Source: Cystobasidiomycetes sp. EMM_F5
Lineage: Eukaryota
DNA length: 64,000 bases
Reading direction: 5' to 3'
Assembly: GCA_051047955.1 (NCBI GenBank)
Contig: JBPGPT010000012.1
Location: 372,001-436,000, forward strand
The notes under the pieces were generated by a model. That model was not told the origin of the DNA and did no database searches. It saw nothing but the letters and a program-made list of their open reading frames with translations. Positions 1-64,000 of the stretch are shown here, one piece after another (the first letter of the stretch is position 1; the number at the start of each line of letters is the position of its first letter). A program made the position numbers and the translations under genes.

Positions 1-265
1 ACGGGCTGTATGAATGGATCGATACCTGTGTACGATGAATTGCGACGGATGTAACGTATAACAACAGGGGAAAGCACGAACAAGCAGCACCAAATCGCGT
101 ATGTATGCGAAATGTTTGTCTAGCCCAAAGCTGGAGTAGACCCACGTGGCAATAGTGATAGTGGTCATTTTGTGCAAGGCGTTTTGACACGAGGACGATC
201 TGTAACATTGCGACACCATGATTTGACATCTAAAGAGCTGCCACAACTGTTCAAACACTGACAAT

Positions 266-2942
266 ATGCCGTTTGAGCGCTTCGAGGGCCGTTCTCGCAG
301 TGGCCGAGCTGCATTGATGCGTCGCGTGAAGCTGCCAGCAGTTGCGATAGTCGGCTGTCTGGCCGTGTTCGCGCTGTACGAGCGCAGTTACTTTACAAGA
401 ACCTCATCCTCGACGCCTGCTACCAATATGGGCTGGCAGAGCTTCCTGCCAGCGTACAATTCGCGGCTGTCGACAGCATCACCGTCAACGTCTTCAAGCA
501 CAAACACGACGGGGCAAGGTGCTGGCTTTCTGGGCGATAGCGACTACGATGACTGGTGGGACGACGATTTTGACGACGACTTTGATGGCTTTGCGCCAGA
601 GCCGACAGCCGAGATCTGGGATCCATTCATACAGAACAGCCGTCCGCTGACAGAAGTGACAGCAAAGGCATGCGTCTGGCCGCCATCAATATACGACGCG
701 TGTATGCCCGAAAGTAGCTATCGCCAAGATGCTGAAAGAGGGCAGTGGATCAGGGTCGAGAAAGACCTGAACATGAGGGTTGGTGTTTGTAAGTCCTGCT
801 GCCGACTCTGCTGTCCCGCATGAATGCGCTGACATTTAGAGACCGTAGACTATCTGTATCTATTGTGAGTAGTTACGAAAGGTGCACTTCGTTGCCTTCC
901 TCTGACGCCCATGAAACAAAGCTACCGGCGATTGCCTCTGTACTCGACTGCTCCCACTCTACGCGAGTTCCGACTACTGACCAAGAGCGAAGAAAAGACT
1001 ACATCTTTGTCGGAGAAGAACGGGTGGACGAAGGTTGCACAGAACATGCGTGATGGCATTTGGCCGAGCCAGGAGGCAATGTACCTCTACTACAGGACAG
1101 CACCACGGAACCGGAGCAGTACTTCCATGACGGACGAGATCAACGAGATTGACGTGGTATGGGGATCAAGCGGGACCCTATACGGCTGGGAGCGAATGAA
1201 TCGCGATTTCGCGGAACCGAAGGAGAAGGCTGCTGCGAAGCAAACGGACGAAGGCGCCGAGCTGATGTGGAGGAAAGGATCACCCAAAGTTCCGCAGGCA
1301 ATACTCCCGCTTTCCTTCAGTACACAAGGCAATTACAAGATTATGCAGATTGCCGACTTGCATTTCTCAGTATCGAAAGGCAAATGCCTAGACTCGGATT
1401 GGCCTGGTTGTAAAGACCCTTCCGGCTCGGACAGCGTAACGCTGCAATGGCTAGGTCAGGTTTTAGACGCTGAGAAGCCTGATCTAGTCATTTTGAGCGG
1501 GGATCAGTAAGCAATCTGAGAGTGTCTGCAGTCCTCTGTGTTTTAAACTGACTACCTAATGCGCTGACAGGCTCAATGGCCAAGATACATCATACAGCTC
1601 GGAATCTGTGATATTGAAGGTTGCTAAACTCTTCGAGCAGCGATCTGTACCATGGGCTGCCGTTCTCGGCAATCACGACGACGAGAAGACCACTCTCACT
1701 AGGTACGGTCAGATAGTCATGATGCAAGCTCTGCCATACTTCGTCGGGGAACCCGGTCCAATACAAGTCGATGGCGAAGGCAACTATGTCATCAAATTGT
1801 ATAGCGCAGACGAAAGCCGGACTGTCTTGTTTACCTTGTACTTCTTGGACTCGCATGCGTACAAGAGTTCACTCAACCCTTGGAATACGGAGTATGATTC
1901 TCTGAAAGAATCGCAAATCAAGTGGTTCAAGAATGAGAGTAGCAGGGTGAAGCCGATACAGCGACCGTACAAACCGCCGAAACTCCATAATGACACATTT
2001 GGTCTGCTTGATGGCATCGGCAGCCGTGTGTTGAAGAAAGACCGCCTCCCTTTGCGACAAGCCCAGTTCAAGAAACCCAATGCTATGGCCATCTTCCACG
2101 TACGCTCGTAACGGATATAGACCGTGAGCAAAACCGCTGACTTGATAAACAGATACCGTTGCCAGAAGTGTACGACAGTAAACCCGACATTGACACAAAG
2201 TCGAAAAGTCCGCTCGTCCTAGGCGAACTAGAAGAAGGAAGAGGCGCGCCAAAGAAGAACAGCGGATTCTTTGAGAAAGCGCTGCTTGCTCAGACGGAAA
2301 TTGGAATAAGTGGTACAGTAGATGCAGAGATGGTGGAAGACGATCCGGATTACGCAGCGGCTGTGCTGAATGCGAAACCAGAAGTCAAGGTCGTCCTCAA
2401 CGGTCACTGCCATCTCAGCGTGAGTAGCATCTCGCTGAATGGTGGGGATCTGAAGCTAATGCGGCCGATACGCAGGACTCTTGCCGAAGGATAAAGGGGG
2501 TGTGGAGCTGCTTTGCTGGCGGCAGTTCATATAGCGGGTATGGTCGAGTAGGCTTCGATCGACGCGTGCGCATATATCAGATTTCGGACTTTGGAGAAAC
2601 AATATCTACCTACAAGGTAAAGCACCTGTTTGATGTTGGCGCGAGTACAGCTAATTTGTGTATCTGCTGCAGATTGTGGACGAGCACTCTGACAAGTCTG
2701 GTAATGCAACTGCCAGCCATATGAATGCCAGTCAGGATGGGCAGTCTGGTGCAGAAGCTGAGGAGGCGGCCGTGGAAGCTATGCTGGAAGCAGAAGCAGA
2801 CTACTTAGAAGGGCAGTTGCAAGCAGCTGCAGCTGGTCTGGAGGACGGCAAGTCTCACAATCTGGCTTCACGTCAACAGCCGTTCTCGCCAAGAAGGCGG
2901 ATTGACGAGCAAGTATTAGTAGGCAAAGGAGCGCCGGCGTGA
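266..2942 (+). CDS. DCR2: DCR2-like calcineurin-type metallophosphoesterase (multi-exon, N-terminal membrane anchor)
   Basis: Spliced motifs QIADLH, LSGDQ|LNG, VLGNHD, YFLDSHAY, FH|IPLPE, NGHCH and CFAGGSSYSGYG. Includes a 16-nt micro-exon at 849-864. Confidence 0.85.
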
Positions 2943-3093
2943 GGCGAATAGAAGTATCAGTACCGTCGTTGTAGCATAGTCGCGTTTTGACACTCGCGTA
3001 AATAGACTGATCGGGTCCGAAGACAAGCTCAGAGCCAGCACCTAGGCACCCTTGCCAGACGCTGAGACTGCATGCCGCGGTCCCGCTGCCATT

Positions 3094-5542
3094 ATGAGCG
3101 CTGACCTCCTCAACGACCCTCGAATCGCTCAGTGTGAGTGTCAGAAGCGTACTCGGCCAGATCAACAACAAGAACAAGCGCGTCGTCTAATGGGTTTTTG
3201 GAGCAGCCTATGCAGAGTTGCGAAATCAGGATTCTCCGATAGATTGGCGAGTGGTGTCTTCATCTAGATTCCTGCTTTGGCTGGGGCTCCAGCTCATTGA
3301 ATCGGATGCTTCCTTAGGTTCTTTGTCGAGTATGATCCCCAGAGCCCAAAGGATAAGCTGGCATTGGCCGACAGAGGTCAAGGCGGCCTACAAGCCTTAA
3401 ATACTTCTCTAGTACGCGAATGGCTGCACCAGCTGTGACAATGGCCAAACCTGATGGACGTCTATCAACAGCGAAGCAGGCCGACCGCAATATACTTTGG
3501 CATCATCCGGCATGAAGGGCGCTTTCTCCTGTTTACTTGTCTACCGGATGATGCTGGAGGCATACGCCGCGCACGCGGTTTGGTACACTCGCGAAGTTTG
3601 GCTGCCAAATTCCCCACGCACGCGAGTGTCACCGTGGGATCCCATAATCATTTGAACGAGAACCTTCTCAGAAGCAAGCTCAAGCTCGACACTGGCTCTG
3701 CGCCTTCTTCTTTGCCTCCGTCACCTAATCCTCAATTGAGCCACCCGACAGCATCACCCTCGCCCTCACCACTGCGTTCGCAATTTTCTCCGCAAATACA
3801 CTCGCCCGGATCAACGTTTGTGCGAGGGCATCGGAGAAATAGCAGTGCACAAGATGGTCCTGCTCCTATGCCACCGGAGAAGGACGAGGTGCAATACGCC
3901 TTAGTACTACCGAGATCTCCCCAGCCTGTCACACCAGGTCGACCCCGCTCTCCGAATACGCTATCTCCAGCAATGGGCTCGCCCAGACTCAATGCTCCCA
4001 TATACGCTACCCATGCAAGTCAGCGCCCGCCATCTCCGGCTTCCGCTGGACTGGGACTGTCTCTGCCAGGGAACGGCATGTCGCCACGGCAAAGAGTATC
4101 TTCCAATCCGTCACCCTCCTCATCGCCGACTTTACAGAAGCGCACTCTGACAGTGGACGCAGGGCACGATCGCTCGAGGCCAAGCTCCCCTTCTCTGCTG
4201 CTCCAAGGTTCACCAGTTCTAGGCTCCCCTCGGTTTGGTCATCATACAAGTCCTGTGCCAATTGCCGCGCCAAATCAGCCACCTATGGCTAGCCAATCTT
4301 CTGCGCCTTTGCAGCAAGCCTCACGCTTGCAGTCGTCGCAGTCCAACAGCACCAATAAAACGGACAAGTCTTTCGAGCCCGACACCATCGCTAGTATGTT
4401 TACGTCCAGCAGTCCGCGCACCAGTGTTCATACGAATGCATCCGATCTACATCAAAGCGCTCCGCATGCGCTGTCTAACGGCAACGGTGCCGAGCAGTCT
4501 GTATCAAATCGAAAGTCAATAGGCGGCGCGAGCGATGCAGCTGAATTGGCCTACGATGGCATCGAAGACGAAGCTCCGGCAGGTAGTGCTGAGCGTCGTT
4601 TGGCTTCGGAAGAACAACCGTACCTACCTTCAAGCTCTACAAAAGAGCAAGTCGCGCTACAGCAGCAATTCCGAAAGGATCTGGAAGAGCAACATGCGAG
4701 GGAAGAGCAGGAGCGCGAAGAGGCGCTCCGCCAACGCAGAGAAGCCGCTGCCCTCATATCAATTCAACGAGCGCAAGCAGAGGAGGCCGCTGCGGAGATG
4801 TTGCGGCAAACGCAGAAGGAGGCTGCGCTGAAGCAGGAGATTGAGGCTGAGGATAGACGAAAAGCGATCGAGGAGGATGCGCTACAGGAGGCAGAGAAGA
4901 CCAAATCAGACAGAGCAGCGGCCGAGCAAGAGGCATCGGCACGAGCTCAGCAGGAGCGCGATGAAGCTGCGCGTCGAGCAGCTCAAGAGGAGCAGGCACT
5001 GAAAGACCAGGAAGCTGCAAGAAGGATGGAGACGAAAGAGAACGCTCGACGAGATGTTGCGCTTCGGATTCAGCAGGCGGCAAGCGACGAGCAAGTTATT
5101 TTGACCGGCTTCGTATCAATACAGGGCGGATCCTCGGTAGTGAGTGGTTCTCATACAGCTGAAATACGAGGCACTCGGGCTGAACAGCATGATGATTCCG
5201 TAGATCTGGCGGCGAAGATTCTTTCACCTGACTGCATCTACCCTTATTCTGTACAAGTCTGCAGAAGATGTGACCCATCCTGTCGATACTGTCGTATTAT
5301 CCAACAAGGTCAAGCTGATAGATTTCTCGGCTGAGGAGCTCATGGCGATACCCTACTCTTTCAAGATTATCTTCAAGGACTACGATGACGAGCCCGTTTT
5401 GTTTTACTGCGATGAAGTGGTAAGCTTCACTGTCGATGTTATGTATGGGATACCCTGGCTGATGCATGAGTGGATTCTGTAGGATGATTATGATCTATTG
5501 GTCTATGCGGTGGCAGTTGCTGCCAAACTCCAAGCGGTTTAG
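3094..5542 (+). CDS. ADF-H (coactosin/drebrin-like) domain + Pro/Ser-rich linker + coiled coil + C-terminal PH-like domain protein
   Basis: Exons 3094-3133, 3207-3246, 3318-3411 and 3472 onward splice to MSADLLNDPRIAQSYAELRNQDSPIDWFFVEYDP...GQGGLQAL...IYFGII...RRAR. C-terminal exons give LTGFVSIQGGSSV|IWRRRFFHLT...YSFKI. Stop at 5540-5542. Confidence 0.7.
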
Positions 5543-5700
5543 TGAGCTACGCCGAATGAAGTGCCGACGATGTTATCAGTAGATTACCAACATGCATATA
5601 TGGTGTTGTATTATCGACCGCATCAGAGATTCTTTTCCTCCCATTATGATTGGTGTTTCGATGGGGTACAGACAGGCTGCCACTTTAGCTGCCAACGTCG

Positions 5701-6741
5701 ATGGGCGACCACAACTTCCCGCCAGACTTGGCTATTACACCTTTGCACATTCAAGGACAGCTTGACGCCCAGCAGCAGTCGGATTGGATACAGGAGTATG
5801 GTATCGCAGGACGCACATGGTCAGCTTATTGCATGCCTGCGAAGATAGCATGACACCAGAGGCATGTTCGTGCTGATGACGCTGTTTCAGGGAGGCCGCT
5901 CCGTATCTTGCCTCTTACCTTCAGCCGTCAACCAGAACTTCCCCCTTCACATACGATCCACCATGCTCCTTATTCACTGACCCCCATCGTCAATACCGCG
6001 TCATCGAGCTGGGTTCTGGCAATGGCTTTCTCGGCAACGTTATAGCTGCCCGTCTTCCATCAAGCTCGCGTCTCGTCCTGACAGATCTTGAGGAAGTGGT
6101 GCCCCTGCTCCAGGCAAACTTGGTCAACATCGATGGAACGGCTGTATTACCTCTGGCGTGGGGCGACGTGACGGCCGCCGAGAGCGCTCTGCAATACATG
6201 CGGCATTTCAAACATCTAGATAATGCAGAAATAGACAACTTGAAAAGAAGCGAAGAGCCTGTCTTCAGCCACATTATCTGCAGCGATCTGGTGTATTTTC
6301 CGCATCTTCTCGACCCTCTACTGAGGACCCTTCTACTGCTGACGAACGACGAGCAAGGGCACCAAACCGAGGTCATCATCAGTTGTAAGCGCGGACATGC
6401 CATCAGAGCGCGTAAATCTGAAACCTCTGATTGCAGACAAAGTCAGGTCATTGGCTAAAGAGACTGCATTCTGGGAGGCGTTCGGCGTATACTTTGAGTT
6501 CGCTGCGGTAGACGTACGATGTCGAGACGCTGCGAAGTCTGGTTGTCGGCTAGCAGACAATTCTGCGGATGACGATGATCGTATATTCGTATTCCTTGCA
6601 AAGCGACGCAAGGGCACAAGCTTCGCTGCGCTGGGTCACGACGTAGCTAACATTATTCAGGCCAGTAACAGCAAGCGGGATACAACATTTGAGGAAATCT
6701 TGATGAGGCAAGCTATGTCCGGCTACATCGACACAATGTAG
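5701..6741 (+). CDS. Seven-beta-strand protein-lysine methyltransferase (Methyltransf_16 / EFM-like)
   Basis: YGIAGRTW|EAA, SAM motif I VIELGSGNG, LVLTDL and IICSDLVY. Two introns. Confidence 0.85.
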
Positions 6742-6979
6742 GCAGGAGATCAGGAGCAAGTCGATGACGATGAAGCAGCGGCTGGGAGGCTGAATCGCTT
6801 GGTGTCAAGAAAGACTCTCCCCATAAGCCACTATGCGCTCACGATCAGGTCGTATGCTACAGTCCTTGGGCTATATCTGGAGGCGATTTCATGAGCGTCG
6901 ACTGTACGGCACCGAAGGATGTCAGCAAGCATTACCGAATGCCTTCGCAACAGATCGAAAAGTCAGGTACTGCTCACCC

Positions 6980-7228
6980 TTATGCGCCACTCGTTGCGCG
7001 CAAGACAACGTCGGCAGCCTTATTATACCACTTCTTTCCCTTCTTCGAATCGGCATTACCAGATGCCTTTGAGTCACGAGAAGTCGTCTTGTGGGCAGCT
7101 GCGCTCTCCTGGACGAGCTTTGCTTCGTTTGGGTTCACATGTGGGTGGGAAAATGCGGGATTGAGAGACATGGACGAGGAAGCCTGTGCTTGCAAAGTCT
7201 TCGACTTGGGCTGGGAGATGTAAGCCAT
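6980..7228 (-). CDS. Putative small hypothetical protein (82 aa, MAYISQPK...RATSGA)
   Basis: ORF flanked by good minus-strand intron signals in the presumptive 5' UTR (7418-7486) and 3' UTR (6902-6977). No family recognised. Confidence 0.4.
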   Translation of the reverse strand: MAYISQPKSKTLQAQASSSMSLNPAFSHPHVNPNEAKLVQESAAAHKTTSRDSKASGNADSKKGKKWYNKAADVVLRATSGA

Positions 7229-8183
7229 GCTGTGGTGATGTGTTGTGAGGAGCAGTGAGAGGAGCAGAAGCAAGATGCTGTCCCGGCTTCCTCTTCAAGT
7301 GTCGAGATCCGGTCGACAACTTTTGTGCCTGGCAGCGCTTCTCCGCAAACGTGGCGGTATCCCTGGCCTGCCGGAACCAGATCGATAGCGGGGGCACTGT
7401 CAACACCGCTACTGCTGCTAGCGAACTTGTTCGTCAGCCTCCATAGCTCGAAGTGGACATCGCCTGTCACCACTGTCGTGACTTACCGGCTTGCACAGTA
7501 CCTGGGGCATGCTGGTAGCACAATGTATACGAGTAGACAGCTGTGACTGACGGTCCTCGTACTAATCCGTGTGCATGATGCTGGCTGAACATCTGATCCA
7601 ATCCGAAATTCGGCTATTCACGCAGCCAGCCCTGTCTGTGCATGGACTCTGATACCTGTCCCTGCAGTTCAGACACACCAGTCTGGAAGTACACGTCACA
7701 TCAGCCTGAACAAGCACTTCATTGACGCATGTGCTGATGCATTTAAAGTGCTAGTCGGTGCCAACGAGCGCAGAGACTAAGTCCACAGGCCAAATGTGGG
7801 CTGACTTGCGACAGTGCACGACTGCATTTATGTATGTCTCTTGGCATCAAACGCTGCATGTCAATGCTTTTGCATTACACTCGACCATTGCTCGTACACA
7901 ATCTTCCGGCTCGCTGCAATACGAGCCAGACCCCGCAGATTCGCCACTGCAGTTGACGTTTGTCGGACCCAGCTGCGAAATCGCAAATTGTGTACAATAT
8001 TTCTTTGCTCACGTTCGCCTTGTCACTCTTCCGACACCGCCGTTTGATCGCAATTAATATGTCTCAGACCCTCATTTCTCTCGTATTTCGCAGTGACCTA
8101 CACATGAACAAACACACACATAAGACTGAGGTAGCTTAGTAAGGTGCTAATTGTGACGATTATCTAGCACCCAGCTCAGGGTC

Positions 8184-9544
8184 ATGACTTTGCCTCGATA
8201 CAAAGGCGAGTGAACGAGGCGATGCTTTCAATGTTTGTCCGTTGCGGCTGTACGCTAGACAACCTTTGCAAGAAGCGCAGCCTTCTTTGGTCAAAGGGTG
8301 ACAAACCAGAATAAATGCGAGCGGAAGCGTGTTCAGCTGCTTTTCTAATCTCTTCTTCTCGCACAGACCATCCGACGACTATTCCATTGAACAGCACCGG
8401 CTCTCTCTTGTTGGCACAACCCCCAATCGTCTCCAGTATCTCCCGTCATGCTTGCACCAATCTCATGCATCACGCCACACAGGCCAGCTAGGGTGCGGGA
8501 CTTTATGCGGAGAGTGAGCATTCCGCATCATCAATACCTGCTTCTCGCTGACTCACTTTCGTGACTCAGAACGGCTTGACGACGAAGAGGACGAGAACAG
8601 CGCATAAGCCGCTGGCAGTTGAAGGTACAGCAGTATTGCCCAGGCCCGGCAGTGACAATTCTCTGCCTACAGCTGGAAGGGGACCAACAGCGCGCGCTGC
8701 GGGTCACAAGTATACCGGGCCAAACGTGACACCCGATCACTTTACTCGCGCGGGTGTAGCCCCAATACCGAGGGGATCTATTGGCAGTCTGGGTTCCAGC
8801 GGTGCCACCAATCCTGGAAATCTCGACGGCAGTCAGCATAGCGGTCCTCGTCGTTCTGTGAGTCAACGGTCTCGCTGAATTTTGCATACGCCGCTAAAAT
8901 AGGGAAGCGTTTTGACAAAACCAGTCGTTTAATAGAAATTACCCCGATGCAGGCGAAGCCGCGCAATACCTGGTACGTTCCGAGTCCACCACTCCGGAGA
9001 CTGTTATGCGGCGAAGATCTAGTGGATCGTCTCAGATTTCGCCTAAGCAGGTAGGCTTAATACTCCGCTTTAACAATCAGGCTGACTTGTCTGTCTATGC
9101 GAAGTCCCGCGCAAATCTCAAAGGACCCCTCACCTCTCACCCGGTCCACTCAGCTCCGAGGGAGCAGTCATCACAGAGTAGCATGCGTTCTACTGCATCG
9201 AGCAACCGTCAAGGACCCTCGGGTGTAAACGTACGCAAAAGTGAATACGATGATGATATTTGGGCGTACTAATTCTGTTGCTCCGTCGTACTGAGTAGCC
9301 CGGAGTCCCTCAGATAGTGGCACCGACTCTCAGAAGCCATTCCAATGCATCGTCCGGAAGTGGTCGCTCGGGTATTTCAACGCGCGACGCGACCCTCTTG
9401 ACTTCCGGCAATCTCAGATCGGCCAGGGAGATGGTCTACCCGGGGCAGAGAAACAATTCGGCATATAGTGTAACAAACGATCCTATCTCGAACACAAACT
9501 TCATCGCAACGCAGCCCGTTCGCCAGGATACTTTCGCTACCTGA
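8184..9544 (+). CDS. Hypothetical low-complexity multi-exon protein (start uncertain)
   Basis: Chain of plus-strand Ser/Gly/Arg-rich ORF pieces (8561-8878, 9006-9272, 9317-9544) separated by GT..CTRAY..AG signals. The 5' exon phases are unresolved. Confidence 0.35.
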
Positions 9545-9862
9545 GGCTCTGGACGTGACGCACGCGGCGAGAGGAGTGACTCTACGAGCCTAGCAGTCTC
9601 TTGATCTTACCTCAATAGTCTGCAAATTCAGTACAGGTCACCGACACATTTGAGGGATATTCAAATGATGATCCCTATTTGTGAAGGCCATACATCCGAT
9701 CAAACCACTAAAGCTACAGATTGTTATTTGCCCATTGTTGTATTCTCCTCATTCCTTGTTCGTTGACGTCTGTTTTCATCATGACCAAAAGCGCCCCCTC
9801 TGGGTGCAGCATATCGATATCATCACCGTCATACTGGCAGCCCAAGTTTCCCCTGATACGCC

Positions 9863-10524
9863 TCAATGCCCGTGTGCAAAGGTCGACCACTTGTCTCGCT
9901 CTCCACGATGATGCTGTGGGTGTGGTTGTTCTCCCTTCTCCGTCTCTGATTCTCCCCGGCCCGCTTGAGCTCGCCTGTACTGGGATAGGGAGATTGGACG
10001 ATAGGCTGCTGATGTTGATGATGATGCTGCTCCGTACGACGTCGGTGCAATACTCTGATTCGCATCTAGAAAGTGAGACTCTGCCGACGCTGACCGAGTA
10101 TAGGCAGTCGAAGCGGATGACACTCCTACGCCACCACGTCGACGTGTTGGGAGTCCGTCTGCAGAATGATTTAAGAGACGTTAGAAGTGTGGGAGATGTA
10201 TACTTTATAATGGAGTGTGTGCATCCCCACCCTGCCTGTCCTGACTTGTCTGTCTCGCTTCTCCACCTGGGATATGCTTCATTGCATCGATTCTCCGCTT
10301 CTCCTCTGCGTTCTGGCCCTTGAAGTAGATGTAGGCTGCGAGTGTGACTGCCATCCAACACAACGAGCGTGATTAGCGAGCATGAAGAGCAACAAAGATA
10401 CCCCATTAACACCTCACTCACCACCCAGCAGCCCTGCCCACCCTGCAAATTGACGGGCTGGACCGAACCCTCGCCCTGCTACCACTTTCTGCTGAGTGTG
10501 CGAGGGAGCATTCATGTGGGCCAT
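9863..10524 (-). CDS. Small single-pass membrane protein, DUF4748-like N-terminus (171 aa predicted)
   Basis: Exons 10524-10422, 10347-10231 and 10158-9863 splice in frame: MAHMNAPSHTQQKVVAGRGFGPARQFAGWAGLLGVTLAAYIYFKGQNAEEKRR... The second donor (GTGGGG) is weak. Confidence 0.55.
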
Positions 10525-10704
10525 GCTGATGGTGAGGGCGAGGAAGGGATGCAACTTGGGCCATGAGCAGGTACAGAGTAGTCGATCGCCGACTTAGCAG
10601 TAAGCGTGACCACCCAATTCTTTGCTCCATACTGCTCCATACTGACACTCCTTTCAAACATCTCATTCCATCACACAGTACAACGACAAGACACCCTCGG
10701 GAGC

Positions 10705-13700
10705 ATGTCTGCCGCTGGGCAAGGGGCAGCGCAACCTGGGGCAGAAAGTGCCGCCCCCAGCAATGGCACACTCACCCAACCGAAAGCAGATGCGGCATCG
10801 TCTACGGCAAAGTCAGGAGTAGCAGCTACGTCGACTCCCCCTCCTCCCGCTGAGAAGCCGCCGTCACCTCGGATGCCCGCTCCAGGTTCAGCACCGGCAC
10901 AGGCATCGTCCACCCCTGCCTCAACTGGGACAGTCACTCAGACTGTCTCAAATGTTAATGCAAATGCGAATACACAGACATCCAGTGCCGGTCAAGGGCC
11001 TGCATCCCGCTCGTTGACCCCAGCACAGCAGCAAGTCTTGCAGCGCCAGCAACAACAGCAGCAGCAACAACGTCAACAACAAGCGCAAGCGCAATCGCAA
11101 TCGCAACAACCAGGCTCATGGCGGTCACTTCTCGACAGAAGCCGCTCAGGCGCTCTCACAAACTACAACAGGGCTGGGTATGGCATCCAAACAGCACAAG
11201 CTACTGGAGAAAACAAAACATCGAGTGCATCGCCCGCATCTCCTTCTACAGCAGCCGGCAATACTAGCGCCTCGACGACGCAAGCACGACCAGCGGCGTC
11301 AGGGACGTACGGGCAAGCTAGAGCTCCTCCGAATCTACCGGGCGATCTGGGCACGATTCCAGCTCCGACATCTGCTCAATCACAACCTCCACAACAATCT
11401 GCGTACGGCGCGAGTTTTGGGCCGAGAAGGCCCTTTGAGGGATGGGGTAGACCTGCAGTCGCTTCCTTCAGCAACTCGCCGTCAAGCGCGTCGCCCAGGA
11501 CTGCACCTGTACCAAACACGGCAGCGACGGGTACGCAAAGTCAGTCGACGTCTGCAAGTCAGCAACATCAAAGTGTGGCAGGGCGACAGTCGCCAGCATC
11601 TCCGAAGGCAGCGTCGGCTATGGCAGCCGGGGCGAGACCAGGTCAGCCAGCCAGCGCAACCAATACTCCCACCACCGCCAACACTCCGAATACTACAGCT
11701 GGAGCGGCTGGAGCGGCTGCAAGACCGAAACCCGTCAGTCCGCAACGATCTCCCGTCCTCCAGACATCTCGTCCTGCTTCGTCGGGTATCGGATCAGGGT
11801 ACGGCGTCATGGGAATGGGTGGTATGGGCTTGATGGGCATGTATGGCTTGACATTTGCAGAACGACTAGCGCTGCAGCAACGCGAGAGGGAGAGGGAGAT
11901 TCAGAGAGCCCGTGAGATTCAAGCAAAGTATACCAGAGAGGCACTCAATCATGGTGCAAACAAGACTTCGACAAATCCTGCCGTCGCATCAGCCAATAGT
12001 GCTACTCCGTCTTCCGCCACTCAGACTCTGGCTGGCTCGCCTGCCGCAGGTCCTGCCGATAGACTTGCCAGACCTCCCTCTGCGCCCTCGACATCTGGTA
12101 ATGCAGTCAAGACCATGTCGGCTTCTCCTACTGTGCCTGCTGCTACCGTCAGTGGGCCAAGCTCTTCAGCTCCAAATCAGCAAAATGCGCCACAACACCG
12201 TCGCCCTCATTCCCTGTCTCACTCTGCCTCTGACCGGGAGCGTCTTATGGCAAACAGTCACAATTCATGGATGGGTGGAGCAGCGGCTTCAATTTTGGCA
12301 AAACGCGAGTCTCCGTCCCAACAGAGACCAGGCCAGACGGGTACTCCGCAAAACCCGTCGACTGCTGCTCCTGCTGTAGAGAGCCGTACAGCCGCAACGT
12401 CTCAGTCGCCCTTTGGTAGTGCTCTCGGCGGAAATCATACTGGACCCTCGCCTGCATCGGCAACTGGCCACTCGCGTCAGGCCTCGCTTCCAGGTGGGGC
12501 ATCGACTTCTGCAACTTCTGCTCATTCTGCGCAAACTGCTGCCAAACCTCAGCAGCAATCAATACATCAGCTCACTCGTCCTCCTGCTACGGCACCTATT
12601 CGTTCGTCCTTTCCCGCACCAGGGAAATTAGCATCTACAACAGCCAGTGGTTCTACCTTGGCTGCGCCAGCTTCTGCAACTCTTCCAAGTACTGGAGCAA
12701 CCGTTTCGCGTACCGGTGGAACTGGTCTAGGCCTACCTTCTGCAGGCGGTCTAGTCAGTAACGCTGCTGCCATTGAAAAGGATCGTGAGAGAGAGTCTCA
12801 GGCTGCCAATCTGGCAAACTCTTGGCGTTATTCTCCTATGGGTACACAGTATAGCCCAGCACATTATGCTCCAAAATCCGTTGGCGATCCTACAGCGCCA
12901 ACACCAAAGTTGCAAAGTGCCAACAATATACCGCCGATACCGCCCTACAATGGCGATAGGAGAACGGGGCAAGTCTCCGCCGCAGGAAGCGGCACTCAGG
13001 CTACTACAGATGCAGAAAACAGTCTAGCACAAGCCAAAGACGCAGTGGTAAGCAAAGCGCCAAATGCTCTTCTGTCATGTCAGCTAACATGTTTGCGACG
13101 ATTTCAGAATGGACAGAAACGAAAGCACAGCGATGCACTGGAATCGCCACAGCCCGCACAAAATCAGCAAGCGATACCCGCCGTGCAGAACCCTGCTCCG
13201 TCATCTGTACAAGCCCCATCTGTTGGTCAAGTGCAACAAGAACAGCAGACTTCAGCCGAAACTGGCCGGAAGCGAAAAGCGGGCGTCCCGTTGTTTGGAC
13301 CCGATGATATCAAGGGAGCTTCCATGCGCCCACCCCTGATGACCGTTCGTTCCGACCTTGTCGTCCGTGCTTTGCACAAGATTGCAAACCAACAGACCGC
13401 CTTAAATAACACACCCCACTTCCCTCCCTATCTCGGTCGCGTGGTGTATGACCCGTTCATCGAGCCGGCTTCGCTTCTGGATGCCGATGTCCTCAGAAAG
13501 GGAGTCGGCGGCAAAGTCGAAGTCTGGCTAGACACTGACTGGTTGCAGGGTGAGGTATGGGAGGCCGGCGCACCGTCTCATCCGGCAGTCAGTCGGCAGC
13601 CTTCGCCTGCTCTCGAGACGGCTGAGAAGAAAGCTAGCTCAAGCGAAGGCAAACAATCAACTCAAGATGAGCAGCAAGACGATGCCATGGAAGAAGACGT

Positions 13701-14250
13701 CACGAACGACGGCGAAGTCGCTACTCCCGCGTGGACACTATGGGACTTGCCGCCGTTGAGATCAAGGAAGATCTGGGGTACGGATGTTTATACGGATGAT
13801 TCCGATATCCTGGCAGCCTGCATACACTCAGGGTGGCTACGTCTCGGATCCACCACGCCATTGTTCAGCGCCTCCAAAGGCGATGACAGTGAGGAAGTGT
13901 CCTCGACATTGCATAAAGCGCCGCGCAAAAAAAGGAAAATGACTCTACCGCAACATCGATCTCTCAAAGTTACCATCGTTATTGCGCCGCGCCTCATCAA
14001 GTATGAGAGCTCTCTGCGTTCTGGGGTGCGCAGTCGTGGATGGGGCAATTCGCACGACGGAGTATCTTTCGCTATCGAAAGCGTCGAATTGCACGAGAAT
14101 GCCCCTCATCGTTTGAGTAGGCCTAGGCGGAAGGGTATCGAGCATCGTTTTGGGCCGCTCGCAAAAGAACGTTGCGCGTGCAGCACAGGTTGTGAAACGC
14201 GCTTCCTCCACCCGCCATTACAGCTTGGTCGGCTGTTGATCACGCCCTGA
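10705..14250 (+). CDS. RXT3: Rxt3-domain protein (Rpd3L histone deacetylase complex subunit) with long disordered N-terminus
   Basis: C-terminal KIWGTDVYTDDSDILAACIHSGW and GVRSRGWGNSHDGVSF. First ATG at 10705. Likely intron 13048-13107. 3' end uncertain. Confidence 0.8.
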   Translation: MSAAGQGAAQPGAESAAPSNGTLTQPKADAASSTAKSGVAATSTPPPPAEKPPSPRMPAPGSAPAQASSTPASTGTVTQTVSNVNANANTQTSSAGQGPASRSLTPAQQQVLQRQQQQQQQQRQQQAQAQSQSQQPGSWRSLLDRSRSGALTNYNRAGYGIQTAQATGENKTSSASPASPSTAAGNTSASTTQARPAASGTYGQARAPPNLPGDLGTIPAPTSAQSQPPQQSAYGASFGPRRPFEGWGRPAVASFSNSPSSASPRTAPVPNTAATGTQSQSTSASQQHQSVAGRQSPASPKAASAMAAGARPGQPASATNTPTTANTPNTTAGAAGAAARPKPVSPQRSPVLQTSRPASSGIGSGYGVMGMGGMGLMGMYGLTFAERLALQQREREREIQRAREIQAKYTREALNHGANKTSTNPAVASANSATPSSATQTLAGSPAAGPADRLARPPSAPSTSGNAVKTMSASPTVPAATVSGPSSSAPNQQNAPQHRRPHSLSHSASDRERLMANSHNSWMGGAAASILAKRESPSQQRPGQTGTPQNPSTAAPAVESRTAATSQSPFGSALGGNHTGPSPASATGHSRQASLPGGASTSATSAHSAQTAAKPQQQSIHQLTRPPATAPIRSSFPAPGKLASTTASGSTLAAPASATLPSTGATVSRTGGTGLGLPSAGGLVSNAAAIEKDRERESQAANLANSWRYSPMGTQYSPAHYAPKSVGDPTAPTPKLQSANNIPPIPPYNGDRRTGQVSAAGSGTQATTDAENSLAQAKDAVVSKAPNALLSCQLTCLRRFQNGQKRKHSDALESPQPAQNQQAIPAVQNPAPSSVQAPSVGQVQQEQQTSAETGRKRKAGVPLFGPDDIKGASMRPPLMTVRSDLVVRALHKIANQQTALNNTPHFPPYLGRVVYDPFIEPASLLDADVLRKGVGGKVEVWLDTDWLQGEVWEAGAPSHPAVSRQPSPALETAEKKASSSEGKQSTQDEQQDDAMEEDVTNDGEVATPAWTLWDLPPLRSRKIWGTDVYTDDSDILAACIHSGWLRLGSTTPLFSASKGDDSEEVSSTLHKAPRKKRKMTLPQHRSLKVTIVIAPRLIKYESSLRSGVRSRGWGNSHDGVSFAIESVELHENAPHRLSRPRRKGIEHRFGPLAKERCACSTGCETRFLHPPLQLGRLLITP
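11047..11108 (+). repeat. CAG/CAA poly-Gln coding tract
   Basis: Encodes QQQQQQQQRQQQAQAQSQSQQ within the RXT3-like gene. Confidence 0.8.
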
Positions 14251-14342
14251 ACGGCATTAGCAATGCGACTAGTATCGGTATCGCTGGTGGTAGACACCAG
14301 ATCGAGCTCTACCCGTGATGATAGCTACATTGCAGTGCTAGT

Positions 14343-15884
14343 TCATGTTGACGATGTCAAGTTGCCAAAAGCGTAGACTAATGCGCTGACGAATGGAATC
14401 AGACTAAAGGCTTGCCAATATACTCCACTGTACCATGCTGAAGCGAAGGAAAAGAACGTCAATATCGTACCGGCAACGGTGTTGCCCGATCCAGCGCAGA
14501 AGAGCAGACACCACGGTATGCCGATAGTCTTGTTGAGAATCAGGCCTACGACCTTTCTTTGGAAGCGGTTGCCATCGATGCCGTACGGGGACTTGACATT
14601 CAACGACCGTGTAGCGTCTGAAAGCTGATTGGGTAATGTCACGTCAAATGACGCCTTCACCGGTTTATGATCTGATAAGAGTACGCTCTCGATCTAGCAG
14701 ACGAATGAGGAACGATGTCAGGAAAGATCGACCTCCCTGTTTTCCAGACTCACAGAGCTGTATCCAGTCTGCCGTATCGTATCATATGACCAGGCCGCAA
14801 ACAAAATGCGGTCACACCATCCAGGTGTCCTTTCCACGAAACTCTGTTCGGCATGGCCGGTCGAATAATAAGCTTAAGCCTTGAGCTTAATAAGGAAGCA
14901 TACCTTGTATTCATTGGTACCTATCCTGTACTTGTACGATGGCGGAAAGCTTGCCAGGTCGCCTTCCTGCAGATGGTGCATGGTTCGCCTAGCCGACCGC
15001 TCCACACTCAGTTGATCTCGTTCAGCGATCAGTTTGGCACGATCGCTGAGAGCGCTGCGTAGCTTTAGGGACGACATATAATCCGGTTTGGCTGTACTTA
15101 TACGATAGTTCAGATCTCCCAGTACGAAAAGGTAGGATGAGTCGTAGATTTGGGAGGCTTTGCGACCGTCGCGAAATAGTAAGCGGCTAACGATAGATTT
15201 CCAGTCATCATTCCTCCGTGCAACATTGTAGTCATGCGGTGCCAGATGAGTATTGACAAATGTCCAGATCGTATTGCTGTCCCGCAGCTTGAAGCGAATG
15301 CCGACAGCCCCTACGAGCAACTTGATGCGGTCAGTTAATCTATAATGGATAAATTAGGGATTTCTCTCTACCTTTATTGCACATGTAATACGCCCCGAAC
15401 GCAGTATCTGCGGCCTGCACATCGCAGACCTGGCTCGTGAATCCTTCCGCAACATAAACAAACAACGCTAGTCCACCCAGCGTTGCTTTCCGAGCAAGGA
15501 CTGATATAACCAGAATCAGCCGCGTACCAACTTGAAGCGCATCACATATGCAAACCGTATTTCGTTGATGCATTCTGACTTGACGCGTGCTTCTCAAGTT
15601 CGACTTTCAGCTGTTGATCCAAACGATCCAGTTTCGCTGCAGGAGCTCCAGCCAGCGCTGCCGGCAGCGGCGTCGTTTCTCTTTAGGTACAGTATCAGCT
15701 TTTGGACACTCAGCTCGCCTCGTCGCGCTCACTGAAAGCCAATGACGTAGATCGCTGGCGCCTCGGAGGCTGTTAGGTCGCTGTCTTGGCCAACATTGTG
15801 TGCAGACAGGCAAGCTGTAAAGTCGCTTGCATGATGCTTGTGCAGGAGCTGCGCAGCATTCCATGTGCATACGGCGACCTTCAT
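14343..15884 (-). CDS. Inositol polyphosphate 5-phosphatase with hydrophobic C-tail (INP54-like)
   Basis: VCTWNAA, YVIGFQ, FVNTHLAPH, FVLGDLNYRI, FPPSYKY, PGWCDRIL and SDHKPV. Hydrophobic C-terminus. Confidence 0.9.
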
Positions 15885-16082
15885 ATTTATTGTGCGATGA
15901 TGGCAAAGCAAGTAATGCGCGAAGGGCCCAACTTGAAGCTATTCTGGATTTCGAGTTAATTGACTGACATGTAATGTTTTACATTGCAATGAAGGAACAG
16001 ACGTATGCATCGGCTGTGCGCTCAACCTCTAAGTAGGCTGTTTTTGGGTCTGTCTGACTGCTGCGCGGATGGAACGAAGCCC

Positions 16083-17587
16083 TCACCACCCGCTTCCTTC
16101 GAATCTGGTCAGACCAGCATATGACGCATTCTTCCCGAGAGGTCTCCTGCTGTACGTACTGGAGCCCGGCAGATCCAGAGGTGGAAGACTTGGGAGAGTC
16201 AGGCTGCTTGTATGACTACCCATGGGTGATTGATTGCCTCGCAGTAGTGACAAGTCACTGCGGCTGGCGCTGGGTCGTAAAGTACCGGAAGCGAAACCGC
16301 CGCTATACGATGCGGAATGACCTAAACGAGCGTTTGATGACTTGGCTGGACGGTCGCTAAATGACGGCAGTCGGCTTGAAGAAGTGCTCATGCCGCTTGA
16401 GAAGGCCGGATACCCATCATCGTCATCGTAAGAGCTTGAATATCCACGCCGGGACGACGGAGGTATCATTGATGTGCTTAACTCCGGGAAAGACGGATTC
16501 AGCAATTTGTTGGGCAGAAATTGAGGAGAGCAGGTATCAAGTCCGCTAGCAAGGGAAGACCGGCTTAGCGGGGCAAAGCCATTACGGGAGTGCGAGTGTG
16601 TAGTTGAGTAACCAGAGTCCTGTGGACTACGAGAGCGACTGGAAGGACCGATGCCCCAGCTGTCATCGTCAGACGTTCCCGAAGAGTGACGTGAATGATT
16701 GGATTGGAACGGCCTGCTCGACTGCGGATGGAAGCTAGAATTGAATGATTCTATGGATGGCATTCGTCGTAGACCGTGCGGTTGAACGGGTCTGAGTATG
16801 GATGAAAAGTTGGGTGTTACCAAGCTCCCATAGTCATCGTTTCCGCATCCGCCATAACTGCTAAGGGACGAGCTCGTAGTTGAGGGAGTGGAAGATGGTG
16901 TGAGTTCAGGGAGAGGTGAATGCGGAGGGAGCGAAGCTTCTACTTGAGCCCAGCTCCCCGACCGTTGAGCCAAAGCAGGGGAACTTCGCGAGTGACTGCT
17001 TGTTTGAATAGGCGGCAGTTGCGGCAATAGTGCGCCCGCACGCTGAGATGCTGCTCTAGTCGAGGACGTTGTGTTCAGAGAGCCTAGCGGAGGTAAAGTC
17101 AAGCCGGTAGGGCCGTTGAACATTGGCTGTTGATAAAGCATGCCGTACGAAGATGCACTGACCGTGTCGAACCAACATGTCAGTACGAGCAGCCTGCTTC
17201 TATAGACGTTCACTTACGCTTGAGAATCAAGGTAGGAGCACTGGATGGCCCTCGTTTTGCAATTACTACATGTGGCCTGGCGGTCGCACTGTAGCGTAGA
17301 AAAGAGCATCGAAAATCAGCATGTTTTGTTGGCGCATCGATGCAGCATGATCTCTCACTCGGATCTTTTTCTTTCTACAGAAGTCACAAGCAGAGGGTCC
17401 TCTTGATTCTGTATAGTTGCATGTGAGACACATCATGACAGGAATGGGCGTGGTTGTGGCGTCACATCAGCATCTCCGAAACCACCATCACCCATCCGAG
17501 AGTCTTGAAACAGAACGCACTTTTGTAGTGTGACAGCACGTCCGAAGGGTACATATTAGGATTGAACGAGGTCGGCATGATATCCAT
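16083..17587 (-). CDS. Zn(II)2Cys6 fungal transcription factor
   Basis: Small upstream exons splice to MDIMPTSFNPNMYPSDVLSHYK|KSRGPSACDFCRKKKIR|CDRQATCSNCKTRAIQCSY, then join the Ser-rich ORF 16083-17213. Confidence 0.85.
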
Positions 17588-19012
17588 ATTGCGAGTCTTG
17601 AGCGTTGGCCAAACGAGAGCCGCGCCAATTTGAGAGCGAAAAGCGAACGCAGTGGTCGACAAACAGTCATCAAAACCGGGCGTCCAGAATTGCGTTCTAG
17701 TCAGATGTGCTGGCAGCCTTCAAACTGTCAAACGTCGACACGGAGGAGGGAGTGTCGCGCTAGACGGTACGGTGTAGCGTAGCGAGCTGAGCGGGAGGAC
17801 ACTGACAAGGGACAGGAGGGTACACCATGTCGACTCGTGGCATCACCCTGGAAATCAACCGTAGGCGTTGCGAGATGTGATCTTCGGACGTCTTCCCAGT
17901 ACAACCTCGCTTTGTGCTGATCATACGGAGCGGCAAGACGCGTCCGTGCGCTGAATCACCAAATTGCGGAGGTCAGTTGTGCCAATTCCCGCATGGCAAG
18001 GGGACGTTTGGCCATCCGTTTAAACGAAGGGAACAGCGTTGGCTGAACAATTACCCGTGCACAGCTGACGCAAAGTACATAGGTTGCGGCAGTCGTCGAG
18101 CCGTCAGCTGAGACACTATCTGTCCATCGTCAGCACCTCGTGCGGGCCAAAGCAGGCTGTTTGGTAATGGAGATGTCCATGTCCGCCGGGAACCATGCGG
18201 CTGATGTGAGAGTGCTTTTCTGGTAGCCAAACACAGCTAGGCTCTTGGTACCAAACAGAGCTGTCAGCTTGGACGGGGCCAAATACGTAATATGTTTGCC
18301 GCCTAGCAGCTTGTGCAAAGAAGTACAGGAGAGCTGCGGCGTAAATATCACTTGCGGTGTAAGCCATGAGTAGAACTATCGGACAGACTCGGAGCGTCAT
18401 ATGCATGATCAGTAGACTGGCATGCGCAATCAACGGAAGCGGAGAAACCCTCAAGCAGTACTTCCATTATCAGCTTCCGTTTCGCGGCAGGGCAGCGCAT
18501 TCATGGCTTAGCTTGATTCGGCGAAAAGAGAAATCTCAAAGGCTCCGATCTGGATCATGGCGTGGACAGGTTTGCCATTGGGGCATGTCCTGACAGGACC
18601 GACAACAGATTCCTAAACTTCAGCTGCATATACAACGTGTATGATTCCCTACGTTCCCCAGATTGGACTCTAGATACAAGAAACACTAGAAAATTGATGG
18701 GACAAATGCCCAGATACAAGGAATAGCGCACAGGCGGTATACTCCGACAGAGCGTGTATAGTACTGTTGGATCATATCTGGCGCCTCGCCAATTTGTTTG
18801 AAAGTCAAATGAATGTCCGTGTATATACTGTATACTGTGTACTGCGCAAAGATAGGCGCTTTCAAGAGAATTTGTAGAGGTCTAGAGATTTGCGAGATTG
18901 AAAAAAGTATGGGTGCGAGCCGAGACGTAAAGTGTGGCACGGTGACACTGAGCATGTCAAGGCGACGCTGTCTTGTTTGAGCGTCGCGTTGCTTCCGGAA
19001 TGAGACAATCCG

Positions 19013-22000
19013 TCACGAAGGGCCAGTTGAAGGCGAAGTTGCCCGCGTGTGAGGTGTATCTTGCGCCGGCGTACTAGTCAGATCCGCAGCATTGCTAATT
19101 TGGCTGTCAGTTTCTGGGTGAGATGGCTCCTCCACTTGAGGAGGATCTGCATAACGCATTTTAGGAGTCGTTGAGTACTTGCCATACTTCCCTTCTGCAG
19201 ACTTTTCCAAAGTGTCCCACGGAATGACACGGCCGAGCTGAATGAAGCCATTCTCTCTGATGAGCGGCGAGCCATACATTCGCGCTCCACCCCATCTCGA
19301 ACTGACTAGTTCGACTTCGCCATTGCCATTCCATGTAGGTATGGGAGACACGCGATCAGGACTGACCCCATCGTGAGGTGACTGCTTGACTTGGTCGGTT
19401 GTGCTACCCGGCGGTAAAGGCGGGACATGTGCAGGGTATGCTGGAGCATCAATGCCAGCATCCCACATGCGCTCGCGCCCGAGCAATGCTAAAGCGGTTT
19501 CAAAGAACCATTCGTTGCGTTTCAGATAATGTACCACGACCGTCCCGCCATGCGGCAGACCCAAGAAGCGCCGATCACGCAAGGACATGCTTTCGGGGTC
19601 GTAGCGCATGGAGGGAGCGGGAACGGCTCTTTGCTTTGCGGCGCTTGAATCTGAAGGCGCGTCGGGAAGCATAGAGTAGTCCTGCTTGAAGCCAGGCTTG
19701 CTTCCAAACGGGAATTGGTAGCCGGGACCATTCTGTTGCGCCAGCAGCCTTGGCGTGGAGGAAGTAGAGCCGTTGACAGGCGATGACTCAACGAATTTAT
19801 CTGAGTCGCTTTCATTTGACTCATCCGCTGACCGCTTTGCGTGTTGAGGCCGAATATCCACATCTCCGGGATCGCGTAGCAGAGAGTTTGGCATTCGGTT
19901 GTATTTTCCGAAAGCCATCTCAAATTTAGCGTTGCTAGTGACCAACAGCAAATCAGCAAGTATAAGAAGTCGTTATGAAGGACTTTGACTCACTCTTCAG
20001 ATCTAGCTGCTTCTGCACGCTTTGGCCTGTCTACCGAACCTTTAATGCGTTCGTCCACGGAGTCGAAAACAACAGCGCCATTACGCAACACATCGTTGGT
20101 GCCCAGCTTGTGAGTCCAATCGTCGAGAGCAGTCCAGCGTCCGCCGCCTTCGATGAGGGCTTCAACTTCCTCTTCGATAGTCATGTCGTCTTTCGGCTTG
20201 GTATAGGGTGTCTTCCACTTTGTGACGGTACTGTGAGCATCCGCATGTTCTCCACCACGACGGGTCTTCTCGGCAGCGGAGAGTCCCGCTTGACCTTCGG
20301 CACGTATACGTTCGACCTCATCTGGGAAGAGGAAACCATGCGCATACGATGTCGAAGCTTTCGGATGATCATAAATATAGCAACGCTCCGTGACCCAGTT
20401 GATGGATGTAGCGTTTGGATGCATGCGAATCCACTTTGCTACACGCTTATCTTCAGCACCAATCGTGTAGCTCTCTAAAGCCGGATTTGTCGCAATATAT
20501 TGGACCAGATCGGCCGACAGTGCGTAGCATTCGCCACCCATGAAGAGGTTACGAATTAGGTCTGCGATATGGGATGTAACCCTCAGTGAGGGCTATGCGA
20601 CAAGAGATGATGAAAGTACTCACATCCCCAGTACGTAGCATGACGAGGCGCTACGCGCAAATGGCGTTCCAGCTCGCTTAGAACCAGGAAAGCGTCATCA
20701 TCAGCTTTGACGACATAGTCCGCTTTTTTGAATCCGAGGGTGTATGTTTGCGGCGCATCTTGATCAATAGGCGTGAGTTTGCCAATCCGTTTACCGGCCG
20801 GCGTTTTGTACCATATGGGCACCGTCGCATTCTCACTTGCCCATTTGAAAAAGGTATGCGTTTTACCTTGATTCATATTTTCACGCGTATCCAACACGAC
20901 GATATCGTTATACATCTCCATTTCCAGCGCTATCCGTCGGGCATGGTGACGTCTCGGCCGGCCCAAGATGAATTTGACCTGGACGTTTTGGCCTGGAATG
21001 CCAGTATATGGATCGATGGGACGCGTGTGACGAAGGTACGAGGAGCGAATGAGATGTCGCCGCTCATAGGCAGCATCGACCGAGAAGACACCTACGAAAA
21101 TGTCGACTGGAGCAAGGGAATCTGCAAGTTCGTGTGGAAAGGGTCGTTGCTCCTGGCAGTATTGTCGCCAGGGTCGCGGAGCCTTGTCCGGCGACAGCAC
21201 GTAGTACATGGACGCAGTCAGAGAGTAGACTAAGGAAGTGAGAAGACCGAGGGCGAAGAGGATCGTGAGAGGTTGCGTTGGGACCAAAGGGTGTAGGAGA
21301 AAGCGATTCCAGGCTTTGATGGCACTTGGAAAGGGTATGAAAGTAGCCAACGAGAAACGGTGCTTCTTCGCAGAGCGTGCAGCTGCACTCATCGGCATCG
21401 GTCTGAAATTGGCAAGATCATCCACCTCAGACGGCCGCCTTCGAGGTGAGGCCCATCCAGCTCGTCTCCGCGAGTTTGACTGAGCGGCCGTATTCAGTGC
21501 TAGGGGTAGATCAGTGAGAGATGGATCGCGGGACAGTATCGATCCTCCGAGCTTTCGTGCAAGTGGTCCTGTCCGATAGTGGTGGTAGGTGAATGGGCCT
21601 TCCAGAGGCACCGCATAATCTGGCGATTCGCAATTATCGCTCGTCGCAAATGTATGTAGGGCTCGTGCGCTCTTGCTGCGGGAGAAGGAGCCAGACGAAC
21701 TGTGTCTCTCGCGGTCTTTGCCCTTGACGTGATCAAACGGAGAGCTCGGCGAAAAGGGCGAGGATGGCGATGATGCTATAGTCGATAGGCCAGCAGAGAA
21801 GGCACCGCTGCTTGCTTTCCGGTGGTGGTAGTGGTGATGATGTATGTGATACGATTGGCCGCTCGCGGATTGGGGCGATGGTGATGGGGCGCGAGAGGAC
21901 AGCTGCGACACGCTACTAGCTGCATAGCGTGGACTAGATGATGTGCTTTCTGCTTCTCTAGCATCCGCGTCGAGGGTGCTGAGTGCAGTGAGTGCAGCAC

Positions 22001-22556
22001 CCAACGCACCAACGCTTCTGACACGTCGAGGACCAGTGTTTAGAGCTCTACCGGATGGCGGAGGAGGTACACGGTTGAGATTGCTCGTAGAAGCAGCAGC
22101 GTCGGAGTGATACCCGCCGTAGACGCGCTCATAGTCTGGTCTATTGGGGTTGTCCTGACTCAATCTACTGCTACTGCCAGTACTTTCGGCGTAGGGGCTG
22201 GCCAAAGTAGAGGTGCCGGCTGAGATATTACTATGCAGGAGACGTTGCTGCAGTGCACCAGCGTTTTCACTCTGCAACTGAGATTCGGCCGTTGACGCCT
22301 GTCCCAAGTCCTCGGCCGCATGTTGGTTATGCTGGCCGAATGCGGCATGCTGGTGAAGCTGGGAGTGGACGTCTTCGGCGGTATACGGCGACAGGACCTC
22401 TGCATGAGAGCTCCTAGGGCTGCATACGCTACTAGGCGGGGGCGAGGCGCTGGATACTGTGGAAGCTGTCGAGGAATACGACGGGGGAGGATCTGCGACC
22501 ACAGTGACCGCCTGGTCGTTGAGGTAGTAGAATGGCGTGGACGGGCGGGTCGCCAT
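19013..22556 (-). CDS. Glycosyltransferase family 31 (beta-1,3-galactosyltransferase-like), type II membrane protein
   Basis: TM segment, ERRHLIRSSY, LEMEMYNDIVVLD..ENMNQGKT, YVVKADDDAF (DxD motif), MGGECYALS and AEDK. Three exons. Confidence 0.9.
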
Positions 22557-23382
22557 GGCTGCGAGCGCGGTGTGATGAGCTGCGTCCGTACGAGTGAGCC
22601 TCCCATTCAGACTGCCGTCACACCATGTCCCATGCGGAATTCGGGCCACAGTGTGCTCGCTCGATAAGGACAGATGGGCGGTTTCCAGTCAAAGCGTCCA
22701 GCACCGCGGCCAGTGGTAGTCTTTGAGCTCAGGTGTGCGTCAACTGAGGCAGGCTGGGTGTGCAGTATATTCTGAGAACGGGCTGTTCGTCGAGTAACCT
22801 CAAAACTTCAAGTTCTGCTGGCGACCCCGAGGCGCTGATCGCTTGCCAAATCCAGAGTATGCCGACAAGACCCACAGCCCTGCTTCTTGCGTTTGTTTGA
22901 ACATATCATACAGATGTATTTGCAACAAACGTGTAGATATACTAAGTATCCTCTTGCTTCATGGCAAGCTATCGGTAGCAGCGACGTGGGTCTTGAGTTT
23001 ACGTCAAGTTGGCAGCGGGATCAACATGCACCAACTCTAGAAATGAACTCGCACAGGCTAATGCTGCAAATCGTGCTGCTTTCTCGTTGTACAGTACGCT
23101 GTCATGCCGCTGTCCAGACCGCTCTCGCAGCCCTCCTTCATGCCCCATTCCAGGGAGTGGCTGCACGCGTCAAGTGCACGTCAAACATTGTTATAAAGTG
23201 TCCGCAATCTGCTTTCGCAATAAGTCTGAGCAGAAATGGCTGCAATGATCTGCTGTCTGTACACCATGCTACTTGCTGCTGCTGCAGGCTTTCCATGAGG
23301 AAATTCAACATCCTCCTCGTAGCATGAATCCCCGGCGAACAAGAAGAAGAAAGAAACGCTGCAATACTTCGCTGAAAGGGCA

Positions 23383-24833
23383 ATGCTCTCAGCTCTTCCC
23401 TCCCTCTTCGTCCTCACTGCATCGTTGACGATGCTGATCCCAAACGCACAAGCAAACGCCAGCGTTGCGGCCATCGTGTTGGCGGGACCTTCCATCCTGG
23501 CCGCGACATCCAACTCCACAATAGTATCGACGAAAGCCCCGGTGGCTTCTAGCTTCACAGTACCTGTACCAGCGTCGACCTCAACCATTCCAGTGTCAAC
23601 TTCAGCCCCGTCCATGGCAGCATCAGCACTAGCTGCTGCGTACGCTTTGGACAATACTTTTAATTTCGCGCCACCGCCGACAGCTACAAGCCCCGCCTTC
23701 CTATACATTGCAGCACAGTGGTATGCATGGCAAGGAAAGCTTTTCGGAGGAGACACGCGTCAGATCAATTTCGTGAATGATCCGTTTCCGCCATCCCCAC
23801 CATCAAATACGTCTGCTCCCGTACTGCAGGTCAACTACCCGAAAGGCTCGTACAGACAAGCCACCGCAGATTCCAATGGAGGGGCTAGCTTTTATCCTAC
23901 TCCGCCAGTCATGTCCAACGCAACGCGTGCGCTACTCACGTACGAAGTGGCTTTCAGCTCCCAGTTTGACTGGGTCAAAGGTGGAAAGCTGCCCGGTCTT
24001 TGGGCTGGCGGGAAGAATGGATCAGTCTGCTCTGGAGGTAGCGAGAGTGATGGAGCATGCTTTAGCGCAAGACTCATGTGGAGAGCCAACGGGACAGGCG
24101 AAGGTAGGCAGCTCGACAGAGAATTTTGGATTGTCAATCTAATCAGCCCATTGCGCAGTCTACGTATACCTGCCTCCAGTGAACAACTTGTGCGTCAACG
24201 GTACTAGCACTCGAGTTGCGCCTGGCTCGCCGTCGATATCGTGCAACGACGATTATGGTCTGTCTGTCGGGAGAGGGAGCTTTGCATTTGCAAAGTCAAA
24301 GTGAGTCCAGTCTGAACGATGAGCAGGCCTGAGGATCTCTCTGATTTTATTGCCAGATATACCCAGGTCGCCTTGTATGTTCAGCTCAATTCGCAGCCAA
24401 CAGCCCTTGACGGAAAATTGGAATTTTATGCGAATGGCATCAAAGTCATCTCTCTGGACAACATCAATTTCCTGTCGAGTACTGGTGCTACTCTCAGGTA
24501 TGCTGGAGGGCGCTGTGCAAAATCACTTGATAGTGTGGATTTCCTGACACGCTTTTCCTTGCTTCCAGGACTTTCTTCTCCACGTTCTTTGGCGGGCACG
24601 ATGCAACGTGGGCGTCTACATCCGATAATGCGCAATCATACTATAGGAATATGCAGGTATGGATTGCAATGAATCAGTCGTCTGCTTCAGCTATGGTCAT
24701 CCCTGTCGCGAGCGACCACAACCGTGCGGAAGCCAATGTCAGTATCTCAAGCAGTTCCGCAGCGCAAGTTACAAATACAAAGATGTGTGTGACAGCTGTA
24801 TCGCTCGCCACACTCCTCTGCTTCCTGTCATGA
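23383..24833 (+). CDS. Polysaccharide lyase family 14 (alginate/glucuronan lyase-like), secreted, possibly GPI-anchored
   Basis: Signal peptide, Ser/Thr linker, VNYPKGSY, FDWVKGGKLPGL, CFSARLMWR..G.GE and FFSTFFGG. Hydrophobic C-terminus. Confidence 0.88.
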
Positions 24834-25184
24834 GGTAGCAGCACCCGTCTTTCAGGAACCGGTATCGGTGGCGATTCTGCCGTGCACCGCGCACACGCAT
24901 GTATCATAACGTTAGGATTCGTCTCAGCAAATGTGTACATATGTAATTGATAAACAATGCCAGCGAGGCTGTACCGCTTACTTCCCACCTTTTACATGCG
25001 ACTTCAGGGATACGACGAATTTGGAAAGGCGTCGCGCCTCAGACCACACCGTGACCTCGAAAGGGCAGCTCCGACAGCGGACCAGAGAAAATATTAACAG
25101 AGTCAGGCAATGGTGCATGTAGCTGACCTTGCTCCACTGCCCTTCACACCGCAACCCTGCTGACCGTTCTGATCTGCCGTAAAA

Positions 25185-26703
25185 ATGACCCGTACATTCT
25201 CCACAACACTGACAATGATGGTCGCGGCGACGAGTCTCTTGGGAATAGTTGATGCTGCTCCAACAAGAGAAGCCTCTCTCCTCCCGAAAAGAGGCATCTG
25301 GGAGGAAGCCCGTCATGTGTTCCCCTTGCAAAAATCCAAGCGAGGCATTCGACGTCGCGCACTGGCTTCGTCTACTCAGCCTTGGCTAGACGCAGACGCT
25401 GCTGCCAATGGCACCTATACACCCGGTCCAGCTAACAATGGCAGTCGGATGGGTTTAGCTATCCACGGCGTTGACGAATGTAGGTCGCGTACATGGGCTT
25501 TCGTCATGCATTATTAGCTGAAGTCTACTCAAATCATGTTTGTCTAGTGTACAGCGTTACAATGATGGTCGGCACACCACCACTTCCCTTCAAGATGCAA
25601 ATCGATACTGGCAGTCCGTGGGTTTGGGTGCCGTATACTGGATGTGCGTCTTGCGCCGGTGGTGCGCAGACTACTGGTCCCAACGTATCTTCTACCATGA
25701 CGATGCCGAAGGACGCCAGCGGCAGCCCTTATACCCAGGTTTTCGGCTACGGAGGTGGCCAGGTAGCTGGTAAGCACTTTTTGATGGAGCATTGCGCTTG
25801 GATGGTGACAGTCTCGTTCAGCTGAGTTGACCGAAGACTACGTGTCCCTCGGCAACATGTCACTTGGTAAGACCGGAGTGGCTCTGGCTGGACAGACTCA
25901 GGGCTACAGCGTGTGCGTCAGGTATTCAAACGGAGCAGGCTCACATTCAGCTTACAAATCTCCGCAGCGAGAGCTATGACGGAATTTTAGGCATGAGCAA
26001 GCCTTCTCAGGACAATTTCACTGAAGCTCAAGGATCCAATTACTTGGCGACTCTACAGAAGAACGGAATCATAGCGACACGACAGTTTGGACTCGCCTTA
26101 GGTCGTGTTGCCGATCTCAATACTACCGGCAATCATGGCACCTTTACTTTAGGGGGCGTCGATGCCTCCCAAATTGAGGGATCTCTTGTCGAATTCCCAG
26201 ATGCTCAACCTAACAACGCGCTCTATGGCGGGAATGTCACCAAGCTCACAGTCGACGGCAAGAGTGTAGTACTCAATACGACATTTCCAGGGGCGCTCTT
26301 CGATAGCGGATGCAGTAAGCAGACAATGGCGCAACCCAAACGATGCCTGGCTGATACAAGTCTCCCCCTCGTAGCACAAATCATCATGCCCGATGCTGTC
26401 GCGGCGGGCATTCATAGCCTCATTCCAGGCGCGATGATGGTTGGAGACGGCCAGACGTACGCCATACCTTGCAATACCACATCGAGTATCGCTGTGTCGA
26501 TTGGCGGAGCGTCATGGCCAATTGCCGTCAAAGATCTGATGACGGAACGTGCTGATGGTTTCACTCAAGACAACTACTGTCAGTCTAATATTGAGTATGG
26601 CCATGGTGTGACCGACATGATACTGGGCGACGTCTTCCTCAAAAATGTTTACCTTGCGGTGGACATGGATTCAAAGATGATTGGGCTTGGCAAGCGCAAG
26701 TAG
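25185..26703 (+). CDS. Secreted pepsin-like (A1) aspartic protease
   Basis: Signal peptide, IDTGS, YGGG flap, DGILGM, FDSGC|T and ILGDVFLKNVY. Confidence 0.92.
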
Positions 26704-26901
26704 CGATGGACATGCATGAAAACATCTGCAACTCTTGTAACAATAGCTGTCGTATATTCACCGTTCTGCTTATGCGGTGTTAGTGTCTCATATGGCCGGT
26801 CGCGGAGATGTTAATTCGTATTTCGTGTTACATGGATTCATATAGTGACAATAGTGTTCATTCGGAAGGCAGGCTACGATGATTTCCTCTCTGGCACCTT
26901 A

Positions 26902-27141
26902 TCACACACGGCGTGGACGAGTTGAGGCCCTCCCCTGCGGAGAAACAACAGCTTGCGGACGAAGGGCCGCCAGATTTGGTCCGGTAGGACGATCAGCAGC
27001 TACGTTAATATTACTGTCAGCCGCACTTGTATGCGCTCTCGCCGAGAATTCATCCTGCTCACCTGTCGTGGGCATTCCAGCTAGGTTTCGATTATAGCCG
27101 CCACGGCCCTGGAGAGGCTTGTGAAGATTGAAAACCGGCAT
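26902..27141 (-). CDS. Micro-gene A: 58-aa Arg-rich peptide with GRGGYN motif
   Basis: Exons 27141-27063 and 26999-26902, intron 27062-27000 (GTGAGC..GCTGAC..TAG, phase 1). Product MPVFNLHKPLQGRGGYNRNLAGMPTTAADRPTGPNLAALRPQAVVSPQGRASTRPRRV. TATAAAA and a CT-rich leader lie upstream. Confidence 0.7.
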   Translation of the reverse strand: MPVFNLHKPLQGRGGYNRNLAGMPTTGEQDEFSARAHTSAADSNINVAADRPTGPNLAALRPQAVVSPQGRASTRPRRV

Positions 27142-27252
27142 TGCTGATAGACTTTCGTGATTTAGTCGAAGATGGAGGATTTGGAATGAAGAAAGATGTA
27201 CTGAGGAGCAGGATGAGCAGAAAGCAGGACAGGACCGGTGGAGGAACCCGCA

Positions 27253-27259
27253 TTTTATA
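27253..27259 (-). promoter_or_regulatory. TATA box (TATAAAA) upstream of micro-gene A
   Basis: Consensus TATA about 110 nt upstream of ATG 27141, followed by a pyrimidine-rich leader. Confidence 0.5.
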
Positions 27260-27687
27260 GTCGACCTTGCCATAGGTTGGAAGTGTCCTTTGTTGAGTAC
27301 GCTGTGCTGCCCTGTTTTTGCGTAGCTTTGTCATTCACATCGGGAACGCTGTGCCTTCGGTTTTGTCTTGGTGTGACGGCGGTGTTGTTGGGTGGTAGGG
27401 TCAGTTGACAAATTTACACGTTGAACCGCGCAGGAAGGACGCGTTCGAGCTGTCTAGCAGCAAATTGCGGATCATTCATGTTGCAGACTGGGTTTAGCAG
27501 GAAAACTTCGGTGAGCGCTACGAACAGGAACAGCGGCTGCCGTGAATGACTTCATTGATTAATTAGGACTGTATGCGTGGAGGACGACAGGTTGAACAAA
27601 TCTAGGGTTGAAGGAAAACTATTTGGCTCTTTTCTGGATGTGGATTAAGGTCAACAAGACAATAACGACTTGTCCAGAGGATGTTGA

Positions 27688-27938
27688 CTAGCGATAGAGT
27701 GGCGGTTGTTGATAGGTTGGCATCATCCCCATGCCGTTTCGGCCAGCATGAATGTTGTGCATACCCAAGCCTGAGGAGCATGCGATATTTAGATTTGGGC
27801 TTTCATGCCAGGCGCCTTTGATGTCATCTTACCCGGTTGTACCATCATGATGACCGGCTGGCTGCCCGTGTTACGACTGCGCACGCCTGCGCGGGGTCTA
27901 CCAGGACGGTAATTACGAGGAACGTTGCGTACGGGCAT
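27688..27938 (-). CDS. Micro-gene B: 62-aa Arg-rich peptide, divergent member of the array
   Basis: Exons 27938-27833 and 27770-27688, intron 27832-27771 (GTAAGA..CTAAA..CAG, phase 1). Product MPVRNVPRNYRPGRPRAGVRSRNTGSQPVIMMVQPGLGMHNIHAGRNGMGMMPTYQQPPLYR. Confidence 0.6.
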
Positions 27939-28514
27939 GGCTTGAGCTGAGTGTATATGGCCGGAAAGTCTGCTTTGAAGTATGCCGGTCTCTTGATGAA
28001 TGAGACACTGTTGAGAGCAGAGGAGAGATGGCTCCGGGCGGACTGAGCCGTATTTACACCCATCTGGGTGCCAACAAATATAGCGGAGAGGCGTTGCTCA
28101 AGGCTGGGTCCAGAGTCAGCTGATATGCGCACCTGATCTGCGTCTGTCGATGCTGTGCTCGGTGTGTCCGGCATGTCACCGGTCTGCCACAGAGACAGGC
28201 CACTCCATAATTGCCAAGTCTGCAATGCGTGTGCTCGAGCAATTCATTCAGAGCAAAAGCAGTAGTGAGGAAGCGGTAGAGTCACGTCTTCGTTGTCTGG
28301 AACGCCATACAAATACAATCCCAGTACAAAACCAGACCGTTGCAAATTGTCAGTGTTGTCAAACGCAGCTATCTGGTATACATTCAGAAAGAGTCAAGAG
28401 GAGCAGATCCAGACAAGTTCAGGACAGCAAATCAGATATACGTAAACGGATGATGCAGGGGGATATACGATGCGTGATTGCGAAGTGGATATGTCAAGCT
28501 TCAGCCACCGAGGA

Positions 28515-28763
28515 TCACCGCTGACGTGCCCGTATCGTCTCTCGCATTCCTGATTGAAAGACCTGGCTCGGCACCGGCACTCCAATCGTTGGCGCTGGGT
28601 ATTGGAGACACGGAAATTAGACGGGCACGATATTGCATGTTAACATCCACGTACTTGGTCTGCCGGATCGTGTTGCGGGCAGGATAGTATTGTAACCACC
28701 GCGTCCTATCCGTTGTCTGCGCGCAGGCGTATTGCCAGGTTGAGTCGTATACGTGAAGACCAT
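28515..28763 (-). CDS. Micro-gene C: 62-aa Arg-rich peptide with IGRGGYNT motif
   Basis: Exons 28763-28655 and 28594-28515, intron 28654-28595 (GTACGT..CTAAT..CAG, phase 1, contains an in-frame stop). Product MVFTYTTQPGNTPARRQRIGRGGYNTILPATRSGRPTPTIGVPVPSQVFQSGMRETIRARQR. Confidence 0.72.
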
Positions 28764-29098
28764 ATCTTACTGGAGACAAGATCGGATAAATGATATGTTG
28801 AGTGACGGATGATGCTGTATGGAGATGTTGCAAGCGCGCTGACTAAAGCTGCAGTCGAACGTAAAAGGCTGCTGCAAGGCTGGTGACCGCCTCTTAGTCT
28901 GTCGTGCAGCGCCCGACTGTGCCCAGTGCGGCAAAAGGTAAACCGGCATCAGCGTGAAGACCAGAGGTATAGCATGGTTGGGACAATGTTTCAAATTTAG
29001 AGTAAGGAGGTGTTATTCAAGAGTTTAACGGTGGAGATATTCAGGTGATCATACATTGATTCTGCGATACCAGAATGGAGCGGCTCGCACTATCTTAC

Positions 29099-29336
29099 TC
29101 ATCGCAATGGCCGAAATGACCCCGGACTGGCACCCTGTAGAGTTTGCTGGTACGCGGCTATCATTGCGCTCGATCCTGTCAATGACGTACGCAAGATCAG
29201 TCGAAATGAGCTTATAACGGACGAAATATGTACACGTACCTCTCGCAGGCGTATTGTAACCACGTCGTCCAATCTGACGGGTGCGAATAGATGGATTCGG
29301 ACGGGAGGGAAGTGCAACGACCACTGTTTTAGGCAT
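29099..29336 (-). CDS. Micro-gene D: 57-aa Arg-rich peptide with IGRRGYNT motif
   Basis: Exons 29336-29240 and 29175-29099, intron 29239-29176 (GTACGT..CTGAT..CAG, phase 1). Product MPKTVVVALPSRPNPSIRTRQIGRRGYNTPARGSSAMIAAYQQTLQGASPGSFRPLR. Confidence 0.72.
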
Positions 29337-29828
29337 TGTGTGAGTACAGCGTGATTATAGAGTCAGCTGTCGATAGGACTACAAGAAGCGCTGATGTGGA
29401 GAGCGAGAGATGAAAGCCAAAGAAGAGCGAATCCCGCGTTGGAGCAATGAACGGCACCGACTACTGCACACGCTGCTGTGTCGCCGAGACAATATCTGCC
29501 GGCGTTCGCCCGGCGGTCTCAGGCTTCTCGCACGCTGCAGGACAAGTCAGTTCAATAAGTCGTGCAATGTGGTGAAGCTTAAAGAAGCGAGCATCGGAAC
29601 CCGCTGCGGAGAGTCACGACTAACGACAGAACGGCCATGTCGTCGTCTTACAAAAGCTGCACGCTCAACGGCGTGTGCTATGTCAGCGGGCACGGGAAGT
29701 TGTCAGACGGAACCAAGTAGAGCAGTGAAGCAACAGCGATACGGTGGAAGCTGAAAAGCAGTGAGCACTGAGCACACTGCAGCATTGCTTGTAGAGTAGC
29801 CCATGTTCTATACGCTACACCCCAATCC

Positions 29829-32700
29829 ATGCTTTGGTCGCAGTGCTCGAGCCCAGTGTTTGCGAAGGCTGATGCGCAACGACGGGCAGTCACGGTGACG
29901 GCAGGATCTCCGAGGTTATCGTACGGGAGCAGCGGATTCCAGAGCAGCAGCACTCCACCCAACACTGCCAATCCGAGTACTGCTGGTGCAGTCTCCGCTG
30001 TCACACAAAGTGAGCCTCGCCGTTTGTCTTGTCAAAGTGTTTCCCGCTTAATCTTGTCCGTAAATCCAGGCCCACTTGGCAGAGTCGAGAGCAGTCGCAG
30101 TCCCGCAGGCGGAGACGGCAGCAGCAGCCTTATTGCCAGCCATACTGCTGACAGCCCTTCGACCAGCAGGAGCATCACTCAGCCGTCCATCACCCAGTCG
30201 TCGACATCGTCGTCGCTTCCTATCACTTTACGCGAGGCTGATCAGGGCAGAATTATTGACGGCGATAGCGAGACTATCAGCTGGAGCAGCAGTAGTAATC
30301 CAGCAAGCAGTACCGGAGCATCACTCCATCCAGCATCCTCGACTCTGTCGGGCGCTGCCTCCAGCTCGCCAGTCTACTCCAGCTCTGGGAGCAATTCCAG
30401 CTCGGGGTCTGATAATTATTCCCGGTCATCCACGACGGCTTCCATTTCGAGCTCGAGCTCGGGTCTGACGTCCCCCACGCTCTCTCCTTCTTTATACACA
30501 GGCCGCAACAGAACAATCAGCACTGCATCCTCGTTCACCTTCTCATTCAACTCGTCCAGCAGTGGGAGCAGTACTCTGACATCGCCTCTGCCGACAGAGA
30601 CTGAATTGGAGACGGATGATTCGCCAACGAGCACAGCTTCGACGAGCAGTCTGAGTGCGAGCCACACGGAGACTGTCTCGCACAACACCACTAGCAGTCG
30701 ATCCACTCTCACTTCATCATCGGCGACAACGGCAAGGCGGACGACATCTTCTCGGGCAACTACAGCGACAACCATGAGCGGGAACGGGAGCACGTCTAGC
30801 TCTGTGACAGGGACCGGTACCAGTGCTTCTCTTTCACCATCCGAGACTAGACTACCAAGAACAGACAACGACGGTTCTACGGTCACTTCGCCCACCTCGG
30901 TCACAAACTCATCCATTTCTCCGACGAGTTTGGTCTCTAGTACATCGAGCACCATTCCATCATCGAGCTCATCCAGCTCCACAATCGCGTCAAATAACAC
31001 CACCATCTCATCTACGTCCACATCTTTGTCCTCGTTGGTGAACGGTACCAGGTCGCGCTCGACAAGTCTCTCAACTTCGACATCTTTAACAATCAATGGT
31101 ACAAGCTCAACGACGTCCAATAGCACAGTCACGCGGAGTCGTTCTACCTCACTTACTACCTCAAGCCAAAACTCCACTCTGTTGCGCAGCTCTAGCGGAA
31201 CTTCGACAAGCAGTAATGCGACTGTCATTGTCGCTCTACCCGCTTCGCCGGTGTCATTGACAGACACGAGTATCACTCCATTACCCACGTCCCGTATAGC
31301 GAGTAATATAGCACAGACTACCGCTCCCGTGCATAAAGCCGACGTTACCCCATCGACTGTCGATGATCCGGATCCGTCCAGCACAAGACAGCCGTCACTC
31401 AATGATGGTGGATCAGCAATGACACAGTCTGGCAAATTGATCGGTGGTGTCATTGCAGGCGTTGCAGTGCTAATTATCATTGTAGTAGCCATGTTTTGGC
31501 TGATGGGCAAGGTATGTCTGTCCCGTCCTTGTCCAAGTGCCAAGTCCTTGCTAAGCGATTTGTTTCAAACAGCGGCGGCGCAACAAGTTTGTACGGCCGA
31601 TTATCGAACGAATGCATCCGACTGGCAGCCAGTACTCGATTCCAGGCATGCTGACGGCGAATACTCGGCGATCCCGGGCATTTAGCATCGATTCTACGTC
31701 TACCTACAGCACGCATGCAGGTCCTCATAGTCCAGGTACTCGCGGTCATTCTCCTCCGCTCCACAATGGCGCAATCCCCGGCTACGGTATACCCTCCTCT
31801 CCACCCCAGATGTCTACAATCTACAGACAAACGTCAGACCAGTCAGACATGTCCTTCCTGCCTTCTGCCATGGTCGGAACGACTTCTTCGCACTCGAGAA
31901 AACCGACATACAGGTCCTTTGAAAGTGCGGCTAGTATGGCTCTGTCCAACCAGCTCGTATCACCTCCCGCTACTACTCCAAGTCGAGCATTAGATCACGA
32001 TGAAGAGGATCCGTTTGCGTCGTCGGGCTCGTCAGGACACGGTCATCATTCTGGAGCTGCCTCCTTTTCCGGTCAAGGTCATTCCAGACAGCCTTCGGAT
32101 GCTACCCATGCCACGACAGTCTATACCACGCGTAATCACTTGCTGTCAGACTCGACTGGCTCAAAACAAGAGACGGAGGTGCCTGGCGTCTTTGTCGTGC
32201 CTTCCTCGAGTCAGGGTCATAATGACTCTACAGCTGCCCATCGCAACAGTGTCGCAGCGTCTTTCGATAATGATGACGTTCCGTACCTTCCTAAATCACC
32301 GGCTCTGCGGCCAACGAGACTCGAGCGCCGCACTACGGATCCCTTCACAAACAAAAACAGACTGCGAGTCATCAACCCGGACGAGGATAGTCTGAATAGG
32401 ATTTCGACACCCACCTCGGCAACTATGCTTCGACCTGGCTCGGCCGCTTCGCAGGCTAGCATGGCAAGCCGATACTCGGATTTTTACTATGATAATCACA
32501 TGCCTCCGATGTCTACGCTAGCTGTAGCCAATCCGTCCTCGTCGACGAATTTCGGAGACGAGATGGAGGAACTCGGTACATCCCGCAAGTCGAGGCATCT
32601 AAGTATCAATCTTCCTAACCAGAAATCGCCATTTGATGATTCAGCCTCTGTTTACACACCCAACGAAGTCAACACCGTCGGCTTCTTCAGCGGGCATTGA
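29829..32700 (+). CDS. Ser/Thr-rich single-pass membrane mucin (Mid2/Wsc-type surface sensor-like)
   Basis: About 500 aa Ser/Thr-rich ectodomain with many N-x-S/T sequons, TM LIGGVIAGVAVLIIIVVAMFWLM, then K|RRR after an intron. Cytoplasmic tail has DPF/SPF motifs. Start uncertain. Confidence 0.7.
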
Positions 32701-33115
32701 ATGGGGCGGCTGCACGAGTGGTGAAACAACTAAACAACACGCAATACCTTCGCGAGTTCAGCTGCGAAGGACTTTACGCCTTTACGACTTTGACATGACA
32801 AGGATATATTACTTCGACATATACGTTAATTCAGGAGATGGTTGAGTGATGGAGAAACGAAAATAATGGCGATTAGAACAATCAGAGGGCTCTTTGTGAG
32901 CGTAGTATGATGGACAGTTTGGGTCAGGTGGGAGGACTAGAGGTGCAGTTCTCTTCGGCGTTGATGTTGTTGTCGTCTAGCTGCGTTATTAAAAAGACAA
33001 TCTATGTGCGACCTTGATGCCTGCAGAGTTGCAACGTCTTTATTCTGGGCCGAATGCGAAGCTAACGTTGCTTCCCTGCGGACTGGACTTGCGAATTCAG
33101 CAGTATACGACCAAC

Positions 33116-33765
33116 ATGGCGCTCGCAAGGTCATCCAGTGTGAGCACAGAACGGCTAAAGGTTGACTGGGCTCGCAGGCATAGCTGACATATACACGTCT
33201 GTTCGGATACAGTCAAAGATACCGCCAGATGTGAACCGGATCCTGTACGTCAAGAACATGTCCTTTGCGACCAAAGGCGAAGTGAGTAGGAAACTGGCAA
33301 AGGTCTGTATGTATCTGCACATCCCGCTGACCTCCCTCTGGTTTTGCTTCGGTTGCCGCAGGATCTATACGAGCTCTTTGGACGGTACGGTGGAATTCGC
33401 CAAATCAGGCTAGGCAACTCGCAAAAGACACGAGGAACAGCATATGTTGTCTATGAGGATATACACGATGTGCGCTCAGCTGGCTTTCTGGCTTTCATGC
33501 CTTCATATAGCTGACGAAAACGGACAGGCTAAAAACGCTTTTGACAATCTGAATGGTTTCCATCTGCAAGACCGGTATCTGGTTGGTAAGTCTGCTTATT
33601 TCCTCTGACATATCAGTATGTAGAAAGATCTAATCGTCCGAATTCACATTTCCAGTTCTGTATCACGCAGCCACAAAAACTGGAGTCAGGGCTGACCTCG
33701 CCCGAAGAGAGGCTGAGTTGCAAGCCAAGAAGCAAGCGTTTGGTGGGTCCCTGATGAGCGTATAA
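33116..33765 (+). CDS. SF3B6: Pre-mRNA branch site protein p14 (SF3b subunit 6)
   Basis: Spliced [15 protein letters not shown]..|[56 protein letters not shown]. Confidence 0.93.
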
Positions 33766-33989
33766 TGTTCTGGCTTTGGTGCTGAGTGACTGTGACGAGC
33801 AGACATCAAGGACGAATAAGGACGATATGGCTTGGACTGTTTTGCGCGATATATACATTGTCGTTGTACCATTGACGAGCTGGAGGTTCATATGCTATAC
33901 GTAACATTTATAACCGAGCACGCTAGCATGCGGCTCTCTCATCGTCCTTTTCTCGTATTTACATTATCAAGATGGAGGCCTTGCATTGT

Positions 33990-36292
33990 CTAGAATCGCC
34001 CTTCCGGCCTGGAGAAGACCCTGACCGTCGCAGAGCGCGATATGGTGACGACCATATTGGGGAGAAATGCTACACCAGATAGCAGATCTTGGGAAACGGT
34101 CTTGCTCTGGGTTAATGAAGGCACAGTCAGCATCTAGTCATCATACTCTTCAATGCCGCCACTACGCACTACTACGGGCTGAAGACCCGGCACCTCGCTC
34201 CGATTGGGTGCCCTATGCCATACCGGACCCTCCCGGTCGGAGGTAGCTGTTGCGGGCAGATTAACGCTAGATTCAATAGTCCGTCTCCTTGATAGTGACA
34301 GGGAAGACATTGCGCTAGCACGTCGAGCGTATGGACCTGCTTCTCTCCCTTGTTGTTGATGGGTGCTTTGCGCGTGATGAAGATGATGGAGGTGACCTTT
34401 CGGTCGTTGGAGTGCCGCACTTGACAAGTCCCAGAATATTAATCGACAATCCTCGCTGACGCTGGCGAAGCGTTGCGTTCGGCTATCGCATCGCCATGGA
34501 TCAAAAGCCAGGCCGGTAAGGAATGATGAGTGGCCTTCGCATCTAGCGACTATCCGTTGTTCGAAGGGTGACCAAATACAGGCTAGATCGTCTTGTCCGC
34601 CAGTCTATCATTGCGATCAGCTTTACTTGATGTACTGCGCGGAATCCTAGTAACTTACAAGGATAAACCGCCCGTCCGGTGACCACGTCACGCAAGTGAG
34701 AGCCCCAAAATAAGCCTGGAATGTATCCAGCAATCGCTGGGTATTGGCATCGATAATCCGTAAACACCCATCCTCGCTGACCACAGCCACAAATTGGTTA
34801 TCTGGCGAAACGGCAAAGTCTGGTGTGTACGTATCAGAAAAGAACAATTTTGGAATTATGTAAGGCACTGCTTACCCGTTATGCCCTTTCTGCTGACCTT
34901 CCAATGCGCAACGGGGTTGAACCTGGCAGGATTCTTCTTGTCTGCACTCGCTTGCGGTAGAGTAACAACAATATCATCAGTGTACTCTGTCGGCTTGTAG
35001 GAGATTGAGAAGCGAGATTTTGTAGAAGAGGGCGGCACCTTGTCGCCATTCATGTGAAACCCTGAGGCCATGCCTTCTTCAGAGTCTATGGAGTCGGACC
35101 GTTGTAACGGGGCATCTTGCGTTGGCATGCTTGCCAGAGGAGTGTTGGCTGGCGCAAGACCTGGATATGGCGCGAATGATGCCGGGTCCTCGCGATCTCT
35201 ATCCCAAAACGACATACTTCCGTCTTGACTTGCGCAACAAAACATGTTCTCGCCTTGCCCCGCTCCTGGCAGCCAAGCCACACGCTTTATAGCTGCTGCA
35301 CATACACATCCAGATGGTTTGTTTGGGTTTGTCGCCGCTGCCTGCGCATCTTTGTTATAGCGGGTATATCTACCCGAGAACACCTCCATCCAAATGATGT
35401 CCCCCGTGTTGAAGCCAACAAGGATATCCAAACGTTCGTGAGTGAGCGTAGCGTTGTTGACAGCGGCACAAGTAGGAGTAGCCGAGAACGCTATCCTGGC
35501 AATCGGATCTCGCGATTTGGCCCGCGGACTAATATCCATAATATGGACGCCTTTTGTCGATGTAAATATGGCGAGTATGACCTCTCGCGCATCGGCTCCT
35601 CCCCAGAGCTTATCAGCTTTGGCTGATATGGGCAAGCCTTCATACATCTTGACAAAGTTCGAGGTTGTGCCTCGAAAGGCGGATTTGGGTTTGCTGGATG
35701 TGGGATTGGCGCTTATCGGACTATTGGTAGACATTGAGATAGGCACTGTTGACAAGGACGGCAGAGACACAAGAGGTCGCTTGCGTTGGCCCGACGAGGG
35801 TTGTGGCTGGATTGGCAGATTGCTATCCAGCGGAGAGTACGAGCTTCCGGAAGCCGTCGAGGAAGCTTCTTCTGCGTTTGACGAAGAGCTAGCTCCAGCT
35901 TGATGACCACCTGCATATCCGTCATGACTAGTCGATGCATCTCTGTTGCGACTTGTATTCGACCGTTGTTGGCCGCCGAGGCCCAATATGCTGGTATTTC
36001 CATTGCTCGCGTGGTGATACTGAGAGGGTGCGGAGCCTGGAAAATACAGCACAGCTGTCGTCAAATGAGCTGGATGGTCGGGTATCGGGCTGGGCTGAGT
36101 TCCCGCCTGGGACGCAATCTGCGGGGACAGCGGAGTCGACGGCGGCAGTGGCCCCACCTCGTATACGAGATTGTAGTCTCCCTCTGGCGTGTGGAAGCTG
36201 CCGTACTCAGCGGGCGCCTCAGACAGCAGCGGCGGATACGCTAGCCGGTCATCGACGGGGGCGACCGAAGCACGGCGGAGTACAGAGTTCAT
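33990..36292 (-). CDS. creC: WD40 protein CreC / WDR20 family (deubiquitinase-associated)
   Basis: [61 protein letters not shown] and GHSSF..AFDPW. Last exon ends ...RPEGRF*. Confidence 0.88.
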
Positions 36293-37163
36293 GGGGCAGG
36301 AGGATGCACGGCTCAGACTTCATGGATATCAGCGCATTGTCAGTCTTGTTGCTGCAGGAGCCAGATAATGGAGTCCGATTAGCCTGTCACGGGCCGCCCG
36401 GCTTTGACGGACGCCTCCAGAATCAAGTTCAATACCGATGATCATTTGCGAGCGAATCATCGCGGAAACTGAATACTAAATTGCATTGCAGCTGCCTGAA
36501 CGCCTGCTGTAGCCTGATTCGAGCTTATCCGGTCGATAGATCATTCACGTACTCGCGCGCTATAAAGTAGGCTGAAAGACCGAACATTCTGCAGACAGCA
36601 ATGGGGGCGTGGGGTACGATCCAGACTAATGATCTTGTGGCTCGACACCCCTCCGCGCGTTATGAGCAGCAGGCTGGTACTGTGCCGTTACGGATTGGAG
36701 ACATCGAAATAGGCGACAGACGTGCGATAGCGCAACTTGGCCAGAATTGCATCATAAGGTGTACGATGTGGTCCTTGTAATTACTGATGTAGGAGCTTTA
36801 CTGGGTCGACGACCTAGAAAACCTGCCTTATCGAATCGAGACTCTGGTCTGGTGCACGGGCTTGCGGACAGCCGTAAATGAGCTCGGCAAATCCCAACTT
36901 CGTTGGTGTGAGCTGGTATACAGGGTCGTTTGAGCAGCTTCTGGTGACAATACTCATCGTGCACATCCCCCACGGAATTTGTTCGGCTCTCGATACGCTT
37001 TCCTATTTTCTGCCAGATAGCCTCCCCCACCCATCTTATCCGTCCAACCCTTGTCTTCATCTTCTTTCACAACCACATCGTTCCCCTTGCCCTCTCTTCA
37101 CGCCAAAGTTGATTTCTTACCTCGCCTTCATCCACGTAACAGCCATTGTCGAACGAAACAGAA

Positions 37164-39047
37164 ATGGCACCAGGGCTCTTTAGTAGCTGGACTTCCCCTG
37201 CTACTTGCGACAAGCCTTCGCTTCAAGCACCATCTCACAAAAGCCTTACCAAGTCGTTGCCGGCTGCAACCTACCGAAGCGACGCCTTCTTCGACCTGGA
37301 GCGACGAGCTATCTTCTCGCAGACATGGATACTCGCCTCTCATACCGGACGGTTCAACAAACCTGGCGACTTTGTATCGCAAGAGTATGCTGGCTTTGCT
37401 TACTTCATTATCAAGGACAAGGACGGAAGCTACAAAGCCCATCATAATGTCTGTCGCCACAGGGTGTGTCTCCCTTTTCTGCTGATATGTCTGCCAGTCT
37501 TGCTTGACGAGATTGATTAGGCATTCCCCGTCATCAATTCGACAGGAGCAGGTTCTGTAAACATCATCGCGTATGTGAGCCTCACTAGCGCGAGGTCTTG
37601 CGCTGGCTGACAGACATTGGCAGCTGCAAGTATCACTCATGGTCGTACCGCTATGACGGGAGTCTCGTCAAAGCGCCAAAGTTCGAGACCGAGCCGGGCT
37701 TCAATAAGGCCGAGAATGTGGGCTGTAATGCTCATATGAGCACGACTTTCGTACTGACGTTTCTGTCTTGTCAGGGATTATTCCCCATTCATGTCCACGT
37801 CAATGAAAAGGGATTCATCTTCATCAATTTCTCGTCCGGCAAGCCAGTCGACTTCACGGAGCGCTTTGGCGCTCTTTCCGAAGAGTGGTCTAGCCTACCC
37901 GTACAAGAGTACGAGTACGCGTATAGCTGGGAGGCGACGGGCAAATTCAACTGGTATGACAATCATGGAAGGCATTGCGACTTCGGCTAACAAAGAATAA
38001 AAAATACAGGAAGACCCTCATTGATGGATACTGGTCAGTCTGTGGCGTGCAGTGTAGCCTTCACCCGCCCGACTGACGGCTAATCTTCACAGCGAGTGCT
38101 ACCATTGTACTGTAGGCCATCCTGGCTTCGCTAAGAGCCTGGACCTCGGCAACTATAACGTAACCAATCTGACCAAGTACGCGCGTGGCTGCACGCTCGC
38201 TTGACAACTGCTACTGAAGTACGTTTTGCGCAGCTACGCTCGTCATCGGGTACCGAATGCAAACGGATCATCGCCCGACGATGGCAATCCTCCGACTTTC
38301 ACGTACACGTTTCCGAATACCGGGGTTACAACGTGTCCTCAGATGTGGTATGGCAAACGGTACCTAATAGAGAAGGTTCACAGTCTAAGCTCTTTCTGCA
38401 GGTACATGATGAGAGCGGTCCCTGTTGATGCACACACTACACGGTTGTACGTGACATCTAACGCCAATACTGCCCTAAGGATGATTAATACTGAGATCGG
38501 TTGGCAGGGAATACGATGTGTTTCGCCACCACAGCATGCCAATGCAAGAACTGCGAGAGTTTATGTCTTTCTACGGTGCGTGTGCATAGCAGAGACACTG
38601 AGTAGCTTTCACGACTGATTTTGAACTGGCTTTCTCACATGCTCGAACAGAGCAAGTCGAGCAGGAGGTAAGGCCAAGTAGCCTTTCGATGCTCGTGCGC
38701 ATCCGGCTGAATGATTATACGCAGGACTACGACTTGTGTGAAGCCACCCAGCGAGGTCTCGAGGCTGGCGTCTACTCGAAAGGCACACTGCACCCGCAGA
38801 AGGAGAACGGCGTGTAAGCCGGATGCCTTTGGCTGAAAGACTGTGCCTCCTAGCTGAAGAATCCTGACGATGCAGCTTGTACTACCAAGGACTTGTAGCT
38901 GATTGGGTGCAGCGCCACCAAGCGGCAGAAGAGAGCGACGGCAAGGAAATCCATCCCGCTCGCCCGGCTGGGCAGTCGACCGATGATTGTGGCCTTTCCA
39001 CCATCTGCAATAAGCTGAACGGTAATGACAAGGTCCTGGCCTGGTAG
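37164..39047 (+). CDS. Rieske [2Fe-2S] non-heme iron oxygenase alpha subunit (choline monooxygenase-like)
   Basis: HNVCRHR|AFP, CKYHSWSY..DG.L..AP, NWK..IDGY|CECYHC..GHP and EDYDLCEATQRGL. About 11 introns. Confidence 0.9.
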
Positions 39048-39107
39048 TGCTGTCTGCAGCTGTAGCGTGAATGACGGATAGTAAATACACGACAATCGTA
39101 CTTGCGT

Positions 39108-42100
39108 TTATCGTGGGTAGGAAGGAACACGGGAATTTGTTCGAGAAATGCGAAGATTTGAGTATGTAGTTGGACTGTGCGATTTAGGCATGAGCGTGAC
39201 AAGCAGATTGCCGAATGCCGCAACTATCATCTGACCACCAGCGAGAGGCTTGAAATGGCGAATTCGGTCTATCGGCAGCTGTGGATGAACAGGTTTTGGA
39301 TCGCTGGGTATAGCCTTGCCGGAATCAGGCAAAGGTGTTTGAGGAAGCGAGGACTGATTAACGACGACTTGAAGATTGGCGCACTGTACCGAGAGATTAC
39401 CGTCTTTGACAAGAAATGCGCGATTCAGGCTGTAAGTCCACAGCTCCCACCGCCCAAGCATGGTCGACTTGGGCGCGCTGAGTTGCCGTCGGACTCCAAC
39501 TACCTGAGAATCGCAAATGTCCCAAGCGCCCTTGTCATCAAGAGTCAGCGTGCCTATCGTGACTGCACGCCACCTCGGGGATGCAGAGGATCCAAAGGTG
39601 CCCGATGTATCGCAAGAGTCATCTGCCAAGTCCTCCTGGGTTGAAGACAAACGCGTCATAGATTGACCAGCAGCAGCTTCGTTTCGATGCGAGGCTAAGT
39701 CGTCAGTCTTGCGTTTCTCGCTTGCGTGACTGAGTCTACGCAGGGAATGCGGAGAAAGGGGATATGACGCTGGCGACAAGGTCCCTCGTTTCTCATTTGT
39801 TGTGAGTTGAGGGGATGCCCCACGATAATAAGCCCCTCCATTGATATTTTCAGAAAATGTGGACAATGGGCTTGCATTGTGGCATACACAGGTGTCCAAG
39901 GAGGATATTGTCGTAATGCGGATCGCATACAGCGCGGATGACGTTGAGGCAAGTAACAGCACTCCTTCACCAAGGCTCAGCCCGCAGCCTTCACAGGCAT
40001 GCTCATGAAGACCGATCAAGCGCACGCGACGGATGGAAGTGGTTGCCAGATTTGACGTGTAGATCAGGCGATCTCCCGAAGCGTCCCAGACTTCTACCGT
40101 GCCTGAGGCTCGACCCACTGCCAATAACGTTTGCTGGCCGAGCACCCATACGGCTTGTACGATGTTGTCTTTGCTGTGTTCTGACAATGCTGAGGGCGAC
40201 ACGAGCTGCCAGTCTAATGATGAATGTAGCCGCAACAACTGAGTGGACCCTGTAGTCAAATTTTGTTGAAGTATGTGAGTAGGTTGCTTTGACTTTCCTT
40301 CGATAAGGGTAGATCGACTAGGGGCAGGCGGGGGCGGAAGGACCTCCGTACAATCTTGGGATTCACAGCTCCATCGATGCACTGCTCCACTCTGCTGTAT
40401 GGTAAAAAGGACATTGACAGACGGGGTGGAGCTGCCATTCGGCACAGGTCTTGGCGGCGAAATATCGTCGAATGAATGGCCAAGCACGGTAAAAATACTC
40501 GAGTACTTCGTAACGTTAATGGGAACATTGGTAAAGTGGATCAGTGTTGGCGATTCTTCGATGCGCCAGCAAAGCAAACGATTGGCGGACGTGACGGTTG
40601 CACAAAATTCCGCGCTGTCCGTCAAGGCTAAAGATAGGAGAACTTCGCCGCGTGCAAGGATTTTACGCAGCGGTATCCTCAGACGAGACATTCGCTCCGA
40701 TCTCAAGCCCGTGCCCGGAACAAAGACGATTTGATGCTCGATCGGAACCCATAAAGCGTAGGCAGAATTGTCACTCGTGGAAGTAAGGAGTTCTATGTCA
40801 GCGCTCCTACGAGGCTCTGGTAGCGTACACATGAATGTCGCACCAGGCTCCATATGGGCATCCGGAATGGCGAGTGTTGCGGCCGAAGATGATTCATCGG
40901 CAGTGAGGCGCTCCGAACCTTTCAATAGCTGCCGTAGAAGCGTATAGAGGGCAAAGGTAGTCACTGAGATAGGCAAGGCAACGAACTTGATGAAGGCATA
41001 AGCGGTTTCAAGGATTGCCTGTAATGCGGTTTGTGTTTTCCCAGCTCCGGCCGTGAAATGCAATACAATTGGCGACGCAATGTGCACATGGACCGCCTCG
41101 GACGTCCTCGCGCCGAGTAGGTGCCAAAAGACCTCGCTAGCAGGCCAGGGAGTGCCGGGGACGTGCGCTAGACGAGGTCCGTCCGGGAAAGTAATATTTG
41201 AACAGAATGCGGGCACGAAGTAATCCGGTCCATAAAGCAAGTATAGAAGGTAATTTGAGAGTATCAAGATGATTCCTGTGTATGTCCGAGCCTTTCTCTG
41301 CCGTAGGGAAGAAAAGATGCTCTCGAACAAACGAGGAAAGGTACTAGGTTTCTTGGGTGTATTGGATCCGGGTCGGACAACAGGTTGACGTAGATCCTGA
41401 TGAATCAGATCTGCAAGTTCTAGGCGTTGCATATCGATACTCAGAACAGTCACAAAATATGTCATTTCCATGATGTAGTCCATCACGAGAGCGACGGCGC
41501 CAAACACGACCATTTCGCGGATAACGCGCGTCGGAATGCCCGCATAGAGGAGGTACAGTCCAACGAGCTCGGCAACGAGATTTACGAAGATGCTCGTTCC
41601 GCTTTGACCCAGACCTTGGGCGATACGCTCTTTGACGGGTAGATTGATGGATGTCTCCGTTACGGCGGATATCAGCACAAACATATTATCCACGCCGAGC
41701 ACGACAATCAGAAACGGAATGAGTTTCCAGGGCACTACCATAACGGATGCGTTTAAGCAAGGTCCAAATTATGAACATAGCTGGACTGACCTAGGTCAAT
41801 TTTGTAGCCGGCCAGTGCACAGAGACTCAGCGAACCCATCCCCGAGATCAACATCTGTACGAGACCTGTGAGAACCAAACCTGTCCGAGAGTGCACCTTA
41901 TCGATGCCGCGTAGCGTCATGTAGATGTACAGGCCGACAATAACGTAACCGATGTAGAAGAAAACGTCTTCCCACGCCTTTGATCGCACACGAACGTCTG
42001 AGACATGCTTCATGACAAAGCGAGGCCTGGAGGCTGTGGGTTTGCCGACCGGAATCAAGCCTAAATCGCGTCCGATAGAGTTGACCAAGCGGACAACAGA

Positions 42101-43048
42101 AGAATGGTCTGGATATTCTTCGAGGAAAAGGGTGACTACAGCATAGTCGGACTTTCGCATCGTAGAACCGGACTGTACGCGCCCAGCGAAAAGACTGTCG
42201 TGTCGGAGAGGAAAGTCGTGATAGTGCTTTTCGGCAGAATTGACTGTTGCTATGAGCGACGTGTCGGACAGCATGGCATTCTCGTTGCCGTTCCAGTAGG
42301 CCATTGGTGAGACGGTGAAGCACTTGCCGCTCGGGAGAAAGTCCAACTTTGCGCAAGCCATAGGCGTATAGGCATTATGCTGAGGAATACCGTAGCTATA
42401 CCGGTCAGTGCCGCTTGAAAGAGCGTCATGCAGGCGATGCTCCAGCTTGTGAAGCGTATGTAACACTCTCCTGTCCAGAACGCCGTGCTCGCTCGCTACT
42501 GCGCCGTCTGTCGGGAAACCAAGGAGGACCTGCTGGACCGTAACTTCACGAAACTTGGGTATGCGTTGCCAACATGCTTCTTCGCTGTTTGTGACGATGG
42601 CATCCAAATCGTGCCAGGGAAAGCGGAGGTCCCTCGCAGTCGAAGGAACGGGTCTCCCGTCATAAGCAGCCAACAGGTTCCATGCCGGAGACGTACGCAG
42701 GAAGTTGAAGAAGTCGCTGCCAGTCGAAGGGGCTCCCCACGCATACAGGGACAGGACCGGATACGTCAATCCGCACAGAAACACAGAACACAGACAGAGG
42801 ACTGTGACCTGGCGAGTTGCGACGAAGCGTCCCCAGTTCTGCAGCCGACTTTGAGTGTAGATTCGGACTGCCAAGTATATTCGCAACCAGGTCTGCTCGA
42901 GCCACGACGCAGACGGCTTGCCCGTTTCTATTGGAGCATACTGCTGTGACCGCTGCTGAGCCTGCTGCTGCCTGTGCAGCGTCACTCCGAGGTTGCCATT
43001 TCCTGTGGATGCTGACGCAGAGCCCGGCGGGGTAGGCCGCAAGTTCAT
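39108..43048 (-). CDS. SCP1: SREBP cleavage-activating protein (SCAP)-like: sterol-sensing domain + WD40-like C-terminus
   Basis: VHSRTGL, VPWKLIPFLIVVLGVDNMF, PVKERIAQGLGQSG and FVTVLSIDMQRLELADL (SCAP YIYF-like/MELADL-like region). Beta-propeller-like C-terminus. Confidence 0.85.
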
Positions 43049-43409
43049 GCGATGTTCCAGGATCCCAGGAAGCGGCAGGGCGCGGGTTTCATTGCGGCTG
43101 CCTGTGTGAGCGAATCTGAAGTCGCACCATGCAAACAGAATGGAAGCCAGGACTTTGGCATAAAATAAAGTCAAGAGGCAGATCCCTACCGGACGTAAAC
43201 TCGGCGATAAGCTTTATGGCAGACTTGATAGCGGAGTCGCATTTTTATGGCTGGCTTTGCAAGATATCCAGGCTACAATATGTACTGCGTTCTAATGTGG
43301 AGACTACCATCATCACAAGTCCTGCATGTTTTTGTTATTATTTTCATTATTTTCGGTCATCGGTTATGCCGCGTTACCGCTTGTACGAGCACCAATACAC
43401 GTACATGCC

Positions 43410-44907
43410 ATGAACTTCCTGTCCGATGTTAGCGCAGGCGGGAATGACAGATATGCCCCCAGCTTCTTTGAGCTGGCCGCCCAAGAACAGCTCAGAGACT
43501 TGCTACAACCTGTCGTCCGGTACCTGCTTTCGGTTGGGTTTCAAGCATTCATACGAAAGGTTGCAATTCTGATGCTACGTATGTCGCTAGGTGCTCGCAA
43601 CGCGGTATCCTCGGTATATGCTCCGCTTCTCGAACCGCCATGAAGAGACATACGCTGCAATGATGCTACTGGTTGAGCGCCATTATTTGAAGCAGTGGAG
43701 TAGGTCAATAATTACACATCTGCGAACGACACGCTCGACTGAATGCGCGCTCTCACGCAGGCGGTTCCTTTGCCGAGAATTTCTACGGCATGAAACGGAG
43801 ACGTCGTCCAGCAATGGCGTCTGAACGAGCACAAGATGCAGCAGGGCTGTTTACAGACCATACGAGATTGCGAAAGCGTGAGCTGCGATGGTCGCTGTTC
43901 TTCTTGGTGCGATGCATGTCCGATGAACAATTACAGACCAAGCTGTCTGACTCTGCCCTTTTCAGGTGGCTGTACCATACCTACGGTCCAAAGCAGAGGA
44001 CTTGTACGATCAACTTGGAGGGTCGACTGGTGCAGATCTCTTCAATGACTCTGTCAGCTCGCGTGATGCCATGCAGGATGACCAGGCGACCGCACGTTCA
44101 CATCTTCCTTCCATTCACATCATCTGATGCGTTTCTCAATCACAGTCATCCACACGCAAGCAGCGCATTGTACTTCGCATGAAAAGGTTATTCAGACAAA
44201 CCTGGCCGACCATTAATGCAACCTACGAAGCCATTCTCCTTGCGTACAATATCGGCTATCTATTCGACAAGACGCCATATTACAGGCCCTGGCTGCATTG
44301 GCTTGGAGTGGATTTGCGACGTATGAGCGAGCAGGATTATGTACGTACAGATATGCTATAATGAGTCAATCTACCTGACCGCTAATCACGTATTTGGATT
44401 GGCGACCCTCTCCGACAGAGAAAGGTAGCGGCCGCTCAAGAATCGCTTAGGCAGTCTCCATTCCGGCAAGATCCGGATACTGGACAGCGACCAGCTGTCA
44501 TGCGTGTGCTAGCACGAGCCATGTTGCTCGGGCCGCAGTACCTCTTGGAAGCGCTCAAGGTATTCTTGCCGACATCCATCTTCTTCTTCAAATTTTTGGA
44601 ATGGTGGTACTCTTCATCGTATGCGCGTTCAGGAACAGCGTCGTCACAAGCAGACGCAGCGGCTCCTCCACTCAAGCCACCGCAAACTCGGCTGTCGCCG
44701 CACCCCGATGGTGTTGTCGGCATTCACGGACCGCTTGCGAAAGGCCACTGTCCAGTATGCAGGAAGGCTACGACAAATCCTGCTGCTGTTCCCACTGGGT
44801 GGGTCGGTGATTATCGGTGCTTGTACGATTATGTCGAGCGGGAAGGAGTGTGTCCAGTAACGCTCATCCCAGTAGCATTGGGCGATTTACGGAAGATTAT
44901 GGGCTGA
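43410..44907 (+). CDS. PEX12: Peroxin PEX12 (RING peroxin)
   Basis: PSFFELAAQEQLRDLLQP..RYLL, GSFAENFYG.KR, LPTSIFFFKFLEWWYS and C-terminal CPVC...NPAAVPTGWV..Y.C...YV..EG.CPVT. Confidence 0.93.
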
Positions 44908-44954
44908 GAGTATGGGACAGTGACGTAGTACACTGTTGTTGTAGGTTTTAAGGG

Positions 44955-45641
44955 TCACACATAAAGCTTTTCTAGAATCTGGTCGTATCGCTTGCCGAGC
45001 CATAACGGGACGTCGCTGCCAGAACGAGCAAGGTTTACCAGGCCTACTCCCACCCCGGCGGCAAGTGCAGCATATCCAGATTGCAACGCCTTGTGCTGCG
45101 GCATTCTGGATGCTTTCGGTCTTGCTGCGACAATAGATCGCAAGCCGGCTGCGGTATGATAGATAGCAGCAGCTGTGAGAGCGGTGTAGCCCAGCCAGCT
45201 TGTGACGGGATGTTTGTAGAGCGAATAACTGACGTATTGGTATGACAGCAAAGAGGGCGAAATGGCCATCTTTCGGGGAAGTAGGCGATGGGACCAAGCA
45301 TGGTATGCTACTAGCGGCATCAGCAGGAAACCGGTGATGGAGTGCCAGGAAAGATGTCTCAAGCTCTTGGGTGGACCGAGTAGAATGGCACGTCGTATGC
45401 TGCCAGAAACGATATGGACGATGATGCTTCCCCACACCAGAACGGGTTCAATCGCCGAAGTCTGATAGTATTCGCGTGTGAGTATCATCGTCTCGCTGGC
45501 GTCCAAGCCGACAGCAGCAGACAAGGGCGCCGCAAGATGCAGAGTCAGAAAGGCGGTAAACGTGAGTGCCGACGCGCTTTGGAGCTTGGTTGCGATGGCC
45601 CCAAGTCGACGCGACCATTTCGGCTGCGAGGAAGCTGGCAT
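44955..45641 (-). CDS. MCP1: Mitochondrial outer-membrane adaptor MCP1-like (DUF1691)
   Basis: Intronless 228-aa multi-TM ORF with FTAFLTLHL, REYYQ...EPVLVWGS..VH..SG, HSITGFLL and YH..AG. Confidence 0.8.
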   Translation of the reverse strand: MPASSQPKWSRRLGAIATKLQSASALTFTAFLTLHLAAPLSAAVGLDASETMILTREYYQTSAIEPVLVWGSIIVHIVSGSIRRAILLGPPKSLRHLSWHSITGFLLMPLVAYHAWSHRLLPRKMAISPSLLSYQYVSYSLYKHPVTSWLGYTALTAAAIYHTAAGLRSIVAARPKASRMPQHKALQSGYAALAAGVGVGLVNLARSGSDVPLWLGKRYDQILEKLYV

Positions 45642-45829
45642 TGGCGGTGGGAAGAGTGTTGCAGAGCTTGGGTATAGCAGAACTCCAGCCAGAGTGTCTG
45701 AAGTAGTTATTGCGACTGCGGAATCGCGTGTCTTCGTCTTGTTTGGGCAAAGCGAGACTTACTGATTTGAAGAAAAGTGACGGCTCAATGCGTTCCCAAC
45801 ACATGCTAATTTAGCCATTGCTCGCAAAA

Positions 45830-46841
45830 ATGACGGGCATATACCCGCAATGGATTATGTTTGGAGACTCCATCACGCAGCAGTCCTTCTCTCCTGGCGG
45901 CCTCGGCCAATATCTGGCAGACCTGTATCAACGTCGGATTGATATTGTCAACAGAGGTGCCTTTGATGACTCTGCCGCCTGGCCTTTGAGCTGACTGCTC
46001 GCTCAAGGTTATGGCGGTTACAACTCCACCTGGGGAATGCGCGTAGCTCCCCACGTTCGCATGTGTCCTCCACTCGTGCATGATACATTGCTTATTTGCG
46101 TCGAATAGATATTCCCCAAAACAGCCTCGTCAGCTCCTCTCAAGGTTTTGAGCATATGGTGGGGTGCAAATGACTCGTGTCTTCCTATGCGGACGCAATC
46201 TGTGCCGATTGAGGAATATAAAGCCAATTTAAACGCATTAATCGACATGCTACGCGATCCCTCGTCGGAATTCTATGCTCCAGACACCGTAATTATAATA
46301 CTCTCTCCACCGCCTGTGTGCATTCCGCAAAGGGCTGCAGACGTACGCCAACGGTGGGGCCCCGATGTGGAATTGGATCGCAGTGCCGAAAGGACGCGCC
46401 AATTTGCGGTCGCCGCACAAGAAGTCGCTAGTGACCGTAACGTTGGTTTTGTTCCCGTCTATGATGAGATGATGCAGGCAGCCGGCCCAGATCCGGACGA
46501 AGGCCTGCCTAGGCTCCTCAGCGACGGCTTACATCTCACGCCCGAGGGATACCAAGTGAGTCTGACGCAGACCCTACAGTGAGACATTGTGCACAGAACA
46601 TAATTCTGACTTCCGCACTCTCTCGTCGTCAAGGTCGTCGCAAGCGCTGTGAGCAACGTAATCACAGACAAATACCCTCAATTATTGCCAGACAATCTGC
46701 CAAGAATGTTTCCTGCATGGGAGTGCGTGATTCAGCTCAAAATTACATGGTTGAACGCTGACTGACAGCCTGCTCTTCAGTGTAATTGACCCAAAAAATC
46801 TTGACAAAAGCTTTTCCCCGTCTACAACAGATTCCGCGTGA
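45830..46841 (+). CDS. IAH1: SGNH/GDSL esterase, IAH1-like
   Basis: FGDSITQ, DIVNR|GYGGYNS, WWGANDS and LLSDGLHLTPEGY. Confidence 0.9.
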
Positions 46842-47257
46842 TGGGTCACGCAAGTAGTCATTCAGGTCCGCTCCAATCTACCGCTAGGAGTACGCAATGC
46901 CAGTGTAGCTTCGTGCATATAGTTCGATGGAAGGCTTGCAATATTGGAAAATGCCTCGAAACTCGTCTAAGAAGCCCTTGTCCGAACCCGAACCCCGAAC
47001 GGTGGGTGACTCAAGCGCTTTGCATTAACTGATGCTGCACGCAAGCCACCCCTCTGCACTCTCAGCTGCGGAAGCATTCCATAAATGCAAACTCACCCCG
47101 GCTGGCGTCCGTTTGCAACCCCTTTAAGAGCCCCATTTAACAAATTTGATGCTGACACAGTAGCACCTCATTGGTTTCGACCAAGCCAACCACAGCTTGA
47201 AAGCGCTAGTTGCGTGTAGCGAGGCGATCTTGGGCTTTCCGCAAGAGTTCGGCTACG

Positions 47258-48585
47258 ATGTTCACCTCGTCCGTTCAGCTCTTCGTTGCAGGCGTCATCC
47301 TTACTCTGTCTCCCCTCGGAGCTGCGTCCTCGTAAGTCATCAGTGTGTACATAGATAACATGATGAGCTGATGCATCTTCATTAGTCTCCAATCGAGGGC
47401 TGCTTCAGGTGACATCCCACAGTGCCCAGACGGCAGTAGCTGGCAGAGTTACAGCGACGACTTCAAGTCTATGAACGCGGACTTCTGGGTGCCAACTGAT
47501 GGCATGTCTGCAGACTCTGTCACATACGATTCTGTAAATGGCGGCGCGACTTTCAAGATTGTGGAGAAGCAGGTGAGTTTCACTAACGCAACGTTAATCC
47601 TTCCGACTACTGACATTTGAAGGGTCGGGCGTTAGCTATGGGCATTGATCAACTCAACGACAGCGTGAGAATCGTGCGATTGAGAATACGGCATCATGTT
47701 GACGCATGTCAAACTCGCAGGTGGCAACCTCCTCTCAATCTTTCCATCAAGATACAGACTTCCGATGCGCCAGGCTTAGTCTCGCAGCTAGCTTTTCGTG
47801 ACGAAACAAATGCGCATTACGAGGTTCGTAGGGTAGCTGATGGCGCACACGCTATGACGCCGCAACTAACGTTATTTGCAGGTGGATCTCGAGATTGTTC
47901 ATGATGGATACGAACTTCCCATCTGGCACCCGAATCCCAAGAACGCCAGCGCTCCATCCGTTAAGCTTTCGCTAAACAAGGATGCGAATGCAAATACGGA
48001 ACTTCAGTACATTCTGGGTACTGCAAAGGACAGCGATAGAGCCTGGCACTACTCGCATACCGGCTGGGCTGCTTCCCAAATGTTGACATACAGTATGCAG
48101 TGGCGGGAAGACTACATCGCCTGGTGGGTAGACGTGGATGTGCCACAGGCAGACTCGTCGGCCCGCGTGACCTTCAGGAAAACAAGTAGCACCGTTGATT
48201 TCCCGAAGACACCGCTGCGTGAGTACATCAGCCATACATACTTTGATGATTGCTTAATGATGCTTGTATAGCTCTCCATCTGGGCTTATGGGGACTGCAA
48301 CCGGGGAGCACCTGGGCCGGAGCTCTTGACTGGACCAAAGCAGAGTCCTACCAGATGACTGCCAAAGACCTGCAGATTGTGGGCTGCAAGAGTAATCAGC
48401 CTTTCCTCCCAGGTGGCGTTGCGCCGTCGCAAACAAGTATCTCAACCACTGGCAGCACTAGCACGAGCGTAGCTTCTTCCTCTGTCGCGTCATCATTAAC
48501 TTCCACTACGGCGGCTGCCTCAAGTACGACTCGGCGTACGCATTGGCCACCTCGCAGACTTCGAAAGCATCGATTCTGGGTATGA
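47258..48585 (+). CDS. Secreted glycoside hydrolase family 16-like protein (paralog 1), Ser/Thr tail
   Basis: Signal peptide MFTSSVQLFVAGVILTLSPLGAAS, CPDG..W.SYSDDF, catalytic E|VDLE, YSMQWREDYIAWWVD and PGSTWAG. Confidence 0.78.
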
Positions 48586-48936
48586 TGTTGAGGCACGTTA
48601 GCAACTGATATTTGACAAACCATTGGCTTCGGGATACGTATTATAGCATGTCGCTGTTTTCATCGTAGTTTTGGCAGTTGGACTGGCGGGAAATACGAAG
48701 GATTTCAGGTGCTTACGTTTACCGAGCCCTTCTGCACTGCCATTGTCGGAACAGACGTCACCTGCCACTGACTTCGCCCGACGGTCTTGACGATATGACA
48801 GGTATACTGACCAAGCGAGAGCTTACAGCGAGCACCGCGCCCACTGTATATATTCCTCACCAAGCCGAGAGCTGTTGTACCCATATCGTACAGGTTGTGT
48901 CTGCTCACTGCCAAATCTACCGCTCGCATTGGGACA

Positions 48937-50036
48937 ATGCGTGCACCTCCTGCAATCAGCGCTCTCATCATAGGAGCTGTCAACGTAGCCGTGGGCACCG
49001 CTGCATATGCAGTCGCTCTTCCTTCGCCATCGGACTCGCCGAATAACGAAACATTCTCGGATATGGTCCCTCGCGCGAAGTGTCCAGATGGACAGGACTA
49101 TTCATCCTTTGACGAAGACTTCCGCAGTATAGGCCCCAATCTCTGGACAATCGATTCGGGTGCTAGCGGTATAAAAGCTAGCAGCGATGGCCTAATCTTG
49201 ACCCTTTCGAAAGAGATGGTAAGTTTCGATCTGTTCACGCTAGGGCAAAACCAACGCATATGTTCCTGTAGGGAGGATCTGGGGGTATCGTTCTTGCCTC
49301 ACGTGCATCGTGCGTACTGTCCTGCGTACTGTGGGCTTTGCTACTTAAGGCTGAAGAACCTTGCGACAGGTGGGGACCTCCGATGACCATGTCCGTTCAG
49401 ATCGCGACGGGCGGCGAGTCTGGTGCGGTCTATCCTTTCATTTTAAAGGGCGCTGGTACGAGCGGTGAGGAGGTGAGTTTGTCGGACAAAGTTTGCTCCC
49501 TTACTCACCCAAGCCGCTAATCCCGGCTCATGTCGTCGAAAATGATGCTGCCAGATTGATCTAGAGATCACGGAGGATGACTTTCAGCTACCTGTATGGA
49601 AGGATGGAAGTAACAGGCTTACGAAAAATGGAAAGGAAGCGGGGAGTGGAGCCAAAGACCTAAAGCAAACCCTGTACAACGGGGTGCGAGAGGAGAGTAT
49701 ATACAAGTACACCTACAGTGGCTACAACCCGCGCAAATGGACGACATATAAGCTACACTGGACCAGCAAGTCGATTACCTGGAGCATTGATGGGAAGAAG
49801 CGGGTAGTGTTCGCCAAGCGGAGTGATAAATTCCCGACTGGTCCATTACGTGAGTGGCCAGTGATGTGTGTTCTATACGTACTGTCACACTGAAAGGCAA
49901 TAACGCAGCCATCAGATTTGGTCCGTGGGCAGCTCAGCCAGGATCAACGTGGGCCGGCAAAGCGCCAGCTGATTGGCAGGATCAGCCTGTTATGAAGATT
50001 CGGAATTTGAAAGTGAAGGGATGTAAGACCCGTTAG
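48937..50036 (+). CDS. Secreted glycoside hydrolase family 16-like protein (paralog 2)
   Basis: Signal peptide, CPDG..Y.SFDEDF, catalytic E|IDLE, YKLHWTSKSITWSIDG and PGSTWAG. Confidence 0.8.
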
Positions 50037-50165
50037 GTAGTACGATTTAGCTGGATTAGTGACTGTAGCTGTATGTACGCCGTGGAGAGTATGGATGAGG
50101 CTTCCGCTGTTATTGGGTGTTATACCACCAACAACTGCCAGTCTCGACTTTGTCCCGACCAAATC

Positions 50166-51773
50166 ATGGAAGCAATTCTGAAGGAACTGAGCAAGCTCGA
50201 GTCCAAGACCTGGTGTTCTTCTGACAATATTGACGCTGTCCAGGCAAGCATCGATGCCTTGGAGCGGTGGAAAGCGGCACTCGAAGCCAATACCGGTACG
50301 CGTTCAGTAAATCTGAGCTGACGTTACCGCAGGGCAGCAGCTGAGTTCTGCATGTTCAGATGACCTAGAAGCGCTTGAGGCTATCGCTGATGACGCGGTC
50401 GAAAAGAGCGAGTCGGTTACTACCAAGCTGACCGAGACATCGAAAGAGTGGTCGACCGCTTGGACGAAATACAGCAAGAGTATAGACAAGGTAGTTATAA
50501 TCCGCCATTTATAGTTTAGGATCCATTCTAATGGCAGCCTTTCCTCGAATGAATCAGAAATTCAGTACAGACCTAACACCCCTCTTACCGGTAGCGGCGG
50601 TTGATGCCGACGATGGCGACACCTCTCACCTATTCTTCGAGTCCAGGCAGAGTAAGAAGGTCATAGACAACGTGTTGGCTGCGCACTTCGCCCGCTCTGG
50701 TAAAGACAAGCTGACCAATGTCTTTGTATCGGTACGTACGGTCCGCACAATATAATCGATGCTCGAAGTGTTGACAAGACATAAAGGAGACTGGGACCTC
50801 TTTACCGCGAGAGCAAGTGCAGCACTTCGCAAAACTACACCACATCACAGATGCTATTCGCAAGGCAGATCTCGGTCCAGCTCTGAGATGGGCTGACGAG
50901 CACAGACAATTTCTCGCGCAGAGAGGCTCATTACTCGAATACTACCTACATCGATCGCATTTTGTGCGCATACTCCTCTCCGACTTCTTCCCGCTAGCGT
51001 CTGCGGTCGTCTGCACTAGCGGTTCCACCGCAATCGGCACAGCTCAGATGAATGGCGCCATGCATGAGCGTCCGTCCACACGAGGGGCGCACGCAGCTAT
51101 CCGATACGTCCGGCAACATGCCAATGTATTCTATTCTCCACATGCGCCCGCCAACGAAGTGTCACGACTCATGGCTTCAACCCTATTCCTCCCGCTCGAA
51201 CGACTCTGCTCCTCGCCTTACGCGGACCTGTATATCTCGGCGGATGATGCCATAAATGCTGCATCCATCAGCGATACATCGCCTGCAGATGTGATGGACA
51301 CGCTCTCCCGCACACGGCAGCTTGTCGATGCATTCTCATCAGAATACTGCATCATGTTGAATATGTCAAAGGACCTGCCGCTCAAGATTGTGACTGACAT
51401 CGGCGGAGGCAGCGCGCTGGCCAAGATCGCCAAGGTACGCGGCGTCATGAAGGAAAAGCGAACAGAATGGACGACCACACAAGAACTCCCGGTCGAGATA
51501 CCTCTGCCGCCGGAATATCGGTATCATTCGGTCTTTGCATGCCCTGTCAGCAAGGAGCAAGCGACAGACGCAAACCCGCCAATGATGATGCCCTGTGGCC
51601 ATGTTGTTGCTGATCAGACGCTCCAGCGGTTGTGCAAAGGTGGAAAGTGCGTTACTTCCTCTACTGTAGTATGCGCAGCAGAAGCACTGATGTTCAAAGC
51701 CTTCAGAAATGTGCGTTGTCCCTATTGCCCCCTAAGTTCTGCTGTTAGTCAGGCTATTCGAGTATATCTATAG
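50166..51773 (+). CDS. RMD5: GID/CTLH E3 ligase RING subunit Rmd5/Gid2
   Basis: CTLH region (DLGPALRWA...LEYYLHR), ELPVEIPLP...YHSVFACPVSKEQ...NPPMMMPCGHV and CPYCP. Confidence 0.92.
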
Positions 51774-51961
51774 CATTGCAGTCTCCTCCCGATGTAGCCA
51801 CCATCTCGTATCTCGCAATAATTTAGTCGTTGTCATTCTCCACATGTATCACCTTTACAGCGGTTTATGGATATTTAGTACAACGAGATCAAGCTGTGAT
51901 AATCACGCCAGCGTGTAAAGATAAGATAAGCGTTGTTCAAAGGCTGTGGCCGTAACTGTCC

Positions 51962-54900
51962 TCAATTCGTAGTATCGTCTGGCCCTTCATAATCTTCCGT
52001 TGCAAAAGCGTGCTGGGATAGCTCGGCAGCCGTCGGACGCTCGTTATGATCCCTGTGTCGGGGAAAGGTCCAATCAGAGGTGACCATCGACACCGCTGTA
52101 CGACTCACATTTTGAAAGTTAAGTCCAAGAATGCTTGCCCGTCTGCAGAAAAGTCGGACGGGATTGCAGGTCTGGCGTCTTTGGCTGACCCAATCTGCGC
52201 GGCAACGTTAGTAAGACTCGAGTACCAGTCATCGCAACATACCTTGAAAATAGCCTGCATTTGGGTTAATTCCATCCAGGGGTGATTGCCGGTAAACATT
52301 TCGACGATAAGACACCCTAGCGACCAAATGTCTGCCTTGGCAGTGTGACTTGTCTGTTTGACCACTTCAGGTGCCATCCAGAACACTGAGCCCTGCAGAG
52401 ACGGGCGATGCAAGCGAGATTGAGATGGTGCTAACAGGCTCTCCTCAACCTTCTTTGATATGCCAAAATCCGAAATCTTGATTACTCCACGATTATCTAC
52501 CAAGATGTTGCCGCCTTTGATGTCTCTATGGATGATATCGTTCTCGTGTAGATAAGCTAGACCTTGCAGGATCTGGCGCACAAATGTGCGTATCAAAGCT
52601 TCTCCAAACGCACCAAGCGTCGAAAGCAGGTGCGCAACAGAACCGCCTGGCACGTACTCCAGGAAAATATGGAGATGCTTGCCGTCGGAGTGCGAGTCTG
52701 CAAATGATAGAAAGGCTCAACACTGTGCTCGGTGTCTTGCAGACTCATCGTACTTACCCAAGTACTGCACAATGTTAGGATGCGACATAACCTTCAACAA
52801 CTCAATCTCGCGCTCCAAAGCACCGAGCATACTTTTCTTGCGTTCCTCGTTGTGAGAATGCCCTGTCGGCAGCTCGACTTGCTTGACCGCCATGAAGCTG
52901 CCGTTGAGCGCATGCATGCCGAGATACACCTCCCCAAAAGAACCCGCCCCGATCAAGGCACCTTTGACCCATCGCAGATTCGGCTTTTCTGATTGACGGT
53001 ATGTTTGATCAGTGTCAATTAAGCCGGAATTTTGCAGCAGACTCACTCGGCTTGACGGTGACTGTGACAGGAACGTCCAAGTCTTGTCCGTCTTCCTCCT
53101 GTTCCTCTTCAATATCCTCGTCGCTGGCATCATCCTCAGTAGTCACGTTTTCTTCATCCTCTTCATCGATAACGTCTTCTTCGTCAGAATCGGGACTGCG
53201 CACGCTTCCTGACGAAGTATCTGCGAGGTTGCTTGTGGCGGCTATGGTATCGCTGATTGTGGAATCTTGGCTGCCGTCTCCGATTGTCGCCAAGTCGCTT
53301 GCCTGGTCCGCGAAGATACTGATTCGACTAGCGCGACGCTTCTCTAGGTCTTCCGTGATTTCCTCTACTGTGAGAATGCTTGCAGTATCAGAGTCACGAT
53401 TACTTTTTGCATGACTCCAGACACTGAGCCGGCTGGATGGTCTTGTTCGAGAAGTACGTCGAGTAGCTTGGCTTGCAAGACTGCGTACATCGACAGGTGG
53501 CTCTTCCTCTTCATCGCTATTGACGCTGATGCTTGGTGCTGTCGAATTTGTTGAAAGATGTGATTTGAACGGAGGACGCAGAGGCGAGGCAGCATTGTCA
53601 TCCATGTATCTGAGAGCAAGATCCTTGCTGGGTAACGGCGGTATCGTATCGATACTGCCACGATGATCTGACCCAGCCGAGCTGACAGAGAATCTTGACA
53701 CACCTAAACCGGCTAGACTTTGCGAATCTCTACTTGCATCCCAGCTGGTCTTGCCGATAGATGCGGCTCCGTATCCACTCTCCCTTCGCATCATGGACTT
53801 GCGCATCTGATTCTTGACAGTGCGAGACATGTGCTTCTTCTCCGTGGCTGCATTAGGGAAATACTCTACCAGATGGCTTGTGATGAGCTCTGAAGGCGGT
53901 CTTTGACCAAAAAAACTTCGCAATTTTTGGTGATTGAGGAAGCCTGCAGTCTGCGAGCGGCTTTGTGGCTGCGAAGACGCGGCTGTCCCCGCAGCGCCTC
54001 CCCAGCCAAGACTTGACATGAAGCTCGTTGTGCTTGCACGATGCATTGTATTCCTTTGCGGCTGGAGTCTACCAGCATTTTTGCCGGACAGCTCTTCAGT
54101 TGATGGCGTCGACGGCGTGGGAGAGGCTGGCTCGTTTGACCTTGCACTTGGAACAATTGACACGTCGAGCATACCATTTGGTGAAGTGGGCGACACACTT
54201 GCGTTGATATCTTCGCCGAAGAAGTTTCGCAGCTTGCGCGCCTTGTGCACTCGAACCTCTTCTGGCGATGAAGGTATTGTATGCGGTCGCCGTAAGTACA
54301 GACCTCGAGCTCTTTCAGGCCGATCAGCGGAGTGGCAGATTGCCATGAGATCTGATTCCGTAATGTTGTGCACTACAAAGAGACGATTGAGCATGATCAT
54401 AATGCACAGATCACCCTGCATAACTCACTCGAAGCCCCTGAAGTCCCAGCGTCAGCGTATATCTGCCAGCCTTCCATCTCGGCATAAGGGTCTCCATCGG
54501 CATCTCGACTGCGATTCTTGTCCACAACGGGAAGATCCTTGATGCCGAGTTTGCCAAATTTGCGCAGGGCTCTGAGCATGACTTCGTATGCATCCCTCGC
54601 TCCGTCTACATTGACCATCTTGCTGACCCCGTCATCGCCTACGAATTTTACAGTCTTACGCATCACATCTTCAAGTGGTATGGCTTGCCCGGCACCTCCG
54701 ACCCCTACAGCCGTCACGGAAACCGTGCCAGCAGAGGTAGACGGACGTGCGAAACTTCCCTTGCCCACACTATATCCTTGATTTTGCAATTGCTGCTTGG
54801 TCAAGGGTTGTATAGACGATGGATGATTCGACAGCTGGCCGGAATATCCGTATTCGGAGCTTATCGGACTGCTGTTACCAGAGTGGCTCTCGGATATCGG

Positions 54901-56174
54901 CGACAAGCCATTGACATGCGAAGGTTTCAGCGCACGAAGGTCGCTCCGCACAGGCGCGGTGCCAGGTCTGCCCGATCCTCGCGTGACGTTAGAGGACGTA
55001 GAGTTATTCGACAGGCCGCCAGCATCATCACTGCCGCCATATCCAAAGGCATGAGTCTGATATACTGCTCCAGATGTGGATGGCCTTTGCATCCCTATAT
55101 TTTTTCGCAAGTCATTAGCTAGACCCCCTTGTCCAGTCAGACGGGCAAGTGTGGTGGGAGATGCGGCAGTGGTAGATATCGTGGGTGCAGTGCTGGAAGT
55201 CTGCTGATACCGTATAGATGGTTGCAAAGCGCTGGCAGTGTGAACGCCAACTGGTCGCGATCCGCCTGGTGCGGGCGGCAGGGGATGGTTCAAGCTGACT
55301 GGAGAGCGAGACGCAGGCGAAGTGATCATTCCAAAGGCGTGACTCTCGCCAGTGGTAAGCAGAGAAGCCGATGTATTGTTATTGCTTGATGAGCGAGAAC
55401 CGTAATGAGCTACGCTCGGGGCCTCGCCTGCGGGATTCGCGTGAGTGAGCGGCTGATACGCCTGCGGCAAGCGCGATTCGGACTTTGAAGATGAGTTCAA
55501 GTGCAGAGGCGGCGGTATGCGATGTGCGGATTTGCCAGCGCTGCCCCGCCTGGCAATTTGAGCTTGGGCAACAACGGCATCTCCGCCTGGACTGCCTACA
55601 GAGCCTGTAGGCGATGGTGGGACGCCTGCATTCTCCGTTCTTCGTATGCTATTGCTGCGGAGGGATGTGATTGACGGGCTGTGTTGTAATGGTCGTCTCG
55701 CATTCAACAATTGCGTCTCCCTGGCTGCTAGGCAAGCTTGGCGGAGCTTCTTCACCGCGACGCATATCTTTATGCGTTCTCCTACCTGTGATCAATTGAC
55801 AATAGATTAGTTCATTGTCGATTGTGCAATATCAGCGCGTCACACACGCTATTCACGCCCATCTCTTTGAGCGCCTGCTGGTCGATGTCGAGCAATACAT
55901 CTCCGCGAATGTCATTTACGGAGAAGGTATGGGCATGCGTCCCGCATTTGTTATCCGCCAGCCATCGCGACACCTCAGCGTCAGTCCACGACTTGATATA
56001 ATCCAGGTACGTGCGCCCAGCGAGGTCAGGTTCGGACAGAATAGCCAGTCCAGCGATATTACCCGAGCTGTTGATGGTCACGGAAGGGTTGGAGGAGCTG
56101 GATGTGATGCTGCGGGGCGATGAATTGGACCTCCCGGCATTCATGGCGTACGAGCTGGCGACTGCCGCTGCCAT
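51962..56174 (-). CDS. STE11: MAP kinase kinase kinase Ste11 (SAM + Ras-association-like + kinase)
   Basis: SAM domain (WTDAEVSRWL...NDIRGDVLL), FFGQRPPSELI, WVKGALIGAGSFG, MAVKQVELP, HRDIKGGNILVDN, KISDFGISKK and SLQGSVFWMAPEVVKQ. Confidence 0.95.
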
Positions 56175-56433
56175 GTTTGTATTGAGCCTGCTATGGTCGC
56201 ATATCCTCAGAGTGCACGCTCATCATCCTCATATCCACGGCGTCACAGCATAATTCCGTGCATTGCAGAATCGCAGCATACCCGCAAATTGACCACACAA
56301 TGAGAAGCAGCTGCGGTGGCGACAATAAGCGGTCTATTACAAGCTATTTGCATCTAGAAATCAGGCATTGTGGGATACAACTCTGGTCTCCACTAGTATT
56401 ACACAGACAGCGCTGGCAAACGTGTTGTCTCGA

Positions 56434-57574
56434 CTAGAAAATCACATCCTCGTCCTTGTCCTGGCTGAGGATGTCTCCGCCGTGCTGCATGTTCGGGTCC
56501 ATATCCCCCAACGTCTCCTTGCCTGCAGTAGCTTTGGTAGCGCGGTCTGCGTCGCTTTCAGCTTGCCGCCTCTTCTTGGCTGCAGAGACCTTCTTGAGTC
56601 GGAAGAATTCCTCCCTGTCCATCTCGTCCAGTTCACTATTGATATACTTGATGGTGTTTTCAAGTCTGGGAATAACGACGTGTTCGAGCGCGTTCACTCT
56701 GCGATTTGTCATTCGGATCACTTCGTCGAGAATGACAAAGGCCGTCTGTTGTGGCCTCGGTTAGCTCATGCAGTATCTTGTCACAGCACAGTCTGCGTAC
56801 CTGCAAGGAAGCAAGTTCTACGAGCGTTTCGACTGCTTTCGCATACGTCTCGCGACATTTCTGGACCTGTTGTCCACCTCTGCCCAGTCCTGTCAGAGTA
56901 AAATCGTTTCCACCGCCTTCACCATTCTTCCTTCGTTGGACTTCGAAGGCTGGCAGAATTACACCCGACACGTTCTCCTGCTTGCTACTGACTTGCAGTG
57001 TAGCCTGAGACGCTGCTTCTTGAACCAAGTATGAGATGTCGCCAGTTGCATACGTCACTTCGGCCAGGGAGAATGCGGCCAATTGCATTATGCGACCCAT
57101 CTTCATCTTTGCCTGCACGTGCATTCATCGAGAGTTTAGCGTATTCACTGGCAGCGTCCGCACCGCCGGCCTACATCAGCTATCTTGGCGGTGATAGTCC
57201 TGAAGCGTTTCGTCAATGCATCCGCCTTCTTCTCTGCAGTAGAACGTTAGCAGCAAGGTACAATCTTTGTAGACCAGCAGCTCAACATACTCAATAACGA
57301 ATGGCCAGTCTGTGCTCCCTTGACCCTAGTCTTGATGACCTGGAGGTTCATCCGCGCTGCGAGCACAAAGAGTCAATACGCTTAGTCTTCGGATCCATAC
57401 GACCTCCATTACTTGGAAACACATTCTCTCGCGGTCCTGTTCCATTGCGAAAGGTGCGAGCCAGCAATGACCAAATCCCAGCCAATTCACAAGCAGGCAG
57501 CCGTCAGCGATACGGTGTTAGACCAGCCTGTCAGTCGCGCTGGCTTTCTGAGTAGCCATACCTGCTCCAGACAT
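56434..57574 (-). CDS. VMA8: V-type ATPase V1 subunit D
   Basis: [17 protein letters not shown]...[42 protein letters not shown] and [15 protein letters not shown]. Confidence 0.96.
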
Positions 57575-57788
57575 GGTTTACAGCGTCCAGACAGGTGTTT
57601 TCGGACTTAGCCTCGCCAATTCGTTGGCAATCAAGCTGCGTCAATCCCAAACATGGGCAAGTCTTCTTTGCGATAATTGCCGACTACGAGCTATGCGATA
57701 TGGACACTCATGACCGATGATTACACCCTGCCAATGTGCTGCATACCATGATATTCTGCTTTCCAAGCTCAGCTAACATTCGGTCAAC

Positions 57789-59706
57789 ATGGACATCGAT
57801 GACGCTGCTGCAAGCGGAACAATCAGCAACGCGCCTGGCCGGGCAAGCATGGACGTCGACGGCGTGGATGCAGAAAGCAACAGCGCCCAGTCAACCCTGA
57901 TGTCTGCTCAGGAGTCTTACGAGGAAGCTTCCTATGATGCCGCGAACCATACAAACGACGATGCTCCAGATTCGTACTTCCACCGCATCGCAGCGCGCAG
58001 AGACATACTGAAGAGTCGCCGTGCGCAACCCAAGGCCGCTTCCCCGCGAAACTACACTTTTACGTCAATGTATTCCGTACCGCACCAGAATATCAGCGTC
58101 AATGCTATCGCCCTCCCTACCTGCTGCTCACATGTCTTTTCCGGCGGATCTGATGGCTTTATACGAAAATACTCGTGGTATTCCTCTATACGTCGGAAAG
58201 GGTCTGGCCCACAAAGTCCCATCATCAAAGGCTACTGGGAAAATCCGTCTATCCAAACGCTCGAGAATCTTGCTGTAGGAGACGTATCCCGTGCCCGCTT
58301 TGGGCCAGCACAGATCACTGGCACTGTTGCAAGCGCCGTCGCAGTTCACAGTCTAGTCGTACAACAGGAAGAAATGTTCGCTTTGGCAGGGAGCGCCGAG
58401 GGCGTTGTCAATCTCTTCGGTGTCCGTCTGGACGAGGGGCAGTGTCGTGCTTCTCTGGGTCTTTCGGGTGGACGCAATCATGAGAGAAACAAACCCGTGT
58501 CTGCGCTCGCGTTAACGAGAGACGAGCAGGGCGTAGTGAGCGGGGCTTGGGATTCGCAAATACTAGTAAGATCCGACCTGAAAAGCCGCAGATACTCGCC
58601 TGATGTACAGTCACAACTAGCACTGGGACCTAAATAACGGCAAATGTACACGCGCTTTTGTCGGCCATACTTCGCAGATCTGTGCTATCAAATTCAGACC
58701 AGGCGAAGGCAGCACGCAGGCATCAATGCAATCCGGTCGCGAAAATAGCGATGCGGAAACAGATGCAGACGCTGAGGCTGAGGCGGAGGCCGAGGACGAG
58801 ACGCCTTCCTTCCGTGCTGTCGATAATGCCAAACTAGGCGAGACCTCCGGAACTAATGGGGCTACTACATCATACGAGCAAATGTTTGACGACGCCAGTA
58901 GTGGAGATATTACCTCCAGACATGTCCATAAGGATAGCGGGCCATCGGAAATCAAGTATCCTCGAAGCGCAGGCAAGCTCAGCATGGCGGCCACTCTTGC
59001 GCTAACTGGGGGAGACCCATCGACAGTTGTACCTGTTCCCCCGGCGCTACCCGATGTTACAAGACCCGTGATTCCGTCCTATACTGATCAGTCGCTGCCT
59101 GTCTTGTCGGAAGATGTCTTTGCTTCATCAGCCAGCGATGGCGAATGCCTGCTGTGGGATCTCCGGGCACCCGAAAACTCTGTCAGAAGGTTGGATCTGC
59201 CTAGAAACATTGCACCTTGGACAACTTCGGTGAACTATATACTTGATATCATGATTTACAACTGACTGACCCTATGAATTCGCAGCTCGCGTGGTCGCAT
59301 GACGGCAATACAATCATGCTCGGCCGTCGTGACGCACGCGTGGACATGTACGACCTGCGCAAATGCACTCATAGCACTCTACACCTTCCAAAAGACTCGG
59401 GCAGAGTCACATCCGTACTCCCGCTAGCGGACGGCCAAGTGCTGGTTGTGTCGACAGACACAGTAAGATTATGGGATGGAAGGCTTCACGAAACAAGCAA
59501 CAAGCCTAATGTCACAGTCATTCCGTCCATCAGCGGCGGGGCGACCACCTTAGGTAGGCTCGGAGGGTTGAAAATAAGATGAAGCCTGACTATATTTCGG
59601 ATGATCAGTCGCAGACGAGCAGGAAAAGTATCTTTTCGCCGCATACGGTCATCGCGGCTGGATGGACTCTGCAAGAGACGAGTTTACTGCATTTGAGATC
59701 AGCTAG
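57789..59706 (+). CDS. SPT8: SAGA complex WD40 subunit Spt8-like
   Basis: FSGGSDGFIRKY, GYWEN, AVHSL, GVVNLFGVRLDEGQ, SGAWD, an acidic insert, LWDLR, LPKDSGRVT and YGHRGW. Confidence 0.8.
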
Positions 59707-59919
59707 TCATGGTCGTGGGGCTGGATCAACTCTCGGGACCTGGAGAATCGCAGCAAACCGAAGTTTAGTCCACAGCATTTGATCTACGTGCTTGTTGTTG
59801 TACGCAGTCGTAGCGGGCACCACAACACCATCAATCCAAATAACAAGAAGAATCCTGCCTCTCTGCTCGACTACGATTTCTCACCCAAGTGGGCAGACTT
59901 TCGATTCATATGCGCTCCT

Positions 59920-61686
59920 CTAGTATGCGTGCGTAGCATATGGGTTGCCGTCAAATGGCTTCTCGTTGTTGTGAAGGTCCTCGTCACCATTGATGAGCGG
60001 CTTGGCCTGTTCAGCAAAGCAATTTAGTCGTGAGTCCGGAACTATTCGACGCATATAACAGTACCTTTGGCAAATCTGGGTTATGAGTCATCTCCTGAAG
60101 TATGTGAGTCTCGAAGCGCACTTCGGTATGTGCGCCGTGCTCGGGTCCGCCGTTTCTAGTAGTGACTGCGCCACTCTTAGTACCAAATCCGAAACGCGGG
60201 ATGCGGGAACGAGAACGAGCATCCTCTGGTTTAGCAGTTTGAAGTGTCTTGCGTGATGTGAGAGTATGAATCGCGCTAATTACGAAGCTGAAAGTAAGGC
60301 AGCATATGAGTCTCACGCTTGGCCACAACGCCAAAGCCGGGATAGATACGTACAGGCCGCCGATTAAAGTACCAGGAATCTGAGCTTGCATTTCGAGATC
60401 AGCCAGATGTAAAATACGCTCCGCTAGAACACAAGCGGTCTGTACTCGATCAAGCTCATCAGACGACACGCATAGACCACCGGCAAAATAACTGACCGTC
60501 AAAGCAGCCGTACGCAGCGACAAGGCGATAAAACCCGTCAGAAGACTTTTCGTCTGATCCCCGGCCCCTTTTGCTAGCATTTTGAACCTGGACCATTTCA
60601 CCTTTCAGCCCGTCAAATTCGTCTACCCGTAGCGCGGTACTTACTTCCATACGAGGACACTAGTGATGACCACGTCTCCGCTGAGCATTGCCCACCACCT
60701 TTTACGAATAAGTCAACAATCATAGAATTTTTGATAGAGCAATATTCGTGAAACAGAATCAGGTCTGAAACTTCCGAAAAGGTAAATAGTGATGGCATAC
60801 CAGATTTCTGGGAGGTATTTGACTGCGTTTATATCAGCTTTGCTCATAAACAGTCTGAGTTGAAAGGATCAGTCTCCAGCAGTCTTTCACCCAACGAGTA
60901 CAATGTTGACGAACAGATTCGTGACCTATAAGAATTTGGACGGGTCAGTGTCGATTCCCTTAATCGCCCGCTACAAAGGTCTACGAACCAGTCCGAAGCC
61001 GCCAGCGAAGCTCAGGGCGAGGATGGTCAAGACGAGCGCAAGGAAGTAGTAGTTTCGATTCAATGCTCTGAAGGCAATGCTACCGAAGAAGGCCTGCGAT
61101 GTGGCAGCAAGCAGAACACCTAGAGGTTTAAGCGGTTCATAGTCAGCCAACATGGCAGATTGGAGCTATTGGATCGGCTTACTGCACAACAGAGACAGAC
61201 TGTTGCTGTACACCATGTAAGAAGCATAAGAGGTTTAGTGCAAGCCCGCGTGGATTTGCCTTTGCTTTTTTCGCACCTGATATAGCTCTTGCCAACATCG
61301 TTCCAATCTCCAAAATGTAGGACGGATTTGTGCCAGGCTATCTCGAACAAGAGTCCGCTTTTGAGCCCGTTTAGAATCATAAGCCACACCACCATTCCTG
61401 GGGGGCATATGGATGAGTATGTCGACATGTTCTCCGGGAAATCGTGGAATATACCTTTCAACCATTTGGAATCGTCGGAGAAACTTTAAACAGAGTGCGT
61501 GCATGTAATGGTAAGCGGAGCCCAAAAAAGCACGCTGGTTATGGCCTCTTACAAGGAAAAATAGTCGTACGCCATCACGCAGCTGATGCCGAACAATCCC
61601 TGTTGCAATAGACTTCCGACAACTGCGGGCCCATTTCCTTCTATAACATCATCAATAGTAGATGCTGCAGGTCCTGGAGGTGCCAT
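59920..61686 (-). CDS. Multi-pass integral membrane protein (basidiomycete DUF6534-like)
   Basis: GPAVVGSLLQQGLFGISCVMAYDYF, HFGDW and SQAFFGSIAFR, with several TM exons. Exon structure is approximate. Confidence 0.6.
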
Positions 61687-61986
61687 GTTTCCGAAATTCG
61701 TCCTCTTGAGGCAACACCAGGAGCGAAGGAGAGTCGCATCGAAGTGCGAGTGCCGAGCACAAAACCGCGCTAAGCCGAATCTGATTTTTCCACCTTCCAG
61801 AGCCGTTGGAAACCGTAGCATAATGTCCGTTGAGACATGGGAAATGCTGACAGTGCTTAGCCAATGACGTCGCTTAGACCCACAGAGTTCACATGGTTGC
61901 TGTAAGCGAGGCTGTCAGCGGTGTGTAGATGTACAGAGACGTAAGGGTCGACATGCCTACTGTTTCCCCGCAATGCGAAAATTTCG

Positions 61987-64000
61987 TTAAGTTTCCGATA
62001 AAGGCGGAACGGGAACAGCTAGGCGACCGGAGTCGTTCGCGTGCTTCAGAAAGGCAGCACAGCGAATGCGTTGATGGCTCTCGCATGCACAGCGCCATGT
62101 CCGCTCGGTCGAAGGTACGCCGAGGGCCGTCAATAGCTTGTCTGCTGAAATAGGTATGTATGGCTGTAGTAGAATCGTAGAACGAATGATACCATCCACG
62201 AGTAAAGGCAGGAATGATGCCAGTGCATGGCCATCTGTCATCTTCCATGGCTCTTTTGCCGCCAGCAATTGGTTCATCTATACCAGTGTCAGCTTGCTCA
62301 AGAGGTAACAGTTGGCGACCTCAACAAGTCGCTACTCACATCACCAAAGAACTCCAATACCAGCTCTAATGCTCCAGATATATCGAATCTAGCCATAGCT
62401 TTATCGAAGTCATCTGTCAAGCATCCAAATGAATTTTGACGACGAGAATGCAGACTACGTGAAGCTACCTGTAAGCCGTTCCAGCTTGTGATCGAGTTCA
62501 GAGAGCGAGGTATCCAGCCCGATATCGCCCTCGTAAGCCAAAGCAGTCTCAAATTTGCGCAAGATTGCTTTTGACCTCAGTCGCGTGACGAGATTGCCGC
62601 ACTGGCCTGCCAGATACTTTCGATAATCTCGCTTGACTCCCTCAGGGGTATAGTCTGGCGGATGATAATCAGTATGAAATTGAATTTGGCTACACCAACA
62701 CTTACCAGAATCAGAATCAAGTCGGCCTCGCAATGTCAGGTACAGCCTGATGCCATCGCTAGAGAAGGTTTTCAACGCTTCAAAGGGGTTGACTACGTTT
62801 CCTAGCGATTTCGACATCTTGACGTTGTTCATCGTCCAGTGAGAGTGAGCCAGTATGGTGCCAGGTAGTGGCAAGTCGAGGGCCATCAGCATAGCTGGCC
62901 AGTATATGGAGTGAAAGCTACGCAAAAGGTATGTGAGCGTGTCGTAATGGACGGAAGGCAGCCGCGCGTACCGCAGGATATCTTTGCCAACGAGGTGGAC
63001 GTCGGCTGGCCAGATCGACAACTGCTGCGGTTTAGGATAACCTGTTGCCGACAGATAGTTTGCTAAGGCATCAAACCAGACGTATATTGTATGATTAGGG
63101 TCGTCTGGTACTGGGATACCCCATTGCAGTCGGGCTTGTGGTCTCGAGATGGACAAATCGCCTAGAGGGCCAGCCTCCAAGCTCGACATGATTTCATTGT
63201 AGCGAACTTCTGGGACGATACCTAGCGAGTCACAGCCGTCAGCAAACATCGAGAGGTAATCGACAGTGACTCACATGTGGGACTATTTTTCAAGCGATCT
63301 TTCAGCTGTTGTTGGAAAGAGGACAGCTTAAACATGTAGTTCTCCTCCTCCATCCATTCCACAGGGTGGCCTGAATCGACAGAGCACTACATAGAACACA
63401 CTTCAGCATCACGGCGATCTTGTAAGATAAGTCTGTTCGAACACCTTTCTGACCATGCCGTTTGCATCTGGTCTATCTTCGACCTGTTTCTCTGTCAAGT
63501 ACGTCTCGTCGGATACAGAATACCAGCCGGCGTAAGTCGCCTTGTAAATCAGGTCTTTCTTAACCAGTTCTCGCTATTGATTTCGTTCACAATCAGATTC
63601 GCAGGCTGCCTATCAGTGTGCAAAACTCTCACCCATATGCGCTGTACTGCCAGTTTATGGCCGGCAGCAGTCGTGCGAAAGAAGATATCGTAGTCTACAC
63701 CAGCAGCGTTCGCCAATTCCTGTGAGGCGAACTTCGGGCGTCAAGCTTGCATAGTACAGCGTGATACGACAGCTACATACAGAGAATCTCGTGCTGACTG
63801 TATCGCAAAGCTGTATCGGCGACATGTTTCTCGCTTCTGCTGCTCGCTGTATTTTCATGCCATGCTCATCCGTACCCGTGAGCATGACGGGCGCGCCTCT
63901 TGCATCCCCATCCCTCAGTGCATGGAAACGCTTCAGCACATCAGCTAGGACGAGCGAGTGTAAATGTCCAATGTGGGGATCTGAGTGACGGTGATGGCTG
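61987..64000 (-). CDS. MSM1: Methionyl-tRNA synthetase, mitochondrial type (5' end outside window)
   Basis: PHIGH, TGTDEHGMKIQ, DLSISRP..RLQWGIPVP, YVWFDALANY, GKDILR|FH..YWP and KMSKSLGNVV. Confidence 0.93.

Follow-up and report, generated by a model that had tools for sequence, protein, structure and literature searches.

What is encoded on the minus strand in a gap of 3.1 kb that separates two plus-strand genes in Cystobasidiomycetes sp. EMM_F5? On reading the region and recomputing its splicing, the gap resolves into four separate candidate micro-genes, here called A to D, and the questions are whether these are genuine protein genes, whether they belong together and what such small products could do. 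All analyses refer to a window of 64 kb, which is the whole stretch of DNA analysed (contig JBPGPT010000012.1, positions 372,001 to 436,000).

Gene models of the array

Our recomputation agrees with the original prediction on the four minus-strand start positions and product lengths (Table 1), and likewise on a single phase-1 intron of 60-64 nt in each of the four genes. Canonical signals are present in these introns at the 5' splice site, the branch site and the 3' splice site. Between positions 26500 and 29900, strict intron-like elements numbered three on the minus strand, namely the introns of A, C and D, and none on the plus strand, with about 0.9 per strand expected by chance. The B intron misses the strict pattern at the branch site alone (CTAAA). 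Across the window, intron-like elements of 50-69 nt are in excess (36 vs 10.9 expected), and the introns of all four genes fall in this modal class. The GC content of the introns (0.42-0.49) is below that of the exons (0.56-0.59) in every gene, and all four exon-2 reading frames span 24-32 codons, a uniformity with a chance of about 2e-4 by analytic estimate.

Table 1. Features of the array and of its surroundings (window coordinates).
Feature	Position	Strand	Description
Secreted pepsin-type aspartic protease gene	25173..26703	+	signal-like N-terminus, DTGS site; convergent with A
Micro-gene A	26902..27141	-	exon 1 27141-27063; intron 27062-27000; exon 2 + stop 26999-26902; 58 aa
Intron of A	27062-27000	-	63 nt; phase 1, after codon 26; GTGAGC..CTGAC..TAG
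GRxGYN motif codons of A	27091-27108	-	
Alternative 80-aa ORF	27092-27334		other frame, overlaps A start; 0.104 bit/codon
Leader and putative core promoter of A	27142..27260	-	pyrimidine-rich sense strand; TATAAA at -118
Micro-gene B	27688..27938	-	exon 1 27938-27833; intron 27832-27771; exon 2 + stop 27770-27688; 62 aa
Intron of B	27832-27771	-	62 nt; phase 1, after codon 35; GTAAGA..CTAAA..CAG
Alternative 109-aa ORF, outside the family	27845..28174	-	other frame, overlaps B start codon; 0.119 bit/codon
Micro-gene C	28515..28763	-	exon 1 28763-28655; intron 28654-28595; exon 2 + stop 28594-28515; 62 aa
Intron of C	28654-28595	-	60 nt; phase 1, after codon 36; GTACGT..CTAAT..CAG
GRxGYN motif codons of C	28689-28706	-	
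Micro-gene D	29099..29336	-	exon 1 29336-29240; intron 29239-29176; exon 2 + stop 29175-29099; 57 aa
Intron of D	29239-29176	-	64 nt; phase 1, after codon 32; GTACGT..CTGAT/TTGAC..CAG
GRxGYN motif codons of D	29253-29270	-	
618-aa Ser/Thr-rich ORF	29829..31685	+	one C-terminal hydrophobic segment, no Pfam family; divergent from D

Because the A intron is in frame and stop-free, the unspliced reading of A gives a 79-aa ORF. The intron would encode an acidic stretch, unlike the remainder of the A protein, which fits its removal by splicing. In the protein database, the entries of the automatic gene caller are this 79-aa ORF and a 49-aa unspliced ORF of B.

Upstream of the start codons, no ATG occurs in any frame for 112 nt in A, 125 nt in B, 186 nt in C and 258 nt in D; the empirical probability of such a stretch is 0.134 for at least 110 nt and 0.026 for at least 200 nt. 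A purine occupies position -3 of the start codon in all four genes, and the leaders are 56-61% pyrimidine (background 50 +/- 5.5%). No upstream element shared by the four promoters was found at k 8-11. In each gene, codon usage ranks the annotated frame first among the six, with 0.08-0.14 bit/codon, to be compared with -0.006 +/- 0.089 bit/codon for 183 other small ORFs. The probability that a frame stays open for at least 57 codons is 0.14 per frame, thus a single open frame is unremarkable. Moreover, the codon score fails to separate the micro-genes from the two overlapping alternative ORFs of Table 1, for which no Pfam match, paralogues or motif were found. From these sequence features, A-D are probably real, translated genes.

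As to the surroundings, the aspartic protease gene ends 200 nt from the 3' end of A, and a frameshift in a nearby gene shows that there are flaws in the assembly or in the locus itself.

A conserved motif in diverged paralogues

Three of the four products carry a G-R-[G/R]-G-Y-N motif near the N-terminus. The octamers originally quoted (QGRGGYNR in A, IGRGGYNT in C and IGRRGYNT in D) are correct, and so are the strings reported in place of the motif in B, AGVRSRNT at the aligned site and AGRNG later. The third motif position is Gly in A and C and Arg in D, and the residues just upstream are L-Q, R-I and Q-I in A, C and D, respectively. When the motif was back-translated and searched on both strands of the window with one mismatch allowed, three matches were obtained vs 0.11 expected, all within the array and in the same orientation; none of 100 shuffles reached three. 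A looser peptide regex in six frames recovered the same three sites and no others. Five of the six motif codons differ between A and C, with five synonymous and zero non-synonymous changes, while C and D are separated in the motif by one synonymous change and one Gly/Arg change.

Outside the motif, the units have diverged widely: aligned codons show 33-48% nucleotide identity, near saturation, and one DNA repeat links units, a 35-nt stretch around the motif of C and D with 77% identity; no other direct or inverted DNA repeat linking the units was found. Against 1000 shuffles, protein similarity was clear for A-C (z 6.2) and C-D (z 3.4) and not significant for A-D, A-B and B-C; for B-D it was marginal (z 2.2, P 0.046 vs shuffles). 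For A, C and D, the diverged DNA, the synonymous motif changes and the z scores support the original proposal of an old duplicated family with selection acting on the motif. The case for B is weaker, as this product lacks the motif and is marginally similar to D alone; B is placed in the family mainly by position, orientation, size and intron phase. All together, it is strongly indicated that A-D form an orphan paralogue family, in which A, C and D are secure members and B a probable one. The codon changes strongly indicate purifying selection on G-R-[G/R]-G-Y-N near the N-terminus, and a weaker constraint on overall size, intron phase and the Arg-rich C-terminal end is strongly indicated as well.

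These observations bear on the view that A-D are not functional protein genes, being instead decaying duplication relics or exons of non-coding transcripts whose frames are open by chance. Such a view could account for the loss of the motif in B, for the lack of homologues in the databases searched (see below) and for alternative ORFs that equal the micro-genes in codon score, and it draws further support from the 0.14 probability per frame of at least 57 open codons and from the frameshift in a nearby gene. It would, however, have to explain why the motif differs between A and C by synonymous changes only, and why all four genes have kept their start codon and intron signals as well as phase, size and composition, although their nucleotide identity is near saturation. 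The ATG-free leaders, which are jointly improbable, and the acidic stretch encoded by the A intron also argue against it. We regard this view as unlikely.

Products, distant resemblances and known peptide systems

The composition originally reported was recovered on recomputation: A, B, C and D contain 8, 9, 10 and 8 Arg and 1, 0, 1 and 0 acidic residues, no Cys and no Trp, and end in PRRV, PLYR, ARQR and RPLR, respectively. Their net charge is +8 to +9 and their pI about 12; Pro, Gly, Ser, Thr, Asn, Gln and Arg make up 60-69% of the residues, GRAVY is -0.5 to -0.8 and hydrophobic runs extend to at most 3-5 residues. As judged by composition and hydrophobic runs, none has a signal peptide or membrane segment. 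Given this charge and composition, and with neither signal peptide, membrane segment nor Cys, the products should be soluble, intrinsically disordered polycations of the cell interior, as predicted by composition.

That no known family can be assigned, as first stated, still holds, with no relative found in Pfam, the PDB, the ESM Atlas or large protein databases. Pfam gave no family for the exon-1 peptides and unspliced ORFs, Rfam no match in 24000-32000 at E up to 1, and the ESM Atlas no usable match for exon 1 of C or for a lichen protein described below (P0008). A word-indexed search of 5.8 billion clusters, with alignment of the unspliced ORFs, retained two of seven candidates, both the window's own (79 aa and 49 aa). 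In an exhaustive exon-1 profile search of 1.84 billion representatives, the four matches were two own ORFs and two GRKGYN-repeat proteins. The absence of A-D orthologues says little, because the nearest relatives of one neighbouring gene are themselves just 42-66% identical.

Several other candidates were discarded. The sole PDB profile match was a tachylectin-2 blade (E 1.3, 12.4 bits). Such blades have about 47 residues, are rich in hydrophobic and aromatic residues and contain an I-G-x-G-G-W-type turn; the match was judged a chance likeness of turn motifs. The composition of A-D, with the GRAVY values given above, is incompatible with a folded blade. In a metagenome scan, the C/D pattern matched 27 times, and the one match confirmed (L001) proved to lie off-frame within a bacterial ORF that, by eye, looks like tryptophan synthase alpha. 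When the four products were compared with the window by tblastn, the best non-paralogue matches (E 0.005-0.03) lay in the C-terminal part of a SCAP-like ORF and were motif-less. Hosting of snoRNAs by the introns was rejected, as the introns are below snoRNA size.

The GRKGYN-repeat proteins (P0008-P0017) come from Lecanoromycetes, those named being hypothetical proteins of Diploschistes diacapsis and Thelotrema lepadinum, and are the sole non-self matches of the exon-1 profile (E 1e-6 and 5e-4). They share with A, C and D the sequence G-R-x-G-Y-N, in many cases with T/A and S/P as the next residues, and are disordered like A-D, in a context that is Ser/Pro-rich. No Pfam family was found for them, and the hexamer GRKGYN did not occur in a literature search. 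However, these proteins have 257-432 aa and 3-9 motif copies, whereas A-D have 57-62 aa and one copy or none. Motif position 3 is Lys in 69/69 lichen repeats as opposed to Gly, Gly and Arg in A, C and D, and the upstream G-[G/A]-L-x of the lichen repeats (Leu at -2 in 53/69) is absent from the array genes. The lichen fungi also belong to another phylum than the host of the array. As their E-values are sums of 7-8 weak repeat matches, homology does not follow, and membership of A-D among these proteins fails on copy number, length, Lys and upstream residues.

We also compared the array with RGG proteins. An RGG/RG box is built from RGG or RG units, two or three in number, that follow each other closely. 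A single RGG is present in A and in C; in D there is R-R-G, with an R-G further away, and the aligned site of B contains no such unit. With at most one RGG per product, a classical RGG box is absent. The natural protein found to carry the hexamer GRGGYN of A and C, in the portions of the literature available, is yeast Hrp1. According to one report, the nuclear import signal of Hrp1 contains G-R-G-G-Y-N-R, a heptamer that it has in common with A (PMC8140498). Like the RGG region of Hrp1, A-D have basic, Gly-rich and disordered surroundings, but unlike Hrp1 they are without an RNA-recognition domain. The RGG regions of Hrp1, in which sites of the G-R-G-G-Y type are found, are described as methylated by arginine methyltransferases (PMC2408616; PMC8140498), and a block of alanines over RGGYN leaves Kap104 binding unchanged (PMC2408616). 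RGGYN is dispensable for Hrp1-Kap104 binding, thus no function can be transferred from the common heptamer. The same study gives the PY-NLS of Kap104/karyopherin beta2 cargo a C-terminal R/H/K-X2-5-P-Y (PMC2408616). This element occurs in none of the four products, B having just P-T-Y and P-L-Y. At its N-terminal side, a PY-NLS has a basic or hydrophobic epitope within a disordered, positively charged stretch; the surroundings in all four products are basic and disordered, but the corresponding RGGYN block could be dispensed with in Hrp1.

Small fungal genes are also known as precursors of exported or processed peptides. Like A-D, the genes for pheromones, MSDIN peptides and dikaritins are small, sometimes arrayed or intron-bearing, and combine a conserved part with variable parts. 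Basidiomycete lipopeptide pheromone precursors end in a CAAX prenylation box, and A-D contain no Cys. Dikaritin and ustiloxin precursors have a signal peptide and core repeats between dibasic sites, with DUF3328-type or tyrosinase genes nearby; A-D have hydrophobic runs of 3-5 residues, a single motif and no Kex2-flanked repeats, and no tailoring-enzyme family was found near them among the 46 ORFs scanned. MSDIN precursors combine the conserved MSDIN leader with a core flanked by Pro and rely on a dedicated prolyl oligopeptidase; the N-termini of A-D differ from this leader, and none of the scanned ORFs gave a match to a prolyl oligopeptidase domain. A Pfam scan of 46 window ORFs, which covers ORFs below 90 aa and spliced genes incompletely, detected no prolyl oligopeptidase, P450, DUF3328-type, tyrosinase or peptide N-methyltransferase family. 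The Qsp1 precursor of Cryptococcus reportedly lacks a classical signal peptide. As described, Qsp1 is a secreted pro-peptide that is matured by a protease outside the cell and re-imported in a transporter-dependent manner; it resembles A-D as a very small basidiomycete product and acts as a peptide without being a lipopeptide pheromone (PMC7537855). There is no sequence likeness between Qsp1 and A-D.

A-D might be read as precursors of exported or processed peptides, either as pro-peptides that have no signal peptide and are cut by a protease, as in Qsp1, or as RiPP precursors with the motif as recognition or core element. In favour of this, they are small genes in an array that diverge fast around one short conserved element, the secreted aspartic protease is encoded 200 nt from the 3' end of A, and Qsp1 provides an example of a small peptide signal from a basidiomycete (PMC7537855). 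Gene adjacency by itself is weak evidence, however, and this reading is at odds with products that have no hydrophobic N-terminus, Cys or CAAX and no repeated core between dibasic sites, and with the lack of tailoring-enzyme families among the 46 scanned ORFs. We consider it quite unlikely.

A candidate family of RG-motif micro-proteins

The best explanation overall, held tentatively and somewhat short of an even bet, is that A-D are spliced orphan paralogues whose disordered, polycationic products act through the motif and their charge. In this explanation, G-R-[G/R]-G-Y-N and the positive charge would mediate binding to RNA or RNP partners, or would form an RG-type docking or arginine-methylation site, a mode of action that is possible rather than likely; the diverged flanks may give each paralogue a specificity of its own. 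Our best guess at function is an intracellular, disordered RG-motif micro-protein. Partly wrong gene models, with upstream transcript starts translating the 109-aa and 80-aa ORFs or with A made as a 79-aa intron-retaining form, are improbable: the alternative ORFs match the micro-genes in codon score, the 63-nt A intron is in frame and stop-free and the gene caller recorded the 79-aa and 49-aa ORFs, but the alternative ORFs have no paralogues, motif or Pfam match, consensus introns would stay unused in untranslated regions, and the family resemblance is confined to the frames of the original prediction.

Within the preferred reading of A-D as spliced micro-proteins, a bolder extension can be formulated, which we rate a long shot: G-R-x-G-Y-N would be an undescribed fungal short linear motif with a conserved reader, and the array micro-proteins would be competitive regulators or decoys, diversified in tandem. 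The reader could for example be an arginine methyltransferase, an RNP component or an import receptor. Disordered scaffolds of lichen-forming ascomycetes would then present 3-9 copies, and the basidiomycete one copy per stand-alone spliced micro-protein.

Fungal annotation systematically misses spliced genes for proteins of fewer than 70 residues, and automatic ORF calls caught just unspliced fragments of the array genes. The array offers a clean, testable case, with four paralogues whose introns are intact, a motif that changes synonymously only and no family to join. Should it be unexpressed, it would serve as a calibration example of how far sequence-only evidence can mislead. If it is expressed, the Pucciniomycotina would gain an orphan micro-protein family, and a defined six-residue motif would be at hand with which to hunt for partners; a functional resemblance to the lichen proteins would suggest that fungi possess a motif-reader system not recognised so far.

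Gene models and coding evidence

Re-reading the region and recomputing the splicing reproduced all coordinates, motif strings, arginine counts and C-termini of the original prediction for the four minus-strand micro-genes (A, B, C and D, together the array). The predicted product lengths (58, 62, 62 and 57 aa) and intron lengths (63, 62, 60 and 64 nt, all four in phase 1) were likewise recovered.

Exon 1 of A, C and D encodes the motif G-R-[G/R]-G-Y-N. With one mismatch allowed, the back-translated motif matched three times in total across both strands of the 64 kb (0.11 expected), and a looser peptide pattern run in six frames returned the identical three sites and none elsewhere in the window. 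These sites lie on the same strand inside 2.2 kb, each 33-83 nt downstream of an ATG. Conservation of the motif is the strongest argument that the array would be coding. Indeed, the six residues are identical in A and C, and five of their codons differ, each at the third position alone; between C and D there is a single synonymous change plus a Gly/Arg replacement. Outside the motif, aligned codons are 33-48% identical among array genes, and the only DNA repeat between units is 35 nt around the C-D motif; the duplications are thus old, the peptide being conserved and the DNA not. Against 1000 shuffles that preserve composition, protein similarity was higher for A-C (z 6.2) and for C-D (z 3.4), marginal for B-D (z 2.2, P 0.046) and not significantly higher for A-B, A-D and B-C.

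The introns were examined with a strict pattern (GT[AG][AC]G, then CT[AG]A[CT] 6-35 nt before [CT]AG, 50-75 nt in total), for which the chance rate from Markov-shuffled sequence is about 17.8 matches on each 64-kb strand, corresponding to about 0.9 in positions 26500-29900. This interval contained no match on the plus strand and three on the minus strand, which coincide with the introns of genes A, C and D; the intron of B fails at the branch site only (CTAAA). When a related pattern was used, the window's intron-like elements were above chance only at 50-69 nt (36 versus 10.9), the class into which all four array introns fall. GC content is 0.42-0.49 in introns versus 0.56-0.59 in exons in 4/4 genes. 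Moreover, all four exon-2 frames stay open for 24-32 codons (chance about 2e-4 by analytic estimate). ATG-free stretches of 112, 125, 186 and 258 nt precede the start codons (window-wide chance 0.134 for at least 110 nt and 0.026 for at least 200 nt), the leaders are pyrimidine-rich, and each gene has a purine at -3. No shared promoter element was found among the four upstream regions.

That the models are partly wrong, with translation of alternative ORFs that begin upstream or with A keeping its intron, is improbable. Codon-usage log-odds favoured the annotated frame in 4/4 genes (0.08-0.14 bit/codon), but the two ORFs overlapping the start codons of A and B score equally high, so codon usage does not decide. 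The intron of A is in frame and stop-free, making a 79-aa intron-retaining product possible; its 21 extra residues would be mostly acidic, unlike the remaining protein. A public protein collection holds exactly the unspliced calls of A (79 aa) and B (49 aa), both as singletons. It is likewise improbable that the array genes are non-functional relics. We consider it probable, from the features of the sequence, that they are real and translated.

Features in and around the array
Feature	Position	Strand	Details
Galactosyltransferase-like gene	19993-22688	-	junction 20586-20604; frame change from -3 to -2 within only 17 nt
Secreted pepsin-type aspartic protease	25173-26703	+	Pfam; signal-like N-terminus, DTGS
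Gene A intron	27000-27062	-	63 nt
ORF over start codon of A	27092-27334	-	80 aa, other frame; 0.104 bit/codon; no Pfam match
ORF over start codon of B	27845-28174	-	109 aa, other frame; 0.119 bit/codon; no Pfam match
Gene C intron	28654-28595	-	donor G to acceptor end
Ser/Thr-rich membrane-type ORF	start 29829	+	ORF scan
SCAP-like sterol-sensing protein	39111-43213	-	Pfam
Byr2/Ste11-type MAP kinase kinase kinase	52108-55791	-	Ras-binding and kinase domains, spread over three ORFs (Pfam)

Neighbouring genes and searches for relatives

The window is fungal, and Pfam analysis of 40 long ORFs gave Rxt3, SCAP, a Byr2/Ste11-like kinase, polysaccharide lyase 14 and a pepsin-type protease among others; no link of the kinase and SCAP-like genes with the array was seen. 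The array's interval (26.7-29.8 kb) is flanked on both sides by plus-strand genes, and the aspartic protease converges with gene A, their 3' ends being about 200 nt apart. In the galactosyltransferase-like gene, the frame change is too short for an intron and would thus reflect a frameshift by assembly indel, or a pseudogene. Two homologues (P0018 and P0019) continue past it with a gap of 4-15 residues.

A protein search with lineage look-up gave Microbotryum species as named relatives of this galactosyltransferase-like ORF (42-59% identity), and further matches at 59-66% covered about half of the query. Judged from these relatives, the source organism is probably a member of Pucciniomycotina, and the protein collection contains no close relative of it. 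With the best relatives of this neighbouring gene at only 42-66% identity, a lack of orthologues for array genes that are 60 aa long, evolve fast and are split by introns weighs little either way.

Pfam contained no family for the array peptides, and a word-indexed search across 5.8 billion clusters brought up nothing but unspliced ORFs of the window itself. By sequence, the array is an orphan family. An exhaustive search of 1.84 billion representatives with a profile of the exon-1 peptides yielded four proteins, two of them the window's own ORFs; in the other two (271 and 432 aa) the motif part of the profile matched 7 and 8 times. The sole confirmed match of a metagenome scan was off-frame, inside a bacterial gene. 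Tachylectin-2 (PDB 1tl2_A) did not match the profile significantly (E 1.3); each of its five blades has an R-A-x-x-I-G-x-G-G-W(-N) turn resembling the motif context of C and D.

The 271-aa and 432-aa proteins are part of a small, 10-member family (P0008-P0017). Those of its members that have a name are hypothetical proteins from two lichen fungi of the Lecanoromycetes, Diploschistes diacapsis and Thelotrema lepadinum. The family's proteins have GRKGYN in 3-9 copies between Ser/Pro-rich linkers and no Pfam family; the hexamer was absent from the literature searched. Unlike the micro-genes, the repeats have Lys at the third motif position in 69/69 cases and G-[G/A]-L-x before the motif, and the likeness is limited to G-R-x-G-Y-N and a following T/A. 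Since it is this narrow, and the significant E-values were built by summing repeats, we regard the likeness as a lead rather than homology; an undescribed fungal motif-reader system common to both protein sets is improbable.

Predicted properties and possible action

The products have a pI of about 12, a net charge of +8 to +9, a GRAVY of -0.5 to -0.8 and 60-69% disorder-favouring residues. Their hydrophobic runs extend to 3-5 residues at most, and Cys is absent; the products thus have no signal peptide, no membrane anchor, no disulphide and no prenylation site. They would be intracellular, disordered, polycationic micro-proteins acting through the conserved motif and charge, either by binding RNA or RNP partners in the RG manner or as a docking or methylation site.

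A classical RGG box consists of several RGG units, which the four products do not have. The only natural protein with the A/C hexamer found in the literature search, within the excerpts retrieved, is the yeast RNA-binding protein Hrp1. In those excerpts, the hexamer sits in the RGG part of the signal for the import receptor Kap104 (PMC8140498), RGG-type import signals are described as arginine-methylated, and an alanine block across the hexamer stretch left Kap104 binding unchanged (both PMC2408616). The P-Y element that defines the Hrp1-type signal class is found in 0/4 products. Intracellular action through motif and charge is therefore the favoured reading, but with rather low confidence. 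That the products are precursors of exported or processed peptides, as the adjoining protease gene and the precedent of Qsp1, a Cryptococcus quorum peptide made as a pro-peptide (PMC7537855, in excerpt), could suggest, is improbable: they show no features of export or processing, and the scan of 46 ORFs revealed no tailoring enzymes.

By kind, the array would add one more group of small, basic, disordered proteins. At the sequence level the case is well made, and genes of such size are routinely missed in the source genome.
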